This document shows positions 1-64,000 of a stretch of 64,000 nt of DNA, in pieces (position 1 is the stretch's first letter; each line of letters begins with the position of its first letter). Source of the stretch: Psilocybe cubensis (Eukaryota). The stretch covers positions 1,984,001 through 2,048,000 of the forward strand of contig CM039004.1 in the NCBI GenBank assembly GCA_017499595.2, in the 5' to 3' direction. A model generated the notes under the pieces. The model had not been told where the DNA came from. It made no database searches and saw nothing but the letters and a program-made list of their open reading frames with translations. Both the position numbers and the translations under genes were made by a program.

Positions 1-5
1 ACAAT

Positions 6-1973
6 TTGTCAACATCCGCCTTCAACGAGCTCAAATCCGCCTGCGCTTCACACCCGGTGCTACTTCTTCCCCGCGACGGTGCCCCATTCCGCATAGAGGC
101 AGACAGCTCTGGATACGCAACCGGCGCGGTGCTCAGCCAATTTGTTGACAATTCCTGGCAACCGGTCGCGTTTGCTTCAAAAGCCCTCAGTCCCGTTGAG
201 CGCAACTACGAGATACATGACCGCGAACTACTGTCAATCATGAGGTCTCTCGATGACTGGCGACGCTACCTCCACGGCTCCGATTCTCCTGTTGAGATCC
301 ACACCGATCACAAGAACCTTCAGTATTTCATGACCGCTCAGAAATTGAACCGTCGTCAGGCTCGCTGGTCCCTGCAGCTCGCTGAATTCGATTTCGTACT
401 CGTCCACAAGCCAGGCCCGACCATGATCTGCGCAGACTCGTTGTCCCGCCGCCCCGACTACGATAAAGGTGTTGGCGACAACGAAAACGTCACCTTACTG
501 CGCCCAGAACACATTCGACGTACTGCTGAATGCTCAATTGGGGATGACCCCGTCCTGGCTGACATTCGAACTCACCAGCACCAAATCACTGAAATGTGGG
601 AAAAGCACAAGAACCTGCCTGGCTGGTCCCTCCACGACGGCTTGCTTTCATGGCATAACCGAATCTTTGTGCCAAACAAAGGCAACTTGCGTCAACGAAT
701 ACTCGCCGACTGTCATGATCACCAATCCGTAGGCCACCCTGGCCGGATGAAGACCATGGAACTCGTCCTGCGCGACTATTGGTGGCCGTCACTATCAAAA
801 GACGCGAAGCGTTACGTTGATGGATGCCCCACCTGTCAATCAACTAAGCCTCTGAGGATGGCGCCCGCGGGCCTACTGACCCCCAACGAAATCCCTTCCT
901 CCAATTGGGAGATCATTTCCTGTGATCTCATCGTGGACTTACCTAAATCTCGCGGCTTCGATTCGATCTTTGTCGTCGTCGATAGACTCTCAAAAATGGT
1001 TCGTATCATCCCATGCAAAAAGTCAATCACTTCTGAGGGTCTCGCGCGCCTCTTCCGCGACCATGTCTGGAAAGACTTCGGACTGCCACGACGCATCATC
1101 TCCGACCGTGGTTCAATCTTCCTGTCAAACTTTACTCGGGCCCTCAACGACCTGCTAGGCATTTCACAGAACGCGTCCACCGCATTTCGACCTCAAACAG
1201 ACGGACAAACTGAGCGCGTCAATCAAGAAATCGAACAATACCTACGGATCTTTGTGAATAACAGGCAAAATGATTGGGTGGAATGGCTTGCATGCGCCGA
1301 ATTTGCTATCAACAATAAGATTCACTCGTCCACTGGCTTCTCGCCCTTCTTCCTAAACTATGGCTCCAACCCCCGCCGAACCCTGCAACCCGCACGCCTC
1401 TCGGACGACCGTGTCCCCAAAGCTCTTGAATTCGCCTCTCAAATGGATTCCCTCGCGAAGGAATCCGCTTCAGCGCTAAACCTCGCCGCTGATGCAATGA
1501 AGCGATCCTATGACACCTCTCACCGCGCTCCACCCGTCTTCAATGTTGGCGACATGGTGATGCTCAGCGCCTCCGACATCAAGTCCTCACGTCCGTCTAA
1601 AAAGCTCGATGTTAAGCGTCACGGACCTTTTCCTGTGACGAAACGCGTTGGCATCCAGTCTTACACCCTCGACCTACCGGCCTCGTGGTCGATCCACCCT
1701 ACTTTCCATGTCTCTAAACTCTCCCGTTTCATACCAGCAGAATTCGATTCCCAAACTTCACCCGCGACACCAACACCTCCCCCCGCGTTACCACCCCCAG
1801 ACATTGCAAGTGTGCTCGGCCACAGGGCCCTGCGCAGTGGAACACAGTTCCTCGTGCTGCTCGATGGCTGCACAGAGGAAGACGCTTCGTGGTCAAGCCA
1901 CTCATCCTTCCCTAACTCTGAAGTACTAAACAATTACATACGCCTCCACAACATCCCGGACGCCCACCTTTAA
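6..1973 (+). CDS. Gypsy Pol C-terminal part: RNase H, integrase, chromodomain-like tail (5'-truncated)
   Basis: RNase H (EADSSGYATGAVLSQ, ERNYEIHDRELL, HTDHKNL); HHCC zinc finger (H..GHPG..CPTCQ); integrase D,D,E (SCDLI, ISDRG, GQTERVN); GPF module; tail SVLGHR..QFLV..EEDASW. Confidence 0.95.
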   Translation: MSTSAFNELKSACASHPVLLLPRDGAPFRIEADSSGYATGAVLSQFVDNSWQPVAFASKALSPVERNYEIHDRELLSIMRSLDDWRRYLHGSDSPVEIHTDHKNLQYFMTAQKLNRRQARWSLQLAEFDFVLVHKPGPTMICADSLSRRPDYDKGVGDNENVTLLRPEHIRRTAECSIGDDPVLADIRTHQHQITEMWEKHKNLPGWSLHDGLLSWHNRIFVPNKGNLRQRILADCHDHQSVGHPGRMKTMELVLRDYWWPSLSKDAKRYVDGCPTCQSTKPLRMAPAGLLTPNEIPSSNWEIISCDLIVDLPKSRGFDSIFVVVDRLSKMVRIIPCKKSITSEGLARLFRDHVWKDFGLPRRIISDRGSIFLSNFTRALNDLLGISQNASTAFRPQTDGQTERVNQEIEQYLRIFVNNRQNDWVEWLACAEFAINNKIHSSTGFSPFFLNYGSNPRRTLQPARLSDDRVPKALEFASQMDSLAKESASALNLAADAMKRSYDTSHRAPPVFNVGDMVMLSASDIKSSRPSKKLDVKRHGPFPVTKRVGIQSYTLDLPASWSIHPTFHVSKLSRFIPAEFDSQTSPATPTPPPALPPPDIASVLGHRALRSGTQFLVLLDGCTEEDASWSSHSSFPNSEVLNNYIRLHNIPDAHL

Positions 1974-1984
1974 GAGGGGGGTGA
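1972..1984 (+). other. Polypurine tract (plus-strand primer)
   Basis: AAGAGGGGGGTGA lies between the pol stop and the LTR TG. Confidence 0.85.
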
Positions 1985-2157
1985 TGTTAGAGTTCCCTCT
2001 AACGTAGACACACACACGTGCCTGTAGTCACATATCACACAGTATTTGTAGACACACCCGTAGCTACGTAGCCTCAGTTCCTTCTTTGTTAGCACACCCA
2101 ACACGTTCTGGTCCTTCGTCTCTCTCTCCCGCCTCGTCTCCGGGTCTCCTCCTAACA
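1985..2157 (+). repeat. 3' LTR (173 bp)
   Basis: Begins TGTTAG and ends CTAACA (6-bp terminal inverted repeat), directly after the PPT. Confidence 0.9.
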
Positions 2158-4057
2158 ATTATGTCCATGAGCGATTGAGCCAGTGAGTTTTCATTTACAA
2201 TATCATTATACAAGCTGAACCTTTTTTCTAGTCAAGTGGGCACGCTCCCACATTTGGCCAAACCTGCACAGTGGATAAAAGAGCGCTTTGATAGAGTCAA
2301 GGCTTCAGTGCCAAATTACATGAGGCCCAAGTATTTTGCCCTTGTCGTCTCCGAGGCATACAAAGCTGCCCGTGCTGCTGCCATTGAGCAATGTTCAGAC
2401 TTTGTATCTTCCGGACACGAGTTCACTCAGGATCTTGCATTGTGCGCGATTCAGATGCATGGACTCGTCAAGTCGGCGTCTCTGGATCCCAGTGTGCCGA
2501 TGCCATCCCTTGCAGCGGGTCTCCCCCATTTCACTACCGGATGGGCGCGCTGTTGGGGACGTGACGTGTTTATTTCGCTGAGCGGCCTTTTCTTGACTAC
2601 TGGAAATTTCGAGGGCGCGCGAAGGCATATCTTGGCTTTTGCTTCGACGTTGAAGCATGGGTTGATCCCGAATCTTTTGGATTCTTTGCGCAGTCCAAGG
2701 TACATGTTTTTCTCATCAGGGAGATTGGGGAGTCTGACAGTGCTTGTTCTAGATACAATTCCCGTGATTCACCATGGTGGATGTTGCAAAACATCCAGGA
2801 CTATGTCAAGACTGCTCCCGATGGCATCCAGATTCTTTCCGAGCCCGTTAAGCGACGCTTCCCGAAAGACGATACCTGGGTGCCATGGGACGATTCAAAA
2901 GCATATGCGTATTCCTCTTCTATTGCAGAAATAATTCAGGAGATTCTGCAACGGCATGCAGATGGAATTACTTTCCGAGAATACAATGCAGGTCCAAACC
3001 TGGACATGCAGATGAGGGATCAAGGATTTAACATTGACATCCATGTTGATTGGGAAACTGGGTTAATATTTGGTGGTAATCAACATAATTGTGGGACGTG
3101 GATGGACAAAATGGGAGAATCAGTCAAGGCTGGTACTAAAGGTGTTCCGGGGACACCGAGAGATGGCGCACCTGTTGAGATTACTGGCTTGCTGAAGAGT
3201 ACGCTTCGATGGCTGAATGAGCTATCAAGTCAAGGAAAATTCCCATTCAAGGGTGTACAGGCTGAAAGTGAGTTTTTGCTTTGGTGCATTGGTTGTTTTA
3301 TTTACATTGACATGCGATTGTAGTCAAAGGACAGAAGCGTCTTGTGACATACGCTGAATGGTCGAAACTGATTCAAGAGTCTTTCGAGAAGTGTTATTAT
3401 GTCCCCTTGGATGCGTCCTTTGACAAGGACTACAAAATCAATTCAAGTCTTGTGAATCGACGGGGGATATACAAGGACGTGTATGGCTCTGGAGCGGGCC
3501 ATGAATGGGCAGACTACCAGTTGCGCTGCAATTTCCCGATTGCGATGACTGTTGCTCCAGAGCTGTTTGACCCTCATCACGGCCTCGGTGCACTTCAGCT
3601 GGCTGACAAGGTGCTACGGGGCCCGCTTGGAATGAAAACACTGGACACTGCCGACTTGCAGTACCGTCCAGATTACGACAACTCGAACGACTCGGATGAT
3701 CCTTCGGTGGCCAAAGGCCTGAACTACCACAATGTAAGAACTTTGATGCTCTATGGCTTGTGCAGAGACTGACGAGACACGCAGGGACCCGAGTGGGGTT
3801 GGCCTTTGGGCTATTTCTTGAGAGCATACCTTGATTTTGATACCCGGGTGGGGTCGGGCAAGGAGGATAAGAAACAGACGTTGCATTACCTGCACAAACT
3901 GCTGCTTACGCCTCGGGAGCACTTGTCAAAGGATCCATGGAGAGGACTGCCTGAATTGACAAACGCAGATGGGAAATATTGCAGGGACTCTTGTGCGACG
4001 CAGGCGTGGAGTGCAAGCACGCTGCTCGACTTTTTGGCGGATGTGAGCAAGTTGTAA
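2158..4057 (+). CDS. GDB1: Glycogen debranching enzyme, 3' exons (allele interrupted by the Gypsy element)
   Basis: Motifs SLAAGLPHF, WARCWGRDVFISL, HGLIPNLLD, NCGTWMDKMGES, TPRDGAPVEI, DYQLRCNF, YHN/GPEWGW, QAWSA across GT-AG introns. Confidence 0.93.
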
Positions 4058-4190
4058 TTTTGTACATAGTAGTAGTTGTTGTAGATTAGATTAGATCTGG
4101 ACAAGTTGTACATGTTTGTCTAGCCGGCTTATGTATTGATCGTCCAAAAAGCAGGTGCTCGTCGTTGTCCGCGTCCTGCATGTCCCAGTG

Positions 4191-7100
4191 ATGGCATTCT
4201 TCGGACTGCCCGAGCGCGACCTAAAAAGTGACCAGCACGAGAATATCGCCGTCTACGACTGGAACGACGAGAGCTACGACGGTCTCGGCGATGCCCTCCA
4301 GGAAGGGGGTGACGACTTGAACGACGAGACCTTCGGATCCACTGACCCTATTGGTAATAACTTCTATATGAATCCCTATTCATAAATCCCTAATCTCCCT
4401 CGTTATCAGGCAAGGATTTTGATTTTTCTAATCCTGTCTTGCCAAACCCCCTCCATGATCAGATTCAGCCCAGGCAGCGCGACCAACGTCAGGAGCCTCC
4501 ACGACGAGAGGAAAGGGTAGAACCCGAGCAACCCCGGACAGTCCAGACGGGTATGCTCTTGCCCGACCTCTAATGTTTCTTTCTGACCCTCAGCGTAGCC
4601 GCTCGTCCCGCTGCCACCAATTCTCTCGAGTCTATCTGGCAAGATCATTCGCTCTTCTCCACCCTTCCAAGAGCCAACGGTTCTACTCGCATCGCCGACC
4701 ATCCGCGTGCTTCCCCTGGCCCAGCTCAAGCACACTCCTCTAGGTTCTCTCCGTTCGGTAACGATGCCCCGGTTGCCATTGGCGGTGTCATCGGACAGAA
4801 TCAACAGGCGCATCAGCGGGTTCGAACGTTGCAGGAGATTGAGGCTGAGATGCTGGCAAATGCTCAGGCAGAACGCGAACGCGAACGCGAGCGGGAGCAG
4901 GAGTATCTTTTGCAACAGGAGCAGGAGCGTATCTTACAGGAACGCTTTCTCCAACAGCAGCAGCAACAACTTCTTCAGCAGCAACTACTCCAGCAGCAGC
5001 AGCGTCTTCGGGAAGATGAGGCTCGTCAGCGTCAGCTTTATCAGCAGGAACAGCAACAAGCTCAGGCACAGCGTTTGTTCTTGCAACAGCGTGAGCAGTT
5101 ACAGCAGCAGAGAACCCCACCTCCTCGCATGATGCCGTCTTCACAATCGCCACGATTCCTTGAGCACCACCGGCAGATCTTACTCCTCCAACAACAGGAG
5201 CAAATGCTTCAGCAGCAGCGTGCGCAGGAGTTGGAAGAGCAGCTCAGGTTGGAAGAGGTTGAGCGTCGGCTCTTGGCCATGAACATGGAAAGGGCTCGTG
5301 GTTCCCCATACAACCGACGGGCCCCTGGTTTTCAAGGAGTAGACCCTCAGGAAGTACTTGCTGCTCAACTTCTTCAACAGGCACAAGAACGTCAATTGTT
5401 ATTCCAGCAGCAGCACCAGCAGCAACAACAACAACAGCAGCAGCAGCAATATCGTAGGCAGGCATCCCGTTCTCGCTCACCTGCGGTCATCAATAACAAT
5501 GCACAATTCCCCATCTCGCTGCAAGAAGAGTCTCGTTATCAGCCTCAAAATATCCAACTCCAGCAAAGACTTCTTTCGGATCTCGCCCAGGCAGACTTTG
5601 GTCGTGATATGCATGGCGTTTCTCCTGCTGATCAAGAAGCTTTGAGAGTCGAGGCTATGCGCAAAATCTTGGAGGCAGAAAAAATGGAAGAAAAGCGTCG
5701 CCGTAAGGCTGCCAAAATTGCACACATGGTTAGTTGTTTTATATGAATTTTCGGACTTCTACTGAACTGAACATCAATATTGATAGTCGCGTTATAACGA
5801 CCTCATGACGCAATCGGACAAGGACTTTATTACTCGAATCCAGGTTTCACAACTCGTCACTCAGGACCCATACGCGGATGATTTTTACGCACAAGTATAC
5901 GGTGCCATAATGCGTTCTCGTATGGGTTTGCAATCCCAAGACGAACGCGTTCTCAAGTTTGGCTCTGGAGGTGGTATCGGTCTGGGATTGTCATCTAAAG
6001 GTGGCAACAGACGACCGAGCGCAATGCAGCGCATGGAACAGCAAGTCGAGCGAATTGTCAGCAATGCAAGAAAAAGGGAAGAAGAAAAGGGTCTCTATGG
6101 TCTGTCGTCGTTGTGTTTCCATTGTTATATATTCACTCATCACTGTTATTGCAGCCGTCCATAGTCTTCAAGGTGCTTTGGGGAAAACTTCTGGGAGAAG
6201 CTATAAGGCGGCGCCCAGGCAGCTTCTCCAGGTTGACGCTGGAGCAGGCGCATCGCCTACATTGTCGCACGCAACTGCTAACCTACATATCAGCAAGTCT
6301 ACAGTTCACAATGAAGGTGCTGCCAAGGAAGCTGCCAAGCTTGGGCGTGAGGCATTAGGCCTTGCCGCAGAAGCTCAAGTAAGCGCCCATTAATTTTATC
6401 CGAAGATCAGAATTTCATGCTTGGCCATTAGACGGATGATCTAGTGAAAAAAGAACCTCTCACACATAGAAAGGTTCTTGTCATTCTTGAGGAATTGTAC
6501 GACGTAGTTCTCCGAGTTGAGCAACTCAGGAGAGATCAACCTTCACCTGAAGATGTAGAGGCTTCCCAGGAATGGTAATTATATATTTGCTCTCCAATAT
6601 AAACGCACTCTAAGTACTTGTTCAGGAAAAAGGAATACGATGAACTTGTCGACAAACTTTGGGATGAATTAAGGGTCATGGTCCCTCTTCAAACGAGGTA
6701 TTATTGACTGTTTAAGGTCGTTTTGTATCCTACTGACCTACTCTCCTACAGTGATCCTCACCCTTTCATTTCCCTTTTGACGCCGACCAAGGGCAAAAAA
6801 ATTCTGCCTCGTCTCACTCGGCTACTCGACAATCAACGAATGCTTACTTTGTTGACGTTGCTTGTGGCGTGCTTCAACCAGTTGGACGTAGTTCGAAATG
6901 CACCCATTCTTGATACTATCAACGACACACAAGAAAGATCTGATGTCGAGCGCCAGACACAGGCATTTTTGGGCAGCGTCATGCAGAGCATATTACCGGT
7001 CATTTCGGTGGCCAATCTCCGCCTTGTAACGGGTCTTCTTGGATTGTTGTTGACTCGCAGTAACATTGTCACTGTTGCTCGAACCCGAGTAAGTATAATA

Positions 7101-7665
7101 AAATCCACGTTATATCATATCATCGAGCAACGAACTGATGCATTTGTTTAGCCTGGTCTGGCTTTGTTGACCCTTTTCCTCAGTAGAGTGGAGGTGATCA
7201 AACAAACGATAGCGACGTCTGATTTGGCAGATGTGGCAGAAGCCCCCACAATCGAGGAGAGTCAGCAATGGTACGCTCTATTTCTCTGGCATACCTTGGG
7301 ATTGTGTATTCATTGACCACATCCGTAGGCGACTAATGTTTGATCATCTGTTCCAACTGCTTGCACCTCATCTGCTCTCCCTATTCCCTTCATCCCGCAT
7401 TGTCAACCCAGATCCTGCCAACCATCCGGTGCCAACGGATACTGTGGACCAACCTGTCTGGCAATTCCTAGCAGCCTTGGCTCTGCATGGGTTCAACGAG
7501 CAACATCATGTGTTGGTTGGAACACTCCGTGAAAAAATTTTGGACAATGTCCTCAGTGTAAACAAGGGCTGGGTCCACGACGAAGAACAGCGACAAACCA
7601 AGCTAGCCAATGTTAATCTCTTCTTGCATGCCGTTAACCTAGACAGCTCTCAAATTGCTATGTAA
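4191..7665 (+). CDS. PAT1: Pat1 mRNA decapping activator (multi-exon)
   Basis: N-terminal MAFFG...DDLNDETFG, Q-rich middle, conserved LMTQSDKDFITRIQVSQLVTQDPYADDFY and LQGALGK, PHPFISLL..KGKKILPR. Confidence 0.9.
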
Positions 7666-7756
7666 TGATGCTTTGGGAAACCCGGGACGATACGACTACG
7701 ATATATGATATCACATCTTTTTTTACTACCATTTTTTTAAATAGCGTACATGCTAC

Positions 7757-10295
7757 CTACAGCGTGTTGATACACATAAGAGATCGAATGTTATACAATT
7801 CAAACGGATTATTGCAGTGTACGAGATCGGATTGTCGTAAATTTCCTCTTCGAACAATGTCTAGGGATGACGTGAGATATCCGGTCAAGTTCAATATTGG
7901 CAGCATGTTTATGCGAGGGAGAGAGTGGCCCGGCATATCGAGAAGCTTGGACGGTTCTTGTGAAACCTCGAGTCCCATCAAGGGTAAATCAAAGAGGTCT
8001 CGCTTTTCCTGTGAACGTTCTTTGACGTGAGACCCGACCTCTAAATGATTAGTGGAAAGCGACACAAAATCCTCGTAGTTGGGATATAGCATCACGTATC
8101 CTCTGAGAAAAACCAGCTCGATGAAAAATCGTTTCCAGGATTTTGACCACTGATTTGATCGTACTTTGGGAACGACCTCTTCTTCGAGCGGCATGACAGT
8201 TTCCGACAGGCGGATGGAGAGGTAATCGTGAAATTCTCGCCAATGCTCGGGAAAATACACTGCTCCCCAGCTGCACGGAACTTGGGAAAGATATGGAATG
8301 GTTGGGTGTTCTATGCCTTCATTGGCCAGATATATGCGTGGGTTAAACGGCTGACGACCTTCGAGCGGTAACTCGAGATTTTTCTGTTGGTAAAGACTAA
8401 TACCAAATAAAGTAGGACTTCTATTGTCAGGAACACCATACCTAGACGAAAATGAGATCAGCTGAACGCTTATCAGATAACCCGTCTACAAGAACCCACC
8501 TGTAACGCAGCAAGGCCATTTTTATCCATGCATAGAACAACGGGGAGAGTTCCACGTCATCCTCGAGGAGCAAGCCGTACGAATCATTGTTATGTGGATA
8601 CCAGGATTCCACGATCGCGGGAAGGAGGCCTGCGTGGATGATTCTGCGGTGTAAGAACACCCTTCCGAACGGCCATCTGATGTGCTCTGCGATTTCCAGA
8701 GTCTCCGCGTCGCAGCTTTGATCTATATTTATGCGCATGTCCATGGTGTCTCCAAAGTATCGGGCAGCTTGAAGGGAGTCAAGCAGTCGTTTCAGTGAGG
8801 CTGGACGGTCGTTGGTTATAACCGTAATGTCAACCCGAGGTATATTCCAATCTAAAAATGTCTATTAGTAAAATCATCTTGATTAGTGTATATACTTTTG
8901 GCTCATACTTTTCCACTCTTCCAGAGAAAGCGAAGACATCCATTCCATTTGGTTCAAGTCTGATCTTGGAATCTTTATGATGGTTGTTAAATGCAACAAA
9001 GAATTTTTATGCGGCGAGCACAAGTAGTTGGCCAATACATCCTCCTCCTTGAGGCAGAGAACGACATCTACGGGAACACTGAGATCCCCAAGCCAGTCAA
9101 GAAGTGGTGTACTGCTTGAGCCGCCTAATGCTATAGCAATCTCTCCAGAAGGAACCTCATATCCAATAGTACAATGACTAAACTCAAAGGTCCCGGAAGT
9201 CCATTCGCCTTGATCTAGTTCTGGAAACACATCGTCGTATACCAGGATTTGTATTCGCCATTGATCAGTTGCTTGCATGGCGCAGAGAAAAGATTGCATG
9301 TCTTCAACATCCTTTAGAGTAGGCAAGAACAACACGAATCGAGGTTGGGGGCTCGCTTCGGAAATATTGACCAGAGGATAAGGCAAGAACTTAGGAGTGA
9401 TGTCTGTATCGTTAGACAGGTCTTCCCATTCCACGAGATGCTGATCAGGCAGAAAGTCCATATCGACAGGATAGAGAAAAAACGAGGACAACTGCGTCGA
9501 TGTGGGCTCTTTGAAGAGGATTCCTCCGATAGGATCAGGATGAAGACTGGCTACATACTCACCAAAATCAGCCCATGTGTTGCAGTCAATAGGAGGGCCC
9601 TCATATTCCAAGCTAAATGGTGACAGACTTGAAGGCATGACAAAGGGAGGGAGAATAAACTTTCCTGGCACGATTTCTCCCCAAGAAGAGAGTTGGAGTA
9701 CCTCGCTTGCTATCAGCTCTTTCCCATGGGGACCAAAAGGTAGGCTGATATCAGGGGGATGTAAGAGGACATAAGCGTCGTATTCCAGCTGGTCAGAGAG
9801 GCCAGTGTCATCCATGATTAGGACCCATTCGGTTGTTGCAGCAGCAGCAGCTTTGAGAAAGGCAAATGGCCCATGCAAGTCCGACCATGGATGCAGCGAG
9901 ATTACAGGATGTCCCTCTGATTGTAAAGTGGAGAATGTGTCTTGGAGAACACGCCGAACGGAAGACGCGATCGTGTCAGGGCACACAATAACAAGCTCTA
10001 GGACGTGTTCCTGGGGCTCGAGGAACGGTTGAATGAGCTCTTCGGTGCGATGCAAAGAGGAAGGCAGAATGGGAAGTATCGCTGTGAGTGATTGAGGCGG
10101 AATAGATGACGTCTCGGGAACGAAGTAGACGCCGAGATCAATAGCCAGTTCTGAGAAGGTCCCTACAGATTCTTCCACCTGAGTAGCAAAATCGACATCA
10201 AGACGGGGGCGGATAGCATATAGTACAATAGAAATAGCAAAAAGACACGAGGAAGTAATGAGGGAGAGAAGCAGAAAGGCAGGATTCAAAAACAT
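7757..10295 (-). CDS. Membrane-anchored glycosyltransferase family 2-like protein
   Basis: N-terminal hydrophobic segment; C-terminal ITNDRPASL.RLL, LLLEDDVELSP, CSWGAVYFPEHWREF, SWKRFFIEL motifs across several exons. Confidence 0.65.
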
Positions 10296-10532
10296 AGTGG
10301 CTGCTTGTCAAGTGAGTATTGAAACGCGTAGAGAATGGTTTACAGTAGCCGTCACGTGGGCGCGATTCTATCCTTCGCATTAGGTCAGTGTGGTGTAGGG
10401 TGCGTGCAATATATACTAACTATGTACTATTATACTATGAAGATAAAAACATTTTGGCGGGAGCTGGTATAGCAATGATAATCAGATATGCCGTCATTAT
10501 CCTCAGAGTGTCATAAAAATCAGTCATGTCTA

Positions 10533-11775
10533 TTAATCAGATCGGATGGCCGCTTCTGTAAAATGCAGAAAAGATCATTTAGGTCCATTTGAATAGAATA
10601 AGGAAGAGCAAGTGAGACGAACTGAAGAACTCGTAGGACATCCAGCACAGCGCGGAACTCGGCATGATAGTCAGTACTCTTGGCGTCAATCCTCTCCCGA
10701 ATCCTTTCAGTCCGTCCCTCGCCCAGATAACTTTGAATGCGTCGGCCATACCCTTGACATTCCGGATGTCAGCTTCCGTGGACGCCCCTCGTGTCTGCAG
10801 AATCGTCTTGGCTACGTCGAGAGGCGTTGTCACAGCGGCAGCCACTGCACCAGCAATTCCTCCAGCGATTATGTGGGACTGGGGCGAGTATTCATTTCGG
10901 GGGTTCATGAACTTTTTGAGATGGTCGTAGACGGTGTATTGGATGGCATTGAAGGGAATCGTAATGGCTAATGTTGTGGGGTAGGAAACGTAGAAGGCGC
11001 CAATACCCTCTGCTCGGTAGACTGAGCGAGCGCACACCCATACAGAACGGAATTCCGACTTGTGAACCTGCATTCGTTGCTTGACAACTAAAAAAAGGTT
11101 ACTACATGAGTGGCAAAAAATATAATTGATACTCACCATCGAAAGGGTTCATAAAAGCGTCGGCTGCTATCGTACCTGAGGCTCCTGCCAATGCTGCGGA
11201 GTTACGAGTGGTAGTTTTTAAGACCAAAAAATTGCAAAAGGAGAGCGAAAAGGAACATACAAGTAGCTAACCACTGGTTCCCAGCCTCGTTGCCTCCACA
11301 TAGCTCCTTGACTGCCTCTAACGTCCCGAAATGCACTGCGTGAGCGGGACCGGCACCGAGAATGACGGATGAAACACCTCTCCAGAGGGCTCGGACTCCT
11401 TCTGTGGAGGCGATCCTGGAGAATGCATTGCCAACACCGCTGTATACAGCGAGCGGTGATGTGGCGAAAACCTGCATCCGTGTCTGCGCGCGAGAAAAGA
11501 CTTTGAGAAAGAATTCCCAGCCACGATACAAGACCCACTTTGATACTGTCTATGGGGAACATCACAGCGTGCTCGGAAATGCCAGCCTATGGCGCCTTTT
11601 ACTGAGTGAAGGACATATGTGGCTGAAAGGGAATCTTACGAGTGCGCCTGCAAGCATATTGACCTAGAAAAAGAATTGGACGCGTCAAGAATTGGGGGAG
11701 AAAACTAATTATACGCCAACTTACACCAAGACCGGCATTTGAGGGTAGACCCTCATAGTCGATTTCGTCGGCCAT
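10533..11775 (-). CDS. Mitochondrial carrier, mitoferrin (Mrs3/4) type
   Basis: MADEIDYEGLP start, three carrier repeats (PIDSIK, PFDVVKQR, PLDVAKT), GAGPAHAVHF. Confidence 0.9.
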
Positions 11776-11975
11776 GGTATATACTGGTGACGAGGAGGTC
11801 TAAGGTGGGTCTCTGAGGTGGGTGCTGGTGGAAAGCAAGAGAGACCTCACTGCCTGGGAGCTGGAAGGAGATAAAAGGTGTGAGCCTGTGAAATATTCAA
11901 ATTGACCTCCGCGGCAAAATTAGTCTGAGCAATAACCGTTGTGTTTTATTACACGCTACTAACAACTTGTTCTAA

Positions 11976-14900
11976 CTATAATCCAAGCTCGCCATTAGAT
12001 ACAAAGTGCGATCCTCCTTTACAGCGATATCCAGAACCCATCTTAATCCACTGATATCCAGCAACGCAGACTCCCATTTCCCGCAGTTTCGCCTGTGCTC
12101 TTGCTTCCTTGGCCTGTCGCTGCCTCTCTGCTTCTCTCCGTGCACGAGCTTCAGCTTCCGCCTTTGCTTGCTCGGCTCGTGCAGCCAGCGCCTTCAGGCG
12201 CGCCTTTTCTCTTTGTCGTTGCAGTTCGGCCCTTTCGGATGCCTCTTTGGCCGCAGCCTCTGCCAGTTGCTTGTCGGCAATCATCTGTTCTTGTCGTTGC
12301 GCCTCTTTTTTCGCCTCTTCCGCCTTTTTTTCCATCTCTTTTACCCGGTTTTTCGCATCCATTTCGATCCGTGTTGCTTTTCGCTTCATTGCCTCCATTT
12401 CATTCCATAAGGCATCGTTCACACCTGGGTCCCTTTGCACTTGTTGACGAGTTTGATGCGATTGTGATTGGCTAGTGTTGGCCCTGCTTTCTCCTCCGTC
12501 ACCGCGACCACGCCCTCGTCCTCTGCCACGGCCACGTCCTCTGTCGGATGCCTTTTGAGTGTTGGCCGTCGTCCTTGTCGCAAGGGTTGGAGGTGGAGGC
12601 GGAGTAGCTGTGAGTTCTTGCATATGCAAATCGGGTTGAGCGAGACGAGGTTTAGGAGGTATCTTTGATCTTCTCTGGCGATCCTTCAGTGCAATTTTCA
12701 TCACACCAACAGCATCGACGCCAGAAAGCATCGGGCTGGCACCTGGCGCGGCAGTTGTGAGAGATACCAATGCCTTGTTGATCATCTCTTTGGAAATTGT
12801 AATCATATCTCGTGCATTGCCCCAGTCTTGAAGCTCCGCCATGTCGCGAATGAGCTCCTTGATTTCAATGTTGGCTTCTGAGGATACGTCGACGTCCCAC
12901 CCATCAGTCTGAATCTTTTTCTTCTTTAGTTCGTTACTAACAATCTTCAAGCATTGTTCAGCATCCATGTTCACGAAAACCACCTGTTCCGGGAAACGAC
13001 TTGATAGCCCTGTATTTACCGACATGAGTTGGTTCATGTCTTGTTCGTATCCAGCAAGGATGACAATGAGTTTACTTTTGAAGTCGGGGTGTGTGAGGAG
13101 ACCAACGAGTTCGTCTATTGCCTCTTGAGCGAAATGGCCAACGCTTAGGCGGTACGCTTCATCGACAAAGAGGACTTTTCCAAGAGCTTTTTCAAACAGC
13201 TTTCTGGTCTTGGGGCCGGTTTGCCCGACATATTGTCCAACAAGGTCTGAAGCGGAGCATTCGATGACGTCCCCGGATCCCAAAATGCCCATGTTATAAA
13301 ACACTTGCCCTATTTTGCGCGCCACTGTCGTCTTCCCCGTACCTTCCAAAGGGGTTCAGTCAATAAATTTTATCCATCGAACAAAACAACGTACCGGGAG
13401 GGCCAGTGAAAACAAAATTTGTGGGGATAAGCTCTCTAGGATCCATATCCCTGGCAAGGCACGCCTGAACAACTTCTTGATAATTCTTCAGCTTTTGTAT
13501 TATATCTTCGCAGCCAACAATGTCGCTGAAGATTTTGACGAGGTCTGCTGCAGCGTTGGCACTCCTGTTCCAATCGGGGTCGATGTCTTCAGCTTCAATC
13601 GTGATGACAGAGGGCCTTTCAGAGAGAGGTATTTTCGACCTTCGCGCGATCGCTCGTCCTTTTGCTGCCGTTATGATATTTTCGACTTCACCTCCATTAC
13701 CAAAGTTAGGCCGATTTCTCATCCGGCTCAAACGATCTATGGCAGTTTTCTTGGCCTGTGGAGTGGCCTCAAGCTCTTGATCCTTCAACTTCAACTCCAG
13801 AATCTTCAGAAGTTCATCATCGTTGAAATTCTCAAAGTTGAATGCTTCCTCGATTTTGAAACGTCTCGACAATCCGGGGTTCACGTTCTTGCAGCAGTTT
13901 AGGTTATGTCGTTCATATAAATTTTCGAATGAGGCATACCTGGAACATCTCAAGCATTTGATCTTTGTAACCAGCAAGGATAACGCAGCGGTCTTCGCCA
14001 GGCACATTCTGCACTTCAGCGACAATGGTGTCGATGACTGAAGTCTTGTATTGATTTGATCCTGAAGACACATCGTCACTTCCACCTCCTCCGTAAAGCA
14101 TGTATGCCTGCAAACAATCCGTGAGTAATTGTTGTCTTCGAAACGTTACAAAGGTGCTAACCTCGTCTATAATCAATACTTTACCGACTGTGTTTGCCAA
14201 AATTGCCTTGGTGTTTGCCTCGGATTGTCCCAGTGCTGAGCCGACAAAGTCAGAGGGGTTTTTCAGAATAACTGTCAATATATAACGTCTTGTCAGCCTG
14301 GTTTTCAAAATGCGTTTGAAAATGCACAAACCTTCACCGTTGCTCAGGAGACCAATGTCAGCCAGAATGCTGCCGTACAACTTTGCCACTGTGGTCTTGC
14401 CAGTACCAGGGGGTCCGAGGAACACCTTGTTCAGAGAGAAATCCAACACTCCTTTCTCCAAAAGCTCTCGCTGATAGTTCTCTTCAATGGAACTAAAAAG
14501 GCTTTTAATGGACTCCTTGACCGACTTCAACCCTATCATCTGCTGTAACTTGAGCCACGCCTTGCTTTCTTTGATGGCAGTAGAGGGATCAGGACCTATG
14601 AGATCTTCTCGCGTCATCAAAAAGTCGTCCGGTTGTTTGCCCTCCTGGCGTTCTTTTGTTAACCGAACCGCCTGTCGTTTTTTTATATGCGATAGGACTG
14701 TTTGCAGATCGCGGGCATTACCGAAACCAGGGCGACCCCGACGTCTTCCAAGACGTCGAATCGCGATACGACCATACAAGCCTGTAATCCCGCCTTCGAC
14801 TTTCATGCGTCCAGCAAAGTCCTTCTTGATATAGTCCTCCAGCATACGCATGAGTTCCGCATCTTCGTAGTCGGCAAATTGAAACTCATAAGGCACGCGA

Positions 14901-17900
14901 CTTTTAAGGCCCGGATTGTGTTCAAAAAATTTCTCCATTTCCTTATTGTAACCAGCGAAGATAAAAACCAAGGTGCCAACCCTGTTTTCCATCTCTGCCA
15001 ACAGGAAATCGAGGACTGCACCACCCCCAAAGTTGTTGCCACTTGTAAGCTGATAAGCTTCATCGATGAATATGGCTCCTCCTCCAGCTTTGACGACTCC
15101 TTCAACAAGTTTGGTGGCTTCGCCAACACCATTTTGGGCCAGTCGAGCACCCGTGGTTTCTTCGAAAGTTTCACCAGGGATAGCTTTGACGGTAGCCAAA
15201 AATTTGGCATAATGCCTGGCCACAGTCGTTTTTCCTACGTTTCTTTAGCGGATGTCAGCGTGGACGAGAAATGACACGACGTACCTGTTCCTGGGTTGCC
15301 CAGTAGGACCGCATTGAACCTTTCGCGTTTGAGAGAAGAACCTTGACGAACGCTGACATCAATTTTGGCTTTGATGTCGAGGACTCCTTGTTTGACTGCC
15401 TCCAACCCGATCATGTCCATGATGGCGTCGATAGCGTCGTTTTGTGCACCCTCGACTGTTTTCTGACGATTCCACTCGATCTGCGACGGTGACGGACCAG
15501 GGTCCTTAAAAGGTTTTCCGCTCGATGTAGACTTTAAGCGATTGTTTGCCACGTTTTGAACTGTTTTGGATGTATCACTTCCAGGAGGGGTAGATTCACT
15601 GGAGGCCATTGGTGCTGCTAACTGAGCGAACGGAGAAAATAATTTACTGAAGATAGAAGTGTTTGGAGACAGCGGCGGAACAGCAGGGTTAACATTGGCT
15701 GTTTGAATAGATCCCAAATTGCTCTCCTTCTGTTGGAAAGTAATAGCTTGTTCACGAGATAATCGAGCGCCCTGCGCTGTGATTGAAAGTGGTGGTGGAA
15801 GGATACGGTTGGCATTCGCCGCTTTGATAGATTCTAAGTCTTTCTGCTTCTGCTTGATGGCATTGGCTTGCTCCTGCAATAAGCGAGCGTCTTCTGCCTT
15901 CCGTCTCTCCGCTTCAATTTGGGCGTTAAAATTGTCCATCTTGGCTAAATGCGCCTTTTGTTCTGCATCCCGACGCGTCTGTGCAGTCAGCTCCTCCTCT
16001 TGTTTCTTTTTGGCAAGCCTTTTTTCACGTTCACATTTGGAACATGTCACAGGAGCTCCCTTGTTGCACTCCCAATGGAGAGTGTGTCCAGCCACACATC
16101 GCGAAGTCATTGGCTCTCTGCAGGGTATTTTAGAATGATTGGACAATTGGTGGCATTTTGATGGACAAGTGTGCACCCCACACGATAGAGTAACACCACT
16201 ATTTTTTAAAGCAAAATTCGCTTGTTAATGGGCATCAACATTGTTTTCATTAGGAATATTTACCAAGGCACAAGACAACCTCCATCAGGGCACTTGGAGT
16301 CGAAATCTTCGACTTGGGAAAGTATTTCGGTTGTGTTTGGGTGCTTTTCGCATTTTACTGGAAGACCTTGATAAACATGTTTCCCATCAATTAGCAAACC
16401 AAAAAATTGGTTCCAGATTTCATGTCCTTTTCGAGCGTTTTTGAATGTGTCTGAATTTCCAAGCATGATGAGGCCATTTCTAGCTCGAGACAGCAAAACA
16501 TTCAGCCTCTCTGGGGCACACATAAAACCGATATCGTGTCGAGGGTTGCTCCTGGTCAACGAAACGACAACTATGTCGCTTTCTTCACCTTGATAATTAT
16601 CTGCAAGAATGATTTAATTATCGATCTATTAGTCGTAGGTAAAACTGAGTGGACTTCACCAATTGTGGCGAGACGGATAGACCTTTTGGATAACTTGGCC
16701 ATAGCAGGATCGATCAGGCCAGCTTTTACAAGCTCACTGTTGTCCAGGTCATTTAGGATAGGGTCGTTATCCTTCTTCAGGATGTTTCGAAGTTTATGAA
16801 GTTGCCCAAGATATGGTGTTAGAATGACAAGATTCTCTGTACCATATCCTTGTTGACCGAGATATTTCACAATCTTCAAGATCATGAAAGCCTCGAATGA
16901 ATTTTGTTTGGAGGACTTCGACGCCATGTCATTTCTATCGCCGATCGCACTGATTTCGTCCTCTGGATGATCATGGTTGATGAAAATGATATTATCTTGA
17001 ACTCCCCGTAAACAAGGCCGGTTCTGTGTGTTTGGAGAGTCGATGAGTTTCGGATATGTCATCTGCCTGATAAAATTCGAGATTTCTGGTCGCATCCGAT
17101 GTTGCTGTTCAAGCGTTACATGTGGATATTCCTTAAGAATCAATCTTTCGAACAGCGAGCGATTGAGATCGTAACCCTCTCCATTTTCGACCGTAAGAAG
17201 GTAATGATTGACTTTGGGGCGCAATTGTCTAGATACGTAGGCAATTAGGGGAAATCTTGGTGCAGTAGAATGTCGAAATTTACTTACTTATGATCTCCAA
17301 TTAAGACCATTTGCGAAGTTTCGGGTCCTAGCGCAGTAAGGACATGCGACTCCAAGATTTCACCGGCTTCTTCGACCAACAAGACATCAGGATTGAATGT
17401 ACGAATTTCTTCCCTATACTTTGCTGCCGCCGTAGTTGTACAACCGACGATCCGTTTGTTTCGCAGGAGAGTGGATGTATTGGTGCTATATGCTCTGCTT
17501 AATCTGTCGACGCACCGATTATATTCCTTCGCATTCAAAACGAAATCTTCGATTGCCTCTTGGAGCAAGGCTTCTCGCCAGCCTTTTAAATGGGCTTGTC
17601 GAGTCGCATTGGGAAGGTCCCAAATGCTTTTTCTGCTTTGAGAAGATGAAATGAAAGGAAGAAAAGCCCGGTCCGGCCTATCACCATGGGCCCACTTTTC
17701 GATGAGGTAGTCGGGTTGAGCTGCCTTCCCTTGCGCCCCAACAAAAGACATCCCATCCTCTTGATCCGGAATTTGGAAGGCTTCGAAGTAATCAGGATAT
17801 TCCATTTCGAGGTAATCAAGGATGTTTGTATATGACGCTTGCGAAATATATCGTCGAAACGAAGACTGGACGCGTTGCCGGAGTTGTGCGTGCTGTGTTT

Positions 17901-19690
17901 TCAATTCGTCGATAGCCGTCCATTCAAGACGGCTGGTCCTGTTTGGCCCACGTTGTTGATGTTGGATTGTCAACGGCTCTGTTCTAGAGGTCGATTTTCC
18001 ACCAATACGGAGCATGCTTGTCTGTGGGATGCCAATGTCTAAAAGGTGGGTCAAGATGTCGTCCAAAGCATGATTTGTATAACAGACGACGAGAATAGTC
18101 TTTGACGTAAAATCATGGATTGATTTTGCTATCAAACCTCCGATGAACGATTTACCGGTTCCTAGAGTGTGATTTTTGTTAACAAAAGTCATCCTTCTAT
18201 AACAGTTGTCAACCTTCGAGTAACATACCTGGAGGTCCTTGAATCAAGGATATTTTCTGTGTTAGGCCGGATATGAGTGACCTGGCCTGCGAGTCATCGA
18301 GTTTAATATCCTTGGGTGTTTTTAAGAGACTTTTCAAGTTGACACTAGGGTCATTGCGTAAGATTTGCACTATAGATGGGATCTGTTCCGTAATGTCCGC
18401 GGGACAATTTCCCACCTTCCAGAGTAATATTTCGGAGGATAATGGTAGAGTGATTGTCTGTTGAAGTCCTTTCAGAATGGGTTCATACGCAAATGTGGCC
18501 GTATCTATCTGAATTAGCACGACATTGTCCCCCATTTTGAGCCTGCGAAGAGCATGTTGAGTGCTCTCCGCGTCCTCGAATTGGAGGACTATTTCGGGCG
18601 GATTCTTGGCCAAACGCTCTTCGTCGCGATAGATGCACGGAAACGCAATGATTTCTGTACCGACCAAGAGGCAGGCCAACGATTGGTGCTTGAAAAACTG
18701 ACGTTTATCATCCAAGAATTCTTTTCGATCTTTTCGGTTCTTCAACCTTTTCATCTCTGGAAAGTCGTGGTCGCAAACGCAAATTAAACTCCATTTCATT
18801 CGTTTCTTCTCGTCGCCAAGCTCCAGGTCCTTCAAGCGTAAGCCTTGAATCTTTGTGCCCCTATGGCGACCTTGCTTTTTCCCCAAGGCTATCTGGAGTT
18901 CTTCACGCATTTCGTGAATCATGTCTTCTCGAAGGAGTCTGAACTGGTTATCCAAATGAATCGCAACACGTGTAGGTGCATTCTCTAGTTCCTCCAATAC
19001 GCTTGCTGGCCTCAAAAAAGGCGCATCCGTTGAAGCCATCTCTTCTCCAGTAGGAAGAATGGAGATCTTGCGAAAGTCCGCAAAGTCATTGTTGTGTCGG
19101 CCACCAGGGCCTGAGCTGGACGTAATGTTGCCATGCACAATAGGCAAGGACGTGCTCAACACTTCCTTCAACTTTGATCCAATGGATTTGGTTTTCTCGA
19201 TGTGTGATGACAGAAGGATATTAATGATTTCGTCCATGTCAGACCCTTCTCTGAAAGAAGCGGCTTCTTCGGATGCCATCGTACATAGGCGGTGTAGTAG
19301 CCAGCCAAAGGAATATACGGCGTCCTCATCCAATTCGCATTTAAGGAATTTCCTTCGAAACTCCATCCAAAAGGTGGGTGGGTCGACTAGATACATTAGA
19401 ATCCCGTCGAGAAATTCTCCGTTGTTGATTGCTTTCAGTTCCGGGTGTTGGAGGTATCGTATAAGGAATGATGCATGTGTGTTCATGAACGTGAGGGATA
19501 AATCATACCGGATAGCGGCTTTCAAAGCGTCTACTCCCGTTTTCTTCGACACCAAACTTGCGATACGGTCCTCAGGGTTTGGGTGAGTATAGATAGCCTC
19601 TAAGAACTGGGGGCCATGGCTTGGTGATATTGGGGTTTTTGCCGACACAATGTCGTTGAAACGCTTATTGAGCCTCGCTTGCTTGTCCAT
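11976..19690 (-). CDS. ZNFX1/Upf1-like SF1 helicase + Cys-rich zinc fingers + three CbbX/SpoVK-type AAA+ domains + C-terminal Cys/His motif
   Basis: GRHNNDFADFRKISILPT, QGPPGTGKS, VEEAGE, IGDHK, SLFERL, QHRMRPEI, DNYQGEE, RLNVLLSRA; then three G.PGTGKTTVA / DEAY / AGY / GN.R AAA modules. All on one strand, joined by short GT-AG introns. Confidence 0.85.
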
Positions 19691-20111
19691 AGATCGTGGT
19701 CGTTGGGGAAGAGTTCTCAAAGAAGAACGCCTCTTATCGCAGAAATCAAAGGCGGCATTGGCCGTCATGCGTGAGCTATACCCACGATAATGCAAAATAA
19801 GCGCCGGTGCACGAGCCAGGTGCTTCGCTAAATGAAATCAGTGGACGCAATGTTCAGCTTTTACGACAGCATGAATCCGACGGCATCCTTAATTGAGACG
19901 AAAGTTGTATGTAAGGATTTCAATGTTTACATCATTCATATAGTCATTGATGTGTAATGACAATGTATGCAAGGTCAAGTTTGAGGTCTTTTCTACATAA
20001 TGAATGTCTATCTGTAGAGACAGGCGGTTAGAAACAGAGCCATCGACAAATTGCATTGAGATGACATACTGTTGTGAAGCCATAAATAAGGGATATAATA
20101 CAAACACATAA

Positions 20112-21233
20112 TCAGAGTGAACTTTTGTCTGCCGCAGCACGCGCATCGTGTTCTTCAATGGCTCTAGGATATGTGTGAGTAAAGGGTGAAGGACGAAGAT
20201 TATTTCCGTGCGTACATGGCCTCCCATGGATAATTAAGCCTAATAAAATGTCAGTTTGTTAACGACTAAATGAAACAGTCTATCCATACCAAAGATCCTC
20301 CACGTTGTGGCCAGCAAAGTATCTGCGATAAAGCTTAGCTCGTTATAGTGTGAATGAGACAAACGAAATAGCTTACGGTGTATCCGCTGGAAGCTCAGCC
20401 AACTTGGGCTTCAACTTGTTGTGGACGACAAAGATAGCAAATTTAGTTTTTGAGCGTAAAGCTTCCCGTTCGCTTTCAGGATAATTTAGCAACTCGGCTT
20501 CAACATCTTTCTGCAACTCAGAGAGTGCGTAACTACAATTCATTAGAAAGGCGAGGGGCAAAAGGAGGAGGGAATGAACTGACTGGAGGGTTTTGCGGGT
20601 ATCGTCGACTTCATCCTGTAAGAAACCTTATTGAAGATGTTTATGGGGTTCAGAAAGATATTATGACATACGACAATCAAGTTGTTCTTTCCTATCAACA
20701 TCTTTCCAGCATCAGCACCGCTGTATGGAGCAGCATTTAGTGATTAGTTTATCAACAGATAACGAGAATGTGTACATACAGCCATTGCGTGCGGATAACT
20801 TCGTTGCCCAACTGTTCCGCTGTAGCGCCTTCGACGGGCTCGTATAAAGACAGACCGATGGCCTGAATCTGGAGAGTCTTATTTGCTGTCTGCTCTCGCA
20901 AAAATGTACGCTAGAGAAAATCAAAAACATCAGCAATCAACGAAACCAAGATCAAAAAAATTATTGCGCACCATAACACGGGCTGGGAAGAATCCTCTGT
21001 ATAAAAATGACATCTTTAAGCCTGAGCTAAAATGAGCAACAAGGTGGCTTCCTCACCCTCCACCTAAAATGAAAATATCCGTCAGTGGAGATAAGGTTAG
21101 AACGCGTTCAGAACGTACCGATAGCAATTAGCAGATCAGGATTGAACTCTTTGGCAATTTGGGGAGTGACTTTACGGATGAGATTGTGGATGTCGTTGTA
21201 CGTGACATGCCAGTATTTTATCTGGTCGGCCAT
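20112..21233 (-). CDS. Hypoxanthine/xanthine-guanine phosphoribosyltransferase (fungal Hpt1/Xpt1 type), many small exons
   Basis: Read by hand: MADQIKYWHVTYNDIHNLI..FNPDLLIAIG, LIVDEVDDTRKTL, FVVHNKLKPK, YPWEA. Confidence 0.85.
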
Positions 21234-21370
21234 GGCTAGGTGGTGATAGAAGATAAAAGGTAGATGGATGGAAAGATAACTTTACTTTGTGAAAGCTAGA
21301 TCAAATTTCAAAATATTTGGTTGCCCGTCTAGACATGTGACTGGCTACTTGTTGATCAAGACTTTGAAGC

Positions 21371-22934
21371 ATGTCCGGTTAGATTCAAGTCTCCGTCTCG
21401 TTTTTGCGTTCTGTCCCCGGTTTACATTCTCCTCCGACAGAGCCATCGTCCAGCACAACCACTCCCAAGGCTATAGGCAGCCTTGCCAAAAAACAGAGCG
21501 ATGTGACCAGACAGGGTACCCAGAAACTCAAATTTGTTCCAACCCTTCCTCAGCGTCGGAAGAAGGAGTGAGTATCCTACACACTAGTTTTTTGTCGTGC
21601 GATCTGATCTTTTTCTACAGAGAGGTGAAAGCGGTTTGTGCTGTGCTCCTTCACGTTTTGGACGTTTGACCAATTTTGTCTATTTGTAGGAACCTACGCC
21701 AGCCGTGATACCCCCCGCGTCAACAGAACGCGGCCGTGGTCGTGGGCGAGGTCGTGGAGATGCCAGAGGCCGTGGTAGGGGAAGAGGCAACGCGCCTCCT
21801 GTTCTTGAAATGACTGCGAGTGGACCGTTCGCCATGGGACCTGCTATGGCTGGAAGTTCGTCGCGCAGGTCAACACCCCGTTCCAATTTCGTGCCCAATG
21901 TGTCGACAGACACCGCTAACCTTGGGAGTAATCTATCTCAGAACGCTCCTCCTTCGTTACGCAGAGATATTGGCCTGGCTGCAAAAAACGGACCAGTGAA
22001 GACCGAAGAGGAGGAGTATTCTGATCCTGATGAAGGCGTGGAAATCGTGGATATGGAAAACGTTCGCCAGATGGATTGGATGGCACCTGAAAGCATACGG
22101 AAGGAAAGACCAACGAAGAAAGTCAAGAAAGAGGAGGCAATGGATGACCCTGGTATGTAAAATACGGATATTATCTCCCGTTGACATCTGACGTATTATC
22201 AGCGGCTGAAGCAGTAGATGCTGCTAATGCCCTCAATCTTGAAGAAAGCGAAGAAGAAGAAGAGCTGGAGGATATCATAGAAGACTTTGCTACGCAGACT
22301 AATATTGACTCGGTAAAAATTTTATATATTCTCGAAATTTGGCGTCCTAACGGTGAAATAAAAGGATGAATCAATGAGGGAGGAGCGCCTCTATTTCTTC
22401 CAGTTCCCATCCCCTTTCCCCGATTTCTCTTCGAAGAAAGAGGCCGCAATGGAAGTTGATCCGTCACCACCTGTTTCTGATGCTGCAGGGAAAAAGGTGT
22501 CGTTTGCGGCCGACGTCAAACCAGATATAACGCCAGGCTCTTCAAGAACTGCGTCAGTTGTTCCTTCTGAAGTCGAATCTGTGAAGGCTCCTCCACTGGA
22601 TGGTGTTATTGGACAACTCGAAATATACAAGAGCGGCGCTGTCAAGATTCGATTGGCTAATGGAATTCTCCTCGATGCACGTTTGTTCCGGTTAGCTTTT
22701 GTTGAGCAGGTTCTAATAATGTCTTTTTTGTAGGTCAATGCTGCCACCCAGCCTTCCTTTTTACAGCAGGCTGTGTATCTCAACAAAGCAGAAAAACAAA
22801 TGACTGTCCTCGGAGAAGTCAACAAACAATTCGTCGTATCACCCAATGTTGACGCGTTGTTGGCGGCTGTTGAGAAGGAAGAGCAGGCCGCAAGTGTGAT
22901 TGAAGGCGAGGAAAAATTGTTGAGAATGGAATAG
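21371..22934 (+). CDS. RPC4: RNA polymerase III subunit RPC4/C53
   Basis: KLKFVPTLP, ASGPFAMG, LYFFQFP, GVIGQLEIYKSGAVKIRL, VLGEVNKQFVVSP. Confidence 0.85.
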
Positions 22935-23567
22935 TGTACTTGTCTTGTGAATTAGAGTCCCGGTAATAGATAAAATATTGTGCAAATGATCCTTGTGGAA
23001 TTGGATTGCCAATGGGTTAGGAGCACTCATATTTGTGATTAACAGCAGAGCAGGACATCGACCAGACAACTGTAACATACACGGAGAGTTTAAAGAATAA
23101 AGTTGTATTCGTACAAACATAGGACATGATGGATGGGATGACATAAATCTCTTCACAAACAGCACCACCACGAGAACACCCAATATCGCCCACAAACAGA
23201 TACGTTCTATGAGTGAAGGTAGATTAGTTTGAGTTTCAAAGATATAAAGCAAGAAAAAAAGGAAAAGAATCAGAATAGCGGATAGGACCACCAAAGCAGC
23301 CCTTCCGAAGGTAGCTGAGTTAAATTTCTGCAGTGTAGGGTGCGCTCCTACGTAAAGCCAAATGCCTCAAACATCATATATGTGGTAGAGATAAAGCAAA
23401 GGGGAAAAAAGAACGGAGATGCTCACCAAGAGGACAAGGAGGTAGCAGACCAAAAGGCATGTTGTGGATTGAAAAAAATAACAGCAAGCTTTATATATTC
23501 TTTTTTAAACTCCGCAAACTCCGAAGTCCGCTCGGGAATCGGGTGTATTCTTTCAGCCAGAACGGTC

Positions 23568-24303
23568 ATGTCCAATACACAACAGACCCCAACTTACGGA
23601 TATCCTATAGCTTCGCCGTATGTGCCTGTGGTAGCCGAGTCGTCTGCGCAGGCGCAGGCACAACAGAGTGCCCAGAGCACGGCAGGCGCTGCTGCTGCAC
23701 CCGCTGCATCAGCATCGACTTCTGCGCAGACTCCTGCCGCACAATCTCGTCAGGCGGCTGAGGAGGCCAGGAAGGACCGCACGTTGGCCGACTTTATGTT
23801 GATGTTGGACGAGTATGAGCCTTTGGTGAGTTGCGTATATTCTATCCCTGGTGTCAGAGGCACTTAAATGTTTTTTTGATGAACAAAGATACCAAATGAG
23901 GTCACAGACTACTACCTCCAACGCGTCGGGTTTGAGTGCGAAGACGTTCGCTTGTGAGTCAGCCGTGGTGTTTCCCCTTCACGTTCCCACTAATTTGCTT
24001 TTATTCTGCAGAAAACGCTTGCTATCACTCGCTGCCCAGAAGTTTGTATCTGATATCGCCGCGGACGCATACCAACACGCGCGTATTCGAACGAATGCGT
24101 CTGGAGGGCGAGCACGCGTCAACCAACCTCTTACAGGTCCTGGTTCTGCGAAGGTGTGTGTTCATGGTTCTACAGAATTGGGACATCTCATATCTTCTTA
24201 CTTCACTTAGGACAAGACGAGAACGACGTTGACAATGGACGATCTGAGTGCGGCTCTTGCAGAGTACGGCATAAACTCTCGGAAACCAGAGTATTACATA
24301 TAG
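23568..24303 (+). CDS. TAF10: TFIID/SAGA subunit TAF10
   Basis: [65 protein letters not shown]. Confidence 0.93.
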
Positions 24304-24484
24304 TTTGGCTGTTGGTATTATGGACTCTGTACAACCCTTTTCAACTAATCGTAGAATACAATGACATAAATGATGTAAAACGAACCTGGGGAAATTGGAA
24401 ACACAACAAATGAAGTCACGTGATTCATAATAATGAACACGGTTCAAGTTAACAATTACAGCTTGTCATTTAACTTCGACTTTG

Positions 24485-25719
24485 ATGACTCTCAAGCTCA
24501 AGCCATCCTCTGCTCCTTCTACACCCTTCTCGTGGGACATACCCTCGCCCTCGGCCAGCTCAGAGGCTGGCGTTCCTCTCTCACCACCGACCTCATGGCT
24601 GCCTGCGCGTGATATGAAGATCTTTGGGGCACGACCCCTCACGTCTACTTCAGATATCGGTCTCGTCAAGTGTGGCGATTGTGGTAAACCCATACTACGG
24701 AGCTTCATATTAGAACACTCAGGTACATTCATTGCATCAAGTATCTTGAGGAATACATAAACTCATTCACGTCTAGACACATGTGCCCTCATCCGAAGTG
24801 GAGGAAAGAAAGGCGCCAAGGGCAAGGCCAATGCTGCAGACGGTGACGGTCAGGCATATTCTGAGATGGCCAATTTATAACAAGCATGCTGACAAGTAAT
24901 ATGTTATGTTCAATAGACAAGAAAGGAGGCAAGAAGCGCAAGGCGTCTCCCTCACCGGACGAGCCGTCAAAGAAGAAGGCCAAGCCCGCGACAAAGGTGA
25001 CCAAAGGGCGCATGAAGGGTCCCGTGGACTATGACAAGCAGTGCGGTGTGATCAACGACAAAGGCATGCCATGCTCGCGTTCGCTGACATGCAAATCGCA
25101 CGCCATGGGCGCTAAGCGCGCCGTGCAAGGGCGCTCACGCAAGTACGACGAACTGCTGCTCGAGTGGCAACGCGCGAACAACCCCAACTTTGTCGAGCCT
25201 GTAAAGCGCGAGACTAAAGCCGAGAAGAAGGAGAAGAGGGAGAAGGAAAAGTTGGAAAAGAAGAGGCTTGCGGGCGAGGCTGCTGCGGCGCTTGGCGTGG
25301 ATCCAGCGACGATGAGCAAGAAACTAGCTGCGGCGGGTTCGAGCAAGAAGATTGGGAAGAAGGCCGCTGCTGCTGCGGCCGCGCAGCAGAGGTTGGCGGA
25401 GGAGCTGAGGGAGGATGTCGATGAGGATGTTGAGGAGCTGGACTCGGAGGTCGAGGTGGAGGAGTTGATCAAGAGCGTGCGCGTGGCGAAAGAGAACGGG
25501 GTTATTGGCGTACCTCTGGCTGTCCCTTGCGATGCGGGGACTTGGTTTATTCAAAGAAGGGAGCGTGTGAGGTGCTGTCGAGATCTGCTCTTCAACGCAT
25601 TGGGAAGCGCTGGTGGAACAGGGGCACCTGGGAGCATGATCACTTCTACCATGGGATTGATGAACAGGAGTACAAGTTTGACTGCCGGAAATCCTGGCGG
25701 TATACTGCGACTGGCTTGA
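24485..25719 (+). CDS. SGF73: SAGA deubiquitination-module subunit Sgf73/ataxin-7 (SCA7 domain)
   Basis: N-terminal zinc finger VKCGDCGKPIL..H..C; SCA7 domain PVDYDKQCGV..CSRSLTCKSHAMGAKRAVQGRS. Confidence 0.88.
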
Positions 25720-25982
25720 GATACAGCCTTGGACAGTAGTTTTGTATGATACATATCAGTGAAAGATGCATATTATGTTGTACTTGTAGTTCTGTTTTTG
25801 TATACATAAAATATTGCAATGCATATATATATTGGCAAAATTGTTGGGTGACATGTATATTGAAAGCTATTGATACAAAATGAAATGAGTATATCAGTCT
25901 ACACAGATTAGATAGATGGTCATGGATACGAGTACCCTTGATTACAAGTGGAGTCAGTAGAGTAGATTAGTACGACATAGGA

Positions 25983-27272
25983 TTAGATATCTGTCCGCAT
26001 TGCTTGCCACAGCATGGATTTAGCTAAAACCGGAGGTCGGGCAGTAATGCGTTTTCGTTCCGGGTGCTGGAGCCACTTGAAAGCGTTGCCCGAGTGAGGT
26101 CGCCTGTTGGGGACGAGTTGAAGCATGCTGGTTATAGCAGACATAACATTTTTCGGAATTAGAGCCTCCTCTAGTGGGGTGGGTTCTCGGTGGATATCTG
26201 CTAGCTGAGTATGGGTTTTAACCTCGTCATAAGGGATTCGTATAGTATCTGGAGGAGAGCCGGTGTAGATCTGGAATATTGAGTTCATAGTTAGCTATGA
26301 ATTATAGTTGGAGGCGAGAGATAAATGGACGCGTACTTCAATAGCGGTACATCCCAAGGCGAAAATATCACTCGGCATTTTGTACTCTCCGTTGTAGTCG
26401 TGGTAGTAATTATCAATGAGGAAGGATTTGAATCGCTGTGCCGATACAAGTTCGGGTGCTATCCAATTGGCGTACCGTGTCAGGGTGGATTCTGTGGGTA
26501 TGTGCTCTGCGGAAAACTCGCCGAGAACACAGGTGCCGTCTGGGTTGACGAGAATATTTGACTGGTGCGGTTGATTGAAAATTAAGTTAGGTGAGATGGA
26601 CACAGCATTTTTTAGAGTTGACTTACGCCTCGGATCGCTCCGTGCACGATGGAATGCCGATGTAGGTAATCCAATCCTTCTGAAACTTGCACGCACTGAC
26701 GTAGGAAGTCAGCAACAGAAAAATATGACGCATGGAAAACGTACCGCTTTATGTCGATCATATTCTGGATGTTGCAACAAATATTGGATGATAGTGAGTC
26801 TCGGAGGATTTGATACAAGGGTCAACAGGGGCACATCGAGACTGGCGTAAAGACCTTGAATCGCAATGAGATTCTGATGGGGTATACTCTGCCATCTTTT
26901 GACCTTGAAGAGTATATTCTGGGAAACCAAGAGAGACAACATGAGGCGTTTAAAGGAGCGCGCGCGGTCGGGCTACGGGCAGGGCGACTTACGTTGATGG
27001 ATCCCCACCGAGCCTTGGACGAGGTTCCCCCGATGAGCATCGGTCTCAGACGGGTGGTATTATCGTTCGTTGGGCACACAAGGATGACCTTGGAAGCGTT
27101 AGTATTTTTTTTTCGAAAAAAGTATACAAATATAGCACAGTACCTCGCCATTCGAATCGTCAAATTGGCTGGCGATGGCCTTTGTTTTAAACGGTGAGAC
27201 ATATGCATTATGCTGGGAGATTTGATGTATCTCGTTCGGTGTGAGTGTATAGGCGTCGAGGGCGAGATCCAT
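25983..27272 (-). CDS. TKL-like protein kinase-fold protein, probable pseudokinase
   Basis: HQNLI, GLDYLH..IVHGAIRG, SNILV, VLGEFS, WIAPEL, SDIFALG; catalytic HxD and DFG aspartates absent. Exon structure approximate. Confidence 0.65.
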
Positions 27273-27769
27273 AGCTGAGTGGGTAGCAGGAGGGGGATTC
27301 AAGAGCAGAGTGAAGACACAAACGAATTGCTATATAAATATTACCAGGGATATCCGGGCCAGATTTGATTCGGAGAGATCACGCAGGATGAAATACGAAG
27401 AACACAGCCTTGGAGTGTGACATTCCCGGCAACAGCGAAGACAATACAACAAAGATTGCAGCGGCAGATGCGCTATGAATGCACACGGTTGCCCACTGCC
27501 TCTGACCCGACCAGAGATGTGCTGGGTGTAGGTGGACTTTTACCGGGGCTGTGAGGGGGCGGGTGCGGCCAAGAGATCAAGAACGTGTGTGGATGCACAA
27601 CAAAAGGCGCAGAACAAAGACGAGGAACAGGGGCCACGAATAGAAAGGGGCGCACAGGATATGTTTTGTGTATGTTTTGTGTGGTAGCAGAGGAAGAGAC
27701 AGTGTGACGTCACATCCAGTGAGCAAGCGAGTTGCCACGTTCGCCTCTTCTTCTTCTTGTCTTTAGAAA

Positions 27770-28570
27770 ATGCGCCTCCTTCTCTTTTCTTTATTCTTGT
27801 CTTTTCTCTCTGCTGTCCATGCCCTTCATTTCTATCTCGATGCCAATCAGAAACGATGTTTTATTGAAGAGCTTCCCACCGACACCGTTGTAGAAGGTGT
27901 GTCCGCCTCGTCGCTGGCTTTCGTTGTCACAACTTACGCGTGATAAGGCCACTACCGCGCCCTTGAATGGAACGAACAGGAACAAAAATACGGTGAAAAC
28001 CCAGAGCTAGGTATTGTTGTCCTGGTTCAGGTGCGTTGTGCCCCCTCATTGGCAGGCCGATGATGCTCATATTGTTCTCCAGGAAGAACCCTCGGGCCAC
28101 GTCGTGGTGCAAACCACCGGCCCTCTCGACGGAAAATTCACATTCACATCGCACGAGGCGGGCGACCACTCTATCTGCCTCTCCACCAACTACACATCCT
28201 GGTTCAGTCACACTCACATTCGCCTCTACCTCGATATCGTCGTCGGCTCGACGAAACCCGATGTTGAACACGATAGGTCCCACGTCTCCGAACTTGCTTC
28301 CAAAATCCGCGACCTTAATCAGAAGCTGGAGGATATCAGGAGAGAGCAGCAGTATCAGAGAGAAAGAGAAGAGGATTATAGGGATCTCAGTGAGGCAACC
28401 AATGCTCGCGCGGTATGGTACAGCGTAGTGCAAATTCTTGTCCTCGTTACAACGTGTGCATGGCAGCTGCGTCATTTGAAGGTGCGTCTCGTTTATTGAA
28501 CTCGTTTTTGCATTCACTCTTACCATTGACCTTTGTCTAGGCCTTTTTCGAGGACAGGAAGATGCGATAG
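27770..28570 (+). CDS. p24/emp24/gp25L family cargo receptor
   Basis: Signal peptide, ALHFYL..KRCFIEELP, GKFTFTS..GDHSICL, coiled coil, TM segment, HLKAFFEDRKMR tail. Confidence 0.92.
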
Positions 28571-28666
28571 TTTATGTATATTTTATGTCAGTAATGCCCA
28601 TCTTCCTTTCCCCACGTGTGCGCGCAGGTCGTGATTCCGACAGCTATAAAAGGGTAACTCTCCTGA

Positions 28667-30189
28667 TCACTCGCTTTCTATCTTCAACAACACTTTCTTT
28701 CCATAACGGCCTTCCGACATGGCCTCCAATGTCTTCCGAATCTTGACCGTGGCCTCCTCGTCGGTATCTCGCGCCGATATCTGCACAATCTCGTGTTCCG
28801 GCGTATCCAACTGTGACAAGAATAACATTTGAGAAACGAAGAATATTCAACTTGGAGTATGCTTACCTTTTTCTCTTTCATCAGGTCTACGAGCTTTTGC
28901 ATCAAGCCTTCACGCTCGGCAAGTGACCGTTGGAGATACCACCGGCTTTGCCAGAAACCATGGCATGTCAGGTTTTTGAATATGAACAAAGACACGGGAA
29001 GGGATAAAGGTTGCCTTGCCATGGCTCCATACGACACCAAATGGGCATCGTTACCGAGAAAACGAGCCATTGATGTCGTATCCTTCCCTCCTACCAGCAA
29101 AAGACGTCAGCACCATATCTCCTGACTGCTATTCGATAAGATGAGTGGGAATGCGAACGTACCGACGCAATTCAAGCCCAAGCGAATAGGCTTTCCAAAT
29201 GTTATCGTGAGTATATTTGGCGACGGCAAGGGGAGGAAAAAGTACCTTCCCACCCGTCCATGCCTTGATTTTCTCTCTCACGGATTTGTCCGCGAGCTGG
29301 TCGTATGTGAGAACGTGGTCTGCACCCAGGGATTGCAATTTGGAAACGAGTTGGTCGAGGTCGGGTCTGGCATAGGTGCAGGTATACTATGTGAATGAGA
29401 TTTGGACAAGCGTTGCGAAAACCACGAACCTGTCGCGGATGAGATTAATCGTTTTGAGCCCACGCGATTTCGCGATCTGAATTACGGCTTGCCCGACCTA
29501 GTGACAAGTTTCTCAGCAGGGAATCCAAAGATTAGGAATCGGCGCAGCAATACGTACAGCGCTGTTGGCACCGTTCTGAATGACCCAGTCGCCTGGTTTG
29601 AGGTCGACAAAGTCATTGAGCATGTTGTAAGCTGTCGGAGGATTGACCTGTAGTCAAGCCAATGAAACATATTCGACAAGACATGAGAGGACAGACTTAC
29701 GGTCAATGTCGCCGCCTGGGTTTCTGTCAACGCTTCAGCACCAGGGACTTTAGCGACGTCTTCGAACTCGACGTTTCTGTGGGTGGCCCACGTCCCAGCC
29801 TGCTGGCGCGTCATGATGACCCAGTCGCCGACCTTGAGTCCGTGTGAAGCGTCTGTTTGCCCCAGGGCGGTGACCTTTGCGAGCCCCTCGTTCCCACCGA
29901 CATTGAGTGTGCCGCGCTCGTCATCGAAGACGAGCGCGTCTAGCTTGGATGGTTTGGTAGGGTAGACACCCTCGACGACATTGATGTCTGCTGGGTTGAT
30001 CGGTGCGAGGAGGAACTTGATATTGAGAGTGTTGGGTGGTGGCGGAGGGAGATCTGGGTATGTGAGCACGCGCAGGACCTCTGTCGGTGGGCCTGGGATG
30101 GCGTAGACGACTGCGCGGTCTGGACGGACTGTGGAGGTCGAGAAACGACGGGCAAGGGAGACGGAGGATGAGCGCAGGAGGGAAAACAT
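28667..30189 (-). CDS. ETR1: Mitochondrial trans-2-enoyl-ACP/CoA reductase
   Basis: Presequence, [52 protein letters not shown]. Confidence 0.9.
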
Positions 30190-30205
30190 AAGGAGATTGA
30201 TGATG

Positions 30206-33200
30206 TCATTCTATGCTACAATAAGTATACAAAGGTTTTGTACGCGACTTGCACCCAAACACAACAATCTCTGCATTCAGCTTCTGTGTGATAACTTGCT
30301 TGGTCTTGCTGTCACACTCGTCAATAACAATTATTCCTTGCTTCCCACCGCAGTCGTGCAGCAGTGCATTCAGTGTGTGTCTGCGTTCTTCCTTGTCCGT
30401 TTCTTCCTTCCATGATTTGAACACCTCACACATTGTATCCGTTGGAGCAAACCAGTACAGTGCTTTTTTCTTCTTCACTGTCTTGAAACTCTTGCTAGTT
30501 TGCTTGCAAAGACTCGGAGACTGCTCAACACACATCTTTTGTTTCTTGGAACTCATCCGCGGCTTCTCCAGGCTTACAGGCGAAATCAGTCCCGGTGCTG
30601 GTATGTTCGTGGTGACGGTCAATGGTTGCAGGACCGGAGTAACTGGTTCTGGCTCTTCAATCGTGCTCTCAAACTCGGTCGTAAAGCTTGTGTCTTCTCT
30701 TCTTGGTCGCTTGCGACTACCCTCGGGGGAAATGTCTTGATGTCTGTCACTGTCCGAGTCATCGAACCACTCAGCATAAGCCTCGGGTATGGGCACAGTT
30801 GCTCTGCCTTCTCTTGTCTTGCGCTTTCGAATCGGACTTGAGGGCCTTGGTGTCACACACGGCGCACTTACAATGTCCATCTCAGGCGAATTTGCACTCA
30901 AACTTGCTGCATGCACGGGCTTCTTCTTCTTGTCTTGCGCCCACATATCGCTCACCACTCTCTCAACCTCCAGATCTTGAGAATTCACACCGGATTCTGC
31001 CTCCTCACGCCCGACGGATTTGCATGCGATTTTATGGAGAGCTTCGAGCGTCAGTCCTTCTCTCCAGCTGCGCTCGCTGGGCCGATAAACCTTGGTAATA
31101 CGCGGAAATCGCGGTTGGTAGTGCTAGGACAAAAATTAACATTGTGGAAGCTGAATAAATTTCGAGACCTACAGCACTGTTGTGTTCTTTGGTGAACCCT
31201 GCACCAAACATTTCTGCAAGCAGTGGTGTACGCAATAATATTGTTGGTGCAGGATTGAGGCCTGGAAACGACGAGTGTTGATAGGGCAGGTTATCCTTGG
31301 CCTAATTCCATCGTATTCGTCTCTCCAATAAATAAATGCACGCAAAATTTTCTCACCAAAGTCGATTTAGTAAAAGGTACGGTATCAGAGTTTCTGATCA
31401 AAAAGTTAAGCTCCTCTAGATCTTCGCGGGTCAGTCCATACGATACACTGAAATATATGTGAAAGAAAGGTTTGGGGTTCTACGTGTTGCCTGTATCAGT
31501 TTAAACATTTTTCTCAATCGCCAAGAAGCTTACGTTGAGACTCGACCCAGGGGCTAAACCTCCTATGTAGAATGTTGTATACGTCGATGGCGCAACTTGT
31601 CCCATAATCATTATACGTCAAGCTTATTAAATGCAAAAAGGCTTACCTCTTAGGGAACGCCCACGGCTCTTTTCCCAACTTGCAGCAAAAATAACCATTT
31701 TGATGTGATCCTTTGCGTCAGGCATATAATCCTTCTTCAGTTTGACCCAAGGTATGTTCCAGTCGTTATATCTCGATTGTTCAGCTTTGAGAACGAGTCC
31801 TTCTTCATGTTGGTCAATGTGATTCTGAAAGATCCTCTCCAGCTCCTTCTCGGCATGAGAAGGGGAAGTCATGTCTATAGGGTATCGACTGGAGAGGATA
31901 GCCTTTCCTGGAGTTACTTGGATAAGTGACTCCAGAATCGAACGCCGTTCCGAGTACGGCATCCAACACAGGGAATTGTCGTCTAGATACATCACGTCGA
32001 AGAAGACGAGACCTAGGCTGAAACCGCTTTCATCGCAGTTCATGCTATTCAAGGTGTTAAAAGAATGAGAATTACGGGGAGACCAAGACTGACATGGTGT
32101 ATGCGTCTGATTTCTTGTGCGAGCGCCATCTGCGCCTAGATCCTTTCGAGGTATTTGCGACCAGTGACTTGATCCTCCAAAAATCTGTTTATAGTGGTCA
32201 GCGATAATGCCTACTCACACAGAAAGGGATAGAGATCTACCTTCAATTTTGGTGTTTTTAAAAGCCACCATCTCAGCGTCAAAAATGATGTTCCTTTTCA
32301 CCTGACGCTTTCCACCCCGTCTCGGGCGTCCTGGTTTATCCAGTCCAAGAGCACTGAATATTATATTGTGCACAGCGCATCTGTCGGATGTCGAATCCCG
32401 TTTGCTCTTACTGAAGAGGGTGATTTCCAATCTGTTGTTCTCGCCTATCTGTACATGGCCCTGTACTCGTTCGCCATCATATTTCGTCTCACCCCATACT
32501 AACTTTGATTTATAAAAGTAATCCAGGCTTTGTTGATAACTTGTGCCTTTTTGTGATTTTGGCACCTAGCGAAGGTAGGAAAATTTTTTAATTCTCTGAG
32601 AGTACAGTGGATATATGCGGCTCTTACAGCTATCATGGATCCAATGGACGGGCGAACATCTTTCAACGACTTGGTCGGGTTTTCTGCGAACGCTCCAGCT
32701 TTGTCAATACAGCAACAAAACCCATAAAAGCGCAGTAAATGGTTCGAGTCATCCCACGCCTTCATGGCCTGTTGCAGAGTGAGCATCTTGACAGAGGCTG
32801 AATCAAAAGTCGTCAGAGCCGTGGTATAGTGGAATTCATTCAGGGGGTATAACAAAGGCTTCAGATCTTTGAGAATAATTTGGGTGAGAACCGATGCGTC
32901 ATGGGGCGAGAGCGTTCGAAACAGTTTGCGCATAAGATCGCCTCGTTTATACTCTTGTGGGAATTTTTTGTGTCGTATCGAGTCATCGGAGTAAGGCGAG
33001 CTTGCTGCTAGTTGGTCTAACAGTTCAGACACGTCAGATATAGTCAGAGGGCTGATAGCGTTCTGTCCTTCCTCCTAGAGAAAGCAAAAAGATGGTATTG
33101 GCATGCATGGATGGTACATTGGTACACGACGCACCGACGTTCTCTGGTTCAGAACCACTTTGAGCTCTTCCCCAAGGCACCCAGAAGATTCCTCCAAGCT

Positions 33201-33602
33201 CAACGAGTCAAATAGCGCCTCGTTAATGCCATAACACTCCTGTAGAAGCTTGGCCATGGTCTTTTCCTGAATATCGTACCTCCGTCGCCAGTCCTCTTCC
33301 GGAAACAAAAATTTGAAGCATATGGCGGTAGTGCCATGAAGGAGAGGAGAGAATCGGAGACGAAGATTCTCCACCCATTTCTTGAACACGTTAAGGGCCG
33401 TCCTCTCTTGTCCGGACGAAACGCGCGAGCGCTGAGCGCGTCGGGTCCGAGGCGTGGTAGGCGCGATTGACGCTATCTCACGCACAAGCGAGCAGAAGCT
33501 GATAAAGACATCATTCAGCTATGTTATCGAGGAGTAGGTGTATCGAAAAGCTCACTATGTGAAGGGGACACCTGTATGGGGACCATCCTGCTGGTCGGAC
33601 AT
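30206..33602 (-). CDS. ATP-dependent DNA ligase (ligase IV-like paralogue, no clear BRCT pair)
   Basis: FLFPEED.RRRY, QIILKDL, motif I ETKYDGER, FSKS, FDAEMV, FFDVMY, EEGLVLK, WVKLKKDY. Confidence 0.8.
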
Positions 33603-34169
33603 GGATGACTGGAAGCAAGCAACAATAAGGTTGTTTTCAGATCAAGACGCGTCTAATTTAAAACGTAGTCACGCGCGTGCTTAATCTGCGCGTCTTGTGA
33701 CTGATGTGACATTTTTGATGGCCTCAAAATGGAATGATGGCCGGCCCCTCTTCGGGTTTGGTGGTGTGGGCTGATGAGAACCCAAAGAACATATCCGGTC
33801 TTCAAAACAGTTCATCAAGATTCAGGATTCAGATTGCGATGAAAAAAAAAATCTTTGATACAAGGTACAGGACCTATTAGATGTGGATTTAAAAGTAAAT
33901 AAAAAACGACAAGGAGAACATAGGGATATAAGTTGTGCAAGCCAAGAGCGACGAACTACCATGTAGCAAATAGAACCGGGGAATGTTTCGTCAGATAGAA
34001 GAGATGAATCGTATATAGCGTCAAAAGACGTCCAACCGCGCGAAAACAGGCCAAAGAAACGACAAGGGAAAACACACAGAAAGAAAAGGATGGAACCTTG
34101 GTTAGTAAGATGCCGAGAGCGAAAGCGAAGCAGTATGAAAAGCAAACAAGGCTGGCAGAAGAGAGCCAC

Positions 34170-36087
<1,918 letters not shown>

Positions 36088-36424
36088 TATAATTCGTCAC
36101 GGGGTCGTTGGATAGGATATATATTTTGGAAGGAGAGACTGGTATATGGTGAGGATAGGATGTCGGGGGACAGAAGGAGCGGCGTGTGCTGGGAGGGAAC
36201 CTGGTGGATATACAGGGGGTATTGTGGGGGGAATCGTCGGGAACGGCGGGGACTGTAGACTGGGAGAGGGTCTGGGAAAGGGCGACGATGAGGGAGAGAA
36301 TGAGAAAAGCAAATGCAACCCCAGCAACCCAGGTTCCCCCACACCGGCTCCGGTGACAGCCTTCATCCTCTGTCACACTTTATGTAACTCCATCAAAACA
36401 AATCTTACTCTACCGTCGACGACC

Positions 36425-37142
36425 ATGGCCCGTCGTCCAGACTTTCTCCGTCCTCTCGTTCTCTCAGGGCCGTCGGGCGTAGGCAAGAGCACCCTGCTCA
36501 AGAGGCTCTTTGCAGAGTTTCCTGATTCTTTTGGCTTCAGCGTCTCCCGTGCGTCTCTATCTCGTCTTCACCTATCACCTCTCATTTTTCATCAGACACC
36601 ACTCGGGAGCCACGTCTAGGCGAGGTTAATGGCAAGGATTATCACTTTACCACCATACAATCGTTCAGGGAGCTCATTCAGCAGGGCGCCTTCATCGAGC
36701 ATGCCGAGTTTTCCGGCAATTTCTACGGCACCAGCTTCGAGACCGTCCGCCAAGTTCAGCAAGGTGGTCGGCGGTGCATACTTGACATTGAAGCGCAGGT
36801 AATTTTTTCGTCTCGCTTTGTTGTCTATTTTCATTCTCACAGTGTCTCCGATAGGGCGTCCGTCAAATAAAAAAGACCGATCTTAATCCCGTTTATCTCT
36901 TCATCTCCCCACCCTCCATGGCCGATCTGCGTGCTCGACTGCAAGGCCGCGGCACAGAGACTGAGAGCTCTGTTCAAAAGCGTCTGGCAACAGCTCTCAA
37001 AGAAATTCAGTACGCCAAAGAAGACAACGCCCACGACCTTGTCATTGTCAACGACGACCTGGATCGTGCGTATGACCTGTTCAAAAAGGTGGCTCTAGGA
37101 GAGGAGATTGTTAGCGATACCCTTCCTCCTCTGGATGACTGA
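36425..37142 (+). CDS. GUK1: Guanylate kinase
   Basis: [56 protein letters not shown]. Confidence 0.95.
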
Positions 37143-37283
37143 GCAGTACTTAGCACCGTAGACTAGGATTTTTTAGTAAGATACATTTAGACCAAAAATA
37201 TAAATAACAACAGTAACCGGACCGGCCCCGAATTGGTTGATTTTGATTTTCAATCGCGACTTTCACAGTTATCCTTCCCCACC

Positions 37284-43437
<6,154 letters not shown>

Positions 43438-44051
43438 ATAAAAATATTTATATATAGTGTGGTTTCTATTAGAATAAATACCTATTCTAATACCTATTAT
43501 ATATACTGCATAGAGCATTCCACAATTAGGGCAGATTATAGCAAGACTATCTAATAAAATGGGTAGTCTTGCATATTGGATTAGCAAACTGACCAATATA
43601 CCCTTACAATGGTGGTCTGGCCATTAAACATTTTATGTTACATTTATATTTGTATTACTTGTTACATTGAAGAGTTTTATATTATATTTCTTTCAATGAT
43701 ATGGCACCATCTTAGTTTGTATCTTATTTTTTTACCTACTCTTAGTATAAACTATTCTTTTTTATTAGATAGCTACCAAAATACAATACAGTTTGTATCT
43801 ATTGTATTGAGACTATTCTTTTTCATTAGATTATGGTTCCTAGAAAATAGTGAATTAATACATATTTATTTTACTTAACCAACCAGTGTAATGACTAGAT
43901 TTATACATTTGCCATATGTTAGTAAAATGTCTTGTTTGGAGTGATAGTACAATTCCCAAGCAATAGATTGTGATGTTTGTGTTTGTCACTAGGAGGGAAG
44001 CAAAGCTATTATCACTCTTTACAGAATAGCACAAGCTTTGAAATAGATGTG

Positions 44052-45345
44052 ATGCATATCGGCAAAAGTGACAGGATCCCCAAATTCCTTGAAAGGTCAT
44101 TTGGAGGTGTCCAAATGCCCCAAGGCCCAAATGGCCTTTTAGATTGACTAACAAGAGACTCGGAATCTTGAAATACTATAAATCATTTAATAAACCCAAT
44201 ATTTTAGCTAGATTTAAATTTAATCAAATCATTTAGGTAAAATTTGGGAGACGCAAAAACATTTGGATAACATTTAAGTTGCATTTGAGAGTTCTAAAAA
44301 CATTTAGGGTTCACTCAATGTTGACACAATAATATGTTTTGCATATTTCTACTCCTGGCAGCCACTTCATGTATTCACACAACAGGATGTAACAATTCAA
44401 AGAAAGATTTTATTGAAAAAAATTTAAACCAACAGAGGCTACATAGAAAACGGATTCAAGTTCATACAATCTGGGAAAAAGTGACGGAGTCACGTGATTG
44501 AATTGATGCACTATAAGGTTGATGAGTCATGGTCAAATAAATGTAAATATATGCGCATATACATACCAATGAGGTGACCAGAATAGTTGTCTGGTTAATA
44601 GATACACTCTAGAAAAGGAAGTAATCAAGGCAGAGGGAGAAAAGCCATGAAAAGGTATAAAACAGTCAGTTAGGCTTGTGTGATGAAAAAGAGAGCATGT
44701 CTTTCACCTTTTCGGCTCTATTAACAGTTTTGAGGTGCAGAAAGAGGCATAGCAGTGGTAATTGAAACCAGAGAGCGCCGTCGTCAAAGTGGTGGACATG
44801 AGAGGGTAGAAAGAAAGCAACTTGGGTGTGTCTCAGATTTTTATGCTCAAAACAGATGTTCAGTCTCCAATTTAATTTATCAGTGGAGACAGGCTTCTCT
44901 AATTTATATTTCTTAAAGTTAAATTTCCCATGTACATGTAATTCTTATGACAATGGTGTCGTATTGGAAACAACCTGCTAGCGTCATAGGTATTACATGT
45001 GTTCAGTAAAATTTCTTGTACCTAAATTATTTTGAACATATTTGAAGCCCTTTAATCATCTGTATCAACAAAAAGTTGAATTTAATGTTTTATTCTTTGT
45101 TTTTATTTTTAATCAATTGTTCCCTGCAAATCATTAAGAGATAAATGTAAGTACATGGAATATTTTGTACTGAACTTTGAGGTGTATAAATGTTTGTGGA
45201 GCATTCAAATGCTCTCCAAATGTTTTGTGCACCTCTAAATTTTAGTGAAATGTTTTTGTGTAACTTAATATGTCACGCAAAACATTGACCTACTTAAAAA
45301 GGCACAAAAGGCATTTGGATATCTGGTCACTTTTGCTGATGTGGA
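44052..45345. mobile_element. Decayed non-autonomous TIR DNA element
   Basis: ATGCATATCGGCAAAAGTGACAGGATCCCCAAATTCCTT (~44052) resembles the reverse complement of ~45305-45345; a second inverted block pairs ~44225-44285 with ~45200-45257. No ORF inside. Confidence 0.55.
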
Positions 45346-45546
45346 TGAGTAGTATACACAGTACTGCATACCAGTTATAACTATAAAAAGGCTATTTCAC
45401 CTCTAATTCACAAATACAAGTAAGAGTGCTTGTTAAAGTTGTGTGCACACACTTATTTTTCAAGTCTCTTGGTATAAACAGTCTTGTTCAGAGATGAGAT
45501 TCTCCCTTAATAGGTATGGGGGTGGACCCTCAAAGTCTCAATAATC

Positions 45547-45632
45547 AAACTGCAACCCTCTTGGTTACAGGTGCCCTCTTGGCTAATAAATAATTGAAAC
45601 TGCAACCCTCTTGGTCACAGGTGCCCTCTTGG
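45547..45632 (+). repeat. Direct repeat, two 36-bp copies, 50-bp period
   Basis: AAACTGCAACCCTCTTGGT(T/C)ACAGGTGCCCTCTTGG at 45547 and 45597. Confidence 0.85.
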
Positions 45633-46399
45633 ATATAACATAAATAGAGTGGGAGCTCTTTCCTTGGAAAAGAACTTGCAGACCCACGCCGGTAGCCTCT
45701 TGCCCTGATCACTTCCTGGGCGCTAACTCAGAACGTGTAGAAAATGACTTGCAATACAAGTGCTCTTAAGCACTAGAGTACTTTATATCCAAGTCCAGGT
45801 CAACTACACTTGTGTTTTCCTTCACTTTGACAATAAGCTTGTCTGCAAAACAACTTATCACACTATTTGAATGTGGGGGTTCAGAATAAATTAGTACTCT
45901 TGATTTTTGGATATGAAATTGCTTGTCCTTAGACTACAACTTGTCCAATATAGGCCATTTTTTTTATTTTTTATTTTGTATTATAGCCTCTGAGGGGTGG
46001 ACCCCTCCCTTGGCTTGGTACGTACTACTATCTACAACACTCCGATGGCGTTTTTGCTGTCCTTGACCTCCTTTTGTGCTACAGAGGGCCCTCACATCCC
46101 CCTTCAAAGCCCAGCCCTTCCTTGGACTGTTTGCGAGAGCGTCTCAAGCTTTCTATAGACTCTTTCCTCAGCCTCTTTTCTTCTTACAGTGACTCTGTCA
46201 TTGGTGTTTGTATCCTCTTATCTCCTTTCCTCTCCCTCCTCCTTATCTAGTCCCCTCTGTAGTATGTCCTCTTTGTATGGTCGTAGCCTCTTTGTTTTCG
46301 CAATAAATTTTATTAGTGCTTTTACATGACTGGTTTTTGTGGTGAGGTCCATTAAGTTTAGGCTTTGCTCGCCTATCTTGTCCCACATTTCTTGTCGCT

Positions 46400-49300
46400 G
46401 TCTTTAGTATTCCCTGCATTTGAGTAGGAAGCGTTTGACAGTTTTGACCACTCTTTGGCCGTCGCATCTTTCGAAGCATTGTGGGCAGTGCTTGTCCTGT
46501 TCCATGTTTATCCTGCTGAGATGGTTGTTCAGTGGGATGTGTCCCGAGCGCAGCTGGATTATAACGCTGGCTTGGGTTCTATTGAGTGTTTTCAGCACTT
46601 TTTGATACCTGTTGAATGGGAATTCGGTGTCAATGTGTTGGAATTTGGCCTTTCTCTTGGAGTTATCCCATCAATCTCACCATATTGTCATTAGTTCAGC
46701 ATGGTAGACTTGTTTCTCGGCTGATGCACTGTATTTCATTTTATTTTGCAGCAATTCTGGGAGTTCTTCAACTGGCAATGATTTGCCTTCCGCCGCCCAC
46801 TTAGCTTCCTCGTCAGCTTTCTCGTTTCCTAGTACATCAGAGTGCCTGGAGATCCAATGTAGGGTAATTTTCCCCTATAGGTCACAATATTCTTTATCAA
46901 TGTTCAACATGAAGTGCTGACCGGACTTAGCTTTAGGCCATTCCAGGTTTTTCAGTAGCAATTGATTATTGCTGAATACGTCTATCGTACTTCTGCGTGA
47001 TGGTTTCTCATTCCGTATCAGTTTGGAGGCTAGTAGGCCTCCTACTGCTTCGGCTTTGTACGTGTTGTGCTCGTCTTTTGTACACATGTATAGGCGGAGA
47101 ACCTTGCCATGTTGGTCTCTACAATTTTTGAAGAGCACTGCCGCTATCATACCCGAATCCTGATTGGAGATGAGATGTTCATTTTGGATCTACACACGAT
47201 GCCCTCAACCCAAGCAGTCATTCTTTCCATAAGTCATCCACTCATCTTATCTTATCAACACTCATCATATGGGAGCCACGTTATTCCGGATCATGTTATT
47301 CTGTCAGATCATCAAGGCTATGCAACGGATTAGTCAACCATCAAACTGCACAGCTTTTTACACTGCCTTGCACAGCCAGACTATCAACTCTATTTTTATC
47401 AACTCAATGGTCTTACTCAGCGTCAGACTGCAGATTACTCATTCCAACTTATTTTTGGTTTGTCTTACTCATCCTTTTGTGTTTATTTATATCTTTTCTA
47501 TTGTCTGTTGCACTTTTATTGTCTTTGTCTTACCAATCTTCTATGCTTTCTGACTCATCCTTGCTTCTTTTATCTAATCTGTATTACCATTCACCTTTGT
47601 CGTACACTTCTTTCATACTCATCCTATTCATTTCTTATCTGTCATCGTGTCGATATTGACATGTCTTATTGTTCTTGCTTATTGTTACACTTGCGTAGCC
47701 TCATTCTTGACACTTTGTACAGTATATGACTTGGTTTTCAGTAGCTCAGATTGGTATTTTGTTCACGTAGCTTTTAGTATAAAAGCTGTAGTAGAATTAC
47801 ACAAAATGATAGGAAAGTTACACCCAGTCCCCACTTTCTTCAAAGCAAGTCAATTTTCATCCAAGTCAAGTCAATTTCAAGTCAATCCATATCAATTCAT
47901 TTCAATTCCAAGTTCAAGTTTAAGCCAAGCCCAAACCCAAGTCCAATTCAGTCATCAGTTCCACCCTCCGTCGAGACCAAGTTTACTTCCATTCATTCGA
48001 AGTCATCTCGCTTTCCATTGATAGAGGATTTCTTCCAAGACCAGTCCTCCTTCTCATCCAACGCCTCTTCTTCTCAGCATTAAACATCCCATGTCTATCC
48101 AGACATCCAGTACTCCCTACTTCCTCTCCCCCATCCAATCCGTCACTGCTCCTACTCTTTCTACACCTTCCAACCATTGCCGTTAGGAGTGTATTCAAGA
48201 CATCCTTTCCCTCCGTCAACTCATCTGGAGCTATTTCATTCGAGACAGACTTAGTCTTTCATCCTCAATTCAGTCAATACTCCCACAACGTATAGCTTCA
48301 TTCCAAGCTTCAGAAAGATTGTCAATTTAAGGACACTTTCATCTTCACCATTCCCAAGATTCAGCCCTTCAATGACGTTCCAACTTCTAGTCATCTTCTT
48401 ATTTCCCCTCAAAACATTCCCCACTCACTTCAGACAACCCCTCTAAGATTCACATTTATTGATTTTTTATCCGCATTCTACGCACCTTCTTCACGCTTTC
48501 CATATACACCCGCCATCCAATTTTACGGTTCCATCACATTTTTGGAAGGCTTATTTACCATCGTACCCAGACGACCTGGTTATCCTCTTCTTACCATTTT
48601 GCTTTTGTTACCTTTCACAATCCACACCATCCTAATCTACTTAAATCCTAGGCAGCGTCCTCCCTTAAGAAACTTAGGAGAAGGTTTTGTCCTATTCAAT
48701 CTGGACCACTCTTTCCCTGGGGTTTGTGTTTGTTGGATTACATATAGTTTATAACCAATCACAAACTTCGATCTTCACCGCGCCTCCAGTTCTATTATCG
48801 TGGCTGGACCCGTTGGTATACACTCTGATGTCGGCGGTGCTTTCTCTTTTGTATTTTATTGATTCCTCTTGCGTTTTGGCTATGATGATCTTGAAGGGTG
48901 GGTGGTAGTTTGAAGTGTTTGGCATAGGTGAGATTGTTTCTATTGTGCTTGGTTTGAGGTCAAATACACGTATCAGATTGTTTATTGGGGTTTTATGTTG
49001 TTTTTCAGGGCAGGTCTTGGCTCTCAATATTGCCTTGTAGAGAGGATGCGTGTCGGGTAGTGTTGATATACATACCATAGCCCTGCGACAGGCCTTGAGT
49101 AGTGCCAATTTGAGTGGGAGGACGCCCGCATGGGCATCTAATAGTTCGGTGGGTGTCAATCTCATCGCTCCAGTGATTGACAGGGTGGCCTTCCGCTGTA
49201 TTGTGGACATTCTTCTGAGTGCCGTTACCAATCCAATATTGTTTTTGTATCCAATTGGCTTTGTTGGGGGGTGTACCATACGTCAATGCCATATGTTAAC

Positions 49301-51816
49301 CTTGATAGCACAGTTGCGATGTAAAGTTGTCGCAGTAAGTACAGGTGTATTCCCGTGGTGGGTTTCGCCAGTCGTGTGAAGTTTGCTACGCAGGCCGTTG
49401 CTCTTTCAATGGCCTTCTGCAGGTGAGTCTTCCATTTGAGTTGACAGTCTAGTTGAAAGCCTAGACATTTGAAGTCCCGCACTTGTGGTACCAGTTCGCC
49501 GTTGATCTCCAGCTGAGGGTGTTCAAGAGAATCGGGATTTTGTGGGTCAAGGTGCATTACCGCCTGTTTGGCGGGTGCAAATCTGGAGTTGTGGCTATTG
49601 CTCCACGTGAGTGCTCCGCCTTCTTTGTGAATTAGGATACTCAGCTTGTCCGTAGTTTCATTGAAATTGTCTCCTGTTGCCAGTATCATAATGTCATTGA
49701 CATATCCTATGGTGTCCTCTCCATTGTCAGGGTCTACAATTTCTAGGAGGTCAGCATTGTATATGATGTACAGAATCATTGACAAGGGGTCTCCTTGACC
49801 GATCCCATTGTCTATCTCCATCAGTGCCGATACAAAGTCGTCGAACTTCAACTTTGTTTTCCTGTTTTTGAGGAGCTCCCATATGAACGTGATGTATACT
49901 TCAGAGATGCAATATTTCTTGAGATTGTGCAAGAGCTGGTCAGTTACTGCATTTGGGAAGGCTCCCTCTACATCCAGGAGCAGCATTGATACTACTTTTC
50001 CCTTTCTCCACGCGGTTTTTACCTTGTCGACCATGTAATGTATGGCGTCTGTTGTTATTCTTTCTGGTCTCTCTCCGAAGTGGGTGTTGGGTAGGAGTTT
50101 GTGCTCTTCCACGAGGTGGCTGATCTTCTCTGCTACAATCTCCGTGAGTATTTTGGGCAGTGTGTTGAGCAGTGCGATGGGTTGATACGCCTTTGCTGTC
50201 TTGTAGTTTGGTTTTCCCGGTTTTTTGAGTACCACTGTGATGGAATGTTTCCACGTTTTGGGATAGTGGCCCATTTTAAGGATGATATTGTATATTGAGT
50301 GCAGGCGGTTGGTTATCAAGGGGGCGGTCTTCTGGAGCACGACATTTGGTATCTCGTTAATACCGCAGGCTTTGTATAGGGAGAGTCGGGTGATTTGACG
50401 TTGGATTTGTTGTTGGGTTACGTGTCCTCGGTCGGGTATTAGATCCGGGTAGTCATATACCTGTGGTACAGAGAAGTGATCTGGTTTTTTAGGAAAGAAA
50501 GTGTGTGCGAATATCTTAGCTTTTTTATTGTTAGACGACACTTCTTCGCTCTCATCGTATTCATTTACCACCATTAGTGAGGAAATCCTAGGCTATCCGC
50601 CGTCACCTACTGGGTTCTTGAAGTATTGATTTGCCATCCATATGTTGGTGCCTACCGCTTCTAATAGCCATTTGCTTCAGTGGTTCCATTTTGTGTCGAG
50701 GACTAATCTTGCGAACACGTGTTTGGCCGCTTTGAACTCCATGTGACAGGGGTGGTGTGGTTCCGTACGGAATCTGTGGTGCAGACTGCCTAGTCTGTTT
50801 TTGAGTCTCTTTGCCTCTTCCACTTTGCTGGTCCACTAGGATTTTGATTCTGGTAATGGTTTGCGGATTTTTACCACCTCTTTAATGGTGGCCTGCAGAG
50901 CAAAGGTTAGTACCCCCACGTCCCTGTTGATGTCCTGGGCCGAGTTGAGTGGTAGCGTTTTGCCCTCTTTGTTTAGTCGTTTTTTGAGCACGTCCCAGAA
51001 ACGTGACCAGTTTGCTGTGCGGAAGTTTCTTTCCATCACTTTATTGGCTCTTCTGCAGCTGACATCGATTTTGGTGACAATGGGGTAGTGGTTAGTGTTG
51101 GCTGGCCAGTTGTTGTAGTTGACGTTGCATTTTGTAATGTATTCCATGAGTTGTTCTAAGGGAAAAACGTTGTCAGGGCACGATAACATTTTTGTTATCA
51201 TGTGTTCCAACGTTGGCAGGCCTTTTGGCAGTGTCATTGCCATGTTGTTGTCCTCCATGAATTCAATTAGTTGGTCTGCATCTGTCAATGCCTGCTGCGT
51301 GAATAGCCTCTCATCTTCATCTCGGTCCCACATTGGGTGGTGTAGGTTGAAATTGCAGGCCCAGATTTGGTGTGTGTTTTGTTCGTTTAATTTGTGTTGG
51401 TAGTCCTTGATATATTGTTGGAGTACTTGAAGTGTTCGACCTGAGCATCCAGAGTAGTATACGTTGAAGATGAAAATGGTTCCTTTCGTGCATGTAAGCT
51501 TGATCGCCGTGAGATCGTTTGAATCCAGAATTACGATTTTACTCCACTGGCTCGTATCAAGCCTTTTCTTCACCCAGATGTCTGACCTGGTTGTGGAGTT
51601 GTTCGCTCTGTTCATAGAGTATATCGGGCGGAAGTGTGCACTTGTCCTAATGTTACCAAAGTGTGTAATGTGTGGTTTTTGTATGAGTACGATGTTGTAT
51701 TCTTTTCCAAGATTTGCATTTATGAGTTCAAGGTGAGCAACCTCCAACTTGTTGAGATTTATCTGTAGGATCTTTGATTGGTAGATATACTGCTCAGAAT
51801 TGTGGGCTATACTCAT
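46400..51816 (-). pseudogene. LINE ORF2 (EN-RT-RNase H), mutated and interrupted
   Basis: ILQINLNK, LIQKP, CNFNLHHPMW, YQPIALLNT, LLDVEGAF, GIGQGDPLS, YVND (for YADD), RVYTNGS, WISRHSDVLGNEKADEEAK, IQLRSGHIPLN.HL. Confidence 0.88.
47145..48777 (+). mobile_element. Solo-LTR-like insertion (~1.63 kb) in the LINE RNase H domain
   Basis: Flanked by CCGC on both sides (47141-47144, 48778-48781); ends TA...CA (probably decayed TG...CA); subterminal TGATTGG/CCAATCA; TATAAAAG at 47778; no coding capacity. Confidence 0.72.
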
Positions 51817-52038
51817 CTATTGTGCGTCATCATCTTCCCCTTGTGTCTTGTTGGTTGGCAACTGTTTGTTTGTGGTTGGCTTTCAAGAGGGCTCAGGTTC
51901 TGGGCTCTGCTCAGGCGTTTTCAGTGTGGGTTGTCATGTGTTTGTTGGTGGTTCGACTGTCCACCTAGGGGATTGTCCGCATGCGAATTCTTTGTTTTGC
52001 AGGGTTTTAGGTGCTGCACTAGCGTCCATACTCCAGGT

Positions 52039-53454
52039 CTAGGATTTGTCCGTGGGGATGAAAGGGAGCTTGTTCTCTGGGGTACGTTCATCCTTCTTGG
52101 TGATCTTCTTAATAAAGACTAGGCAGGTTCTGTCGTAGCTGGGGTGGTCGTTGGCATTGCAGGATACGTAGTGCATCTTCGTCTTTTTGCAATTGGGTAT
52201 GCAGTGTCTGTCTTTCTCTCCGCAATGGCCGCAAATGTTATGCTTGGAGATGCATTCCTTGGCAAAGTGATTGTATCCTTGACATTTGAGGCATCTAATT
52301 GGGTCAGCCCTATATTTCTGCACTCTCACCCTTTTATTTGCGATGTACATGCCTATTGCAATCAGCCTATTGGCCTCACTAGTGTTGTTTATTGTGAGTA
52401 TTATGTAGGCACTCTTCTGACCTACCGCTCAATGTGAGATTTTCTTTGCCCATCTCATTGAGATGATGGTGCCTTCATCTACCCTGTTTGCTTCTTCAAC
52501 CTCCCGCAGAAATTCCGCATCCTCCGGTTCTGCTGACAGAGGAACTCTCATTGCAATTAGCTTGTATGTTCTCTTCTTGGTCGTAACATCCTTGCCAATG
52601 TGTTTGCACAAGTTCCTTTGATTGTTGTCGGTTTGCATCCAGGCTGCCCCAAAATCCGAGTCAAATTCGATTAACAGGCTGCCATTCTGCTGCTTGATGG
52701 CAGAACAGATCCTGACTGCGCCTTCTGGCTCAAGAGTCTGCAGAATTTTGTTTATTGCGTTTTTCGCTTTTCTGTCGCCCATGGAGCCAATTTTTGATTC
52801 TTTGTTTATGCCTTTGAGCATTGTCTGTCATGCACGGATCCCGTATTGGGCCAGCATTCTTGGATTTGTTGCGACATTCGATTGTACAAGTATGTGGTTT
52901 ACTATAAATAGGCCTTTCAATAAGGCTTGACTGTACAATCCGCCGTTCAGTGTTTATTGTGGTACTGCCTGCGCTGCCGATTTGATTAGATTGGCAGTGG
53001 CTTTATTTATCTCATCCAGTTTCTGATCGACCTTGTCCTGGGCGTGTTGAACCAGGGATTTGATCTTGTTCATAAAAGTCGCCAACTCCTCGCCGAAGCC
53101 GTCGTGGTATGTTTGCATCGCCATTGGTAGTTCTATCTCTTCAAGCATGAAGGCAAGCCCCCTCATTGCCTGGATCACTGTTGGTGGCATCTTAGCCAAC
53201 ATCTGCACTATCTGGAATAGGCAGGTGGCGGCCTGGTGGTGCGTCAAGCCCTGCCCTGCTAGCACCAAGAGTTGGTGTTCCTCTAGGTAGGAGCGGCCTC
53301 CTTTCGTGTTCTGCACTTGCTGCAGTTCTTTGTTGATTACCATTCCCTTGCTTCTTGTTGTTCGGTCTGCCATAAATGAGTCATTTTGACCCAGGGTGGG
53401 TGGATTTCCTATGGGTGTCTTCCTGGCACGTGCTGTGCTAGTGTTGACATTCAT
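52039..53454 (-). pseudogene. LINE ORF1 (gag-like), broken by stops and frameshifts
   Basis: CLKCQGYNHFAKEC, CGHCGEKDRH..C and CNANDHPSYDRTC knuckles, spread over three ORF fragments. Confidence 0.8.
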
Positions 53455-54472
53455 TGACAGTTTTAATGGGTGTGGGTGTTTTTGTGTGTGAGTGTGGGAT
53501 TTGGGTACTTAAGGTACATGTTTTGTGTGTATATTACTCTACTCAAAAGCTTTTACTCCCTTCAGGTTGTTCCTTTACGCTCTATGTGCATGGAAAACTT
53601 GCTGGAGGTGGTGGTTGCGGATTAAGGAGCGGTAATGTAGGCCATTGCTTATAGCATAGCATTTACAAAGCTTTTTTTATCTTGCTAGAGCGATACAATT
53701 CAAGTCTGTTTTTTCATTCTATGAAGCCCTCTTTTATAGAACTCTATTAGGATATAGCATTTTCAATATAGAAAATTATTTATTCTATAAAGAGACTACT
53801 AAAATTCTATAAACCTATTGTCTTCAAGCTCTGCACGGTGGCACTATCCAGGATATAACTAATTTGCCACTGCTTGTATTCAAATGTGTGGTGTCCAAAA
53901 AGATGACACATGGCTACAGTCACCAGACGCATGGTTAGATAATTTGTGATGGAATATGTAATGTTTATTTAAAAAATGTATTGACATTTTATTGCATAAT
54001 TAGCAGCTAATTATGCAAGAATTATGTTGTCAGAGATTAAAAAAGATGATACACATTTATCCATAGATTATGTAGACATTATGTATTTATAAAAAGATTA
54101 CATATCTTTTAAATATCATTTGTATTGACTAATATAACAATTATGCAAAATCTATACAAATATAAAATGTAATAAAGCATGGCATACCTTTGTTGTGGCA
54201 TTTTTGATGTTTGTTATTAGAGTTCTAAATTGAAATTTCCAAATTGGCGTATAAAGCTGTTGGCCAAGTTTGGCAGACTATTTTCCGCCTGTGGAGTTAA
54301 TGTCACAAAAATTTCTGCAAGAGGACATTATTTTCTAGCCTTGGCACATTTATTTTCTTGGTGTTAGGGTAGAAAAAGAGAGCATGACATGCAGTGGCAT
54401 ACATGTTGTGGATATATTGTGGTGGACTGCGGTGTTGTTGGGGTTGAGAACACAATATGCATGATACTGCGT

Positions 54473-54531
54473 TGAAGATCGAAGTTTGTGATTGGTTATA
54501 AACTATATGTAATCCAACAAACACAAACCCC
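54473..54531 (-). repeat. Second copy of the terminal 59 bp of the solo-LTR-like element
   Basis: Exact reverse complement of 48719-48777; identity stops abruptly at 54531. Confidence 0.88.
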
Positions 54532-54974
54532 CACATAAGACAGTTTATTTATAACGTACATTACCTAAGATTTAATAATAAGGATATTACGTGAGACACG
54601 GTGGATTTACTTCCGCTACCTAATTAGGAGATTAGCGTGATGTACGTGTGATTTAGCCTGGCAAATCATAGCGTACATGACGTGCCATTTAGCGCTAAAT
54701 GGAGCCGCCGGGTGGCCTGCGGGATCCGCGCGTCTACCTACACGGAAGAAACATGGGCCGGAAATGAGCCGGACGGGTCCATTTGCATCCCGTGTATTGC
54801 AAGCAGACAGATCCGCTTGACCCGTGTTGTGCTGTCAGACGGACCCATTCATCCATCTGCTTCTGTATTCCGACAAATATCCGCCTTGAATCGTACATTG
54901 GATGACCGTTAATATATGTAATAAGGTGTATAGATTATACTGGCAGCAAATTCCTTTCCACATACCCTGATAGT

Positions 54975-56254
54975 ATGGATTATGCCTTTGAGCTAACCCA
55001 ATCCCTCTCAAACTACATGAAGGCAAAGATAGCTAGTCGTCTTTGGCATGCAGAACTGCCTAATCAAATCCGGGAAAACTTCAGTGCTGAGACCATGTTT
55101 GAGTGCAATCTAGCTGTGGAGGTGATTTTGCAGGCATTTGAAAATCAAGGTATGCAATCAATAAGCTTTGAAAATTGAGATTAAATAATGTGTGAATGGC
55201 AGAATATACGACGTGGGATGCAGAAGAATATTTGACCCATCTCAGCGCACGTTGCACGGGTCAGAATTCTGCCGTTGAGGCTTGCCTGAAAGACCAGTTT
55301 CCTCCGGTGCATTCCACGTTACAGTACCAAACCCTGCCTGGAACTGTAATCGATAGTGCAGGCAACATATTGGTGTGGTACCTGCCAGGTATTTTGTCAG
55401 AGACAAGGGTGGTGAGTTTTAGAAACGGACCGATTAATTCCTATATTATGCGTTCTAAAGAGTAACAGGAGAGTGTGTGGAATTCATTACGGGATATTGA
55501 AACAATGATTCACAAGGCGGCACCTTTGGCCACAAGCTGGAGGGTCAATGACAGTTACTTTCGACATGAGCCAGGTTGGCTTCAACCTGGAAATCTTAAC
55601 TTTTCCCCGGCATGGTTTCAGCAAGGCCATGAGGTGAGAAACTTGTTTGCTAAGTATTATACTGCCTCATATTTTCCTCAGACGTCCAACCCGCTTGAGG
55701 TCTCCTTGGACTTGTGTAATCCTATTGGACAGGAGTTTATACGAGACATGATGACATCTTCGGCTTTGCTGGGAGCCATCTTGAGCATTATACACCCCGA
55801 GCAGTACCGGGCGGGAATAAAATTTCTTCAACGGCTTGCTGCGGAACCGGAGCTCGTCCATAAGGCCGAAATATTGAAGCAAATTCTCACAATATGGAGT
55901 TCGCCCTTTGGAGTCATGACCGCCATCAGCAACCGAGATACATCGTACCATCGGGATAATGGGTCATGCTACTCATGGTACGATTTTTTGATGCCACTTG
56001 GGAAGGGTGAACACGGACGGCTTGAGCTTCCTGGCCTTGGACTTCGGTACAAGTATGATCCCATGACCCTTGTTGCAATTACCGGCAGGTTGCTTCAACA
56101 CGGCGCGGTGTGCAAGGGAGATAGGGCAGTCATAGTCTATTACATGCGTAGGACTGTATTTAAAGAGCTGGGAGTCCAAGAGGCGGGATGGTCTACTACG
56201 TACGATCTTTTTGCAAATTTACCGGCCACCAATACTTTTGATTTTGAAATATGA
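54975..56254 (+). CDS. TET/JBP-family Fe(II)/2-oxoglutarate dioxygenase, 4 exons, ~373 aa
   Basis: Exons 54975-55149, 55203-55411, 55469-55633 and 55682-56254 splice in frame. Motifs ILVWYLPG, NFSPAWFQQGH, NRDTSYHRD (HxD), LELPGLG..Y.P, LLQHGA (H), GDRAVIVYYMR (R). Confidence 0.87.
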
Positions 56255-56349
56255 TCAGTTTTTGACTTGGAAGTTGGGTTTGGGGAAGATTTTTTTATAT
56301 TTCCAAAACAAAACGGTACAAAAGCTACAGAACAACCAGAATTCTCTGT

Positions 56350-56620
56350 CCCAGGGTGTTTCCGACGCGCCCGCGCTGAGCTCTTCCAAGGTTACCGGAA
56401 TCATCGGACTCCGCCATTGTATTACCGGCGGAAAAGGCATCATCCGCCTCCTCTTTGATGTCCTGTGCGAGAGGTGGGCAACTAAGATTCCTCATCCCAG
56501 GGTGTTTCCGACACGTCCTCGCTAAGCTCTTCCGAGTTACCGGAAGCATCTGACTCCTCCGTCGTATCACCGGCGGAAGACTCCTCATCCGCCTCCTCTT
56601 CAAAGTCCTGTGCAAGATGC
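56350..56620. repeat. Diverged direct repeat (~125-bp copies, ~146-bp period)
   Basis: CCCAGGGTGTTTCCGAC..CGCT.AGCTCTTCC...TTACCGGAA..CCGGCGGAA..CATCCGCCTCCTCTT..GTCCTGTGC occurs twice. Confidence 0.8.
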
Positions 56621-58106
56621 TCTAAAAACGTAGCTGGTGTAGAGGATTCAGTGGTATCGGACGTACTATCAATATCATCCTCTTCTCCCGGGAAAACAGG
56701 TCTTGACCTTGCGTTAAAAAGGAAGGCATTGCTGGTGTGTGCATTTGACGGAGGGCTGACGGAACTGGGAGTAGGCAGAGTATCTGTTGGGAGATGAATA
56801 TTTGCAGTGTTGGAGGGTGGCGAATGATACCAGAGTGGATGAAAAGGTAGTTCCTTGACGGCAATAAAAGAATAAAAAATGTTGTTGATGTAAAATGAAG
56901 CGACTTTGAGCTTTGAGACCTCGAAGGACCGGGCTTGAGCCGTTATAGCGCCCCAACTGTCAGGAGAAGGGTGAACGGGATGCTGAAATTTGTATTTGGC
57001 TGAAAGCCCCTTGCCGTTAGAGAACGGGTGCTCCTTAGAGTCAATCCACATCTTCTCCAATACAGAATATCTGCCCAAGGCGGCCGAAGAAGTAGTCACT
57101 GCTTTATGGGCATTCTTCATTTTGTCCGCCACATTCCGGCGCAGGTGAGCCAACTCCCTCATTACGCCCGTTAGGATAGGCTGACCGCAGCGGGGACAGT
57201 AGGGCGGTCTGTGGTCAGAAATTGCAATTGGGGATGTTTCATCCCGCGTGTTTGCAACACGGGTCGGCGGATTGGGTTTCCCCGTGGGCGGTGAAAACGC
57301 GGAGCCGTGCTTTCCCGTCAACGCGGATCCGTGCTTCCCCGAGGTGGGGACGGATGTCCGTTCAGCCGCCTTTCCCTTGCCCTTGGGATTGTTTTCCTGA
57401 TTTCTTGGAGGCCCAGAGGTAGATGAACTTGCGCCCTCCTTAGCTTCTTTCCTCTGATTATTTAGCCGGAGTACCTCTTGTTGGTATTCAGGCAGAACCA
57501 CCTGGTGGGAAGGACGCAAATCAGATATAATCCACAGCAATAAAAAAACATACCTTGTTCCAAAATTCTCTTGCTTGCGATTCAACGGTAACAAAGGCAA
57601 CTTGCCACTCATCGCCTTCAGCAAATCCGTCCCTCCACCAATATCCCCAGCTCTTGGTCTGATTTAAAATTTCATCATCTTCCCATGCTGACCAGCTTTG
57701 ATTTAGAGATTCAAATAAAACAGCTCGATGGTGGGGAGTTCGGTTCAAAACGGCATGTACGCTCTGATTGAGAATTTCTGATATAAAAAATGGAATATCG
57801 ACTTGGAATCCATTGACATAGCAGTATCCGAGTACTCTCAGCAGTATAGCCTGACGACCAGTTCTCAATACAAGATATAATCGTTCAAAATTACTGTCTT
57901 ACCACCTCCAGGTCGAGCAAATACATCCATTTTTGGCAACGCACGGAGGAAACAGAGTCTCCGTTTGCAATGAACAAACGGTATCCGGCACGGATCCGTG
58001 CACCACAAATATGGACATGAACTTTGGCCAGAGCACGTCGCTCATCATAGGTAAGGAGATGATGTTCGTCCTCGACAGGAGGTTTAAAAAGCCGCGGTAA
58101 GTGCAT
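56482..58106 (-). CDS. Uncharacterised transposon cargo protein (Trp-rich N-terminus, CPRC motif, acidic tail)
   Basis: Three successive minus-strand ORFs separated by GT-AG-like introns, starting MHLPRLF just downstream of the transposase stop. Confidence 0.55.
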
Positions 58107-58150
58107 GAATTCAACAAGATGGGATACAACAAGAATGTTCAAAGAACTGG

Positions 58151-61100
58151 TTAATCTGTAATTATAAATCTCCACACGGACGGATACTCCGGGTTAATTT
58201 GACGGAAGACCTTATCTGCGGCCCGCCCCAGATCATTCCACATGGCAATCTGCTTTTGAGCATTTGCCCTGTGACCAACTAACCTGTCAGGAACAAAATC
58301 ATGCCGTGCACGCCATGTCTTTGCCATATACACATAAAATCTGACAGTCCATTCCATTTCCTTTTTTGTCAAGGCCAGCTCCTCTTGCCATCTATTTCTC
58401 TGAGCTCGCGCGCGGAGCCAGTTTAGCCTGAAGACTAAGAAGCCCTTGAGAAAAAAATTAGAAATACAAATAGCAGTACTCACACTCATTAACGTATAAT
58501 TGATTATCATTGTCCAGGCCCTGACGGGATCTCCAAATCCAACTTAGACGGTCCGAGCTTCCTCCGCGAATGTTCGGATCCGACACGGCATTACTATGCT
58601 TGCAATCATGGACTTGCAGAATGGGATATTGTTTCCAAATATTATCCTCATCTCGCACGCCAGCAGATAAATAGATCATCTTCTGACGGTTTGTGTTGTA
58701 GAGTCGCCGGTGCAATTTCCAGGAAGCATTCAAAAGCTTGACGCCATCCCAAGCACGAGTCCCCATATAGACGGAGTCGGCGGTCCGAACCTGATATTTA
58801 TACTGCCAAGAAAGCTAGATCAAGGCTGACCGGACCGCTTCCAGACAGTCCTCTGCGTGGCCATGTCTTATTTGAAGTTCAAGTTTGCGAAGCCCTTTTA
58901 AAATGAGGTTTGTTCCCGCGTCAAGGCCGTCAAAGAAATCTTGTTTGACGGCGGAGGGAAACGGAAGCGGCTGTCGTTCCGGATCCGCGCAGGTAATGTT
59001 GACATTTCCAAGATCAGGATCGTCGTTGTCACTGACTTCATAGTCAAGTATGGGAGCGATGTCCCCTTGAATATCCTCCAAGACATCTTCGCCCATGAAG
59101 GTCATAGCGGATCGACAGAAGGCTTCAACGCGGGTCCGCATGGAGCGACGTTTATTGACCAAGTCAAGTTTCTGCGCGGTGGAAGGATGCTTTCCGAGCT
59201 TTCTGACATGGTTCCTGAGCTCCAATCTAAAAGCATGTTAAATTCTGTAGGATGCAATTGAAATAATCGTACTGCGCTTGCTCCAGTTTTAAGCCGGATG
59301 ATATCCATGCTGCCTTTCCAGTAGCACCATTAGATGTAAGTTCCATATTTGAAAGATGCAATTCAATTTCTTGGCGTCCAGCAGCCGTTTTCACTTTGCT
59401 TGCCATTACCTTGCCAACAGCGTCGGCCACACCTTGTTCTCGGTCCGCTTCTGCTTTTGAAATTTCATCTTCCCAAGTGTTGATGAGCCCGGAATCTTGT
59501 TGATCCATGATACCCCTATAAAATCGGTCTGTGATTCCGGACTGTTCCCGTGCCCGTTTGAACTTTGCAGCAATTGTTGCAGCCATATTAATGGTCTTCT
59601 TCCAGTTGGAATCCCCCATGTGGTCGTCCAAAACCTCTGCTCGATGGGCAGTGGTAGCGGAACGTGTACTCCGGGATGTGTCATTTAACACGGACCACAA
59701 CGGCTCCAGGATTTCTCCGTCAATGATTCCCACACCCGGGACATAGGTGGATGCGTAGTTGTAAAGACATTCCGTCTTGTGCCCGTGGACGTAAAATAAA
59801 CCAATTGCAAAAATCATTTTAACAGAAGGTGGCCAATGCATTTTTGTGGACTCTGAGAGATGCCTTGCCAAGTTAACGCAATATTGACAGTTTATATTGT
59901 AGATTTCCAAATGTTTTGTGATTCCCTGTGTGTTGGTAGTTTCCCTGGCCTGAGTCAAAGACCAATCCATGTGCATCTGCTTTTCGCCTTTGTCAAAATC
60001 GACAACACTGGATGGACAGAAGCATCCGTGCCTAGCACAAGCGTGTGCCCCAATTCCACGTACTCTCTTACCCGGGCTGACTCTGTTTTCAGCTTTCTGG
60101 GCGTGGTAGTTATGACATGTTTGTTCCTGATATTTTTTACATGGAGGATAAGCCATCCGCCGTGGAAGATTTTTTTGACACGGAAGGGAAGCATCCGCCG
60201 TGGAAGATTGTGACACGGAACGTAAGCATCCGCCGTGAAAGATAAATCATGGTAGATAACGCACCCGTTTATAACGTGGAGCAAGAGAAATTGCTTCCTT
60301 GATGTGCTCCTTGTATGGGCCCGGAGCAGTCATGTATCCTTCTCCAACGCTCAACCAAACATTGTCTCCCTCGTTTTTCTGATTGAGGTGATCTGCTTTG
60401 AAATTACCATCTGCAACATAACTACGTATGTACAGATTGCTATTTGCTGTTAATTGCAGTCACCCTTGAAGAATAACTAAAACTTGCCTGTCAGCATCAT
60501 CAATCCAGGTATCAGGTAGGTTTATTCCAGGCTGTGGACAGGCGGGGCAGAATAAGGCCAACTTCCCTCTCCTATCTTCAACTTTGGGATGATCCTCGGT
60601 CCGCGTCATTTGTGGTGCAGGCGGACCATCTAATCCGCCGTGTCCCAGAGACGGGTCCGTTGACATTCCGACTTCTTGAGACGGACTATCAGATCCGCCG
60701 TCAATTGGATCAGATACATTAATACCCATCCTCTCTGGTGATGAATCATGGCAATGATGATAGTAAGGGACCACCGCTTCTCTTGTATGCCCTTCTCCGT
60801 ATTGTCGTCTCAGGACAAGGTCCCTGTATTCTCTACTAAGCCTTCTCAATTCACGATAGCGGTTCAGCACCTTTTTTGGAAACGCTGGCGAAGTCAGTCT
60901 TCGCAACTTTTGGTAATACTGATAAGCCGACGTTTTGCACTCGAGGTTGTCCATCCGAAAGTCCTCAAGGACCTCAACTGTGAACACAGTTTGAACGTTT
61001 TCAAAGCTGGCTGCAAATAATCCCATCTCCAGATACTGTAAATCGATAGACGGAAGGCGGACGGACCGGCATGTGCATGTTCGCACGGGCAGATAATGGA

Positions 61101-62071
61101 CTCCGGAGATGTGCACAATTGCCTTGAAAGGAATTCCATTGTTGTCTGCTGCCTTTGGACGAGGTTGGTCCAGATAGGTTGTATCGACTTCCTCGAATAG
61201 ATCATCATCTTCATCGTCTCCATCGTCCAGCTCAACCAAATGGGGTACCTCCGGGTCCGCCAGAAGCTGAGCCGTAAAGGATTCTTGGTCATTGCTCGCA
61301 GGAAGCGGATCCAGGTCCAATCCGTGTTCATCCTCAAAGATGGGCGAATTGTTTCCGCCGTGCCCATGACTCCCGGATGAATTGTTTCCGCCGTCGCATC
61401 CTAGATGGCTCGGATCCGTGGGATAAGGACACCGCTTCCCATTATGACCCAAATACAACTTGACACCCACTTCCCACAGAGCTCCCGGACGGAAATATAG
61501 ACCCGTCCACTTCTCAACGCGGTGGAAAGGTGTAAATTGATGGTTTCTTCGCAGGCATTCAGAACACAAAATTCTAGAGCCAAAGCATTGGCAACATCTC
61601 CACACTCCAGACATTCCTTGACATTGCTGACACCGTCCATTCAGATCCGGATCCGGGGCTTCTCCTCCAATCATTGTTCCAAGATACACCTCTCGTTTCG
61701 GGAGCCATTCTCTCAGGTAATCATTTTGAGACTGGATAGGTAAAGTCATCCTGATCATTCTACTGAAAACATGTTAAACATACCTTTCCTCCCGTTCTGT
61801 CGTCATCTAGCTGTCTCAGGTTATCAAGTACCTGCTGATCAGTTAGATCTCCCGGATAATGAGGTATTTCTTCTTCCAGAATGTTGTGTTCATGGTTTTG
61901 GAAAGAGTAAGTCGGTGTTTGAGGGAGGTTTGTTGATGATGATTCTGCAGGAAGTTTGTGGATCCTCGGCCGCCCTCTCTTTCGTTTCTTGGCCCCACTA
62001 GACCAGGAGGCCTCCCGAACATTGGGAAACTCCTCATCCGATCCCCTATCAGGTACTTTCTTGAAGCCCAT
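58151..62071 (-). pseudogene. CxC2-domain KDZ transposase, inactivated
   Basis: CxC2-type cluster (CQQC..WRCCQCFG..CSEC..H..PFHRVEKWTG..LGHNG..CP); CPACPQPGINLP, DGNFKADH, CARHG..VDFDKGE, YNINCQY, DGEILEPLWS, WLRARAQ.NRWQEE; in-frame TAG at 58815-58817. Confidence 0.88.
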
Positions 62072-62952
62072 GGATGTTGGAAACAAAGAGTCTGACAGCC
62101 TGTGAGCGCAGATCTAAATGTAGTATAACATGTTTATTTCTGTAGATAAATTTCCCTCAATTATGCCGTTGTAAAGAGGGGGAAAATAGCTTTTATATGA
62201 CCTATTTTGCAGCATATTTGAATGAGTGAGTGAAATGCTATGAACAAAACTTGATTCAGAGATGCATAAAATGGACGTGATCCCATCATAAATGTACAAT
62301 ATGATGCAGAATGACCCTTTCAGAACCACACTTTGGAGTGTTTTTGAAATATCTTTTCACTGGCTGGCCCCTCATTCCTCCGGCATATATCATATTAAAG
62401 ATAATCTCAACAGCTACACAGAATGACATTTTTTGTAGAAGATGAGTCCTCATATTTATGGAGATATTCTCAATATACTAGAAAATGTGTCAAAATGAGC
62501 TCACTGGGATCATTATATTTTTTGAAAAAAATTATGCATTTGAATACCTCTCATGGTCTCTGAGATGACTGCCGTTTTGGGTTTCACAAGTTTTGGGTGA
62601 GAAGACGTGAATTTGAATTTTGTGTTTCTGTATCTTTACAGCCATCTAACAAGAATTTAAAACCTTGTAAAATTATCTTTATATAAAGCGCTAAATGTTT
62701 ACAAAATTTCATGTTTATTGATTGAGTGCAGAGGGAACTATTGCAAAATCATGAGGTCAATGTATGTGACAGCGACCAGCATGCTTTGATCATCGTGGCC
62801 GACGATGAAGCGGGATTACCTGATTGGGAAAAATATGACATCACATCATTCATTTAGTATGATCGGAAGCTTATTTTATCTCCGTATGACGTGAGATTTG
62901 ACTAGATCACACAGATACTCATCGATAAGCTACTTGTTACATCGCTGCAATT

Positions 62953-64000
62953 ATGCCCACCAATGCATCCCCCGACGCGGATCCGCTTCCTTCCACCGCA
63001 AATGCCACAACCCACAACGGACCCAGAAGCGGACAGACGGCGGAGGGTGACTTTCCGCCGGAAGAATCAAATATATGGACCACAAAGGAAATGCGCGTGT
63101 TGAAAAAGCATGTACAGCCCTACAAAGATACATCAAAGTCATCCAAAGCAGACTACATACAGAACACTGTCATACCTGAGCTGCAAGCTACATGGGATCA
63201 CAGATACTCTAGACGTGCTAGGAAGGAAGATAAGCAACTACACAAAGAATAGAAGGTGAAGAAGCATGTGAGCTCGTTGTTTCTTTGAAAATTTTGTTAC
63301 ACACATAAACCATCACAATAGCGAATATTTAATTGGTTTAGAAACCATGCGTCAAATCGAATTGGTGTAAAATTGGAAGGATTGAACTCCCGTATAACCT
63401 TTCAGACGGTATTCCGTGAGGAGAAGTCGGCAGAGATTGACTCCGAGGTTGCGCTTCTATCAGGGAATGCTGCTCGTGGAAGTAAAGATTGGATGAAGTT
63501 TTATCAACAAGAACGTAAGCAGGTTGAGGCCAGATTGACTCAGGAGGAGCGGGACAGGTTCATGGAGATCCTTGAGGAATGGAATAAGAAAGGTGTTTCA
63601 AAATCAATGAAGGCAAAGTGAGTCGGTGGAACTTGTTTCCGCCGTCAATCTGACATCTGCAGGACTGCTGCCAGGCAAGGCAGAAAAATACTTCGACAAA
63701 TGGAGAAACTTAAGTGGCAGAGAATGGGTATGAGGTCCATTACCTTTGAGGGGCATTATGATATTGAGGGTAAAATTGAATACTCAATGTAAGTGTTAAA
63801 CACGGCATGAACAAGTTCCGCCGTGAATGCTTACGGCGGAAACTTTATCCGCCGTAGGGTGTTTACGGCGGATAAAGTTTCCGCCGTAAGCATTCACGGC
63901 GGAATAATTTGGCCCGTATTAATGTTGACTGATGGGCATTGAAGGACCCAGACAAGCAATCTAGCACTCGACGATGTCAGAATTCCTTCCTTTGGGCAAC
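62953..64000 (+). pseudogene. Transposon-borne helical/HMG-like DNA-binding protein (3'-truncated, premature stop)
   Basis: Spliced exons with WTTKE, WFRNH and WMKFYQQ..LTQEERDRF..EEWN; TAG at 63250-63252 (probably former TGG) within the exon. The HMG call is tentative. Confidence 0.5.
63816..63904. repeat. Perfect inverted repeat, 41-bp arms and 7-nt loop, intronic
   Basis: TTCCGCCGTGAATGCTTACGGCGGAAACTTTATCCGCCGTA-GGGTGTT-exact reverse complement. Confidence 0.95.

Follow-up and report, generated by a model that had tools for sequence, protein, structure and literature searches.

The linkage of TET genes to transposons, together with the hypothesis that such genes counteract silencing, has already been published (Kojima 2025, PMC12730594, citing Iyer et al. 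2014). As described there, Kyakuja elements have 5′-CA..TG-3′ termini and a 7-bp target-site duplication, and lack terminal inverted repeats. According to the discussion of the same paper, the TET genes of transposons are mostly undisrupted. Two of the elements, Kyakuja-1_LB and Kyakuja-2_LB of Laccaria bicolor, show the same linkage of a CxC2 KDZ transposase with a CcTet-like TET/JBP gene that we describe here.

We analysed a stretch of 64,000 nucleotides of Psilocybe cubensis (GCA_017499595.2 CM039004.1:1984001-2048000), referred to below as the window, with positions counted from its first letter. Positions 54532-64000 correspond to the left ~9.5 kb of a KDZ TET-carrying DNA transposon, whose copy is truncated by the window edge and whose right end lies outside. 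The family of this element joins the TET-carrying KDZ/Kyakuja transposons already published, and the decayed copy at this locus is one of its ~20. Since such transposons are already in print, the finding as given changes very little. The locus is nevertheless useful as a clean worked example for claims of retention: an open TET frame beside a dead transposase is no evidence of retention before gene length and decay per codon have been weighed.

Boundaries and copy number of the element

The left boundary had been placed at 54532 in an initial annotation made from the sequence alone, and the reads bear this position out precisely: depth rises abruptly at it, and 631 reads of run X14 end there with flanks unlike one another (agreement 0.35), indicating a true element end. 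The depth of X14 rises from ~26-40x in the flank (53001-54101) to ~460-650x from 54836 on, and the word depth of a second run, X1, goes from 17 to 281-321 across the element start. Read depth of X14 is double in the bin 54469-54835. The first ~318 bp of the element (to 54849) are common to a second repeat family; at 54849, 368 X14 reads run on into the other consensus (agreement 0.94). The left terminus and the region upstream of the TET gene (54532..54974, plus strand) begin with 5′-CA and have a CpG observed/expected ratio of 1.17. From the ratios of read depth and word depth, the family was estimated at ~15-20 copies with at least 90% likeness. In P. cubensis, the locus tags of six triads of third gene, KDZ and TET are consecutive, and those of further triads nearly so.

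Just outside the element lies a 63-nt fragment of a different repeat (54469..54531), with an inverted copy at 48719-48781 (98.4% over 63 nt, blastn); the pair, the only long inverted one in the region, brackets a LINE (RVT_1, 2.2e-14; Exo_endo_phos_2, 1.6e-8). We rejected this pair as terminal inverted repeats of the transposon, as it is part of the flank: read ends are loose at 54469/54473 and 1136 reads diverge after 54531. No terminal inverted repeats of the element were found in the window, beyond which its right end lies. We assign the element to a putative Kyakuja type of the KDZ superfamily on the grounds of its host order, its CcTet-like TET and its CA terminus.

Genes carried by the copy

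The TET/JBP dioxygenase gene lies on the plus strand at 54975..56254 (exons 54975-55149, 55203-55411, 55469-55633 and 55682-56254). Its introns of 53, 57 and 48 nt are GT..AG throughout, and the exons splice in frame into an open frame of 373 aa, identical over 373/373 residues (100%) to the public P. cubensis protein JR316_0008193 (P0069). Pfam Tet_JBP (PF12851) matched the exon 3-4 ORF (E 6.3e-20, 71.5 bits) and the full protein P0069 (65.1 bits), both above the curated cut-off of 34.9. The best solved relative is CcTet of Coprinopsis cinerea (7vpn, E 1.1e-25; also PDB 7w5p and 8jkk), a 5mC/6mA dioxygenase, to which it can be aligned at the HRD motif, at the distal His and at both Arg. The alignment covers CcTet chain residues 200-418, and the P. 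cubensis protein, a putative dioxygenase, is the shorter (373 aa vs the 430-aa CcTet chain). It has all residues of the iron-binding HxD...H triad and the 2OG-binding Arg (H273, D275, H323, R331 and R339). Counting homologues that have a residue in the column, the same residue occurs in 139/140 at H273, 133/139 at D275, 129/133 at H323 and 103/129 at R339. The four-exon, in-frame TET/JBP gene of ~373 aa with HxD (HRD), distal His and Arg that had been proposed was thus borne out by splicing, Pfam and alignment to CcTet. Of the 17 members of its P. cubensis cluster, all 15 that are listed keep the HRD, distal His and Arg motif, and the full length of 373 aa is reached by at least 11 other paralogues.

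Three missense changes are private to the TET of this copy: R86C (55283-55285), P271S (55943-55945) and E328K (56114-56116). P271S sits two residues before the iron-binding His; in place of this S, CcTet has P at the aligned position, as do 14/14 other listed paralogues of P. cubensis. More widely, 102/140 homologues have P at position 271 and 2/140 have S, while I, L, V, D or E is seen in others. In papers on CcTet, two residues are said to matter for 6mA.

Convergent to the TET gene, the core of a CxC2-KDZ transposase occupies the minus strand at 58151..62071 (exons 62071-61784, 61731-60464, 60421-60265, 60126-59273, 59226-58484 and 58434-58154), with its stop at 58151-58153, as used by the 1195-aa paralogue models. 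Exons were derived from tblastn against the paralogue P0009 and a splice search, and core and motif domains from Pfam, which matched CxC2 (2.2e-21) and KDZ (2e-34) in ORFs of the window, as well as in P0009 (KDZ, 7.9e-41; CxC2, 2.7e-20). The association of KDZ transposons with TET/JBP genes that is established for mushroom-forming fungi holds at this locus, all three domains being matched in the HMM search, and is in print (Kojima 2025). A single true premature stop, Q993* (58815..58817, CAG to TAG, non-CpG), interrupts the frame at a position that is Q in 14/14 transposase paralogues covering the site; at 58817, 479/479 X14 reads have the family base. Two in-frame stops (60460-60462 and 60247-60249) were rejected as premature stops, as the gene models of the paralogues place them in introns. 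Two motif substitutions private to this copy lie within 59791..59898: D648N (codon 59896-59898, YDINCQ to YNINCQ), at a TCG CpG where D is found in 46/47 homologues, and H683Y (codon 59791-59793, FHVHGH to FYVHGH), where H is found in 49/50. Its near-invariance suggests that D648 is a catalytic residue. With Q993*, D648N and H683Y, the transposase of this copy is very probably dead, and the premature stop and motif substitutions that had been noted in it are confirmed. A 138-nt intron of the transposase (60264-60127) contains 35-nt tandem repeats (60135..60242, repeat family D3), whose number differs among family members, read joints skipping 35-73 nt.

Downstream, on the same strand, lies an ORF (56482..57850; exons 57850-57554 and 57501-56485, stop 56482-56484) that is either a fourth gene or a C-terminal module of the transposase. 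It matches residues 1351-1691 of P0009 at 98.5%, has no known domain in Pfam and carries two private changes, D1559N and G1598S (P0009 numbering). The initial annotation spoke of four genes. Of the 15 listed paralogue models, seven join this ORF to the transposase, and four end at the stop equivalent to 58151-58153, as does the Flammula homologue P0012. As the 1195-aa models and the Flammula homologue end before it, the 393-aa ORF need not be merely the transposase C-terminus, and a separate gene is possible.

The third gene is divergent from the transposase (62953..64000, plus strand), with codons 1-264 in the window and paralogues of 668 aa. It is broken by W100* (63250-63252, non-CpG; W in 15/15 listed paralogues), so that the stop previously seen in it stands, and it has a further private change, G169E. 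In the public model JR316_0008196 (P0245, 631 aa), which shows the private E169, a longer intron avoids the stop. The label ‘HMG-like’, by contrast, found no support in Pfam, PDB or Atlas: at E up to 1, Pfam gave nothing but a chance match to DUF4962 (0.037), PDB gave no relative but one chance match (0.016), and the neighbours in two Atlas searches are unnamed basidiomycete proteins. A very remote likeness to the HMG-box fold is still conceivable. An intron of the gene contains a perfect 41-nt inverted repeat with a 7-nt loop, CCGCCGT-rich (63816..63904, I1 in the repeat search), and reads of other copies jump over 63 nt at this place.

Decay of the TET gene and of its neighbours

The initial annotation held that the TET gene is kept intact while the transposase is dead, and named decay of both at one rate as the outcome contrary to this reading. 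We compared the genes at the amino-acid level, via the public protein models of other copies. Private amino-acid changes per codon are 3/373 in TET (0.80%), 13/1617 in KDZ (0.80%) and 2/264 in the third gene (0.76%); with these small counts, Fisher's test of TET against KDZ gives an odds ratio of 1.00 (p = 1). A change was judged private against 11 TET, 6-14 KDZ or 15 third-gene paralogues, the paralogue comparisons drawing on 15 listed members each of clusters of 17 (TET), 39 (KDZ) and 22 (third gene) members. At this level the TET gene decays at the same rate as the transposase. At a nonsense hazard equal to that of the other two genes, its probability of escaping a stop codon is 0.67; its placeable changes are three nonsynonymous and one synonymous, 67% nonsynonymous being expected for C-to-T-type changes. 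Nor is TET more strongly conserved than the KDZ core among the paralogues: over 13 TET-KDZ pairs, identity to this copy is 93.9-98.7% for TET and 96.5-98.8% for KDZ, and variable columns amount to 9.7% in TET vs 3.8% in the KDZ core. Per 1000 cells, TET has 3.29 singleton amino-acid states, the KDZ core 1.96, the KDZ C-terminal part 3.30 and the third gene 3.59. Retention of the TET gene in this copy is therefore unsupported.

The element had also been described as richer in CpG than the neighbouring LINE, through protection or simply youth. The difference itself is real (CpG observed/expected of 0.84 in the element and 0.60 in the LINE, with 0.89 in window 1-48718), and youth explains it, the copy having 47 differences from the collapsed X1 family contigs over ~7,800 aligned bases. 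Protection does not fit: the copy is not protected, because 16/20 listed C-to-T-type differences (up to 58991, with 40 of 114 rows of differences listed) are at CpG. In X14, 87 places in the element differ after manual removal of 19 flank rows; 61 of them have T/A in the window vs C/G in the family, and 16 are in the reverse direction. The four indels relative to the family are all intronic or intergenic.

Because the per-codon rate is the same in all genes, an intact TET beside a dead transposase comes down to target size and chance; that the open frame reflects a small gene and luck, not selective retention, is the reading that we favour with good confidence. The alternative, in which TET was selectively retained after death of the transposase, for local or trans counter-silencing or on the way to host domestication, could appeal to the open frame with its catalytic residues beside two genes with stops, to the mostly undisrupted TET genes of other transposons (Kojima 2025, discussion) and to the CpG content of the element compared with the LINE. 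We consider it quite unlikely in view of the equal missense rate in TET and in the dead genes, the substitution of a Pro near the iron-binding His that the listed paralogues and most homologues keep, the greater variability of TET than of the KDZ core, and the CpG-to-TpG decay of the copy; the other full-length paralogues, moreover, make this TET redundant. The TET gene is under selection at the level of the family, since all 15 listed TET paralogues keep the motifs and transposon TET genes are mostly undisrupted. A weak local benefit from the TET of this copy is conceivable. At the other extreme, the whole copy could be functionally dead, with P271S, with or without R86C and E328K, impairing the enzyme. 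The preference for Pro at 271, CcTet included, points that way; the position is, however, not invariant, and the metal and 2OG ligands are untouched, so that we hold this to be rather improbable. The TET of this copy may instead be active, if redundant beside its paralogues.

Alternatively, the real copy could be intact, and the private changes, stops included, could stem from faulty assembly or base calling where methylated sites lie in a collapsed repeat. Most changes are at CpG, and the window allele at the transposase stop is absent from both runs (0/479 X14 reads at 58817; family base in the X1 contig). X14, however, comes from a different strain (19 fixed differences in ~1.5 kb of flank) that may lack this copy, and contigs lose rare variants by construction. 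At other private sites (54754, 55283), 8-14% of X14 reads do carry the window allele. Neither the stop at 58817 nor W100* is at CpG, and none of the indels is coding. Such an artefact is thus very unlikely.

We propose that the locus represents a recent insertion of a multi-copy Kyakuja-type transposon, now decaying, with a cargo of a TET/JBP dioxygenase, a CxC2-KDZ transposase (possibly with a separate ORF) and a third gene. By analogy with the family and the literature, the transposase of intact copies would cut and paste the element, while their TET, a close CcTet relative, would oxidise 5-methylcytosine and perhaps 6-methyladenine; this activity could loosen methylation-based silencing of the family in trans. 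The changes gained by the present copy are mainly of the C-to-T type; most are at CpG, with a preference for TpCpG, and their rate per codon is equal in all genes. By chance, D648N, H683Y and Q993* destroyed the large transposase and W100* the third gene, leaving the small TET gene with three missense changes and zero stops. Uniform decay of a copy whose TET was spared by size and chance is, overall, the explanation that we judge probably correct.

TpCpG-biased mutation and comparison with known systems

The CpG changes are not spread evenly over contexts. In this copy, 9/16 CpG events are at TCG vs 2.6 expected (p = 2.8e-4). Among the paralogues, C-to-T or G-to-A changes make up 61 of the 68 rare substitutions that could be resolved; at TCG, 26/88 sites were hit, and at the remaining CpG 22/305 (odds ratio 5.4, p = 2.4e-7). 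In this one repeat family the spectrum is therefore RIP-like, with a directional C-to-T excess and a preference for TpCpG per available site. The element consensus is itself TCG-depleted (TCG observed/expected of 0.51 in the element, 1.09 in window 1-43000), whereas the old LINE is depleted evenly across all four NCG contexts. Tentatively, P. cubensis could have a TpCpG-targeting RIP-like process that actively erodes the TET-carrying family, the depleted consensus pointing to a long contest between a genome defence that deaminates or methylates cytosine and a transposon-borne TET that fails to prevent the mutations; we regard this as doubtful for the time being. The family offers a natural test of whether transposon-borne TETs protect their carriers from methylation-linked mutation, and here they do not. 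This side result may matter more than the TET/transposase finding.

A full-text search for Psilocybe cubensis with transposon and TET found no literature, and Psilocybe has 0 occurrences in the main text of Kojima 2025 (PMC12730594), whose supplementary Table S1 might list a Psilocybe family. Like the Kyakuja elements of Agaricomycotina, the P. cubensis family is multi-copy in an Agaricales genome, and its left terminus at 54532 has the 5′-CA of Kyakuja. Among the homologues are Laccaria bicolor proteins with 39-41% identity. The P. cubensis family adds the third, 668-aa gene and perhaps the fourth ORF, neither being seen for Kyakuja in the passages of Kojima 2025 (PMC12730594) consulted.

For the mutation spectrum, the closest described system is in Pucciniomycotina, where TpCpG hypermutation of repeats was reported, with no clear signal in three Agaricomycotina (as described by Horns et al. 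2012, PMC3318451). By the account of Hane et al. 2014 (PMC4014442), CpG bias would be expected in an Agaricomycete, TpCpG bias not. The family described here has the same strong C-to-T excess as those repeats, and the same preference for TpCpG over other CpG contexts; it differs in that the host belongs to the Agaricales and that one repeat family was examined. If the TpCpG-biased spectrum is genome-wide, it would extend the RIP-like signature to Agaricales.

Gene content of the element

When stop-to-stop ORFs of the 54.5-64 kb interval were compared with Pfam, the plus strand yielded Tet_JBP (E 6.3e-20) and the minus strand CxC2 (2.2e-21) and KDZ (2e-34); further ORFs of this interval matched no Pfam family. 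The TET gene model of the initial annotation proved correct: three GT..AG introns (53, 57 and 48 nt) separate its four exons (54975-55149, 55203-55411, 55469-55633 and 55682-56254, plus strand), which encode 373 aa in total. The spliced product is identical at 373/373 residues to the public Psilocybe cubensis protein JR316_0008193 (P0069), so the window is either this locus or one identical to it. Among solved structures, the closest is Coprinopsis cinerea CcTet (7vpn, E 1.1e-25), with which the HRD, distal His and Arg residues align. The HxD, distal His and Arg previously claimed are all present in this copy. When it was aligned with 149 homologues retrieved by HMMER from the whole library, H273 was conserved in 139/140, D275 in 133/139, H323 in 129/133, R331 in 115/131 and R339 in 103/129, and this copy has all five residues. 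In the raw-read run X14, 27 reads connect 54874 directly with 55869 and omit the 994 nt between them; most of the first three TET exons is thus missing from at least one family member in the X14 strain.

The full-length transposase paralogue P0009 (JR316_0009328, 1691 aa) matches positions 62071-56485 of the minus strand with ~98% identity. A splice search guided by this protein placed introns at 61783-61732, 60463-60422, 60264-60127, 59272-59227 and 58483-58435. Three in-frame stops occur in the transposase frame. Two, at 60460-60462 and 60247-60249, lie inside introns and are harmless; the real one is Q993* (58815-58817), where 14/14 paralogues carry Q. The KDZ domain also carries two substitutions private to this copy, both at near-invariant positions: D648N falls in the YDxxCQ motif, where 46/47 aligned homologues have D, and H683Y in FHxxxH, where H is present in 49/50. 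These data bear out the premature stop and motif substitutions reported earlier. We infer that D648 is probably a catalytic residue. With Q993*, D648N and H683Y together, it is very unlikely that this copy provides an active transposase.

The four-gene count depends on the 57.9-56.5 kb ORF, in which no Pfam domain was found. In 7/15 listed paralogue models (1588-1707 aa) it is joined to the transposase, the connection running by way of a poorly conserved exon and a 41-nt intron. Four shorter models among the same 15 (three with 1195 aa, one with 1174 aa) terminate at ...PEYPSVWRFIITD, which is the window's own reading as far as the stop at 58151-58153. A Flammula alnicola homologue terminates at the same place. 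Since these short models and this homologue stop before the ORF, we slightly favour a separate fourth ORF, as predicted from sequence. Between 56333 and 56617, a ~140-nt degenerate direct duplication (79-84% identity) takes in both the end of the coding part of the minus-strand ORF, on its 3′ side, and the spacer leading to the TET stop codon.

The divergent gene, from 62953 onward, falls in a P. cubensis cluster with 22 members, most of them 668 aa long; the window covers codons 1-264 of the gene. The stop noted in this gene was recovered as W100* (63250-63252), W being present in 15/15 paralogues. The public model at this locus, P0245 (JR316_0008196, 631 aa), has the private E169 of this copy; within 62953-63382 it bypasses W100* with a longer intron, removing 37 residues. 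The longer intron therefore hides the stop, and a pseudogene is annotated as a 631-aa protein. Its description as 'HMG-like' found no support: no Pfam match was obtained at E up to 1 except one chance match, there was no PDB relative, and the Atlas gave only unnamed basidiomycete clusters.

Decay of TET and transposase

The initial annotation proposed that TET is kept while the transposase is dead. To compare genes, we counted private changes, defined as amino-acid states of this copy that no listed paralogue shares (15 members listed per cluster). TET carries three (R86C, P271S, E328K) in 373 codons, both KDZ parts 13 in 1617 codons (with artefacts of the alignment excluded, both at the edges of HSPs and within 58120-57853) and the third gene two in 264 codons. 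Rates, based on small counts, are 0.80%, 0.80% and 0.76%, respectively (TET versus KDZ, Fisher odds ratio 1.00, p = 1). One of the TET changes, P271S, lies two residues N-terminal of the iron-binding His, at a position where 14/14 other listed paralogues have P; among homologues, P occurs there in 102/140 and S in 2/140. The changes placed in the TET gene are three nonsynonymous and one synonymous (56233), for an expectation of 67% nonsynonymous for C-to-T-type changes; synonymous-site data for this copy reach only to 58991.

The family as a whole gave a similar picture. Over 13 TET-KDZ pairs, identity to this copy is 93.9-98.7% for TET and 96.5-98.8% for KDZ, and for every 1000 alignment cells there are 3.29 singleton amino-acid states in TET, 1.96 in the KDZ core, 3.30 in the KDZ C-terminal part and 3.59 in the third gene. 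Equal private rates, family identities and singleton rates all argue that TET is no better conserved than the transposase: at the protein level it decays like the transposase. Given the nonsense hazard of the other two genes, the probability that TET escapes a stop is 0.67. Thus, the observation of an intact TET next to a dead transposase stands, whereas the interpretation built on it is supported only in part, retention of TET finding no support. Chance and the different sizes of the genes, in a young copy that decays uniformly, best account for the contrast.

Boundaries, copy number and repeats

The left boundary of the element at 54532 is exact: 631 reads end there with flanks unlike each other, which identifies it as a true element end. 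The element starts 5′-CA and its right end is outside the window. Raw-read depth in X14 is about 26-40x in the flank versus about 460-650x in the element, and word depth in contigs of the second run, X1, is 17 versus 281-321. From both depths, the family comprises some 15-20 copies at ≥90% likeness. P. cubensis locus tags include six consecutive third gene-KDZ-TET triads and several near-consecutive ones. In the flank (53001-54468), X14, a run labelled as the same species, and the window show 19 fixed differences over about 1.5 kb of single-copy sequence, balanced in direction; between-strain divergence is high there.

Read depth over 54532-54849, the initial ~318 bp of the element, is about double that of the remainder, and at 54849, 368 reads exit into a different, well-agreeing consensus. 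This terminus is common to a second repeat family or to deletion derivatives. The 63 nt preceding the element (54469-54531) belong to another repeat, with an inverted counterpart at 48719-48781 (98.4% identity); the neighbour bracketed by this pair is a LINE (RVT_1 2.2e-14, endonuclease domain 1.6e-8). The right arm, 54469-54531, is itself in a high-copy repeat, as 1136 reads continue differently after 54531.

Inside the element, a perfect 41-nt inverted repeat is located at 63816-63904, in an intron of the third gene, and units related to it and rich in CCGCCGT occur at 63624-63645, 61340-61394 and 60135-60242. The inverted repeat and these scattered or tandem units have TTTCCGCCGT in common, are intronic in the third gene and the transposase, and differ in copy number among family members. 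They could be protein-binding sites of the element.

CpG loss and relation to published systems

The element is indeed richer in CpG than the neighbouring LINE, with an observed/expected ratio of 0.84 against 0.60; window 1-48718 gives 0.89. Protection or simply youth had been offered as reasons. This copy is young, with 47 differences from collapsed X1 family contigs over about 7,800 aligned bases. Compared with X14, it has T or A where the family has C or G at 61/87 differing element places (after hand subtraction of the 19 balanced flank rows) and the reverse at 16; among the differences listed, 20/21 element rows are of C-to-T type, 16/20 at CpG. Over 54532-58991, the change rate at CpG is 15-fold above that at other C or G. 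Being directional and mostly at CpG, these differences imply that the copy has been losing CpGs. Youth, not protection, therefore explains its CpG content.

Nine of the 16 CpG events in this copy are at TpCpG, against 2.6 expected from site availability (p = 2.8e-4). As an independent test, we used paralogue proteins (P0001, P0009, P0061-P0091 and P0240-P0253), in which 75 rare isolated substitutions (present in ≤2 paralogues) were found. One base change in the window's codon suffices to account for 68/75, and 61 of these 68 resolvable cases are C-to-T or G-to-A, with one the reverse. Per nonsynonymous site, TCG is mutated in 26/88 versus 22/305 for other CpG (odds ratio 5.4, p = 2.4e-7). TCG observed/expected is 0.51 in the element, other NCG contexts being at 0.76-1.31; it is 1.09, without depletion, in window 1-43000, and the old LINE is depleted evenly across NCG. 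The adjoining 43000-48718 region is AT-rich (GC down to 0.29) with the window's lowest CpG content; at 44001-48000, CpG observed/expected is 0.42 (TCG 0.31 versus 0.46-0.49 for other NCG).

The same TpCpG preference characterizes the RIP-like signature of Pucciniomycotina, where Horns et al. 2012 (PMC3318451) describe TpCpG hypermutation, with no clear signal in three Agaricomycotina. For an Agaricomycete, a CpG bias is expected and a TpCpG bias is not, according to Hane et al. 2014 (PMC4014442). A possible RIP-like TpCpG bias in P. cubensis, seen in the one transposon family examined, is a lead and not a result.

A full-text literature search for Psilocybe cubensis, transposon and TET returned no paper, and Psilocybe has 0 mentions in the main text of Kojima 2025 (PMC12730594). 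That text describes TET-carrying Kyakuja transposons across Agaricomycotina, groups their TETs with CcTet, proposes escape from methylation-based silencing as their role, and credits Iyer et al. 2014 and Chavez et al. 2014 with the original linkage and oxidised-mC maps. It gives these elements CA..TG termini and 7-bp duplications, without inverted repeats; at the left end, which this comparison covers, our element also has the CA terminus. The TET-KDZ linkage and the counter-silencing idea are thus already published, and the addition here is the locus itself, a Psilocybe cubensis example of this known group.

Follow-up and report, generated by a model that had tools for sequence, protein, structure and literature searches.

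In the maize elements En/Spm (with its 12-bp TnpA motif) and Ac (AAACGG), subterminal words that contain CpG, are sensitive to methylation and occur in both orientations are read by a protein of the element itself, and these repeats cluster in the outermost few hundred bp at both ends. In Arabidopsis, VANC21 is described as binding a 9-mer that differs from family to family and builds up in tandem, both in introns and in upstream regions (PMC5735166). For Arabidopsis Spm, TnpA is reported to bind a clustered, family-specific, CpG-containing motif, CCVTCGCAAA, causing CG hypomethylation; its binding leads to the activation of cognate Spm copies, and the demethylation uses host glycosylases (bioRxiv 10.64898/2026.08.24.746577). 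Kyakuja elements are reported to lack terminal inverted repeats, to end in 5'-CA..TG-3' and to be flanked by 7-bp target duplications, and Kojima speculates, from published oxi-mC maps, that their TETs act without target specificity (PMC12730594). In the main text of that study neither motif arrays inside the elements nor a minisatellite in an intron nor words specific to a family are mentioned; its supplements may hold consensus sequences that show arrays.

The window analyzed here is a 64-kb stretch of Psilocybe cubensis DNA, the right part of which is a multi-copy, TET-carrying KDZ transposon of the Kyakuja type (Table 1). According to Pfam it contains the KDZ, CxC2 and Tet_JBP families, and the closest matches of its proteins come from P. 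cubensis: the transposase is 98% identical to P0001 (tblastn mapping 62071->56485) and the TET/JBP gene 90% identical to P0272. At the left terminus, which begins with (C)CA, 678 reads diverge before 54532 (agreement 0.35), and the read depth rises from ~81 in the flank (54001-54334) to ~430-920 per bin within the element. With the Kyakuja TET carriers of Agaricomycetes, such as Kyakuja-1_LB, it shares the genes (a KDZ transposase with CxC2 and a convergent AG-type TET), the host group, the multi-copy state and the terminus beginning with CA (PMC12730594). Between the sister families P0001 and P0002 the transposase is 65% identical in the cluster region, 77-80% in the CxC2 blocks and 88-97% in three core KDZ blocks, and its C-terminal part is kept in 16 metagenome loci. 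Divergently from it an accessory gene is transcribed, for which no Pfam family was found and whose P0121-family paralogue has 668 aa; the window copy has a stop at 63250-63252, where position 63251 is A (TAG) in the window and G (TGG) in the majority of reads.

Table 1. Features of the element and positions of the repeated words (window coordinates)
Feature	Position	Strand	Evidence or remark
TET-carrying Kyakuja-type KDZ transposon, left end to window edge	54532..64000	.	right end beyond window
Left subterminal region, heptamer CGTACAT x4	54555..54898	.	repeat count
TET/JBP dioxygenase gene, limits approximate	54900..56257	+	Pfam Tet_JBP, E 6.3e-20 on ORF 55466-56254
Two ~145-nt tandem units, junction of convergent TET/transposase 3' ends	56391..56617	.	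repeat families D1, D4
Transposase gene: CxC2 region, KDZ catalytic domain, conserved C-terminal part	56485..62071	-	tblastn of P0001; Pfam CxC2, KDZ
Single site in conserved coding block ..PFPSAV..	58948..58955	-	antisense relative to remaining sites of transposase gene
GT..AG intron, 138 nt, immediately before KDZ catalytic exon	60127..60264	-	P0001 gene model; splice sites
Two sites, 60 nt apart, hypervariable linker 2	60634..60701	+	read as HGG, DGG
Two sites, 33-nt tandem duplication, hypervariable linker 1	61354..61394	+	HGGNNS, DGGNNS; repeat family D2
Accessory gene, P0121 family	62947..64000	+	tblastn of P0121; window edge cuts gene
Everted pair (ACGGCGGA, 9 nt, TCCGCCGG)	63037..63061	.	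low-complexity N-terminus of accessory gene
Accessory-gene intron 2, 45 nt, one site (63638)	63618..63662	+	P0121 exon junction ..SMKAK/TAARQ..; GTGAGT..CAG
Perfect palindrome, six alternating sites	63816..63904	.	inverted repeat I2, 100% complementary
TCCGCCGT/ACGGCGGA sites	58948(-), 60156, 60194, 60229, 60634, 60694, 61354, 61387, 63037(-), 63638
TCCGCCGT/ACGGCGGA sites, six, alternating orientation	63817-63903
Related word CCGGCGGA	56425, 56570, 63054
Second element-specific word, palindrome CGGATCCG	57324, 57991, 58575, 58980, 61411, 61648, 62978	. (57324..62985)	7 places

The commonest 8-mer of the element (54532-64000) is TCCGCCGT, with 16 copies, counted together with ACGGCGGA, within 58948-63903. 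The window as a whole contains 18, against 1.09 expected from 100 dinucleotide-preserving shuffles, none of which reaches 18 (maximum 5); the two further copies, at 50596 and 52939, which the preliminary description does not list, lie inside the adjoining LINE-like retroelement, and the 48.7 kb of host sequence (bases 1-48718) hold none. The preliminary description had proposed to count the word in such elements versus the rest of the genome; the count within the 64-kb window bears out its remark that the host genes show no comparable density; its coordinates for the word are correct within 1 base, those for CCGGCGGA and the six palindrome sites were found again, and the dispersal through introns and low-complexity coding stretches is seen in the mapped intron, linker and accessory N-terminus sites. 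In host blocks of 9.5 kb, complex 8-mers otherwise reach at most 8 copies, and CAG-triplet words alone reach 14-15. When the intron array is masked, 13 sites are left against 0.12 expected (300 first-order Markov simulations; maximum 2). Local duplication accounts for many of the sites (the three units of the intron, the pair of 33-nt coding units and the six palindrome sites), so that the independent places number ~8-9, which is still far above chance. The flanks of the separate clusters are unlike beyond ~1-5 bases; thus, the sites were not copied from one larger segment.

The word occupies sequence that is free to vary, namely introns, hypervariable linkers and a 3' repeat tail; its settings comprise three GT..AG introns, two transposase linkers, the tail and two other coding spots. 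The introns, which have canonical splice sites in agreement with the paralogue gene models, hold 10 sites, three in the transposase and seven across two introns of the accessory gene. The transposase intron contains a 35-38-nt minisatellite (TRF period 35, 3.1 copies) with three sites, and the intron is omitted from the P0001 gene model (..LAPRYKR/EQTCHNY..). The palindrome, with 41-nt arms and a 7-nt centre, sits within the 156-nt accessory intron 3 (63789-63944), after which the exon restarts at 63945 (..YSM/TQTS..). Four sites lie in the two transposase linkers, which are unalignable with the sister family P0002, although the 60-column blocks on their flanks are 65-97% identical; linker 2 corresponds to P0001 residues ~431-530. 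At the convergent 3' junction, each ~145-nt unit carries an inverted pair of TCCGCCGT or a near-word (56410 with 56425; 56555-56577). Position 56410 reads TCCGCCAT in the window, and the G found at 56416 in 441 of 449 reads restores the intact word, making it a 17th site of the element that has decayed in the window copy. Most sites stand near one another, either paired in direct or inverted order or forming arrays: five pairs are inverted or everted with 7-9-nt spacers, and sites in direct orientation recur at distances of 33, 35-38 and 60 nt. The TET/JBP gene contains no intact copy, only a one-mismatch form at 55268.

Exact TCCGCCGT occurs once in 29 related metagenome loci (88 kb), which are not independent, as most of them belong to one tight clade with few subfamilies. 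Tandem arrays are found upstream of the KDZ exon in 14 of the 16 loci with >200 nt of sequence there, 13 of them detected by TRF and one (L017) by word spacing; in L014 they stop >550 nt ahead of the KDZ match. These arrays cover 2,822 of 7,868 bp upstream of the exon versus 853 of 48,690 bp elsewhere in the same loci, i.e. they are ~20 times denser. Two of the 14 loci (L012 and L020) have both flanking exons on the contig, which places the array in the same phase-0 GT..AG intron as in the window, and for the other 12, where the upstream exon is off the contig, placement in the intron is deduced from position. Each clade has array cores of its own, and counting the family words across loci gives a block-diagonal matrix, but the words are the commonest 8-mers of each locus, picked after the fact, so that the diagonal is high by construction, and tandem arrays by themselves inflate word counts. 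All 11 listed family words contain at least one CpG. The related families carry other CpG-containing words ahead of the KDZ exon, and these lie in the same intron in every case where the contig shows both flanking exons. No account of such words in KDZ elements was found in the searchable literature, in line with the preliminary description, which knew of none, and what seems to be new is the presence of clade-specific, CpG-containing arrays upstream of the KDZ exon in relatives with almost no exact TCCGCCGT, together with the scattering of own words in two other TET-carrying loci.

We propose, with a probability of roughly one half, that TCCGCCGT is a family-specific cis word, the cognate site of a predicted sequence-specific DNA-binding protein encoded by the element, comparable to the VANDAL/VANC and Spm/TnpA pairs. 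Together with the differing words at the same spots in the relatives, it looks like a private address code, in which the word would be read by the protein and the two would drift together. Two candidate readers can be named: the N-terminal part of the transposase, with its cysteine clusters and CxC2, and the divergently transcribed accessory protein. The structure model of the latter has pLDDT >90 over ~residues 40-430, and its fold matches (a GTF2I domain with Z 7.3, an HMG box and a homeodomain with Z ~5) all stay below Z 8, a range that the fold-search tool calls common. The element-specific recognition code suggested in the preliminary description is partly supported: the restriction of the word to the element within the window, its placement in introns and linkers, the turnover of units and the differing words of the relatives speak for it, while the likeness of the accessory protein to DNA-binding folds is weak. 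The likeliest purpose of the word would be to label copies as "self" so that they are activated or protected from silencing, since every family word contains CpG, the dinucleotide that is methylated and oxidised by TET, and a TET gene is part of the element. Kojima's speculation counts against the proposed reading (PMC12730594), as do the lack of sites between the two divergent genes, where activators would be expected to bind, and the non-significant scatter of own words in most of the related long loci. The intron array, in turn, might tie the output of full-length transposase to the state of the array DNA. In a less likely variant, the word would help to assemble the transposition complex.

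The likeness to VANDAL21/VANC21 and VANDAL6/VANC6, whose logic the preliminary description had invoked, extends to the reported pattern of VANC target motifs: a short word enriched in one family and rare elsewhere, its accumulation in tandem within introns and elsewhere in the non-coding sequence of the element's genes, gain and loss of repeats among copies, different words in related families, and element proteins with hypervariable regions that bear tandem repeats (PMC5735166). On the other hand, those elements are Mutator-like and live in a plant, whereas ours belongs to the KDZ superfamily of a fungus, and the VANC21 9-mer lacks CpG, which all family words contain here (PMC5735166). No VANC-type family was detected by Pfam among the element proteins. 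Unlike VANDAL/VANC, some sites fall in translated linkers and the element has its own TET dioxygenase, as judged from sequence. With Spm it shares dense clusters of family-specific, CpG-containing motifs that diversify with the family; however, the TnpA clusters are at the transposon termini, while those described here lie inside the element, in introns, in linkers and at the gene junction. In Spm the demethylation is performed by the host, while here the putative demethylating enzyme would be the element's own (bioRxiv 10.64898/2026.08.24.746577).

Among the alternatives the one that survives best, though we regard it as unlikely, is that TCCGCCGT has no reader and arises incidentally where repeats turn over fast in unconstrained parts of the element (by slippage, unequal exchange, hairpin-driven duplication or short templated gap-repair patches). 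The intron before the KDZ exon would then be a long-standing minisatellite, drifting separately in every lineage. Its arrays do gain and lose units between element copies: in the transposase intron, read joints skip 38, 35 or 73 nt or step back 34 nt, and in other copies the palindrome is replaced by a 2-site hairpin (63-nt-skipping joints in 139 and 120 reads). The local duplicates, including the 60-nt and ~145-nt units, also speak for turnover, as do the array units of the relatives, which look related by descent (e.g. the GACGG.CACCCGT-like core common to one clade), and the scatter of own words outside arrays, which is not significant in five of eight related long loci (L003, L007, L009, L017, L019). 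However, turnover fails to explain why one exact 8-mer recurs at ~8-9 places whose flanks differ, on either strand and across two genes, where 0.12 are expected. It also leaves unexplained the CpG in all 11 family words and the TET carriers L022 and L011, whose own words (CCGCGGAA, 18 times, and CCCGTCGG, 7 times, each versus 0.16 expected) are spread over several kb, and the dense arrays before the KDZ exon argue against it too.

It is rather improbable that the word is bound by a host factor, e.g. a fungal zinc-cluster regulator, through which the element would borrow the transcription or chromatin control of its host. Zinc-cluster proteins recognize paired CGG triplets in inverted or everted order; TCCGCCGT contains CCGCCG/CGGCGG, its five pairs form CCG..N..CGG with 7-11-nt gaps, and the L022 word TTCCGCGGAA is a CGG/CCG dyad. 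Against this, none of the 16 copies (those in the LINE-like element aside) is found among the host genes and promoters that make up 48.7 kb of the window, the AT-rich, promoter-like stretch 62072-62946 that separates the divergent genes, the expected place for activator sites, has no site, and the distinct words of closely related families, which probably share genomes, would be left unexplained.

We give equally little credence to the sites being part of the transposition machinery, i.e. internal or subterminal transposase-binding sites used to find and pair ends without inverted terminal repeats, for which the subterminal repeats of CACTA elements and Ac and the internal enhancer of phage Mu provide comparisons. 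The close spacing of the pairs and arrays and a one-mismatch form at 54598, in the left terminal region and 67 bp from the left end, would fit this, and Kyakuja elements, lacking terminal inverted repeats, need some other recognition signal (PMC12730594). Nonetheless, the first intact or majority-intact copy is 1.9 kb from the left end, most sites lie deep within genes (as judged from the left end, the right one being beyond the window), and the left 370 bp carry a different heptamer, CGTACAT, with four of its 11 window copies within 344 bp. Unlike in maize En/Spm and Ac, it is this heptamer that is repeated at the left end, and TCCGCCGT lies 1.9-9.4 kb inside.

Finally, it is very improbable that the effect of the arrays lies in their RNA or DNA structure, whether by controlling if the pre-catalytic intron is spliced or retained, as a source of small RNA or through cruciforms of the palindrome. 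The array intron does divide the DNA-binding half of the transposase from the catalytic half and has an in-frame stop, so that its retention would yield a truncated transposase; related arrays have periods of 20-24 nt, and the palindrome folds as DNA with -58.2 kcal/mol (z -14.35). Against this, the sites point either way with respect to transcription and are spread over two genes of opposite strand, and a search of Rfam gave no family match.

The element also holds all copies in the window of a second word, CGGATCCG (7 observed versus 0.61 expected). Its copy at 58980 lies, like the TCCGCCGT site 58948, in a conserved coding block, and both may exist for the sake of the protein; the sister family P0002 retains the ..PFPSAV.. 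block, and coding constraint alone could therefore account for site 58948.

The CpG-containing octamer TCCGCCGT (reverse complement ACGGCGGA; hereafter "the word") occurs 18 times in the window, compared to a mean of 1.09 and a maximum of 5 in 100 dinucleotide-preserving shuffles, none of which reached 18. Sixteen copies lie between 58948 and 63903, where the preliminary description had correctly placed them, within the TET-carrying Kyakuja-type KDZ transposon (54532-64000), of which the word is the most frequent octamer; when the intron array is masked, 13 sites are left against 0.12 expected. The two further copies are found in the neighbouring retroelement. The earlier impression that host genes have no comparable density holds for this window: there are 16 copies in the element, none in the 48.7 kb of host sequence (bases 1-48718) and one in 88 kb of related elements, i.e. 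a single exact occurrence among 29 loci, 40-70% identical, retrieved by scanning metagenome contigs for the KDZ exon. No complex octamer exceeds 8 copies in the 9.5-kb host blocks. In the region 1-14203, up to 14-15 copies of CAG-triplet words occur in a block of this size, probably as polyglutamine-type coding repeats of host genes. One additional element site reads TCCGCCAT in the window, where base 56416 is G in 441 of 449 reads of a whole-genome run, which restores the word, and the near-word CCGGCGGA is present at the three places previously reported. A second word, the palindrome CGGATCCG, is likewise private to the element (7 sites between 57324 and 62985 vs. 0.61 expected). Most of its sites that were checked encode x-Asp-Pro in coding linkers, and one resides in a 24-nt tandem duplication (~57295-57340).

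According to Pfam, the element encodes a KDZ (PF18758) DDE transposase domain (E 2e-34, 59230-60246, minus strand) with an N-terminal CxC2 cysteine cluster (PF18803, E 2.2e-21, minus strand), and a Tet_JBP domain on the plus strand (E 6.3e-20). The closest proteins are all from P. cubensis: a 1691-aa transposase model (P0001, 98% identical), a 668-aa accessory protein of no known family encoded by a divergently transcribed gene (P0121, 98%), and a 373-aa TET protein (P0272, 90%). In the raw reads of one run, the depth rises from ~81 in the 334-bp left flank to ~430-920 per bin inside the element, with a sharp step at 54532, where 678 reads carry unlike sequence to the left. The element is thus multi-copy, at roughly 5 to 11 times the flank; the TET gene shares the raised depth and lies to the right of the step, and thus belongs to the mobile unit. 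The left end (54532/54533) starts with (C)CA, while the right end must lie beyond base 64000, because the accessory gene runs past the edge of the window. The available text of PMC12730594 describes Kyakuja elements as having 5'-CA..TG-3' termini, a 7-bp target duplication and no terminal inverted repeats, which the left end fits, the right end being outside the window. The Kyakuja label, as opposed to Dileera or Zisupton, is suggested by the combined CxC2 and TET architecture and by Agaricomycete relatives; the KDZ tree took in no reference Dileera or Zisupton sequences. An ORF at 56485-57663 that gives the impression of separate cargo corresponds to the conserved C-terminal part of the transposase, joined to it in the P. 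cubensis gene model; parts of this region are matched in 16 metagenome loci. Rfam gave no match in 54000-64000. Minority reads represent deletion derivatives, with a loss of 994 bp in the TET gene (54874-55869, 27 reads) or 41 bp in the transposase gene (59170-59212, 30 reads), or with a 67-bp stretch exchanged for 9 other bases (54687-54755, 37 reads).

The copy in the window is decaying. The best 40 of 999 differences include 35 near-fixed ones within the element; at every one of these the window has T or A and the majority C or G, the majority form being a CpG at 24 of them, and one such change turns TGG into a TAG stop in the accessory gene (63250-63252). This C-to-T decay indicates only that the family is exposed to deamination. 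The ratio of observed to expected CpG is 0.84 in the element, 0.93 in the host sequence, 0.59 in the retroelement and 0.47 in an AT-rich block. Decay affects 1 of 34 CpGs in motifs vs. at least 23 of ~414 outside them, a comparison that is underpowered and biased by the way the sites were discovered and that we do not count as evidence. Contigs from three sequencing runs (X10, X12, X13) differ from the window by 0-3 bases per piece over the sites, which is uninformative as to conservation.

Positions of the word and its near-variants in the window, placed by mapping the paralogue gene models
Position	Sequence	Location
50596, 52939	word	neighbouring retroelement
56410	TCCGCCAT in the window	repeat tail at the 3' junction with the TET gene
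56425, 56570, 63054	near-word CCGGCGGA	
58948	word	conserved coding block; coding constraint alone could account for the site
60156, 60194, 60229	word	138-nt intron with GT..AG ends (60127-60264), immediately preceding the KDZ catalytic exon; sites within its 35-38-nt minisatellite
60634, 60694	word	transposase linker
61354, 61387	word	transposase linker
63037	word	low-complexity N-terminus, accessory gene
63638	word	45-nt intron 2, accessory gene
63816-63904	word, six sites	palindrome in the 156-nt intron 3, accessory gene

The distribution bears out the earlier claim that the word occupies introns and low-complexity coding stretches, namely three introns, two linkers and the N-terminus of the accessory protein. 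Both linkers are unalignable with P0002, the transposase of a sister family, and the neighbouring 60-column blocks are 65-97% identical. Since the flanks of separate clusters differ, the word was not spread within a larger duplicated piece. Most sites form close pairs, of which five are inverted or everted and have spacers of 7-9 nt; sites in direct repeat lie 33, 35-38 and 60 nt apart. Selection of the coding sites as DGG/HGG peptides was considered and dropped, as two duplications account for the four linker sites, and in the sister family the linkers have been exchanged in their entirety. Within the intron minisatellite, reads of the same run are joined across gaps of 38, 35 or 73 nt, or step back by 34 nt, which shows that copies differ in their number of units. 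Two different 63-nt skips, seen in 139 and 120 reads, reduce the palindrome to a single two-site hairpin whose 8-nt loop appears in both orientations in similar numbers. The long form in the window contains both, and the six-site palindrome is thus only one of several variants. The two loop orientations are a hint of inversion or duplication driven by hairpins.

Tandem arrays precede the KDZ exon in 14 of the 16 related loci that have more than 200 nt in this region (13 detected by TRF, and one, L017, by the spacing of its words), and cover 2,822 of 7,868 bp there compared to 853 of 48,690 bp elsewhere in these loci. Their periods are ~20-48 nt, mostly 20-24 nt, and higher-order repeats measure 71-106 nt. 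For four of these 16 loci, the contig includes the exons on either side. Of these, L012 and L020 have the array in the same phase-0 intron, with GT..AG ends, after a basic dipeptide; L002 possesses at that place a short canonical intron, without an array, which holds its own commonest word, and L022 a gap of ~90 nt between the matched exons, also without an array and with its own word. In the other 12 array loci the upstream exon lies off the contig, and the intron is assigned from position. The array of L012 (676-1777 of that locus), the largest of those before the KDZ exon, spans 1.1 kb of an intron and comprises ~40 units, each of 24 nt, on which a higher-order period of 94 nt is superimposed. 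The array cores differ by clade, yielding a block-diagonal count matrix, and one clade combines nearly identical KDZ domains with cores that vary at their central bases. Two relatives that carry TET have words of their own, CCGCGGAA in L022 (18 times) and CCCGTCGG in L011 (7 times), each vs. 0.16 expected, scattered over several kb including the transposase-TET junction; such scatter is not significant in five other long loci. All 11 family words compared contain a CpG. The words of the relatives were picked after the fact, arrays inflate their counts and many of the loci are close kin.

These observations compose a five-part pattern: a word private to the family, its location in introns and free linkers, its arrangement in close pairs and arrays, turnover between copies, and other words in sister families. 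In the text available to us, PMC5735166 reports that the same pattern was shown experimentally for the VANC target motifs of Arabidopsis VANDAL elements, and the accessible part of bioRxiv 10.64898/2026.08.24.746577 describes clustered CpG-containing TnpA motifs in Arabidopsis Spm, binding of which leads to CG hypomethylation. Because the pattern matches both systems, we favour the prediction that the word is a code for binding of a cognate protein, with a probability of about one half. As in the VANC system, the word is dense in its own family and rare elsewhere (the host comparison being 48.7 kb of the window), it resides in dynamic tandem repeats in introns and non-coding parts, with units gained and lost between copies, and the Kyakuja relatives use different words (albeit chosen after the fact). 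On the other hand, Pfam detects no VANC homology in the accessory protein, one of the candidate readers, or in the other ORFs; any likeness is one of logic, not of descent. Neutral repeat turnover, of which gain and loss of units would also be expected, appears unlikely, recognition by a host factor rather than by a protein of the element is more doubtful still, and effects of RNA or DNA structure are very improbable.

As to the purpose of a cognate binding code, self-directed activation or anti-silencing via the on-board TET would be the most likely. A role of the sites in transposition itself is less likely, because another heptamer is repeated at the left end, and 1.9 kb of the element precede the first site. 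Subterminal transposase- or TnpA-binding repeats of the CACTA or Ac type are concentrated in the few hundred bp next to both ends; here, the left 1.9 kb contains no intact word (the right end being outside the window). Four copies of the heptamer CGTACAT, in both orientations, are present in the left subterminal 370 bp (54555-54898), as is a 16-nt palindrome, CATTTAGCGCTAAATG, at ~54688. The CGTACAT repeats and this palindrome may be the true end-recognition signals.

Two element proteins are candidates for reading the word. Between P0001 and P0002 the first cysteine cluster of the transposase is 65% identical, the CxC2 blocks 77-80% and three core KDZ blocks 88-97%. For the accessory protein, a search of a representative library yields 280 relatives (E up to 0.001), and its nearest ESM Atlas clusters are unnamed and restricted to Basidiomycota. 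It matches no Pfam family (the best, DUF4962, E 0.037, is under the threshold), sequence comparison with the PDB gives nothing meaningful (best E 0.016 over 35 residues), Foldseek finds no PDB match at E 0.001 or better, and tblastn recovers none of its relatives in the 29 loci, whose contigs mostly begin inside the transposase gene. Its structural model, built from a 50-row alignment, is confident (pLDDT above 90) for residues ~40-430. A Foldseek-independent fold search gives likenesses that all fall below the level counted as secure: homeodomains for residues ~39-120 (Z 4.5-5.0), many HMG boxes for ~122-196 (Z 4.4-5.3) and GTF2I domains for ~296-432 (Z 7.3 and 6.8). The label "HMG-like" of the preliminary description agrees with the second of these, without reaching the secure level. 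We take the modelled accessory protein as a lead for a putative DNA-binding protein.

It is tempting to consider the Kyakuja element as a self-contained, family-private anti-silencing circuit, in which a fast-evolving element protein would read the family-specific CpG word in introns, linkers and the TET-transposase junction and bring the element's own TET to the CpGs of the word, so that each family would reactivate only its own copies, and in which the array intron, which separates the DNA-binding half of the transposase from the catalytic half, would act as a methylation-gated switch for the full-length enzyme. Taken jointly, these steps make a speculative and, on balance, unlikely proposal. 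If it is true, fungi would possess an equivalent of VANC and TnpA in which the element brings its own demethylase. The available text of PMC12730594 speculates that the TET of fungal transposons acts without target specificity.

Within the literature searched, the family-private words and the array before the KDZ exon are new for KDZ elements: full-text searches, covering the accessible portions of texts including PMC12730594, PMC8889193, PMC12810828 and bioRxiv 10.1101/2024.08.15.608186, found no description of either, and a mention in supplements or older work is possible. A family-specific CpG word in three TET-carrying families, together with arrays before the catalytic exon in most other loci, offers a concrete handle on why fungal transposons carry TET dioxygenases and how the enzyme could favour its own element, and it provides defined probes and two candidate reader proteins. 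Methylation or oxidised methylcytosine is predicted to differ at the site clusters. If the proposed reading is true, fungi, like plants, have evolved private cis codes that co-diversify with transposon families; should it fail, the arrays would remain a practical marker for sorting Kyakuja subfamilies.

The element is bordered on the left by a LINE-like retroelement with endonuclease, reverse transcriptase and zinc-knuckle ORFs on the minus strand, flanked by 63-nt inverted arms (48719-48781 and 54469-54531) that are 98% complementary. The arms belong to a high-copy repeat, as 1137 reads continue differently behind 54531, and because the reverse complement of this continuation lies to the left of 48719, the KDZ element must have inserted into the right arm. 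Beside these repeats, the AT-rich block at 42001-48718 (GC 0.38, CpG observed/expected 0.47) looks like old, decayed repeat DNA.
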